Shown here: one piece after another, positions 1-37,819 of the stretch | How the letters are laid out: each line of letters opens with the position of its first letter | Numbering within the stretch: the first letter of the stretch is position 1 | Assembly: GCA_032718475.1 (NCBI GenBank) | Contig: JAUCBJ010000072.1 | Coordinates: forward strand, 1 to 37,819 | Source: Nemertoderma westbladi | Taxonomy: Eukaryota; Animalia; Xenacoelomorpha | Direction of reading: 5' to 3' | DNA: 37,819 nt | Notes under the pieces: generated by a model | Told to the model about the DNA's origin: nothing | What the model saw: the letters and a program-made list of their open reading frames with translations, nothing else | Database searches by the model: none | Made by a program: the position numbers and the translations under genes

Positions 1-1619
1 ATCGCGCTTTATCAATAAGATGATAGCAAATGGGGTATCTTTGGGTTGTTGATATCATTATAAATGTAATGAAAGGGCAGTGGTGGTGTGACATTGATTT
101 TTGATGTGGTATAGTGATGTGTAGTTGATGTGGTAATCTGTTAATTGGGAGGGGAATAGTGTTTAGATGGATTGTTTTGTTGGGTATTTAGTAGAGATAT
201 TGTGCGTTATCATTATAGGTATAGAACCTTTATTAAATAGTAATAGTATTTATTACTAACTAATCCAATTTTATTCTGTTTTTCTGAAGTTGGGATGGTA
301 GTTTGAGCGTTTTAGAGAAAAAAAGTGGAAGATTTAGTTGGAAATTTGTTAGTTGGGTAGTGCGCTATGCTGTATCTTACCCATAGGTGCCCAGCCCAAC
401 ACCTACAGGGGGTATTTAAGGAATACCCTACCCTGGGTTAGATGTCTCTAGTGTTGCCACTAAAAGTTGCGGAACCCTATACCGCATGGAAATTAAAATC
501 CCTGAAAGTAAAAAATTTGGTAAAATGGGATGAAAGGGCCTGGAAATATGTAAATTAATGCAATTGAAATATTTCTGAAAAATATACATGAAAAAGAAGT
601 AAATATCAGCCATATTAATTGCCAATTTGTTCGTTAGTTTATATCATGCTAGATGAATTACAATCCCAGTATTTGTCAGATTTGTACAGTACCAATTATA
701 CCTTAATTTTTAACATGCATGAGTATGTAAGAGTATGTATTGACACTCGCGAAATGATAGGTGAGCATTGCAATTAATTTAGTAAAAGTTTTGAACAATA
801 TGTACAGTATTCCATTAAGTGAGATTATGACTGATATTCTCAGTAAATCATGCATTCGTCTTGCAAGCTTACCGCTTTAGTTGTATGATTCAACTTATCC
901 TGTTTTTTTTTGTATTGGGTACAATCTTTCAGATCGTAGGTGTGGGTGGGTGTCGCGGTGTGGGGTAGGGTAGTGGGTTGGTGTATGTTGATTTTATGTT
1001 CATTTTCGTCAGAGAGCGAGAGTGGGAGAGGTGATGAGTTGGGGCAGTTCCGCGGCAATAATAATACTGCCTCTCAATAAAGAGACCCCCTTTACTGCTA
1101 TCAGGGACGCGTTGTTCGACAGAGCCCCGTCAGCAAAAACAGCCAGTACCGCTAGTCGGTGGGGTTGACTTGTTGACGAGAGGCTATTTACAGGCGCATC
1201 GGTCAACCATTACTGACCGTTAACAGTTATTGTCTAACTAAAGATTATTAATTAAAATAAAGTTGCCTATCAAGAAATAAATAGTTTTAAAATATAAAAT
1301 TGATGAATTGAATATGAATTATCTAATACGTGGCTGTCGAATACAGAGATTATATTTATATATTTTATAGAATTGAAAATTATAGGGAATAGTTAAAAGT
1401 GTATCATGGTTATTCTAATCTATTTGTATTATCCTCCATATAACCAACCATTTCTAGTATTGATTCATACAGTACGTCTAATGTTCTAAGTCTAGAGAGT
1501 GTAATGTAATGTAATGTAAGGTAAGGTAAGGTGACGCTTGAAAGTCACAAGTGAATCGCATGTGAATTTTATGCGACTGAACGCAAGTTGTTGCGATATT
1601 TATGCGACTAACAGCTTAA

Positions 1620-2444
1620 GGGGGGTATCACCCCAAGCGACTGCAAAATTTTCAAATTTCTGAAAATTTTTGAAATTTTTTTTCTTCTACTTTTGTGGTT
1701 TCATAGAAGGGCTTTCATGTGGTGACATCGGTTTTTACGATTGAATAATTTTCAACCACAAAACAGAACTTTTCAACAACATAATTTATTGATTATATTC
1801 ATGACTCTCCGTATAAAACAACCTTTTTCTCAGTTTGCAGATTTTGACATTTATCATCACTAAATTCCCTACAACTTCTTTATTTTTCACTCAATTTTTA
1901 TAAAACATATACCAAAATGTTCAGCTTCTATAGGGCTACAATCGGGAGTATTAGTTTTGTAAAATATGTCCATTTGGATGTTCTAGGATCTAAAGTTTAG
2001 GATCTAAAGTCTAGGATTAAAGTTCTATGATCCATTATGTAACTGCTTCTCTTTGTCTATCTCAAAATATGTGATGCCCGAAATATAGCCCGAACATACT
2101 AAAGCCTCATATAAATTTTTCAAAAACAATAATTTTGTGTTGAAATTTTCACAGAAGATAGCCTACATTTCCTAAGTTCATTGGGCCAAACTCTTGGCCC
2201 GAGAAGTGCAACCCATTTGGTACTACAGATCCTTCTACATAAGATATTTATCATAAAAATCCTCAAAATCTTTTCAAATTTTGAAATAATCGACTTGCAC
2301 AAAATGTCCCAAATTTTTCGAACAAAATGGTTTGTGAAGGTATCCATACTCAGTTGTCTTTGTTAAAGATCACAGATAATTGTGTTAAAGTTTCAGAACA
2401 GTAGCTATAAAAATAAAAAAAAAAGATTTGGGGTGATACCCCCC
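1620..2444. mobile_element. Non-autonomous DNA transposon (MITE), Kolobok-like
   Basis: 17-bp perfect TIR GGGGGGTATCACCCCAA / TTGGGGTGATACCCCCC, flanked by TTAA at 1616-1619 and 2445-2448. Purine-purine termini favour Kolobok over piggyBac. Confidence 0.85.
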
Positions 2445-2674
2445 TTAACGCAATTTAACACAAAGCGATATTTATGTGACATAACTCAAGTAGGTCGCTT
2501 GCGTAACCTGGTAAAGGGTCGCCCATAACTCTTGGGAATCACATCAGATACGCCAGCGTTGCACGCTTGCGATACGCTTGCGCACTTTTCACTGGGATAA
2601 GATACATACTGTATCATTTAACAACAATTCCTATACATGGTAAATGTGAAGTTGAAGTTTATGAGATTGTCAAT

Positions 2675-2935
2675 ATGGAGTGAGGAACGCCACATACTGA
2701 CATACCGGTACTCTACGTGGGCTTATTTTGTTCCATTCAGCCATTAGACAAGGGTTGGATGGGAGTGAGGAACGCCCCATACAGCCATACTCTAACTCTA
2801 CTGCTCTGTGGGCTTATTTTGTTCCATCATCCATTAGACAAGGGTTGGATGGGGATGATGGGAGTGAGGAACGCCTGAACGCCCCATATTCGATTGCTAA
2901 CTGCTCTACGTGGGTTTATTTTGTTCCGGGGATTA
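2675..2935. repeat. About 90-bp tandem repeat, 3 degenerate copies
   Basis: GGAGTGAGGAACGCC...GTGGGCTTATTTTGTTCC recurs three times. Confidence 0.8.
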
Positions 2936-3279
2936 GACTTTGTTCAACTCTGTAACACTAAACAGTAAACACTAAATAAAATACATTATAAATGTTATTT
3001 TATGTTCTATTACCAGATTACCGGTACTGCGGTATCTGATTGTTTTTTTCATGGTCTTTCAATGTTCTTTTACCGTATATCAAGGAACAAATCAGTTTCT
3101 AAAAAATTGTTCTTTTAACATCCCTGCTGAATAGGGACTGTAGCTCGTAGCTGTAGCGTAGGCCTAGATCTCTAACCTCGCTAATCCAGTAATCCAATAG
3201 GCAAATATGCTGATATGCCCCTAATCGCAAACCAACCCGTAACCTGATCCTGATATAAATTTTAATATTTTCTGCTCAC

Positions 3280-3409
3280 CTTTCTCTAAAGTTGGAAGAT
3301 CATTTAATGTTTTCTTCTTTTTATCGCCTCCTCCACTGTTGGAATATGACTTATCTTTCTTAGAATCTCCGACCTTTTGCCACTGCTGTCCGCTAGAAAT
3401 TCCAGGCAT
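3280..3409 (-). CDS. Probable first coding exon of a neighbouring gene (TMEM214-like N-terminus)
   Basis: Good start context AACGCCATG. MPGISSGQQWQKVGDSKKDKSYSNSGGGDKKKKTLNDLPTLEK followed by a strong donor AAG|gtgagc (phase 1). The WxxV plus Lys-rich pattern recalls TMEM214, from memory only. Confidence 0.5.
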
Positions 3410-3789
3410 GGCGTTATTTGTTATTGAGAGTGAGAATACGAAATTTAATTGTGTACCGGTAATATCTGAATAGGGCCTATCGGTCTGTCGGTGTCGATGG
3501 CGTGGCTGTGGTGTTGGTGTGCTGGTGTGGGGTGATCGTTGTTTTGATAGCGAAATTAAGTTGGTTTGCACGTACCGGTACTGACTGACAGACTTATTAG
3601 GCCTACACTACAGTACTACGGCATTACTACCTACTACTCGTGTCTGACAGTTGACAGTACCGTACCGTACCGTAATACAGTAATATCGGTACACGGTAGG
3701 CCTACGGCAGTACGGGTACAGGCAGACAGGGGTGGTATGATATTACCAGTCGCGGTCGGTCGCGGTCGGTCGCGGTCAGTCCGTAGTCC

Positions 3790-3845
3790 GGGTAAATCTT
3801 TTCGACCTACGCGTAGGCCTACGCGTAGGTCGAAAAGATTTACCC
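3790..3845. repeat. 56-bp perfect palindrome with no spacer
   Basis: GGGTAAATCTTTTCGACCTACGCGTAGG|CCTACGCGTAGGTCGAAAAGATTTACCC. Confidence 0.97.
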
Positions 3846-3887
3846 CTAAAATAAGACCATACGGTAGGTTCAATAAACAACCCACAA

Positions 3888-5190
3888 CCATCAAATGCTT
3901 TCAACAGTAATGCATCCTATACCTGTATACTCTATATAGAGGAATACGCTAAGACTACATATTCTTCACTTCATGCGTTGCGGGTGCTAAAATGTGTTAC
4001 CGGTAATAATGTTGAGAGTTAAAAAATAGTTTACAAAGGAAATAGGCCGATGGTTCTTATCGATTCTGTATGCTTTTTATTGCCTGTGTTCACGATAGGG
4101 CAAGGATATATTTAATGTTAACCCCTTGACAAGGGAAGGGGGAGACTAAATTGTCTACCATGATTGGTTGCACTTGTTATTTGATCAAACAATTGAATTT
4201 ATGCAGTATTTATCAGCTTTCGCTTAACCACTTCACTGATAGATTGGTAGCTTACTACTGTAGAATATTTCAATAATCCAATGGAAACAAAGATACTTGA
4301 ATCATGAGACGTGAATTTTAAGTCTACTTTTTATTCATCCTGTGTTTGTATGTGAAAGAGCCGAATATTATTTATTACCAGTGCTGTATGTAGAGATATG
4401 AGTTTCCGATTCTGTTATTCCTTGTCTGATAATCAGATACCTGACATATACCGATACTTGCCTAACAACTCAACCCTACCGGACCTGAAATGAAAAATCA
4501 TTGTTATCAGGACTGCTACGCGTAGCACCTACGCGTAGCAGTCCTGATAACAATGATTTTTCATTTCAGGTCCGGTAGGGTTGAGTTGTTCGGCAAGTAT
4601 CGGTATATGTCAGGTATCTGATTATCAGACAAATGTAATAACAGAATCGGAAACTCATATCTCTACATACAGCACTGGTAATAAATAATATTCGGCTCTT
4701 TCACATACATACACAGAGGATGAATAAAAAGTAAACTTAAAATTCACGTCTCATGATTCAAGTATCTTTGTTTCCATTGGATTATTTAAATATTGAATAG
4801 TAGTAAATAAAGCGACCAGTCTACTGGTGAAGAGGTTAAGCGAAAGCTGATAAATACTGCATATAATCAAATTGTTTGGTCAAATCGTCAAATCGATTGG
4901 TGCAACCAATCATGGTCGACAATTTAGTCTCCCCCTTCCCTTGTCAAGGGGTTAACATATTAAATACAGTATATCCTTGCCCTATCGTGAACAAAGGCAA
5001 TAAAAAGCATAGAGAATCGATAAGAACCATCGGCCTATTTCCTTTGTAAACTATTTTTGAACTCTAAACATTAATTATGAACACATTTTACCGCCCGCAA
5101 CGCATGAAGTGAAGAATATGTAGTTTTCGCGTATTCCTCTATATAGAGTATACAGGTATAGGATACATTACTGTTGAAAGCATTTGATGG
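3888..5190. repeat. About 1.3-kb near-perfect palindrome
   Basis: CCATCAAATGCTTTCAACAGTAATG at 3888 mirrors ...CATTACTGTTGAAAGCATTTGATGG ending at 5190. The arms stay alignable to a 3-nt loop (CAC, 4526-4528). Confidence 0.95.
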
Positions 5191-5324
5191 ACTATGAGAT
5201 AGAATTCCATATGCGCCTGTGGTAAAAGACTCTAAATTTAATAGTTTGTGGTTGTTGTCGATAATCGATTACCACATGACGTAGCAAAACACTCATTTTA
5301 TAGCCAAAAACAATTACCAATTGA

Positions 5325-5916
5325 TGGAAAGGATGAGCAGGTTAAGGCCGGATTTTCTAACCAAAACAATAAACAGTCACTTTACCAAATCAGGGAAAGG
5401 AGCAGGTTACAGAGGCGGGATTTTCTAACCAAAACAATAAACGATCATTTAACTAATTGAGGGAAAGGAGCAGGTTACAGAGACGGGATTTTCTAACGAA
5501 AACAATAAACGATAACATTACCAATTGAGAGAAAGGAGCAGGTTACAGATGCGGGATTTTCTAACCAAAACAATAAACAGTCACTTTACCAAATCAGGGA
5601 AAGGAGCAGGTTACAGAGACGGGATTTTCTAACCAAAACAATAAACGATAACATTACCAATTGAGAGAAAGGAGCAGGTTACAGAGTCGGGATTTCCTAA
5701 CCAAAACAATAAACGATCACTTAATTAATTGAGGGAAAGGGGCAGGTTACAGAGGCGGGATTTTCTAACCAAAACAATAAACAGTCACTTTACAAAATGA
5801 AGTAAAGGAGCAGGTTACAGAGGCGGGTCTTTCTAACCAAAACAATAAACGGTCACTTTACCAAATCAGGCAAAGGAGCAGGTTACAGATGAGGCGGGAT
5901 TTTCTAACCAAAACAA
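5325..5916. repeat. About 68-bp tandem repeat, 8-9 copies
   Basis: Recurrent GAAAGGAGCAGGTTACAGAGGCGGGATTTTCTAACCAAAACAATAAAC. Confidence 0.93.
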
Positions 5917-6231
5917 CCGGTCAGCCGGTAGGCCTACCAGTACCGTATTTAAATGGTAGGCTACACAGTAGGCCTACAGCAGTACCGGTGCCGGTACCGG
6001 TACTAAAATACAGAAATGCCTGCTTTATACCTACATCTGTACATACAATACAGGAAAATAGTGCTATATATACTAATACCGGTACTGATAACCTGAGAGA
6101 ACAGCAGTAGAGAAACCGGTAGCTGGAACCTAACATTAGATTTTTGGAGGACATAGAAAATGAAAAAAAAGGACAAAAAAAGGATTTAAACGGACAATAA
6201 AAATTATTGCGTATAAATTATGGCTCCCCGG

Positions 6232-7878
6232 CTTTAGATCCCAGAGCACCTTAGATCCTGAACGAACTTAGATCTTGGGTGAACTTAGATCCTTCCCATA
6301 CGAACTTAGATCCTTCCCATACGAACTTAGATCCTTCCCATACGAACTTAGATCCTTCCCATACGAACTTAGATCCTTCCCATACGAACTTAGATCCTTC
6401 CCATACGAACTTAGATCCTTCCCATACGACCTAAGATCCTTCCCATACGAACTTAGATCCTTTACTATACGAACTTAGATCCATCCCATACGAACTTAGA
6501 TCCTTCCCATACGAACTTAGATCCTTCCCATACGAACTTAGATCCTTCCCATACGAACTTAGATCCTTCCCATACGAACTTAGATCCTTCCCATACGAAC
6601 TTAGATCCTTCCCATACGACCTAAGATCCTTCCCATACGAACTTAGATCCTTTACTATACGAACTTAGATCCATCCCATACGAACTTAGATCCTTTCCCA
6701 TACGAACTTAGATCCTTTCCCATACGAACTTAGATCCTTACTGTAAATATTATCACGCTTGAAGGGAAGCGAACTTAGATCCTACCACCAATACATTGCA
6801 ACAAATTAGCTATTAATTTGCAAATTATAGTTTGTAAGCGAGTCACTGATCCCAACAACTTGAGTGTATGATCATTAGAAGTATTTTGTATATGCTTAAT
6901 ATGCCTACAGTAATTGTCATGAACGGGAGGTTGGTTTCTTGGAATATTCTTCCAGATCGTTTGAACCGCCCATGATCAGATTTAAAACTCAATAATATAA
7001 TTATATCTTTCTCTACAGTAATTTAATAATTGACTTATTATTTACAAAAGGACACAAAGAATGTTACAGCAACAATTAATAACAATATCACCATCACCTC
7101 ACTAACACTAATGTCTTCCTATTATTGTATTACGGAACTAATTGACCTTTTTAATTAGGACGATCAGCAGGAGCATTTCTTTAAAATAAAGAGGTTATTC
7201 TAATAGCGTTGAACAAACATAAGATAGTTAATAATATAGACAATACTGTATGTATATCAATAATATAATATATAAGTTGAGATCAACAACAGTAACTGTA
7301 CTACAGTATATATGAACATTAACTAACATTAAATTATGAACGAAATCAAACTTTATTTCCCTTCACTTGAATATATTTTATGACAATAATATTGTATAAT
7401 AAGTATCAAATCAAATTCATCTCTCATTCTGTCATTCTCAGTATAATAATAATAACTATAGGGTCTAAACTTTTAAGGCGTACTAAAAAGGACCATGATG
7501 TGCCATGATGGTGGCCGAGTGGATCTAGGTGAACTTAGATCCTAAGGATTTAAGTTCACCTAGTTAGGATCTAAGTTCACCTAGTTAGGATCTAAGTTCA
7601 CAGAGTTAGGATCTAAGTTCACCTAGTTAGGATCTAAGTTCACCGAGTTAGGATCTAAGTTCACCTAGTTAGGATCTAAGTTCACCTAGTTAGGATCTAA
7701 GTTCACCGAGTTAGGATCTAAGTTCACCTAGCTAGGATCTAAGTTCACCTAGTTAGGATCTAAGTTCACCTAGTTGGGATCTAAGTTCACCTAGTTAGGA
7801 TCTAAGTTCACCCAGATAGGATCTATGTTCGCAAAGATCTAAGTTCATCAAAGTCAGGCCTTGAAGGATCTAAGTTCG
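6232..7878. mobile_element. Foldback-like element with two inverted 21-bp arrays
   Basis: Left array (GAACTTAGATCCTTCCCATAC)n at about 6281-6738; right array (GGATCTAAGTTCACCTAGTTA)n at about 7521-7878. They share the core GAACTTAGATCC in opposite orientation around an AT-rich spacer. No TSD found. Confidence 0.65.
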
Positions 7879-9065
7879 TTTTACCATTCCATTCCGCCAT
7901 TGTACACAGTAGTGTTGTAGGCCTATAATAATAATTATGATACATACAGCGCTGCAGCGGTAATTTAATGCATCTAAAAAATTTCCGTAGTATTTAGCTA
8001 ATTTGCAAATGTAATCACTTAAAATGTTTTTAAAAAATAATCCCGACGGTGAAAGTTTTTATTCTTTTTCGAGTTACATCCATAAAAACAAAAAAAACAA
8101 CCCCTTCTGTCACGTCACGTCTTGTCTCTTGGGGGCCTTCTGAGCCTCCTGCTGTCCTGCCATTTTAGTGTTGAATTTACAACTTAAAAGTTTAATTAAA
8201 AAAAAAAGTTTTAAATTTCAACTCAGTTGAAATTTGAACTTCTCTCCGACTCGCCGACTGCAATACAGCAATAATAGAGCCTACTGCTGTTCGAATGCCG
8301 CGCATTAATCTGGGTTCTTCGAATATTATTGAATTAGGCTTCAATGTTTACTTCTTTCTTTCTAAATTGTTATCGTTCTTTCTTTTTTCTGAGTTTCCCA
8401 ACAGTGTTAATATAAAGTAATGTAAAGTATCGCAATAGATGAATTTTATTTTTAATACACACTGAGATATTAGGCATAAATTTAAACTGATGCTTTTAAC
8501 AATCTTATATATTATTTAGGGCCTATATTTATCTCAATAGTTTTCTCTTGTAATTGAACAATTTAAGCCAGCATACATTTACTCACAGTATACACATAAA
8601 GACACCTAAAATATAAGAGTATGAAAAAGCAAATTCATGTTAGCCTCCGAAGTTGCGCAATCAATCAGTGACCAACAGATATCCTTGTAAACTATTTACC
8701 ACCATTAATCTGTACGTATTAGGCCTATATTATTTAACAGGCCAGTTTATCATTAAGAAATTTAGTTTAGTTATGTTGATGATGCTACCCAATTTTTTCA
8801 TTATTTTACCGTTACGCATTTTAATGTCTTATCTTTATATGATTGCCCATTCGATTACTCGTTTCACGCAATGACTGGGAGAAACATTTACTTTTTCATT
8901 CTCTTAATAATATTATAGAACAATAATAAATAACAAATTAAAATAGGGGGTAAAGTAAATAAATCTATGTTCGGGTTTCAACACTACGCGGTGTATGACC
9001 GAGGAAATAGCCATATTGCAAATAAACCTTATCGATGAAGTGCCCTTCTGGGTGGCACGAGTTTT

Positions 9066-9275
9066 TCAAATTGTTTTCGCGTTATTATATGCGGCTTTAA
9101 CTCCCCCATCATAGGTTGTATCTGTATAAGAAAATCGTTCAAAGTATGGTTGTTCTAGAATATCGTCGAGTGCGCCGGTTGGCGGGGTTAGCTGCACTGG
9201 TTCACCGGTAAAATCATCGTCAAAGTAGCGGACATCTAAAGCTGACGCCAGCCGAGGAATAAATGGAGGTGTAAC
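9066..9275 (-). CDS. AKT: AKT last coding exon: AGC C-terminal tail
   Basis: tttaatag|GTT. VTPPFIPRLASALDVRYFDDDFTGEPVQLTPPTGALDDILEQPYFERFSYTDTTYDGGVKAAYNNAKTI*, with turn motif TPP and hydrophobic motif FERFSY. Confidence 0.95.
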   Translation of the reverse strand, partial: VTPPFIPRLASALDVRYFDDDFTGEPVQLTPPTGALDDILEQPYFERFSYTDTTYDGGVKAAYNNAKTI

Positions 9276-9483
9276 CTATTAAACATGAACAAACAAAAAT
9301 AATGAAAATTTTTGGTGGCTGCACGTTGCTACAATGTCTAGTGCATAACCTTTACAGTACGTTTCAACTACAAGAGCGACACTAACACATTAATTCTTCT
9401 AAAATAACTTATATAATATTTAAAATATGTTTATATTTATTATACATACTGTATAGGACTCATGAAATATCGCAAGATGATTC

Positions 9484-12400
9484 ATGATCTGGAGTGAGAA
9501 TAATGATCTGGGAGTGAGTATAATGATCTGGGAGTGAGAATAATGATCTGGGAGTGAGAATATTGATCTGGAATGATAATAATGATCTGGGTGTGAGTAT
9601 ATTGATCTGGAAGTGAGAATAATGATCTGGGAGTGAGAATAATAAATCTAGAAGCGAGAATAATGATCTAGGAGTGAGAATAATGATCTGGGAATGATAA
9701 TGATGATCTGGGAGTGAGTATAATGATCTAGGGAGTGAGAATAATATCTGGGAGTTAGTATAATGATCTGGGAGTGAGAATAATGATCTGAGAGTGAGAA
9801 TAATGATCTGGGAGTGATAATAATGATCTGGGATTGATAATAATGATCTGGAAGTGAGTATAATGGTCTGGGAGTGAGTATAACGATTTGGGAGTGAGAA
9901 TAATGATCTGAGAGTGAGAATAATGATCAAGGAGTTAGAATAATGATCTGGGATTGAGAGTAATGATCTGGGAGTGAGTATAATGATCTGGTAGTGTGTA
10001 AATGATGTGGGAGTGAGTAAATGATCTGGGAGTGAGAATAATGATCTGGGAGTGAGAATAATGATCTGGTAGTGAGAATAATTATCTGGGAGTGAGTATG
10101 ATCCGGGAGTGAATATAATGATCTGGGAGTGAGAATAATTATCTGGGAGTGAGTATGATCCGGGTGTGAGAATAATGATCTGGGAGTGAGAGTAATGATC
10201 TGAGAGTGAGTAAATGATATGTGGGTGAGAATAATTATCTGGGTGTGAATATAATGATCTGGGAGTGAGTATAATGATCTGGGAGTAAGTAAATGATCTG
10301 GAAGGAGTGCGTATAATGATCTGGGGGTGAGTATAATGATCTGGAAGTGAATATAATAATCTGGGAGTGAGAATAATGATCTGGGAGTGAGAATAATGAT
10401 GTGGGAGTGAGAATAATGACCTGGGAGTGAGAATAATGATCTGTGAGTGAATATAATGATATGGGAGTGAGAATAATGATATGGGAGTGAGACTATTGAC
10501 ATGGGAGTGAGAATAATGATCTGGGAGTGAATATAATGATCTTTGAGTGAGAATAATGATCTTGGAGTGAGAATAATGATCTGAGAGTGAGTGAGAATAA
10601 TGATCTGGGAGTGAGAATAATCACATGGGAGTGAGAATAATGATCTGGGAGTGAATATAATAATCTGGGAGTGAGAATAATGACATGGGAGGGAGTGAGA
10701 ATATTGGCCAGGGAGTAAAAATAATGATCTGGGAGTGAGTATAATGATCTGAGAGTGAGAATAATGACCTGGGATTGATAATAATGATCTGGGTGTGAGA
10801 ATAATGATCTGGGATTAAGAATAATGATCTGGTACTGAATGGATGATCTGTGAGTGAGAGCAATGATCTGGGTGTGAGAATAGTGATCTGGGAGTGAGAA
10901 TAATGACCTGGGAGTTAATATAATGATCTGGAAGTAAGAATAATGATCTGGGAGTGAGTAAATGATCTGTGTGTGAGAATAATGATCTGGGAGTGAGAAT
11001 AATGATCTGGGAGTGGAATAATTATCTGGGAGTGATAATAATGATCTGAGAGTGAGAATAATGATCTAGGAGTGATAATAATGATCTGGGAGTGAGTATA
11101 ATAATATGGGAGTGATAATGATGATTTGGGAGTGAGTATAATGATCTGGGTGTTAGAATAATGATCTGGGAGTGGGTATAATGATCTGGTAGTGAGAATA
11201 ATGATCTGGGAGCGAGTATAATGATCTGGGAGTCAGAATAATGACCTGGAAGTGAGAATAATGATCTGGGAGTGAATATACTGATCTGGGAGTGAATATA
11301 ATGATCTTGAAGTAAGAATAATGATCTGGGAGTGAGTAAATGATCTATGTGTGAGAATAAAGATCTGGGAGTGAGAATAATGATCTGGGAGTGGAATAAT
11401 TATCTGGGAGTGATAATAATGATATGAGAGTTAGAATAATGACATGGGAGGGAGTGAGAATATTGACCTGGGAGTGATAATAATGATCTGGGAGCGAGTA
11501 TAACGAGCTGGGAGTGAGAATAATGATCTGCGATTGAGAATAATGATCTGGGTGTGAGAATAATGATCTGGGATTGAGAATAATGATTTGGGAGTGAGAA
11601 TAATGATCTGGGAGTGAATATAATGATCTGGAAGTAAGAATAATGATCTGGGAGTGAGTAAATGATCCAGGAGTGATAATAATGATCAGGGAGTGAGTAA
11701 ATGATCTATGTGTGAGAATAAAGATCTGGGAGTGAGAATAATGATCTGGGAGTGAGTAAATGATCTATGTGTGAGAATAAAGATCTGGGAGTGAGAATAA
11801 TGATCTGGGAGTGGAATAATTATCTGGGAGTAATAATAATGATCTGAGAGTGAGAATAATGATCCAGGAGTGATAATAATGATCAGGGAGTGAGTATAAT
11901 GATATGGGAGTGAGAATGATGATCTGGGAGTGAGTATACTGATCTGGGAGTAAGTATAATGATCTGGGAGTGAGTATAATGATCTGGGTGTTAGAATAAT
12001 GATCTGGGAGTGGGTATAATGATCTGGTAGTGAGAATAATGATTTGGGAGTGGGTATTATGATCTGGTAGTGAGAATAATGATCTGGTAGTGAGTGGATG
12101 ATCTGGGAGTGAGAGCAATGATCTGGGAGGAGTGAGTATAATGATCTGGGAGTGAGTGGGAGTGAGTATAATGATCTGGAAGTGAATATAATAATCTGGG
12201 AGTGAGATTAATGATCTGGGAGTGAGAATAATGATGTGGGAGTGAGAATAACGACCTGGGAGTGAGAATAATGACATGGGAGTGTGCATATTGACCTGGG
12301 AGTGATAATAATGATCTGGGAGTGAATATAATGATCTGGGAGTGAGAATAATAACATGTGAGGAAGTGAGAATATTGACCCGGGAGTGAGAATAATGATC

Positions 12401-12877
12401 TGGGAGTGAGTATAGTGATCTGTGAGTGATAATAATTATATGGGAGTGAGTAAATGATCTGGAGTGAGAATAATAATCTGGGAGTGAGAATAATGATCTG
12501 GGAGTGAGAATAATGACCTTGGAGTGAGAATAATGATCTTGGAGTGAATATACTGATCTGGGAGTAAGAATAATGACATGGGATTGAGAATGTTGACCTG
12601 GGAGTGAGAATAATGATCTGGGAGTGAATATAATGATCTAGGAGTGATAATAATGGCATGGGAGGGAGTGAGAATATTGATCTGGGAGTGAGAATAATGA
12701 TCTGGGAGTGAGTATAATGATCTGGGAGTGAGAATATTGATCTGGGATTGAGAATAATGATCTGGGTGTGAGAATAATGATCTGGGATTGAGAATAATGA
12801 TCTGGTAGTGAGTGGATGATCTGGGAGTGAGAGCAATGATCTGGGAGTGAGAATAATTATCTGGGTGTGAGAATAAT
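9484..12877. repeat. 20-bp minisatellite (about 170 copies) filling the last AKT intron
   Basis: Unit ATGATCTGGGAGTGAGAATA with point variants; starts about 15 nt after the donor at 12892. Confidence 0.97.
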
Positions 12878-12892
12878 ATTGAAACATATTAC

Positions 12893-12980
12893 CTTTTTTT
12901 GTTCGACGAGATTGAAGTCCATAGGGAGAAAGAACGGGTGCATCTTTACCTCGTCAGCGTCTTGAACACTTCCACCCAAT
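12893..12980 (-). CDS. AKT: AKT exon: end of kinase domain
   Basis: ttctacag|A...|gtaata, 88 nt. (R)LGGSVQDADEVKMHPFFLPMDFNLVEQKK. Confidence 0.95.
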
Positions 12981-13550
12981 CTGTAGAAGTTTGGAAATAT
13001 TATATAAAATTATATAAAATTTTATAAACAATATTATAACACCTACATTTTAGCCATAATTATACAGTAATAATTAATTTTGTGTCCGAATATGGACGTG
13101 GACGGTGGTGATTTGTTGTGGAGTTCAAGCAGTTTACGCCGCGGTCACAGTAATATTTATTACAGTTACTGTACCATTCCACAAGGTACATTAGTTGGTC
13201 GAGTGTTATCTCGATTTGCTTCTAGTTGGGGTCTCGATCCCCGCTGGACCAGCGATGTGGCGACCTGCTGGGAGAGTAAACATCCGTTGGAGTGAGTGCG
13301 GGCCATATCTGTCTTACATGTAACAACCAAGAAGGTTGGTTTCATCCGGTGTTACAACTTTACTTACTGTTATTGTATTTGTATTTACTTTACTTCAGCG
13401 ACGACTGGTGCAACTCCGTTGTCGGTACCGCTAGTCGGTGGGGTTGAATCGGGCGCAGTAGTCACATTACTACCGTTCAAAAGGGCCCATAAAATAATTT
13501 GCAACAAAACTCGACTTGGACTTGGTGTTACCAATGGCTAACCTACTCAC

Positions 13551-13771
13551 CTCTCCTCGGGGTTCTTCACCAATAGCCGGACGCAAACATTCCGCGCGTT
13601 CTGGGATATCCGACTTGACCGGGGGAATTCGAGCTTTCCTGTTGCGATCAGGTCGTATAGAACATCGTGGTTCCTGTCGTAGAATGGTAGACGTCCGCAC
13701 AGCATCTCGTAAATAACAACGCCTACGCCCCACCAGTCTACCGCGCGTCCGTAGTCGTTCTCCTCAAGTAC
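13551..13771 (-). CDS. AKT: AKT exon: kinase C-lobe
   Basis: ctctatag|...|gtgagt, 221 nt. VLEENDYGRAVDWWGVGVVIYEMLCGRLPFYDRNHDVLYDLIATGKLEFPRSSRISQNARNVCVRLLVKNPEE(R). Confidence 0.97.
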
Positions 13772-14065
13772 CTATAGAGGAAAGTGAAATTAATTCCACG
13801 ACATATTGTATTGACTCGTACTGGTGTTGTTCTGTATGTTAGAACCACCACCACCCCCCCCCCCCCCCCCCCAAACCCAAACATACAGTGATACAAATAA
13901 TATTCCCCCGGACATTCTACTTCATTCATTCATACATTCTTAGGGGTGTACCACTCCCCATGCATTCTATGTAACTTTTTGTATGATGATGATGATGCAA
14001 AGTAGACTCCCTTAAGGGATCCCCAGATCCTTAAGACTCCCAGGCAATGCCGTCTAAATTCAGGT

Positions 14066-15078
14066 ACCAAGTTTGGTTAGATTTCGTCGAGAATTATTAA
14101 CGTTATTAACGTTTAGTTAGACGGATCTATAGAACGACAGATCTACAGACACACCGATAAGGGTAGTGGTCCGGTATGCTAAGCTCGCTTACTTTCGTGT
14201 CTCGCCCTATACTTTTTAAAAAATTTATCTACTCAAAAATATGATTACGTATTAAAACAAAACTCTCCTGTTAATACTGTACAGTACCTGCCTTTTCATC
14301 AATCCTCAGTGCGCCTTTTGGGTGAGCAGATTAAGAGGGTTGAAGGGGAGGAACTTTCTCCTGTTCTTTGATTTATTAGCGGTTTGGTTAAATTTCTTAA
14401 AGACCGATTTTCTGATAGAATTGCTCAATTTTAATTTGTATCTCATACTGTAACTGAGCCCCATGCTGCGCGAAGGCCCCACGAACGTGTAATTACCTAT
14501 TGCTCGAGTAGTAGTGAGGTGGTTGGACTGGTTCCATGATAGGCTAGGCAATAGCAAGCATGTCAAGGAAGGAATGAGGGAGTTGGAAACTGACCTGGGT
14601 ATTTGATAACTTAATACTGTAGATCAATTAAAAACACAATTATTAAAGACTAACTTGAACTAATTAAAAACTATAATGGAATGGGATATGGGGATTACAG
14701 CTGTATAATTTTTAAGTATATAAAATAATTTATAAAGTAAATAATTTATAATTATACTAGATAATAATAAATTTCCCGCTAAATATATTAAATTAATTAT
14801 TAAATATTAATTATTAAATAAATAAATGCTGTTTTACCCCAATCAACTTAATTAACTAATTAACTGTTTTTATCTTAGCTTCTCGAAGGCCACACGCAAA
14901 TTCAACTTGGAAAATTTCTAAACTTTTGCCAAACAACATGTGTGCAAAGTTTGGTTAGATTTCATCGGAGATTAGCCGAGTTATTAATGTTTTAAATTGG
15001 ACATCACACCAAGACAGACACACCGATTGAGTTAGTGGTACCCGTATGCTAAAGCTCGCTTACTTTCGTGGCTCGCCA
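14066..15078 (+). repeat. Two diverged direct copies of a dispersed repeat (about 14066-14208 and 14944-15078), possibly Helentron/HINE-like ends
   Basis: Both contain AAGTTTGGTTAGATTTC...ACAGACACACCGAT...GTATGCTAA(A)GCTCGCTTACTTTCGTG. The family assignment is inference. Confidence 0.6.
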
Positions 15079-16879
15079 CACAATCTCAAAAACATACCTT
15101 CGCCTTCGCAACCCCCCCCCCCCCCCTCCCCCGGCCACCATACTCTTATATCGCTACATGGGAATCCAATATATTATAAATGGATCAAACCGATAATCAT
15201 AAGAATAAAAGTTGTTTCACTAGACATTAACTGTGTCATTCAAAGGAGGTTAATTTCGTCTGCAGCTCTCTAGTCTACAGTTAGAGGGGCGAGATGGAAA
15301 TGCCTCAAAGTGAAATCCTTGACTTGACTTGAAAATGCGTCTTTTTGAGGAAGGTGATTAATCTGCAGTTAACCAGTCTGAAGCTAGAGGGCGAAATATC
15401 CGAAAGTGAAAAACCATATCTCAATGGACGGAGCCAGAAATGGTTGTCCTTATTTCTCACACGTGTTTGTTTGTACACACAACTTCTTGCACTTAATGTT
15501 GATGGAATTGGATGAGACTTTGATGAGGTTCATTATCGGACTTGGTTGTGCATGCAAGGTTTTGGTTACGAGGGACCTGAAGGTTGCCTAGCAACCGTGA
15601 ATTAATTATAGAATGACCGATCATAATTGTAGAATTCACTCAATAATAATTATGTCGGCACCCCATAGGGAGCATCTATTGGACATTGTTTATTCTGGAA
15701 AATTTCGCTTTTTTATTTCGTTTAGAATTGTGTGAAAAATTTCCTACAAACAGTGATTTTTCCCCTCAAGATTAAAGACTAATAGCTGAACTCTAACTGT
15801 TACCGGTATTTATGCAGTGCAGTAGGCCCTAACCTAACTGCCTGATTGACTGACAGTTCTGCAGCTGAACTTGAACTTGTTTAATAGCGGATTACAAAGT
15901 AAAATAAATACAAATCACTACAGTTACTGTAGGTATATGGCTTGTACAACTACAGTACATTACGACAATCATAGTGCAATTGTTACTGTTTAACACAATA
16001 TACGCAAGTTAGTACATAATATACGCCATTTAGTACATAATATAATATACGCAATTTTAGTGTTAAATATTAAATATTTACAACAATGTTCGATTCGCAG
16101 TTGAAATAAAATGAATATAGAACGTAATTGATACAGAAACTAAGAACATAATTGAATATAATATAATATACAGTATAAGCGTTATAATACTCCAGTTAAA
16201 TAAAAATAATAAAATGGTAATGGTATGTTTCGATCTTGTTAAAAACTGATAGGTTAAAAGTACACAAAAATTATCTGAAAAGAATCCACAAGCAAAATTA
16301 ATATGAATAGGCCAGGTGCATGTATCAAATAAAAATAAGTAACGTCATTGATAGGCCTACTTAATAAAATAACACATAAATACTGCCATTAACAACTTGC
16401 AACAAGAAACATATTAAAGTTCCAAATGAAAAAATACTAGAGAGGTGGAGACTATTTTTTCCAAAACTACAGTATCTTGATTGTCTGTGGATGTACGAAT
16501 TATATTTAAATAAAATAATAAGGAATAAATATGGATTCGATCTTGTTTAAAATATCCTAAAAAAGTTAAAATAAAGACGCCGATACTGACACCACATTTT
16601 TCACCAAATTAACATATTTACACTACCAAAATATATTTAAACTAAAATAATTACAAGATAAAAAGCATGATCCAAGCTTGACGCCCATTGTGTATAGTGT
16701 TATCACCGATAGAAATTAACAAACAAAAAATGTAGCCGCTAAGGATAGCTCTAAGAGATAATTACATCTCATTTCCATAGGGATCCTGTTATAAAAGGTA
16801 GATAAAATATAAAGTTTATAAGTAAGAGAAACATAATAAAATCGCTATGTTATTGTGAACACAGAGATATCCGTGGATG

Positions 16880-17090
16880 TAAGTTTATCTAAAAAGTGTT
16901 TCTTCAGGTTGTGTTGGAATACGACAAGAGATGGCGCTCGAGTTATTGACCCTGGTAGATCATTCCACAACGAGGGCTCGCATTATGAGAATGTAGACTG
17001 GCCGTGGACGGTGTGTTTCTGTGGGATTTCCGCACGTATATGTGGCCCCCGAAGATTCATTGCACCTTGATTTAGAATAGCAAATTTTAT
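16880..17090 (-). mobile_element. 3' fragment of a CR1/L2-group LINE ORF2
   Basis: Manual translation NLRG...GQSTFS*CEPSLWNDLPGSITRAPSLVVFQHNLKKHFL fits the FS..P.LWN.LP...S...FK..LK C-terminal pattern. Confidence 0.7.
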
Positions 17091-18939
17091 TGAGAGCGCC
17101 CGCTTAAATTTTAAAATTCCAATGATAAGCAACGGGGATTTCCACTTAAAAACTGCGGAATCCAGCCCGCATCTGGCTGTACAAAAGACATGAACTGGAC
17201 TGTACCTTACTGCTGTACGTACCGGAACGCACATACGTCTGTACGTCAGTACTGCAGTACGTGGATACGTACTGACATGTATACACAGACAGACAGATGT
17301 ACCTGTATACTGACTGACTGATTAGCAGTATACTGGTATAGGCCTAGTGCAGTATAGTGCATAGTGGATATGTATATAGATAGACGATATGTAGTGGTTA
17401 TCAGGGATATAGGGCAGTAGGGCGTAGGGGCCTACCTCAGTACCTGGAAAAGTTTAACCCTCTAATCACTGAATCATTGTGGTTGTATTTCTGTAGGGCT
17501 GTAGGGATGTACCGGTAGAGCCTATTTCAGTATTTGTACTGAATCGTGTTGCTGTGTTGAGTGAGTTGAATCGTGTTGAGTGAGTACTGTAGGCCTACTG
17601 GGACTGCAGCACTGGGCTGCTGGGTAGGCCTGTCAGCCTGTAGGCCTACCTGTAAGCAAGTTGCAGTTACTTACCGGTACTGCATACTGCTGTACTGTTT
17701 GTTTATAATATGATTTTGTTCAGAAGTTGAAAAATTGAGGAAGCACGTCACTATTGCCAATTGCCAACGTTCTTGATCGTGCGAATGCAGAAGGAGCCAA
17801 TGGCGAGGTTTCTGGCAGTCTGGGTTTGTTTGTGGCCTTGTGCCTTGCTGCCTTGCTCTATTATGAGTACAACGTACCGTTACGGTAGGTAGCACCTACA
17901 GAGTTCAGGAGTCTGGGGCAGCTTGGCTGCTTGGAGTTGTAATAACAGACGAATAATTCCCCAGCTATATTCCGTATTCAGATATTGATATTGGTGGGCT
18001 TGGCTCTTGGCATAGACAGAGTTGGTGCAGACAGGTCAGACATATATATTCATCATATAAGCTACCGGTAGGCCTACCGGTAATACGGTAGCAAATATCG
18101 AATTACGACATCTCGGAGCATCGTTCTATTTCATGCTATTCCAGTCAGATCCCAGTGCCCAGTAGTTCGTAGTGGTACCAAACGTGCGGGCAGTAAACAG
18201 CAACTAAAGACCGTTGTTCTATTCACATAGCAGCATAGAGAATACGGTATGTAGGCCTATTGCGTATTGGTGCAAATGTTTTGGAACCATCGGCGGACTC
18301 GTTTACCCCAACCTGCAGACCTGCCAACTATGATTGGAAATCAACTCCATCCTGCATCCTGAAATACAGACAACAGCGCACAATCGTCTGATCGTGAAGA
18401 TGAGAATCTCAAGTACCGGTACATCGCGGTTATGAAATTGATGGCTTTTGATATACTTTTTGTTTTACAACCCAGGTGGCGGGATACCAGGATACCAAAT
18501 ATTATGGTGTGTTTCTTATAATTGAAAAAGTATCGGGGCGTCCCTGTTAGTAAAGTATGCCATGCGTTAAGTTTGGGGGGGGGGGGGTAATTTGCGTGCC
18601 ATACTTTATGAACGCGCTCAATGATCAGAGTTTATTGGTTGTAGTGGAGTAGCGTTGTATTGTATGGTGGAGGGAGTTATCCTTGTACGACGTATACGTA
18701 CTGACTACAGAGCTGTAGGTGGTGGGATATGATTGCTAAAAATACTTAATTATTATAGTTGATATAACATTATATTTATCTAAAAATCAATCAGACGAAC
18801 TAATGCAATTTTGTTGCAACGGGATCCCGATGGAAAATTCCGATACCGATGGGAAAATAACGGGATTTTTCGGTATTTGCTAAATCCAGAAATCTGCCTT
18901 TGTAGGCCTTGTAGCTACGGCCGTCACTGTAAACTGGAT

Positions 18940-19140
18940 AATAGAGCAGCACTCATTAATATAAATGAAAATTATATATTCTGGAATACGGTAAATTGAA
19001 GTTGTTTCCATGTTATTGCTTATTTTGCAGTGTTCCGTGTCCGTCCTATAGACCGCAACGCCAGAACGCTGCAAAGTGTTACCTTGCAGCGTTACGAGTA
19101 ATTCACCTGAATGCTGATAAAGTTGTCATAATGTAACAAA
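18940..19140 (+). repeat. About 190-bp dispersed repeat, copy 1 (copy 2 at about 24247-24425)
   Basis: Shared ATTCTGGAATACGGTAA..TTGAAGTTGTTTCCATGTT...TACCTTGCAGCGTTACGAGTAATTCACC...CATAATGTAACAA. Confidence 0.8.
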
Positions 19141-20005
19141 ATATATTACAACCGGTTCCATATACCATGTGTCTGAGTGTCAAACAAAGTACCGTACCGA
19201 TAGTCAAAAAGATTTTAATTTAAAATAATTTTTATTGAAAGTATAAGAATGCGATATTATTAATTTATATTTTTCGAAATGATTTTTTTTATTATTTTAG
19301 GCCGCCGTGTTTTGCGGTATATTAAAAAACGTAGGATGAAAATAAATAAGTGTACACTCGAAATATATATCGTATATCCTTGATACACTTGTCTGTGGCC
19401 AAAGTTTTCAGTCGGTGTTAGGTGTTCGTGTTCGGTTTTTTCCATTAAATGAACAATATTGATGATAACAGAAAAACGATTAGATTTTTATTTTTACATA
19501 CTTTTTTTATTACATGAGTTCTTGATTATTTTTTTTTACTGATGACTGGGGCACTGGGGGTGAGGCAATGTTCAGAGTTCTCTCTAGCCACAGATAGTCA
19601 AACCATATAGCAACCACTTCTTACTAAATTTATATTAAATTTAGCGCCATCAAGTGATTCTACGTCAAAAGGTCTACAGGTAAAAAAAACAAAGGGACCA
19701 CTTTGTTTTTGTGGTTAAAGAGTCCGCACTAAAATGTTAAAAATCAATAATTAAGCTATTCCCTATTAGTATTATATTGGCTATGTTATTTGTGTTATTG
19801 AAATGTGAACCTAACGCGATAACGTTGGTAATGCTATTAAACCTATTATGACTGAGTAAAAGTAAAAAAGTGATCGATGAACGTGTGAAACACGAAACAC
19901 CGGAGGTAACCCAAAGGGCGCTCTCTCTTGGCTGTTACCTATAAGGCAGTGACACTAACGCCCAGGGTGTACACTCAGTATCCAACATTTTTGCTTTACT
20001 CCCCC

Positions 20006-21781
20006 TACTACTACTAGTATCGGCATGCTGCATTGCAGCTGCATTTTTAAGAATGCTGTGCCGGCTTGTAGACAAAATTGCGCCGCCACAACTCCCTATC
20101 ACCCATGACATTTGCTAGATCATCCGCATCTTCAAGGCCAGTGTCCTTTAAGATGCGTCTCAAGAAAGTCATGGGCTGTCCACCATGCTTATTCACTCCA
20201 TGAGGCTGCCAAAGTACAAGATTATGCACTGGCTGGTCCTCACGGCGAAAGCAATGTCCTGCAAAGCGGAGGCGATTTTGTTCTAGTGTCAAGCTTGGGG
20301 GAACCAATGAGACCTCCAATGTTATATAGTGTCTGGTTGGAGATGTGTGCATTGTACTTGACACAATGAACCCGGCGTAGCATTCTTGTGAATGTGCCAT
20401 CCAGAGATTTGGTGTCCTCAGCAGTTAGAGCCCAGCATGGACTCCCATAGAGGAGTACTGGAACTACTGCTGCTCTAAATAATCGGACCTTAAGTTTCCG
20501 ATTAATTCTCGGTGACTTCCAAATCCTGGAAAGCCTATTCAAGGCTGCCCATGCCTTACCCTTACGTATTCGAAGGTCCTCACCTAACTTCCGGATCCAT
20601 GATCCCAGGCAACAGAAATCGTCCACATGCTCAAGCATACCATCGTTTGAGCTTATGCTCATCCGATCAGAGACTTGCTGAGAACTTTCAAAGTTAACTG
20701 TCAAAATTTTGGTCTTTCTGGAGTTAATAAAAAGACCAACACTAGAAGCAGCATGTTCTAATGAGCTGAAGAGCCGTTGGGCTCCCTCTAGTGATTCTGA
20801 GAGTATTCCTAAGTCATCGGCAAAGTCTAGATCAGTTAGGTACTTGGCAGGATTTCCTCGACTTCTGGATCCAGAAGGTGGAGTTATCATCACCCCATCA
20901 TGATCTAAGGACATGCGTAGAACATAGTCAACCACAATTATGAACAAGAATGGTGCATGTGTGTCTCCCTGGAGGACGCCCCATAACACTTCAAATGGTT
21001 CTGTGTCACCATCAACAGTAAACACAAACGTTGTCGAACCATCGTATACTGATCTGATTGCTGCAATAATTTCATCAGGAATCCCATATAATGAAAGTAT
21101 GCTGAACATACGAGAGCGCGGGATACTGAATCAAAGGCCTTGAAGAAGTCAACAAAGATAACAGCCAGATGCCTGTCCTTCTTTTTTGATAACTCTTCAA
21201 TTATCCTTCTAAGTGCCAAAATGGGTTTACGGAACCCATTCTGATTTCCACGGAGCAGTCTCTCAATGGGATCCCTGGTGCGATTTAATAGAATTCTATT
21301 GTTTAGCTTTGCAGCAATCGAGATCAATGAGATTCCCCGAAAAGAACAATAGAGTGTTAGGTTGCCTTTCTTGGGAACTGGCACCAACTTATTTGTTTTC
21401 ATTTCTTGTGGGACTCTTGTTGTTCGGTACATGTCTACTATGATGGGATAGATGAGCTTTAAACACTCAGGTATTTTAAAGACCTCAGGGGGGAACACCA
21501 TCTACTCCACTGGCACGATTGGTCGTAATGCTCTTTGCAGCAGCCTTCACTTCTGCAAAGGAGATATCGCCAATGGGAATATCTGGGAGTACAGACTCAG
21601 ACACTTTTACTTCTATAAAGTTATCAGGCAATACCCTGTCATTATTGAAGAGCTTTTCAAAGTGGGCCTTCCAACCATTGGGGCGATCGTCTGGTGATTC
21701 AGCCTTAACCTTGGTGGTTGGTTGGCTTTTCCGCCCAGTAAGCAAGTTGATCGATCGTATTCCAGCTATCAGATAGATTTC
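20006..21781 (-). mobile_element. 5'-truncated, frameshifted non-LTR retrotransposon (RTE-like) with target-site duplication
   Basis: RT motifs FVDFFKAFDSV, GVLQGD..PFLF and DFADDL; C-terminal RLRFAGHCFR; (TAG)n 3' tail; 12-bp TSD CTTTACTCCCCC at 19994-20005 and 21782-21793. Confidence 0.92.
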
Positions 21782-22155
21782 CTTTACTCCCCCAGCAGCT
21801 GTCGGGGGACCTAAGACAACAATGACTGATACAACCTTATTCATTTCTGGCTCTGGCTGTTCAATTAATATTTATATCTCACAAATAGAACATTCATAGA
21901 ACATTCCTGATTAGAGTTTACATTGAAATAAATTAGCAAGACCCTTAATGGTAGTCAATGGTTAGGAGGAGCCTATTTCATAAATATTCATTGGGTTCAT
22001 TCCAGAATAATGTGTTTATTTATGTAATATTTGATGAACCGCAGCAGTAGTAGCATAAGCAGGATTAAGTATAAGGACATTAAATATCGACTTATTCGTA
22101 TACTTTGTACAAATCTAGATTTGGGACCGGTATTTATTTATTAGTATTGGTATTG

Positions 22156-23580
22156 TCGTAGGTTGGCACTGCCGGAGTATAGGTCGGCGAGGGTAGGGGC
22201 CCGTAGGTTGGCACTGACGGAGTATAGGACGGTGCCGGTGAGGGTAGGGGCCCGTAGGATGGCACTGCCGGAGTATAGGGCGGTGAGGGTAGGGACCCGT
22301 AGGTTGGCACTGCCGGAGTATAGGTCGGTGAGGGTAGGGGGCCGTAGGTTGGCACTGCCGGAGTATAGGTCGGTGAGGGTAGGGGGCCGTAGGTTGGCAC
22401 TGCCGGAGTATAGGTCAGTGAGGGTAGAGGCCCGTAGGTTGGCACTGCCGGAGTATAGGTCGGTGAGGGTAGGGGCCCGTAGGTTGGCACTGCCGGTGTA
22501 TAGGTCGGTGAGGGTAGGGGCACGTAGGTTGGCACTGCCGGAGTATAGGACGGTGAGGGTAGGGGCCCGTAGGTTGGCACTGCCGGAGTATAGGTCGGTG
22601 AGGGTAGGGGCCCGTAGGTTGGCACTGCCGGAGTATAGGTCGGTGAGGGTAGGGGCCCGTAGGTTGGCACTGCCGGAGTATAGGTCGGTGAGGGTAGGGG
22701 CCCGTAGGTTGGCACTGCCGGAGTATAGGACGATGAGGGTAGGGGCCCGTAGGTTGGCACTGCCGGAGTATAGGTCGGTGAGGGTAGGGGCACGTAGGTT
22801 GGCACTGCCGGAGTATAGGACGGTGAGGGTAGGGGCCCGTAGGTTGGCACTGCCGGAGTATAGGTCGGTGAGGGTAGGGGCCCGTAGGTTGGCACTGCCG
22901 GAGTATAGGTCGGTGAGGGTAGGGGCCCGTAGGATGGCACTGCCGGGGTATAGGTCGGTGAGGGTAGGGGCCCGTAGGTTGGCACTGCCGGAGTATAGGT
23001 CGGTGAGGGTAGGGGCCCGTAGGTTGGCACTGCCGGAGTATAGGTCGGTGAAGGTAGGGGCCTGTAGGTTGGCACTGCCGGAGTATAGGTCGGTGAGGGT
23101 AGGGGGCCGTAGGTTGGCACTGCCGGGGTATAGGTCGGTGAGGGCAGGGGCCCGTAGGTTGTCACTGCCGGAGTATAGGTCGGTGAGGGTAGGGGGCCGT
23201 AGGTTGGCACTGCCGGAGTATAGGTCGGTGAGGGTAGGGGCCCGTAGGTTGGCACTGCCGGAGTATAGGTCGGTGAGGGTAGGGGCCCGTAGGTTGGCAC
23301 TGCCGGGGTATAGGTCGGTGAGGGTAGGGGCCCGTAGGTTGGCACTGCCGGGGTATAGGTCGGTGAGGGTTGGGGCCCGTAGGTTGGCACTGCCGGAGTA
23401 TAGGTCGGTGAGGGTAGGGGCCCGTAGGTTGGCACTGCCGGAGTATAGGTCGGTGAGGGTAGGGGCCCGTAGGTTGTCACTGCCGGAGTATAGGTCGGTG
23501 AGGGTTGGGGCCTGTAGGTTGGCACTGCCGGAGTATAGGTCGGTGAGGGTAGGGGCCCGTAGGTTTGCACTGCCGGAGCT
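22156..23580. repeat. 45-bp GC-rich minisatellite (about 31 copies), open on both strands
   Basis: Unit GGCACTGCCGGAGTATAGGTCGGTGAGGGTAGGGGCCCGTAGGTT; the minus frame gives ([15 protein letters not shown])n. Confidence 0.95.
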
Positions 23581-23684
23581 ATAAGCCCGTTTGTTTTAAT
23601 TTAAAATTTTATGTTTACTAATTATTGATTTGATCAATAATTGCGATATTCTAATTTCGATTGCAATAAAATTATAACTATTTA

Positions 23685-23815
23685 CATTGCTTGCAAAGGT
23701 CACTTTTCAGCTTTAAAGACCCTTGTTTATTTATGTAAACCTCCCTCGCTGCGCTCCCTCTGTACATAAATAAACTCGTGTCATAACGCTACAAAGTGCT
23801 ACTTTGCAAGCAATG
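23685..23815. mobile_element. Small hairpin-type (palindromic) element
   Basis: CATTGCTTGCAAAG / CTTTGCAAGCAATG ends; inner stem GTTTATTTATGTA / TACATAAATAAAC; loop contains CTCGCTGCGCTC. Confidence 0.65.
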
Positions 23816-24246
23816 ATGTATGTAATTTTGTTAGATTATGTCAACTTATCAGCGTTCGGTATGTGAAAAGGGATTTTATGGATGCTCATTTAAACAAATC
23901 ATCTGTACTCATCTGTACTATTTCGAATATATAAGTTAAATTTATTAACATGTACCGGTACTATAAAATTTATATCAATTTAAAGTTTATTGTTGTTATC
24001 TCCTGCATGATTGTGATAAATCTTTGATCCATCGTCGACTGAAGCAAACTGAGTCACCGTCTGTGTTCTTTCAGTGTTACTGAACACTATCGCCATATTT
24101 TCTTTGCTCATTTTCTCTATAATGTATTCTATAGGACGTATGGAATACAGTCTTACACTTTAAACAATTACTTACATACAGTAGCGAGTCCCGTCATTTC
24201 AAACTGGACCCACCCATCATGCAAACACGTGCTGCTTTATTGAATA

Positions 24247-24425
24247 AAGAAGCACGTATTAATTTAATGGAAATAATACATTCTGGAATACGGTAATTGA
24301 AGTTGTTTCCATGTTTTTGATTACTTGGCAGCGTTCCGTCCTATAGGCCGCAACGCTGCAAAGTGCTACCTTGCAGCGTTACGAGTAATTCACCAGAACG
24401 CTGATAAGTTGACATAATGTAACAA
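24247..24425 (+). repeat. About 190-bp dispersed repeat, copy 2
   Basis: Collinear with 18940-19140. Confidence 0.8.
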
Positions 24426-24426
24426 C

Positions 24427-24520
24427 TAGGGATGTTGCGAATGTCATATTTTTAACATCCGCAGATGCGGATGCAAATGTCTGAGGTTACATCCGCACGA
24501 ATGCGGATGCGGATGTCTAT
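24427..24520 (+). mobile_element. hAT-like MITE end fragment
   Basis: Starts TAGGGATG (Ac/Ds-type terminus) followed by subterminal ATCCGCA/TGCGGAT motifs. No partner end found. Confidence 0.45.
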
Positions 24521-25787
24521 TAAAACATATATATTTTTGCCTGGCTTCCCTTTTACATCAAGGATATACCAGCATTTTAATATTATATTCTAATCTTATA
24601 TTAATAAACTAACAAGAGTCTAAGGTTATAGAACAGAATGGGATATAATATAACAAAACAATAATACAACAAACATTTTTTATATTGTTCCCGTCGAGTG
24701 TTAGTGTATTTTTAGTATTAGTGTAATTTTAAGATAAAATAAAAAAAATTTCACAAGGGAAAAAGTAATTATTATTGAAAATGGACGCAAATCCCATCTT
24801 GGCGAATTAACATCCCGCCTCAATGTTAAATTCTCAATTTAGGAAAAGGAGCAGGTTACAGTGGCACGTTATTTTAACCAAAACAATAAACTAAACACAA
24901 TAGAACAGGTTACAGTTTTATTTTTGAGAGTAATCATCTGTTATTTGCGTCGAATTTCCCCTGGAGAGGGATTAATTTTTATTGCGTCGAAAGACCCCTC
25001 CCCTATCTGACGCACTGAATCCATTAATTATGTTAAAAGAAAGCCTTGGCTAGCATAAGATCAATTAAATTGTTCTAGGAAACATTTTGTATATTATGAA
25101 AAACAGATATAAATGGATAGGCCCTGCTGTATGGTTGTAATAAAATAAAAATTCCCGATCCCTGAAATTATAAATGCCGATTCCGTTGCAACATTATAAT
25201 ACGATACGATATGATTATCTTTATTATGCCTCTAGCACGCTATTCATTTATAATACGTAATTGTTATCGTTTCAGTTTGACTCTGGGCTGCATTGTCTAG
25301 CGAGTAGCCAGTATGTAAGCCAGTATGTCATTAAGAATAAAGGGTTACCATACCATATGCTGTGCGCATAATAAACCTCTTTATTAATTATTATACGCGT
25401 ACTAACGAGTATTATAGTAAATAAGATACTGAACACCAAACGTTTGGCTAGGAAACTATTATTAACTGCTAACACAACATTGGCACACTAGCTAAAAGGG
25501 AGCAATAAATATTGATTATTATTATTTTTCGGGTGTGAAATATTGAAAGTATAGGATTCCGTCTGAGAAACCGTCTCGTAAACTAGGAAGCGTGAACGGT
25601 TGTAATTCATTAATATTGTAAACAACAGCTAGCCGTATTTAATTATTTGTTGTAACCTTAGGAACATAGGATAAGGCCTGTGGTTTACGTAACTCAGGTC
25701 ATTGGACGATAATAAATTATCACGTCCGAGATGAGTCGTAGTAAATATATATTGTAGCAGCGTAGTAAATAGTATAGCAACCTATTA

Positions 25788-25857
25788 TAGTAGATAGTAT
25801 AGTGGGGTAGTAGATAGTATAGTGGGGTAGTAGATAGTATAGTGGGGTAGTAGATAG
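25788..25857. repeat. 20-bp tandem repeat, about 3.5 copies, upstream of the MFS start
   Basis: TAGTAGATAGTATAGTGGGG repeated. Confidence 0.8.
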
Positions 25858-26081
25858 AATTAATAGCTGCAGCGTAGTAGATGTATAGTAAAAGTGGAAT
25901 ATATGGAAGCAAAAGTAATTAATAGTAGAATAATAGATGTATAGGATAATAATAGATAATGTAGCAACACAATGGTACATATTGCGGTCAATTTGCGCCA
26001 CTATCTCTGGCAACATGACAGTATATAGTACAGCCTCGTAATCAAGATACCAGCCGCTATCCAAAACTACATTATTTTGCA

Positions 26082-27467
26082 ATGATATATGATAAACTAG
26101 ATGCCAAGGTTACCAAACCGAGACCAAGATATACGCTTACGCAATGGTTTATAGGAGCGTCGTTGTTGGCTTCCCAAGGAGCACCGGCATTATTCTACAC
26201 AATACCCCAACCTTTCTTCCCGTTGGTCGCTACACAACGGAGATGGAGTCACTCCCTGATTGGTGCGTTGTACAGTCTGGTCGCGGTAGTCCGTATCCTT
26301 AGCTACTGCGCGCTGGGCAGCCGTATAAGCCGACTCAGCAATGCTCTTAGCATCGGGGCTTTAGGGGGGACGTCCGCGGTTTCCGTGATGTTATTTGGAT
26401 TAGCGAGTTTTATAACCAACGAATGGGCCTTCGTGGTGGCGTGTTTCTCGCTGCGCGTCGTCGAGGCTGTTGGGCTAACGGCCGCTCATCTCGCCACTTA
26501 CGGTTTACTCACCCAAATATTCCGCTCCCACAGGGCTCTGGTTATAGGCGCTGCCATAGCAACCGCGCACGTAGGCAGGTGTCTGGGTCCCTCTGTGAGT
26601 GCGGTGCTGTACGATACGGGAGGCTTCTACCTTCCTTTCGTTACCTTCGGGGCGGCCCACTGCTTGGTCTGTGGCGTCAGCGCATTCATTGCACCAAGCA
26701 TAGACCAACCCACTAAATTAGTAAAAGCTGCTTCATTGACTGGACTGTATAAGAACTACATTTGTCTGCTATCGGCGTATCTACAAGTTACTTTCAATAT
26801 CGCTATGGGATTTTACGCGTCGAATTTCGCTCTCCATTTGCGGAACGACTACGCCGTGCAAGTGCAATACATCGGGCTGGTGTTTCTAATTCCGCCTTTT
26901 TTCAACTGTCTCGTCGGTTTGTTGGTAAGCGTTTCGCTCCATCGCTCCCGCAGACTGAACCCCGCTTGCGTAATGCTCGGTGGCGCCGTCTCATTGGCCC
27001 TTGCTATGCAACTGTTCGGGCCTACCGGTCTGCCTCCCAATCTCCCCACCGTTCTCATTGGTTCCGCCCTCTTTGGTCTTTCCGGCGGACTCATTTTCAC
27101 ACCCAGCTTCGAGACTCAGTCCCGCGTCGCTTTGCGTTCCATGCGATGGGCCAACGACGCTACGACTAACGCCGTAGTCAGCGCCGCCTTCCGTATAAAC
27201 AGCAACGCTGGGCTGATTATCGGCCCAGTTTTGGGTTCGGTTATCACTCAGTATATCAACTTTAGTACAGCCGCCTCCATACTCAGTATCACCATCGTTC
27301 CAGTTATTGTGGGTCTTTTAATTTTTATTATTCAAGGCGACAGCGATGTCTTGGGATTGGTCGACAATAGGCAATACAGTAAAATACCGCTAGATGACAA
27401 TATTGATGACGTCATACATCCCAACAGTGGCGCTGTAGACAGTGACTCGAGTGTTAACCAATTATAG
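26082..27467 (+). CDS. MFS transporter, SLC18B1-like; intronless, nested antisense in an AKT intron
   Basis: 461-aa intact ORF with about 12 hydrophobic segments. CFSLRVVEAVG and LGPSVSAVLYDTGGFYLPF resemble SLC18B1/VMAT-family MFS motifs. GC content is higher than the flanks. Confidence 0.88.
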   Translation: MIYDKLDAKVTKPRPRYTLTQWFIGASLLASQGAPALFYTIPQPFFPLVATQRRWSHSLIGALYSLVAVVRILSYCALGSRISRLSNALSIGALGGTSAVSVMLFGLASFITNEWAFVVACFSLRVVEAVGLTAAHLATYGLLTQIFRSHRALVIGAAIATAHVGRCLGPSVSAVLYDTGGFYLPFVTFGAAHCLVCGVSAFIAPSIDQPTKLVKAASLTGLYKNYICLLSAYLQVTFNIAMGFYASNFALHLRNDYAVQVQYIGLVFLIPPFFNCLVGLLVSVSLHRSRRLNPACVMLGGAVSLALAMQLFGPTGLPPNLPTVLIGSALFGLSGGLIFTPSFETQSRVALRSMRWANDATTNAVVSAAFRINSNAGLIIGPVLGSVITQYINFSTAASILSITIVPVIVGLLIFIIQGDSDVLGLVDNRQYSKIPLDDNIDDVIHPNSGAVDSDSSVNQL

Positions 27468-28660
27468 TCGTTTTGGGGGTAGACAGTTGTCAGACACAAA
27501 CAAAATTCATTCCTCACCAGGGGAAAATCGATGCAGATAAATGCTGCGGTTACTCGCAAAAAGAAACTACTGTAACCTGTGCTATTACCTTTCATTTATC
27601 GTTTTGGTTAGACTAATATGCTACTTTAACCTGCTCCTTTCCCATGGCCAGTGTTAATTGGCCGAGGCGAGACATTAATCCTGCCAGGTGGAGGTGGGAT
27701 TCGTGTCATTATTCACTCATATAATATGTTGTTGTTATAATATAAATTGTTTAAAAGATTAAACATCATGTTATCGTATAACTGAATATTAATAGGGTCT
27801 CCAGACTAGTGTTTAAACGGGGATAGGGACCTGGATTGTATTTTTTATTGTAAGAATATGTGGCGGGTTTTGGGTATCACTCACTTTATCTTACACTTCT
27901 GAAATATTTGTAAGATAAAGTTTTTTTTAATTATTTTGAAATTGATTACTCTACTGGATGGCTTATTACTGACATGTTATATATTCGATATAATAAAAAA
28001 CATTTATGTTCTGCTGCAACTATTTATCAGATATTAAACAAATTGATTTCACTATTATTTATACTTCGGGATCGCGTTCCAAAAAAGTTGGGATCGGGAC
28101 CGGGATTACATTTTTCGCCGGGATCCCGGTATTGCGCCATAATCTTGCTACTTGGAGTATCTGTAACCTAAACAAACTATATTCTTAAAGCCAAATTTTC
28201 AGCATATTAAGGTACTAAATTTGGACTCCTGCTTATATTTTTTAAGTTTTTATTCCAAAATTGTAACATTACTCAACGCGATTAGTATTAATAACAGCGA
28301 ATTGTAATTTAACACTTAACAACTTTAGAGGACATTACGTCATTGTATTGGCCTGTTTTGGTGTAGTAATGTCCCGACGGCGATCTGTAAAGTGACGGCG
28401 TCATTGGTTACCACGTAAACAATAGTTGACTATTTATTATTAATTGCCTGACAGCCAGATAGGCCTTCTGCATTAACTGCCGGTAGCTATTAATAACCAG
28501 TAGCTGTAAACTATTAAAATTGTTCCAAATGCCACCATAAATATAAGCTAACTTTTTTATAACATACAATTAATGTAATTTTTACATTTATTTATAACGC
28601 AACTAATTTAATTTGTGCAGTTTCTATCTCTTATAATATAATATATATACAATCATTTCG

Positions 28661-28783
28661 ACTTGTCGCAAAATACTTTACAGTGTTCTGATCCTCGTGG
28701 CTTTATTTTCACTCACTAACGTTCGTTCGTGCAACAAAGCCACTCGGATCATCACACTGTAAAGAGCTACTTTACACACAAGT
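28661..28783. mobile_element. Second small hairpin-type element
   Basis: ACTTGT/ACAAGT ends; stems CTTTACAGTGT/ACACTGTAAAG and GTGGCTTT/AAAGCCAC; loop contains CTCACTAACGTTCG. Confidence 0.6.
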
Positions 28784-29657
28784 AAGTAAATAGTTATTAC
28801 AGCAGTTTAAAAAAAATAAAGCCATAGCATGAGTTGTAGTTGGTTTGCACTCTATATCTCAATAACTCAATAATAATGAAGATGTAATAATAATAATGAT
28901 TAATAGCCTATCTGAATAAATTTTAGCTGAATTAAATTTTGAAAAAATTTTGTTATTTTAGCTGAATAAATTTTGTATCTAATTAATGCAGTTTAAATAA
29001 GTCAGTATATTTTGTTGAAGAATAGAAATGTCCAAGACTTTTACCCTTTCTTGTCCACATGAAACATTTGCTAACTTTGAAAATATTTGTGCCTTTTCTT
29101 GTCACCGTTAAACCCAATTAGAATAGACTAGAGACCTGATGACCCTTAGACCTGATGAGCAGATATAAATGGGTAGGTGTAAGGGTATGGTTTCACAGTC
29201 GTACTCGATTCCAATATGCGATGATGATAATCCCCAAGTAACAGGTTGTGGTAATACAATTGAAGAATTGTCTATTAGCAATACCGGTACGGTGGTGAAT
29301 ATTATAAAAATTAATATTGGTACTTTTGTGAGAATGTTGTAGGCATTTATTTCTCTTAGCAATAGGCAGCTTGAGGTTCTGATGACTGTTGATTGATCTT
29401 GAGAGCAAACACATTTTTTCAGGTCGATTATCTATCTAATCAGAATGTAATTAAATATTCATTGCAAAATCTTGGTGACGTTCTTTTATTGGTGTCAATT
29501 CAGAAATCCGGTCATAGAGAATTCAAGATTGAACAATGCTTCATCATCATCCGCGCTCCATGTGTAGGCAGGCATACAGTGACATTATATTAAACTAAAT
29601 TGTTGAAAGCCAAGTGGAATTTGGAATTTTTATGTGGAATTTTAGAGGAACTTTTTA

Positions 29658-29846
<189 letters not shown>

Positions 29847-29924
29847 TTATTTAGATCACACTAAGTTACTACCGGTAATTAAAAAGAACTCGTCTAAAAT
29901 AACTAAAAAAACACTATCAACCGA

Positions 29925-31000
29925 CTACTACTACTACTATCGTCATGTTGCATTATATATATATATCATATTAATAAAAAATGCTGAGCCGCTTTTGACA
30001 AAATTGCGCCGCTACAACTCACTATCACCCATGACATTTGCTAGATCATCCGCATCTTCAAAGCCAGTGTCCTTTTTTAAGATGCGCCCCAAGAATGTAA
30101 TGGGCTGTCCACCATGCTTATTCACTCCGTGAGGCCGCCATAGCACAAGATTATGCACTGGCTGGTCCTCACGGCGAAAGCAATGTCCTGCAAGGCTGAC
30201 GTGGCTCCGTTCAAGTTTCAAGCTTGGTGAGACTAATGAAAGACCTCCAATGTTAACGTGTGATTGGAGCTGTGTTTATTGTACTACACAGAGAACACGG
30301 CGTAGCACTCTTGTATAAATGCCATCCAGAGATTAGATTTAGTATTCTCTGCAGTTAGAGCCCAGGCTATATAGGAATACAGGCAGACTATTCAATGATG
30401 CCCATGCCTTCCCCCAAAGTATCCGAAGGTCTTCACCTGACTTCGAGATCCATGATCCTATGTAGCAGAAGTCATCCACATGCTCAAGCAAGCCATCCGT
30501 GAAGCTTATCTCCTTACGATCAGGCATTTGTTGACTGCTGTCAAAGTTCACTGTAAAAATTATTTTTAAATCATCTTATTGTTAATTAATTCCTCTTTGT
30601 AAAAAATCGTTTTGGAGTTTACTAAAATACCAAAACTAGAAGCAGCCTGCTCCAATGAGCAGAAGAGCCCTTGGTCACCCTCTAGTGATTCTGACAGTAC
30701 CTCTAAAACAGCAAAGTCTAGATCAGTAAAAGGTAATTAATTGACTTGGATTTCCTCCAGTGACTGCAGTACTTCTAGTACCTGTGAATGGGGGGGGGGG
30801 GGGGGGGGGGGGGTATTACCATCACCCCAACTTTAGATAGTCTAATAATAAGCACATGCATAAAACATACCAACCAAATTTATGAATAAGAATGGTGCAA
30901 GTTTCTCCGTGAAGGACTCCCCATAAGACTTCGAATGGATCTGTGTCACCATCAGCAGTAAATAGTCACACGTGTTGTAAGACCATCGAACATATCTATT
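29925..31000 (-). mobile_element. Second, more decayed copy of the same RTE-like LINE
   Basis: Collinear with about 20006-21050 (AGHCFRREDQPVHNLVLW; LEHVDDFC), same (TAG)n tail, with deletions and a poly-G insertion. Confidence 0.88.
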
Positions 31001-31043
31001 GGTGATTGCTAGGGGCTTAATGTTAACCCCCTTCCTAGGCCTC

Positions 31044-31160
31044 CCGCGCCGCGCCGCCTAGCCGCGGCGAGCCGCCAACCCGCGCCGCGCCGCCTACCCG
31101 CGGCGAGTCGCCAACCCGCGCCGCGACGCCTACCCGCGCCCGCCGCCAACCCGCCGCCTA
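31044..31160. repeat. 36-bp very GC-rich tandem repeat, about 3 copies, next to the GC donor
   Basis: CCCGCGCCGCGCCGCCTASCCGCGGCGAGYCGCCAA repeated. Confidence 0.85.
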
Positions 31161-31182
31161 CAATTTATTACAACAAACTTGC

Positions 31183-31295
31183 CTGTAAACAATATTAAGT
31201 TTGTGCAAGTATCCCAAAGCGCACACGATCTCGGCCCCATAGAAACGGGCCTTGTCCTCTGAGAAAAACTTCGCTCTCGTTAGATGGAAAAACAA
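31183..31295 (-). CDS. AKT: AKT exon: alphaD-alphaE up to the catalytic loop; GC donor
   Basis: ctttctag|, 113 nt. [37 protein letters not shown](R). Donor CAG|gcaagt, phase 2, matches the next exon. Confidence 0.95.
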
Positions 31296-31430
31296 CTAGA
31301 AAGACAAAGAGATTACAATTAATTGATTTTAAATAATATATAAATATATACGGGTCGTTTTGTATTGAAGGAATCCCAAGAAGGTATCTTTGGTCGTATT
31401 CCGTATGACTTTCCTTACAATGTACAATAC

Positions 31431-34400
31431 TATTCCTACCTCGCCACTGTTATACAGTATTCCGACCTCGCCACCGTTACAGCATTCCTACCTCACTACC
31501 GTTACAGTATTCCGACCTCGCCACCGTTACAGTATTCCCACCTCGCCACCCTTACAGTATTCCTACCTCGCCACTGTTACAGTATTCCTACCTCGCCACC
31601 GTTACAGTATTCCTACCTCGCCACCGTTACAGTATTCCTACCTCGCCACCGTTACAGTATTCCTTCCTCGCCACTGCTACAGTATTCCTACCTCGCCACT
31701 GTTACAGTATTCCCACCTCGGCACCGTTACAGTATTCCTACCTCGCCACCGTTACAGCATTCCTACCTCGCCACTGTTACAGTATTCCTACCTCGGCACC
31801 ATTACAGTATTCCTACTCCGCCCCGCCACCGTTACAGTATTCCTACTTCGCCACTGTTACAGTATTCCCACCTCGGCACCGTTACAGTATTCCTACCTCA
31901 CCACCGTTACAGTATTCCTGCCTCGCCACCGTTACAGTATTCCTACCTCGCCACCGTTACAGTATTCCTACCCGCCCCGCCACAGTTACAGTATTCCTAC
32001 CCCGTCCCGCCACCGTTACAGTATTACTACCTCGCCACCATTACAGTATTCCAACCTCGCCATTGTTACAGTATTCCTACCTCGCCACAGTTACAGTATT
32101 CCTACCCCGCCCCACCACCGTTACAGTATTCCTACCTCGCCACCGTTACAGTATTCCCACCTCGCCACCGTTACAGTATTCCTACCTCGCCACTGTTACA
32201 ATATTCCTACCTCGCCACTGTTACAGTATTCCTACCTCGCCACCGTTACAGTGTTCCTACCTCGCCACCATTACAGTATTCCTACCTCGCCACTGTTACA
32301 GTATTCCTACCTCGCCACTGTTACAGTATTCCCACCTCGGCACCATTACAGTATTCCTACCTCGCCACCGTTACAGTATTCCTACCTCGCCACTGTTACA
32401 GTATTCCCACCTCGGCACCGTTACAGTATTCCTACCTCGCCACCGTTACAGTATTCCTACCTCGCCACCGTTATACAGTATTCCTACCTCGCCACCGTTA
32501 TAGCATTCCTACCTCGCCACCGTTACAGTATTCCGACCTCGCTACCGTTACAGTATTCCCACCTCGCCACCGTTACAGTATGCCTACCTCGCCACCGTTA
32601 TACAGTATTCCTACCTCGCCACCGTTACAGCATTCCTACCTCGCCACCGTTATACAGTATTCCTACCTCGCCACCGTTACAGTATTCCTACCTCGCCACC
32701 GTTACAGCATTCCTACCTCGCCACCGTTATACAGTATTCCCACCTCGCCACCGTTACAGCATTCCCACCTCGCCACCTTTGCAGTATTCCTACCTCGCCA
32801 CCGTTACAGTATTCCTACCTCGCCACCGTTACAGTATTCCTACCTCGCCACCGTTACAGCATTCCTACCTCGCCACCGTTATACAGTATTCCCACCTCGC
32901 CACCGTTACAGCATTCCCACCTCGCCACCGTTGCAGTATTCTTACCTCGCCACCGTTACAGTATTCCTACCTCGCCACCATTACAGTATTCCTACCTCGC
33001 CACTGTTCAGTATTCCTACCCCGCCCCGCCACCGTTACAGTATTCCTACCTCACCACTGTTGCAGTATTCCCACCTCGGCACCGTTACAGTATTCCTACC
33101 TCGCCACCGTTACAGTATTCCTACCTCGCCACCGTTATAGTATTCCTACCTCGCCACCGTTACAGTATTCCTACCTCGCCACCGTTACAGTATTCCTACC
33201 CCGCCCCACCACCGTTACAGTAGTCCTACCTCGCCACCGTTATAGTATTCCTACCTCACCACCGTTACAGTATTCCTACCTCGCCACCGTTACAGTATTC
33301 CTACCTCGCCACAGTTATATTATTCCTACCTCGCCACCGTTACAGTATTCCTACCTCGCCACCGTTACAGTATTTCTACCTCGCCACCGTTACAGTATTC
33401 CTACCTCGCCACCGTTACAGTATTCCCACCTCGTCACCGTTACAGTATTCCTACCTCGCCACCGTTACTGTATTCCCACCTCGCCACCGTTACAGTATTC
33501 CTACCTCGCCACAGTTACAGTATTCCTACCCCGCCCCGCCACCGTTACAGTATTACTACCTCGCCACCGTTTCAGTATTCCAACCTCGCCACCGTTACAG
33601 TATTCCCACCTCGCCACCGTTACAGTATTCCTACCTCGCCACCGTTACAGTATTCCTACCTCGCCACCGTTACAGTATTCCTACCTAGCCACTGTTACAG
33701 TATTCCCACCTCGTCACCGTTAAAGTATTCCTACCTCGCCACCGTTACAGTATTCCTACCTCGCCACCGTTACTGTATTCCCACCTCGCCACCGTTACAG
33801 TATTCATACCTCGCCACAGTTACAGTTTTCCTACCCCGCCCCGCCACCGTTACAGTATTCCGACCTCGCCACCGTTACAGTATTACTACCTCGCCACCGT
33901 TACAGTATTCCTACCTCGCGACCGTTACAGTGTTCCAACCTCGCCACCGCACCGTTACAGTATTCCTACCTCGCCACCGTTACAGTATTCCTACCTCGCC
34001 ACCGTTACAGTATTACTACCTCGCCACCGTTACAGTATTCCGACCTCGCCACCGTTAAAGTATTACTACCTCACCACCGTTACAGTATTCCAACCTCGCC
34101 ACCGTTATAGTATTCCGACCTCGCCACCGTCACAGTATTACTACCTTGCCACCGTTACAGTATTCCTACCTCTCCACCGTTACAGTATTACTACCTCGCC
34201 ACCGTTACAGTATTCCGACCTCGCCACCGTTACAGTATTACTACCTCGCCACCGTTACAGTATTCCAACCTCGCCACCGTTACAGTATTCCTACCTCGCC
34301 ACCATTACAGTATTACTACCTCGCCACCGTTACAGTATTTCTACCTCGCCACCGTTACAGTATTACTACCTCGCCACCGTTACAGTATTCTGACCTCGTA

Positions 34401-36631
34401 ATCATTACAGTATTACTACCTCGCCAACGTTACAGTATTACTACCTCGCCACCGTTACAGTATTCCAACCTCGCCACAGTTTTAGTATTCCGACCTCGCC
34501 ACCGTTACAGTATTCCTACCTCGCCACCGTTACAGTATTTCTACCTCGCCACCGTTGCAGTATTCCAACCTCGCCTCCGTTACAGTATTACTACCTCGCC
34601 ACCATTACATTATTACAACCTCGCCACTGTTACAGTATTCCCACCTCGCCACCGTTACAGTATTACTACCTCGCCACCGTTACAGTATTCCTACATCGGC
34701 ACCGTTACAGTATTCCTCCCTCGCAACCGTTACAGTATTTTTACGTCGCCACGCCACTATTACAGTATTCCTACCTCGCTACCGTTACAGTATTCTTACC
34801 CCGCCCCGCCACCATTACAGTATTCCTACCTCGCCACCGTTACAGTATTCATACCTCGCCACCGTTACAGTATTCATACCTCGCCACCGTTACAGTATTC
34901 ATACCTCGCCACCGTTACAGTATTCCTACCTAGCCACTGTTACAGTATTCCCACCTCGTCACCGTTACAGTATTCCTACCTCGCCACCGTTACAGTATTC
35001 CTACCTCGCCACCGTTACTGTATTCCCACCTCGCCACCGTTACAGTATTCATACCTCGCTACAGTTACAGTTTTCCTACCCCGCCCCGCCACCGTTACAG
35101 TATTCCGACCTCGCCACCGTTACAGTATTACTACCTCGCCACCGTTACAGTATTCAAACCTCGCCATCGTTACAGTATTCCGACCTCGACACCGTTACAG
35201 TATTACTATCTCGCCACCGTTACAGTATTATTACCTCGCGACCGTTACAGTGTTCCAACCTCGCCACCGCACCGTTACAGTATTCCTACCTCGCCACCGT
35301 TACAGTATTCCTACCTCACCACCGTTACAGTATTACTACCTCGCCACCGTTACAGTATTCCGACCTCGCCACCGTTAAAGTATTACTACCTCACCACCGT
35401 TACAGTATTCCAACCTCGCCACCGTTATAGTATTCCGACCTCGCCACCGTCACAGTATTACTACCTTGCCACCGTTACAGTATTCCTACCTCTCCACCGT
35501 TACAGTATTACTACCTCGCCACCGTTACAGTATTCCGACCTCGCCACCGTTACAGTATTACTACCTCGCCACCGTTACAGTATTCCAACCTCGCCACCGT
35601 TACAGTATTCCTACCTCGCCACCATTACAGTATTACTACCTCGCCACCGTTACAGTATTTCTACCTCGCCACCGTTACAGTATTACTACCTCGCCACCGT
35701 TACAGTATTCTGACCTCGTAATCATTACAGTATTACTACCTCGCCAACGTTACAGTATTACTACCTCGCCACCGTTACAGTATTCCAACCTCGCCACAGT
35801 TTTAGTATTCCGACCTCGCCACCGTTACAGTATTCCTACCTCGCCACCGTTACAGTATTACTACCTCGCCACCGTTGCAGTATTCCAACCTCGCCTCCGT
35901 TACAGTATTACTACCTCGCCACCATTACATTATTACAACCTCGCCACTGTTACAGTATTCCCACCTCGCCACCGTTACAGTATTACTACCTCGCCACCGT
36001 TACAGTATTCCTACATCGGCACCGTTACAGTATTCCTCCCTCGCCACCGTTACAGTATTTTTACGTCGCCACGCCACTATTACAGTATTCCTACCTCGCT
36101 ACCGTTACAGTATTCTTACCCCGCCCCGCCACCATTACAGTATTCCTACCTCGCCACCGTTACAGTATTCATACCTCGCCACCGTTACAGTATTCATACC
36201 TCGCCACCGTTACAGTATTCATACCTCGCCACCGTTACAGTATTCCTACCTCGCCACCGTTACAGTATTCCTACCTCGCCACCGTTACAGTATTCCTACA
36301 TCGGCACCGTTACAGTATTCCTACCCCGCCACCGTTACAGTATTTTTACGTCGCCACACCACCGTTACAGTATTCCTACCTCGCCACCGTTACAGTATTC
36401 CTACCCCGCCCCGCCACCGTTACAGTATTCCTACCTCGCCACTGTTACATTATTCCTACCCCGCCACCGTTACAGTATTCCTACCTCGCCACAGTTACAG
36501 TATTCATACCTCGCCACCGTTACAGTATTCATACCTCGCCACCGTTACAGAATTCATACCTCGCCACCGTTACAGAATTCATACCTCGCCACCGTTACAG
36601 TATTCCTACCTCGCCACCGTTACAGTATTCC
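31431..36631 (-). repeat. 25-bp minisatellite (about 200 copies) derived from the AKT exon/donor junction
   Basis: Plus-strand unit TATTCCTACCTCGCCACCGTTACAG; runs without a break into the exon at 36610-36631. Confidence 0.97.
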
Positions 36632-36744
36632 ATAACGAAACAAAGTCTGTCTTTTGTTTGGAAGGAGCATCTCAACTCGGTTAGGAAGGGATGTTTAGTA
36701 ACTTGTAGAACGCGACTCTCGGAACGTAAATGGTCGACTTCGTT
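36610..36744 (-). CDS. AKT: AKT exon: alphaC helix to hinge
   Basis: ctttcag|...|gtagga, 135 nt. [45 protein letters not shown]. The last 21 nt are the first unit of the 25-bp satellite. Confidence 0.96.
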
Positions 36745-37061
36745 CTGAAAGTAAAGTTAGTTGTTATCGCGAGGAACGAGAGACGCTCATCGCAATGAAA
36801 TGAAAGTGATCCCAAGTGAAAATGAGCGCATCAGCAAAATAAAAACATTCAATCGCTAAAGCATTTTGAATAGCACTATTATTAACTGGAACGTTTCACA
36901 CCTTACGATGGCATGAAGAAAGTCTTGAATTGCAAAAGAGTAGAGGCTTCAACTAAATGTAGGTGGCAAGAAAATATACAGTAGGCCTACAAATTTCTAG
37001 AAAGTAGAAGTTTAAGGGCAAGAAAATAATATAAAAATTAGAATAGACTCACAGTCCTTAC

Positions 37062-37193
37062 CTTTTGAAGTATAACTTCCTTGCGAAGTATTTTTATCGC
37101 GAATATTTCGCCTGTCTCCTTTTCCTTGCAGAGAAGAACCTTTCCAAAGGTTCCTTTACCTAAAACTTTGATCATATCATAATCATCCAATTT
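37062..37193 (-). CDS. AKT: AKT exon: kinase Gly-rich loop and catalytic Lys
   Basis: ggtttag|...|gtaagg, 132 nt. [44 protein letters not shown]; LGKGTFGKV is typical of AKT. Confidence 0.97.
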
Positions 37194-37684
37194 CTAAACC
37201 AAAAAAAAAAAAAATATATATACTGTGTGGTGGGGAACTGTAACTGGAGATAAAACTGATAAACTTATTTTTCATGAAAATTCACCAAAAGAGGTTGTTT
37301 TGCATCTTGCAATCTTAAAATGACTTTATGTTGGTTAGAAAATGGAACAAATCGTAGTTGGCCTACCGGCACCGGTTCATGCTAAAATTATTGAACCGCT
37401 TTTTGAATTATTGCTCAATTTATCTGATATGTAAAAAGGCACTACCAACACTATAAAATACTGTTGAAAAGTATCAGCAACCAGTAAAACAACCCATACA
37501 TCACGCAACCAATGCAGGATATCATTGTGTAATATGTAGCAACAGACACCCCCCCCCCCCCCCCCCCCCCCTCCTGGCTAAACCACAAACATTTAATTTA
37601 ATTTTATTTTAGTTTTTCTGGAAACCACCCTTTTACGTGCGTGTTGTTCTGACGCTCCCCAGTATATTACTGTATAAGACAGAC

Positions 37685-37793
37685 CTTGGAGCAACCTCGC
37701 CTGCTCATCGATGCATACCATTGGCTTTGCGACTGCAGTTCGCTCGCTCTAACAGAAGCAGCAACTTCTTCAATTGCTTTCACCCAATCTTCT
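37685..37793 (-). CDS. AKT: AKT/PKB exon: C-terminal helix of PH domain plus linker (upstream exons lie outside the window)
   Basis: Acceptor tatttcag|A. Translates (R)EDWVKAIEEVAASVRASELQSQSQWYASMSRRGCSK, similar to AKT1 REEWTTAIQTVA. Donor AAG|gtctgt chosen because it is the phase-0 option required by the next exon. Confidence 0.8.
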
Positions 37794-37819
37794 CTGAAAT
37801 ATAATACCATAAGTATTAA

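What the first reader, a model, noticed from the sequence alone, without database searches (positions are those of the whole stretch)
31296..31445. Birth of the splice-donor satellite is readable: 6-bp microhomology and a 144-nt ancestral intron
Seen: the last unit runs into unique intron as GAG|GTAGGAATAGTATTG, while the exon reads ATGGAATACTG. GGAATA therefore occurs in the exon and at intron +4, exactly 25 nt apart in the collapsed allele. Removing the array leaves an ordinary 144-nt intron (31296-31439) instead of 5314 nt. Inference: slippage between the two GGAATA copies seeded the array, expanding the intron about 37-fold without changing the protein.
Basis: partly seen in the sequence, partly recalled or inferred. 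Interest (0 to 1): 0.7.

Follow-up and report, generated by a model that had tools for sequence, protein, structure and literature searches.

The report
Splice-donor minisatellite in AKT intron
A 25-base piece spanning the end of one exon of an animal AKT kinase gene and its splice signal is repeated about 200 times in the next intron, likely started by a small copying slip; the one spliced copy found uses the first signal, and this kind of repeat is already known from human and lancelet genes.

Summary
Observation confirmed. The AKT intron (minus strand, 36609-31296) is 5314 nt: 203 whole units copied from the exon end plus donor, then 144 nt. GGAATA lies in the exon and at +4 of that remnant. 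A spliced contig joins the first donor to 31295; all 203 later donors would hit a stop. Another AKT locus has a donor at the same codon, so the intron likely predates the array.

The birth story is likely (about 0.6) but not 'readable'. A 6-nt overlap is rare at a random duplication joint (18 of 20000), yet it cannot be told from a cut last unit, and 6 of 7 other arrays here end in partial units of 10 nt or more. No array-free allele appeared in two samples; no sister species was reachable. Growth included a 1320-nt block duplication.

Known kind: human F7/CBS/6-16 minisatellites, amphioxus 'mirages', microhomology-mediated duplication. The scan found such arrays before on other DNA. Side lead: donor positions +3..+5 are altered in 72 of 101 exon-proximal units against 31 of 101 distal ones.

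The parts
36610..36744 (-). AKT kinase-domain exon (45 codons) whose last 22 nt are the source of the repeat unit
   Evidence: Covered exactly by spliced contig of run X4; Pfam Pkinase hit; open frame with flanking exons
36626..36631 (-). Exonic GGAATA (within Met-Glu-Tyr codons), upstream arm of the proposed microhomology
   Evidence: Sequence
36604..36612 (-). Authentic 5' splice site GAG|GTAGGA, cut after 36610
   Evidence: X4 contig ends at 36610 and continues with exon 31295
31440..36609 (-). Minisatellite of 203 whole units (179 of 25 nt, 16 of 30, 6 of 27, one each of 24 and 29), 87 distinct, 38 identical to consensus; 198 keep GT
33915..36224 (-). Higher-order duplication inside the array, lag 52 units = 1320 nt (units 15-53 repeated as 67-105; end coordinate approximate)
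   Evidence: 32 informative identical unit pairs at lag 52, next best lag 6; 3 mismatches in the first 990 nt
31431..31439 (-). Terminal partial unit GTA+GGAATA: last decoy donor, and either the ancestral intron start (seed) or a cut unit
   Evidence: identical in samples S1 and S2
31296..31430 (-). Unique intron remnant with pyrimidine tract and AG acceptor
   Evidence: Not a decayed unit; acceptor used in X4 contig
31183..31295 (-). Next AKT exon (LFFHL...IVYR), followed by a GC donor
   Evidence: X4 contig covers it and joins on to exon 29826

Best explanation
The array is a locally born minisatellite made of the last 22 nt of an AKT exon plus the first bases of an older intron, likely started by one 25-nt tandem duplication between two GGAATA words and then enlarged by further unit gains and at least one 1320-nt block duplication. 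Shown: anatomy, exon origin, block duplication, use of the first donor in one spliced contig, a stop codon behind every later donor. Inferred: that the intronic GGAATA was there before the first duplication; that the copies are tolerated because the most upstream of consecutive donors is chosen, as shown for human F7, and any other choice would give a stop-bearing transcript; that the array is neutral.
For: Exon origin: unit encodes E-Y-x-N-G-G-E, matching the motif in 67 of 120 stored AKT homologues that carry this stretch (120 of 216 hits were stored); no copy of the unit outside the array in the window (one 7-mismatch chance hit; none by blastn), whereas the 68-mer has two dispersed copies. 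Old intron: locus L004 has a GT donor after the same GGE codon (1 of 2 AKT-like loci with the codon). Seed: overlap of 6 nt or more at a random 25-nt duplication joint in 18 of 20000 trials; sharp break after +9; nearly 80% of human tandem repeats carry such arms (PMC13167724 section 13). Splicing: X4 contig joins 36610 to 31295 with no mismatches; 0 of 203 later donors avoid a stop; first-donor preference in F7 (PMC1557585).
Against: A partial last unit gives the same sequence; 6 of the 7 other longer arrays of the window end in partial units of about 10-56 nt, some too long for chance seeds. The last whole unit is a derived 27-nt variant shared with internal units, so the edge has taken part in turnover. 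No array-free allele was seen. L001, the other AKT-like locus, has no intron at this codon. Splicing rests on one contig from one run that the tool labels 'DNA?'; contigs drop rare isoforms, and a retrocopy would look the same.
Confidence: 0.6

Rival explanations
1. Same local origin, but the 6-nt overlap is a cut last unit: the first duplication joined with little or no homology, and a later deletion trimmed the intron-side edge, perhaps with some original intron. The ancestral intron start and length are then unknown.
For: Partial end units are usual in this window (TRF fractional copies 0.8, 0.7, 0.6, 0.1, 0.6, 0.5, 0.6 for seven other arrays; edges read). Only the exon edge is pinned by coding; the last whole unit is derived.
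Against: Needs a second event landing at one of 25 phases; the terminal units carry more changes (1.67 events per unit for the last three against 1.28 overall), as expected of an old edge; the edge is identical in S1 and S2.
Confidence: 0.3
2. The array is not neutral: selection favours unit variants that weaken decoy donors close to the true donor (compatible with either birth route).
For: 105 of 246 substitutions in the 179 25-nt units fall on +3..+5. These positions are changed in 72 of 101 proximal against 31 of 101 distal units, other positions 56 against 67; my neutral simulations reach that difference in 1-9 of 219-281 runs two-sided. The four units after the true donor all read GTATGA.
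Against: The GT itself, the most effective target, is hardly changed (198 of 203 keep it); 77 decoys are identical to the true 9-mer context (76 internal plus the terminal one); comparable column hot spots occur in the other five arrays tested (2.1-4.7-fold against 3.2-fold); units 1-25 are less altered (12 of 25) than units 26-50 (22 of 25); block duplication makes units non-independent; the window +3..+5 was chosen after seeing the data; 'weaker' is a crude U1-match proxy.
Confidence: 0.15
3. A dispersed satellite landed here and resembles the exon by chance or overwrote its end.
For: This window does hold dispersed tandem families (68-mer, 21-mer core). The exon has Cys where 67 of 67 AKT homologues with the motif have Val or Ala. 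The whole genome could not be searched.
Against: 22 of 22 nt identity to a conserved kinase motif ending exactly at an old donor; no copy elsewhere in the window; 0 exact matches in metagenome contigs; several other kinases also read MEYCNGGE.
Confidence: 0.03

Closest known systems
Human F7 intron 7 37-bp VNTR, with 6-16, CBS intron 13, LAMIN B2 and PDGF minisatellites (PMC1557585; seen: abstract, introduction, discussion)
   Same: First unit spans the exon-intron boundary, donor reiterated in the intron, first donor used (F7, LAMIN B2, PDGF).
   Different: 203 units against 5-9 (F7) and at most about 25 in the cases listed there; unit is mostly exonic (22 of 25 nt against 4 of 37); every later donor gives a stop; use of nearby decoys, seen in 6-16 and CBS, could not be tested here.
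Amphioxus 'mirages' (Adh3, globins BflGb6/BflGb9; PMC3087553; seen: passages)
   Same: Minisatellite-like tandem copies of an exon-intron boundary in an invertebrate-type gene that do not disturb normal splicing; edge units excluded from homogenisation.
   Different: Far more copies here; length polymorphism and somatic instability, reported for mirages, were not testable; the paper calls the generating mechanism unclear, and this case offers a candidate seed.
Microhomology-mediated tandem duplication / Haber and Louis model (PMC13167724; seen: passages and section 13; the 1998 paper itself not read)
   Same: Unit of 8 bp or more with a short direct-repeat arm at the array ends.
   Different: Here the single-copy allele is not observed, and the array is old enough for its edge to have been remodelled.

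Membership tests
Exon-intron-spanning minisatellite ('mirage', F7 type) | First unit spans an exon-intron boundary | tested here: met
   22 nt exon + donor; boundary confirmed by spliced contig
Exon-intron-spanning minisatellite ('mirage', F7 type) | Splice signal reiterated in tandem in the intron | tested here: met
   198 of 203 units keep GT; 77 decoys identical in the 9-nt context
Exon-intron-spanning minisatellite ('mirage', F7 type) | Normal splicing at the authentic site | tested here: met
   One spliced contig, run X4, first donor; rare isoforms not visible in contigs
Exon-intron-spanning minisatellite ('mirage', F7 type) | Copy-number polymorphism between alleles | tested here: inconclusive
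   Array present in S1 and S2; contigs cannot span it and summed depth is no copy number
Microhomology-mediated tandem duplication | Short direct repeat at the two ends of the duplicated segment | tested here: met
   6 nt, rare at a random joint (18 of 20000)
Microhomology-mediated tandem duplication | Both arms present in the single-copy ancestral allele | not testable with these tools
   No genome held, no array-free allele, no close relative found
Intron gain by tandem duplication of a proto-splice site | Intron position is new and created by the duplication | tested here: not met
   L004 has a donor at the same codon; the acceptor is unique sequence, not a unit
Dispersed satellite family | Copies at unrelated loci | tested here: inconclusive
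   None in the 37.8-kb window; genome not available

The most novel reading that the evidence does not exclude
A very large decoy-donor array (about 200 copies, eight times the largest in the lists I read) whose units have been shaped by selection on splicing: variants that blunt positions +3..+5 of the donor have spread in the half next to the true donor, making the array a natural record of how far decoy competition reaches along a pre-mRNA, with its founding microhomology still in place.
Probability: 0.12. Interest if true: 0.6.

Novelty: new member of a known kind. Interest (0 to 1): 0.25.

Why it matters
As it stands it is a large, clean example of a known class. If an array-free allele confirmed the seed, it would supply a concrete birth route for 'mirage' repeats, which PMC3087553 calls unclear. 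With about 200 near-identical donors behind an essential kinase exon it is also a stringent natural test of first-donor selection outside mammals.

Tried and rejected
Whole-genome search for the unit: no genome held. Metagenome scan for the 22-nt exonic part: 0 matches. Close relatives: best protein hits 55-69% identical, none close; 73 metagenome loci, of which I inspected 10, only L001 and L004 AKT-like across this codon. Apparent collapsed allele: the loose end at 36601 in X1 and X2 reads like the remnant joined to the exon, but it is the same 587/597-nt contig that fits 31160-31495 with no differences, placed a second time through the repeat; rejected. Repeat depth (about 30-fold over flank in X1, over 100-fold in X2) is no copy number by the tool's own note; not used. 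The run search listed no holder on record as RNA; X4 proved spliced only on laying. X3 did not cover the intron remnant; no inference. Decayed units in the remnant: not above background. G-quadruplex as driver: the unit has four GG runs and DNA folding predicts a weak two-tier quadruplex (-4.66 kcal/mol for two units), but the G4Hunter-type score is only 0.6; left as a weak lead. A first exon list had one boundary off by a base; corrected. Paper searches were for the class, not for this organism, which I did not identify; I make no claim that this locus is unpublished. No supplements were read.

Full report
Setting. The window holds most of an animal AKT kinase gene on the minus strand. Eight exons between 37795 and 9066 join into one open frame of 382 residues ending in a stop; a single exon finds AKT proteins at 55-69% identity (216 hits, 120 listed). 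No genome is held for the window and I did not identify the organism.

Observation. The intron after the exon 36744-36610 is 5314 nt. It starts with 203 whole units covering 5170 nt and ends with 144 nt (31439-31296), whose first 9 nt continue the repeat phase. GGAATA stands in the exon (36631-36626) and at +4..+9 of that remnant, 25 nt apart after an in-silico collapse. After +9 the similarity stops sharply: anchored alignments to further units score no better than background or shuffles under six settings.

Origin of the unit. Its 22 exonic bases encode part of the conserved MEYxNGGE motif, found in 67 of the 120 stored homologues. No copy lies elsewhere in the window, while the same blastn found two dispersed copies of the 68-mer. 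A metagenome scan found none. Locus L004, an AKT-like sequence, has a GT donor after the same codon; L001 has no intron there. The intron is therefore likely older than the array, and its acceptor is unique sequence, so this is not intron gain by duplication.

Splicing. Run X4, labelled 'DNA?' by the tool, holds one 2203-nt contig that covers exons only and joins 36610 directly to 31295, and 31183 to the exon at 29826 through a GC donor. This shows use of the first donor; contigs drop rare forms and a retrocopy is not excluded. Every one of the 203 later donors would include a stop codon in the first unit. Human F7, with the same layout, uses the most upstream of consecutive donors (PMC1557585; abstract, introduction, discussion read). 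I infer the same here.

Is the birth readable? For: at a random 25-nt duplication joint over this exon end, an overlap of 6 nt or more arose in 18 of 20000 trials, and nearly 80% of human tandem repeats carry such arms (PMC13167724, section 13). Against: an array cut at phase 6 gives exactly the same letters. Six of the seven other longer arrays in the window end in partial units of about 10-56 nt (TRF fractions, edges read by eye); the 68-mer and the two 21-mers among them belong to dispersed families, which weakens this control. Seeds are also cheap: 594 of 1500 random intron starts gave a direct repeat of 6 nt or more straddling this donor at some spacing of 10-70 nt, and 2 of the 6 other donors of the gene have one. 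The last whole unit is a derived 27-nt form shared with internal units. My estimate, a judgement and not a computed value, is about 2 to 1 for a true seed. The 144-nt ancestor was not observed: samples S1 and S2 each give one unbroken contig across 31160-31495 with no differences, into the array; either may be the source of the assembly. The loose end at 36601 is that same contig placed again through the repeat.

Growth. Units differ from the consensus by 1.28 events on average; 87 are distinct. Units 15-53 recur as 67-105, a lag of 1320 nt with 3 mismatches in the first 990 nt. The 37-fold expansion therefore includes large unequal exchanges, not just unit slippage. The total length rests on the assembly alone.

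Side lead. Substitutions concentrate at donor positions +3..+5 (105 of 246 in the 179 units of 25 nt; the 24 length variants were left out of this count). In my neutral simulations some 3-column window reached this share in 2 of 231 to 23 of 159 runs, and other arrays here have similar hot spots, so the concentration alone is unremarkable. The gradient is less easily dismissed: 72 of 101 proximal against 31 of 101 distal units altered there, reached two-sided in 1-9 of 219-281 simulated arrays. But GT is almost never hit, 77 decoys match the true site, units are not independent, and the test was post hoc. I give selection about 0.15.

Comparison. It works like, and meets the tested defining features of, exon-intron-spanning minisatellites (F7, CBS, 6-16, LAMIN B2, PDGF) and amphioxus mirages (PMC3087553, passages; the lead to this paper came from an earlier scan note). 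It differs in size, about 200 units against at most about 25 in those lists. Earlier scan notes report like arrays in other genomes (unchecked). Membership of microhomology-mediated duplication is met in form but its decisive feature, both arms in the single-copy allele, could not be tested.

Verdict. Real, accurately described, a new member of a known kind. The seed story is likely but unproven and is the textbook model; the ancestral intron length is a subtraction. Interest 0.25.

Noticed in passing
window 31182-29827 (-): GC-AG intron of the AKT gene; the GC donor is used in the X4 contig.
   Followed up: yes
window 9484-12877 (-): A second giant intronic array (20-mer, about 170 copies) starts 15 nt after the donor at 12892 and fills most of the last AKT intron; on the sense strand each unit looks like a pyrimidine tract ending in CAG, i.e. 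possible decoy acceptors, though it is not copied from the real acceptor.
   Followed up: no
window 26019-27467 (+): Intronless major-facilitator transporter frame (482 aa, Pfam MFS_1) nested antisense in the 15.9-kb AKT intron.
   Followed up: partly
window 20047-21871 (-) and 30012-30575 (-): Broken LINE-like element with reverse-transcriptase hits (two frames scanned), and a shorter related fragment in the GC-AG intron (seen).
   Followed up: partly
window 22157-23583: 45-bp array, open in three frames; one reads as a 488-aa Pro/Thr/Tyr-rich repeat with no Pfam hit; coding status unknown.
   Followed up: partly
window 6250-6739, 7520-7830, 1980-2032: Tandem arrays sharing a 12-13-nt core in opposite orientations, like the ends of a non-autonomous element.
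   Followed up: no
window 5314-5916, 24835-24891, 27592-27643: 68-mer array with two dispersed partial copies.
   Followed up: partly
window 36622-36624 region (-): AKT has Cys in MEYCNGGE where 67 of 67 AKT homologues with the motif have Val or Ala; the array consensus carries the Cys codon too.
   Followed up: partly
window 30790-30812, 37550-37572, 13853-13872: Long G or C runs of about 20 nt in introns.
   Followed up: no

Follow-up and report, generated by a model that had tools for sequence, protein, structure and literature searches.

In Nemertoderma westbladi, an intron of an AKT-like kinase gene opens with a 25-bp minisatellite of 204 units, the first of which is the genuine end of the preceding exon together with its 5' splice site. 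With a probability of about four in five, we regard this array as a boundary-spanning intronic minisatellite that was probably born by slippage and is probably carried as a tolerated passenger, since the spliceosome would take the first donor. The window analyzed here is the whole stretch of 37,819 nucleotides (GenBank assembly GCA_032718475.1, contig JAUCBJ010000072.1), and its features are collected in Table 1.

Table 1. Features of the AKT-like gene and its array, in window coordinates.
Feature	Position	Strand	Basis
AKT exon E1 (GKGTFG lobe)	37062..37193	-	upstream of E2; 317-nt intron between, skipped by X4 contig
AKT exon E2 (NEVDH...EYCNGGE, 135 nt; last 21 bases = unit 1)	36610..36744	-	phmmer; X4 record letters 723-857
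Exonic GGAATA, the upstream member of the 6-bp direct repeat on either side of the array	36626..36631	-	sequence
Authentic 5' splice site GAG/GTAGGA, first intron base 36609	36604..36612	-	X4 contig exits at 36610
25-bp minisatellite, 204 units plus trailing 6-bp GGAATA	31431..36631	-	TRF, unit parsing
Higher-order duplication in the array: units 16-67 (1320 bp) to units 68-116 (1245 bp)	33681..36245	-	alignment
Downstream member of the direct repeat (GGAATA), behind the last unit and before unique intron	31431..31436	-	sequence
Unique 3' intron part, pyrimidine tract and AG acceptor	31296..31430	-	X1 contig cover, no differences
AKT exon E3 (LFFHL...IVY, 113 nt, GC donor at end)	31183..31295	-	X4 record letters 858-970, then E4 start
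AKT exon E4 (DLKLEN...GTPEYLAPE)	29688..29826	-	sequence, X4 contig
AKT exon E5	13551..13771	-	55% identity to a protein named RAC-alpha kinase
AKT exon E6	12893..12980	-	sequence
Last coding AKT exon E7 (LTPP and FERFSY motifs, stop)	9066..9275	-	sequence

The array-bearing gene is, judged from its sequence, an AKT-like kinase. The best PDB matches of E2 in phmmer were AKT1 and AKT2 (E 8e-16), PKC being the next family at 2e-10, and the homologue search gave three matches among 1793 candidates, with 55-58% identity. Joined together, E1 to E7 form one open frame of 345 codons. Human AKT1 probably has an intron at the same codon as the one that carries the array.

TRF reported a single array over the whole interval (period 25, 204.2 copies, 86% matches, score 7606) and unit-by-unit parsing resolved 204 units, in agreement with the sequence-only reading, which had counted about 200 tandem copies past the AKT donor. 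The unit is GAATACTGTAACGGTGGCGAG/GTAG, i.e., 21 exon bases reading EYCNGGE in the AKT exon followed by GTAG of the exon's own donor. Unit 1 (36630-36606) spans the true boundary, which bears out the proposed origin from an amplified exon end plus donor, and the unit was found nowhere else in the window. An exact match to unit 1 is seen in 43 of the 203 extra units, the nine-base donor is the same as the true one in 77, and GT is present in 198, the downstream units thus reiterating the donor. All the variants named from the letters were recovered (GTAGTA 25, GTGGGA 21, GTCGGA 14, GTATGA 12 and GTTGGA 12 of 204), and substitution across the units amounts to about 5% per base. CpG-type transitions show some enrichment (37 over 4 sites versus 79 over 21), but these counts are non-independent and we do not take them as a sign of methylation. 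Head-to-tail, inside a gene and with a unit within the 10-160 bp range, the array has the characteristics of an exon-intron-boundary minisatellite. A coding role on the gene strand was rejected, the longest open stretch being just 47 codons. On the antisense strand, open frames reach 763 codons, as a consequence of the unit's letters.

The way in which such an array may arise is suggested by two GGAATA hexamers, which in the context of unit 1 lie 25 bp apart, one in the exon and the other at intron +4 to +9. With a single unit, the intron would be 144 nt long. Slippage between the hexamers would have seeded a 25-bp duplication in this short intron, and, as the near-identical 1.3-kb block duplication suggests, further slippage and unequal exchange would have enlarged it, with variants spreading locally. 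A flanking repeat of this kind is usual where a minisatellite is born by slippage. Birth of minisatellites between direct repeats of 5-20 bp has been described (Haber and Louis 1998, as described in PMC3389668), and the 6-bp repeat flanking the AKT array falls inside this range; the AKT case differs in that its repeats straddle a splice donor and its ancestral unexpanded allele is hypothetical. The AKT gene holds two more kb-scale intronic minisatellites and seven arrays cover 30% of the window; no special cause is therefore required for one of them to reach an exon end. Gain of the intron by tandem duplication of a proto-splice site was also considered and rejected, as the acceptor belongs to the 135 bp of unique sequence that separate the array from E3.

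Reading past the first donor gives VGIL and then a stop five codons in, as the sequence-only reading had stated. Since this TAA occupies intron +13 to +15, every exon extension that reached a distal donor would contain it, even in the 66 of 203 cases where the added length keeps the frame, and use of any distal donor would truncate the protein. With donor 2 the stop would fall at codon 93 of 345, five later junctions being located downstream, which is the premature stop expected of a poison donor coupled to nonsense-mediated decay (NMD). Skipping of E3 (113 nt, frameshift) would lead to a stop at codon 107.

Which donor is used was addressed with contigs aligned to two flank stretches, 36530-37250 and 31165-31540, each including about 100 bp of array. 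One X4 contig, 2203 nt long and with a depth of 192, carries E1, E2, E3 and E4 joined at canonical sites and passes from 36610 to 31295, at exactly the donor (GAG/GTAGGA, 36609) and acceptor (31296/31295) predicted from the letters. This supports transcription of the locus and the productive role of the first donor: in the sole spliced contig seen (one contig, one run), the mRNA exits at the most upstream donor. X4 is labelled 'DNA?', none of the runs listed being recorded as RNA, and we treated it as RNA-derived because its contig skips introns, without intron cover. At both flanks, no array-bearing, E3-skipped or donor-extended contig came from X4, though contigs drop rare forms and NMD would hide distal-donor products from them; carriage of the array by the X4 individual is an assumption. 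On 36530-37250 the only X4 contig is the spliced one, and on 31165-31540 the one further X4 match is a 35-letter chance hit lying outside the array. An apparent joint from 31295 to 31517, a candidate for the use of donor 201, was discarded, as the same contig runs on into unique E2 (loose end 36632). For runs X5, X6 and X7, the last two from two other organisms, the flank stretches stayed without any contig, which is no proof of absence.

Among the options that the sequence-only reading had offered, position-based choice of the first donor best explains the X4 contig and agrees with the human F7 minigenes. The donor nearest to the exon's own acceptor, which is transcribed first, would win, and the distal copies would be functional but out-competed. 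The occasional leak, chiefly to unit 2, would be cleared by NMD, and the array would for this reason be cheap to carry. The data on such scanning were obtained in mammalian cells carrying a handful of copies, and the organism here differs.

An assembly artefact had been named as one thing that would overturn the reading. The read-derived contigs of X1, X2 and X3 hold many unit variants, and the array is therefore no invention of assembly; X1-X3 may, however, be the window's own source, and the full length of the array is that given by the assembly. An X1 contig crosses from the unique 3' flank into the last units without a single difference, and interior variant units also occur in read-derived contigs (loose-end matches at 34615 and 35935). 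We judge it highly improbable that the assembly greatly overstates the genomic length of the array, having misassembled two haplotypes into the 1.3-kb block duplication or more. The duplicated blocks are indeed 99.5% alike and none of the short contigs spans the array, but 6 substitutions and a whole-unit gap of 75 bp set the blocks apart (1239 matches), and the summed contig depth of the units far exceeds that of the flank (up to 1123 versus 4 for X3 and up to 618 versus 18 for X1, values that do not measure copy number). Even without the duplicated block, about 150 units remain.

The description of the copies as about 200 near-equivalent donors goes too far. By a crude U1-duplex energy, 115 of the 203 extra donors are stronger than the true donor or fall short of it by no more than 0.4 kcal/mol, whereas 88 are at least 1.7 kcal/mol weaker. 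Units 2-5 all have +4 G>T; in real donors T and G are about equally common at +4, and these units may therefore not be weaker. Masking of the donor copies by RNA structure was rejected (z 0.20 for the exon end plus six units).

The substitution pattern bears on a different reading, in which selection on splicing shapes the array: units keeping AG/GT but losing +3 to +5 pairing (or an acceptor-capable TAG) would be favored near the exon, and the array would act as a tuned U1-binding decoy or rheostat, its copy number and unit mix setting the share of AKT pre-mRNA lost to NMD. Donor positions +3 to +5 take 97 of 230 substitutions (~40%), a clustering that gives p 0.023 when tested by position (0.071 once the duplicated block is removed) and p 0.001 when tested by allele (0.006 with the block removed), for a 3-base window picked after inspection of the data and with non-independent units. 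These permutation tests used only 25-nt units with at most 6 differences from the consensus (177/203, and 133/154 without the block). Seven different +3 to +5 alleles were amplified, and such clustering is absent from three other arrays of the window (p 0.17-0.97; 138/167, 30/31 and 17/22 units). The AG/GT core is slightly under-mutated (p 0.048 and 0.075), intact donors are fewer near the exon (24/115 in the near half versus 53/88 in the far half), and 83 of 203 units formally read as AG, a 21-nt in-frame EYCNGGE micro-exon and GT. The substitution shared by units 2-5 recalls CBS, where a change in the second repeat reportedly prevents alternate splicing, to go by the title of the paper.

The clustering and the loss of near-half donors could reflect selection on splicing. 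However, the units are non-independent, and a few early mutations amplified by chance would give the same picture; the +3 to +5 window is post hoc, and the test over all nine donor positions found no significant excess of change (p 0.15; 0.22 without the block). Conservation of GT relative to the other unit positions was not significant either (p 0.16 for all units; 0.20 without the block), and the GT-destroying variants, which would be the best silencers, failed to spread (5/203). Internal acceptors have no pyrimidine tract in the array, and loss of competitors would amount to purging, not to a decoy function. For the tuned poison or decoy array of the sequence-only reading we thus found no positive evidence, and we consider both a selection-shaped array and the dosage control built upon it very unlikely.

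Stepwise removal of the intron, by recursive splicing through the units' AG/GT, deserves hardly any credence, although each intact unit has AG/GT and a branch-like TGTAAC. Across the 357 AGs of the array, the upstream pyrimidine fraction never exceeds 0.50, as compared with 0.67-0.89 at the seven true acceptors, which leaves the array without the polypyrimidine tract of a recursive site. The AG preceding GT reads GAG, the poorest acceptor triplet, and described recursive splice sites occur in far longer introns.

A further alternative, which we hold to be unlikely, makes the array a deleterious or quantitative-trait allele: the longer it is, the less functional AKT mRNA would be produced, owing to leaks to nearby donors or to E3 skipping. 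In its favor, E3 is frameshifting and ends in a weak GC donor, both routes lead to the early stops given above, and in ABCA7 the skipping of the downstream exon (19) rises with VNTR length and expression falls (PMC5954066). In addition, the genes 6-16 and CBS are described as using two pseudo-sites besides the true one (PMC1557585). On the other side, skipped or extended contigs were not seen in X4 (a weak argument, drawn from contigs only), and use of the second-unit donor in ABCA7, which leads to a premature stop, gives a minor isoform reported to be unchanged by VNTR size (PMC5954066); this length independence also weighs against a tuned decoy.

Taken together, the AKT array is a large case of the known exon-intron-boundary type (F7 IVS7, ABCA7, mirage) and most probably a tolerated passenger. 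What it adds to this known oddity is another animal lineage and a gene central to signalling. Behind the true donor come about 115 more whose U1 pairing is similar, and the assembled mRNA nevertheless leaves at the first, which makes the array a large natural case on which position-based choice of donors can be tested in a non-mammal. Its importance would be greater only if copy number or the +3 to +5 variants proved to change AKT output; were the decoy reading true, the array would be a heritable, fast-mutating dial on insulin/PI3K signalling.

The sequence-only reading knew of no described case at this scale. VNTRs in UPF3A, NOC4L and PLIN5 may be precedents; a literature search on them gave nothing. 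The claim is contradicted by the intron-18 VNTR of ABCA7, which has a 25-bp unit, starts with the exon-18 donor GT and is reported to reach ~12-427 units (De Roeck et al. 2018, PMC5954066), or 11-330 in long reads (Kaufman et al. 2026, PMC13747324). The two systems share the unit length, the start at an exon donor, hundreds of copies, internally varying units and a donor one unit downstream whose use creates a premature stop subject to NMD. They differ in that the ABCA7 VNTR is intronic and starts with GT, whereas 21 of the 25 bases of the AKT unit are coding, so that the exonic side of the donor is restored with every copy, and in that length variation and splicing effects were measured in ABCA7, while the AKT array is known from sequence and contigs.

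The 37-bp VNTR of F7 IVS7 bears on donor choice: in minigenes carrying identical donors, splicing took only the most upstream one, and this held when it competed with sites of consensus value 91 (Borensztajn et al. 2006, PMC1557585). There too, the first monomer spans the exon-intron boundary, identical donors stand in tandem and the most upstream is normally used; the introduction of that paper lists 6-16, CBS, lamin B2 and PDGF as similar boundary arrays. Arrays of this type have 5-25 copies in that account, against 203 extra units in AKT, and the F7 unit, from a mammal, includes 4 exon bases and had its pseudo-sites tested by mutation. Finally, the amphioxus 'mirage' minisatellites of the Adh3 and globin genes, in which splicing is apparently undisturbed (Ebner et al. 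2010, PMC3087553), are likewise invertebrate tandem duplications of exon-intron boundaries with many units carrying splice signals. Length instability was shown for them, and they differ from the AKT array in their few globin copies (3-6 units, BflGb6) and in units of up to 160 bp.

On its minus strand the window carries the 3' portion of an AKT-like gene, of which seven exons (E1 to E7) join into a single open frame of 345 codons spanning the kinase domain and the C-terminal tail. TRF reports the 25-bp array at the end of E2 with 204.2 copies, and unit-by-unit parsing gave 204 units, the first of which consists of the final 21 bases of E2 plus GTAG. Of the 203 units beyond unit 1, 43 match it exactly, the 9-base donor GAG/GTAGGA recurs in 77 and GT is preserved in 198; units 16-67 and 68-116 form an internal 1.3-kb duplication (6 mismatches, one 75-bp gap). 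If translation continues beyond the first donor it reads VGIL-stop, and every extension contains the TAA responsible, at intron +13 to +15. The sequence-only reading had described the array accurately, except for its "about 200 near-equivalent donors": by U1-duplex energy, a crude score, 115/203 extra donors at least roughly equal the true one (two surpass it) and 88/203 are weaker by at least 1.7 kcal/mol, which leaves well under 200.

The gene's 3' end is present in four sequencing runs, three of which are possibly the assembly's own source data. Many unit variants occur in contigs of the runs X1, X2 and X3, and one X1 contig passes from unique flank into the last units with zero differences; a loose end matches variant units at 34615 and 35935. 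Summed contig depth over the units far exceeds that over the flank (in X3, up to 1123 versus 4), which is compatible with a high-copy array and is not a copy number. The length of the array and its internal duplication are taken from the assembly, no single record spanning the array.

An intron with a single unit would measure 144 nt and still have a pyrimidine tract and acceptor of its own; the array therefore enlarged a pre-existing intron and was not its source. Human AKT1 presumably carries an intron at this codon too. The hexamer GGAATA lies in the exon at 36631-36626 and again at intron +4 to +9, 25 bp further, and the array terminates with GGAATA before unique intron. By its sequence, this pair is the kind of short direct repeat, on either side of an array, at which the Haber-Louis model has minisatellites arise (available text of PMC3389668). 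Minisatellites are plentiful in this gene, a 20-mer (x170) filling most of its last intron and a 45-mer (x32) lying in a different one; across the whole window, seven arrays account for 30% of the sequence. In short introns, a 25-bp seed would often contact an exon end.

The use of the donors was followed in X4, a separate sample with a run labelled 'DNA?', which yielded one 2203-nt contig at depth 192. This contig omits the 317-nt intron upstream of E2 and runs through E2 to 36610 (record letters 723-857), directly into E3 (858-970) and then the start of E4; since it has no intron cover, it is taken as RNA-derived. The locus is therefore transcribed, as the sequence-only reading presupposed, and the assembled AKT mRNA, in this one contig, uses the first donor, in line with the claim that only this donor is productive. 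No array-bearing X4 contig was found on either flank stretch (36530-37250 and 31165-31540) among assembled contigs, a form of evidence that loses rare products, and NMD would mask those of distal donors. The contig is long enough, and matches enough of the 3' query (a share of 0.87), to suggest that the later introns are also canonically spliced. We consider it probable (about 0.8) that the spliceosome pairs the acceptor of E2 with the first donor encountered, giving the 135-nt exon (versus 160-310 nt if donors of units 2-8 were used), and that occasional leaks to later donors would be removed by NMD. In this scheme the X4 contig shows the choice of the first donor, whereas the scanning or exon-definition step and NMD are our inference.

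Signs of function, such as a dial on AKT dosage tuned by selection, were sought in the variation among units. The GT is not significantly more conserved than the rest of the unit (p = 0.16 for all units and 0.20 with the duplicated block removed), and change over all nine donor positions does not exceed expectation (p = 0.15 and 0.22, respectively). Against plain neutrality count the slight under-mutation of the AG/GT core (p = 0.048; 0.075), the rarity of intact donors in the exon-near half (24/115) relative to the far half (53/88), and a cluster of substitutions at donor +3 to +5 (97/230; by position p = 0.023, or 0.071 with the duplicated block removed; by allele p = 0.001, or 0.006), with no comparable cluster in three other arrays of the window (p = 0.17-0.97). 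The units are related by descent and the width of the span tested was picked after data inspection, so that a few amplified mutations could produce this picture. If it does reflect selection, the weeding out of rival donors, or of the TAG motif that resembles an acceptor, would be simpler than a decoy role. RNA structure was unremarkable (z = 0.20). Stepwise re-splicing, also proposed from sequence, is unlikely, as 0 of 357 array AGs has a pyrimidine tract resembling those of true acceptors. We regard the selection-tuned dial as very improbable.

Several other features accompany the gene. The 20-bp array begins 15 nt past the E6 donor, occupies 3394 of the 3617 bases of the last intron and presents acceptor-like sites on the gene strand: for 139/143 AGs the pyrimidine fraction upstream is at least 0.67, as at true acceptors, and 138 have the form YAG. 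The true E7 acceptor is not the source of this array. E7 being the last coding exon, use of such a site would remove the AKT tail, possibly without NMD. The 45-bp array is stop-free in several frames, one minus-strand frame being a 15-residue repeat of 488 codons; no coding evidence was found for it. The frame matching MFS_1 is apparently an intronless transporter gene, antisense within the 15.9-kb AKT intron and possibly a retrogene. The two broken, related reverse-transcriptase copies (67-81% alike) are likely from a non-LTR retrotransposon. Both 21-mer arrays contain GGATCTAAGTTC, inverted in one relative to the other, and sequences resembling the 68-mer turn up at two further places, which suggests mobile element ends. 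The intron directly after E3 is of GC-AG type and the X4 contig is spliced there. Upstream, an in-frame join of the PH-domain-ending exon to the kinase exon requires a donor near 37685 (AAG/GTCTGT, by eye), implying a short PH-kinase linker; GTATGC at 37718 looks stronger but is out of frame.

Features of the AKT-like locus and its surroundings
Feature	Position	Strand	Remarks
PH-domain-ending exon, donor region	37719-37685	-	
E1	37193-37062	-	AKT-like exon
E2	36744-36610	-	AKT-like exon; best PDB chain match AKT1/AKT2, E 8e-16
Minisatellite, 25-bp unit	31431-36631	-	first donor GAG/GTAGGA
E3	31295-31183	-	AKT-like exon
GC-AG intron	31182-29827	-	donor CAG/GCAAGT
Reverse-transcriptase copy	29925-30990	-	AKT intron; Pfam RVT_1, E 1e-9
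E4	29826-29688	-	AKT-like exon
68-mer-like piece	27493-27643		
Stop-free frame, 482 codons	26019-27467	+	Pfam MFS_1, E 8e-16
68-mer-like piece	24842-24988		
Minisatellite, 45-bp unit, x32	22157-23583		long AKT intron
Reverse-transcriptase copy	20005-21800	-	AKT intron; Pfam RVT_1, E 1e-9
E5	13771-13551	-	AKT-like exon
E6	12980-12893	-	AKT-like exon
Minisatellite, 20-bp unit, x170	9484-12877	-	E6-E7 intron
E7	9275-9066	-	AKT-like last coding exon
Minisatellite, 21-bp unit	7545-7830		downstream of AKT
Minisatellite, 21-bp unit	6281-6739		downstream of AKT
Minisatellite, 68-bp unit	5314-5916		downstream of AKT
Putative inverted repeat	3840-5220		long, arms of ~650 bp, midpoint near 4530, by eye; not listed by filtered self-BLAST
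Putative first coding exon of a different gene	~3410-3278	-	downstream of AKT; ATG ... GTGAG donor, by eye

The AKT array belongs to the known class of exon-intron-boundary minisatellites. In the available text of Borensztajn et al. 2006 (PMC1557585), F7 has exactly the same layout, and mutation tests there showed that the functional donor lying furthest upstream is the one used; two sites are used among the 25 pseudo-sites of 6-16 and among the 15-20 units of CBS, and the true site alone in the lamin B2 and PDGF arrays. The ABCA7 VNTR is like the AKT array in scale: its 25-bp unit opens with the two bases of the exon-18 donor and its copies number ~12-427 (PMC5954066, in the part available), and long reads gave 11-330 copies of units set off by a GTGAG start (excerpts of PMC13747324). 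The same part of PMC5954066 describes retention of one unit, leading to a premature stop, as independent of VNTR length, whereas skipping of the next exon did vary with it. An invertebrate case is provided by the amphioxus mirages (PMC3087553, in extract). The statement that no case of this scale had been described fails, given ABCA7. Of the original interpretation, the array's origin from an exon end with its donor, the premature stop beyond that donor, transcription and use of the first donor are supported; the lack of precedent, re-splicing and a tuned poison or decoy array are not. Literature searching not aimed at AKT specifically found no AKT donor array. Relative to the known cases, as far as their accessible text describes them, the array is set apart by a unit made mostly of coding sequence, a high copy number and AKT as the host gene.
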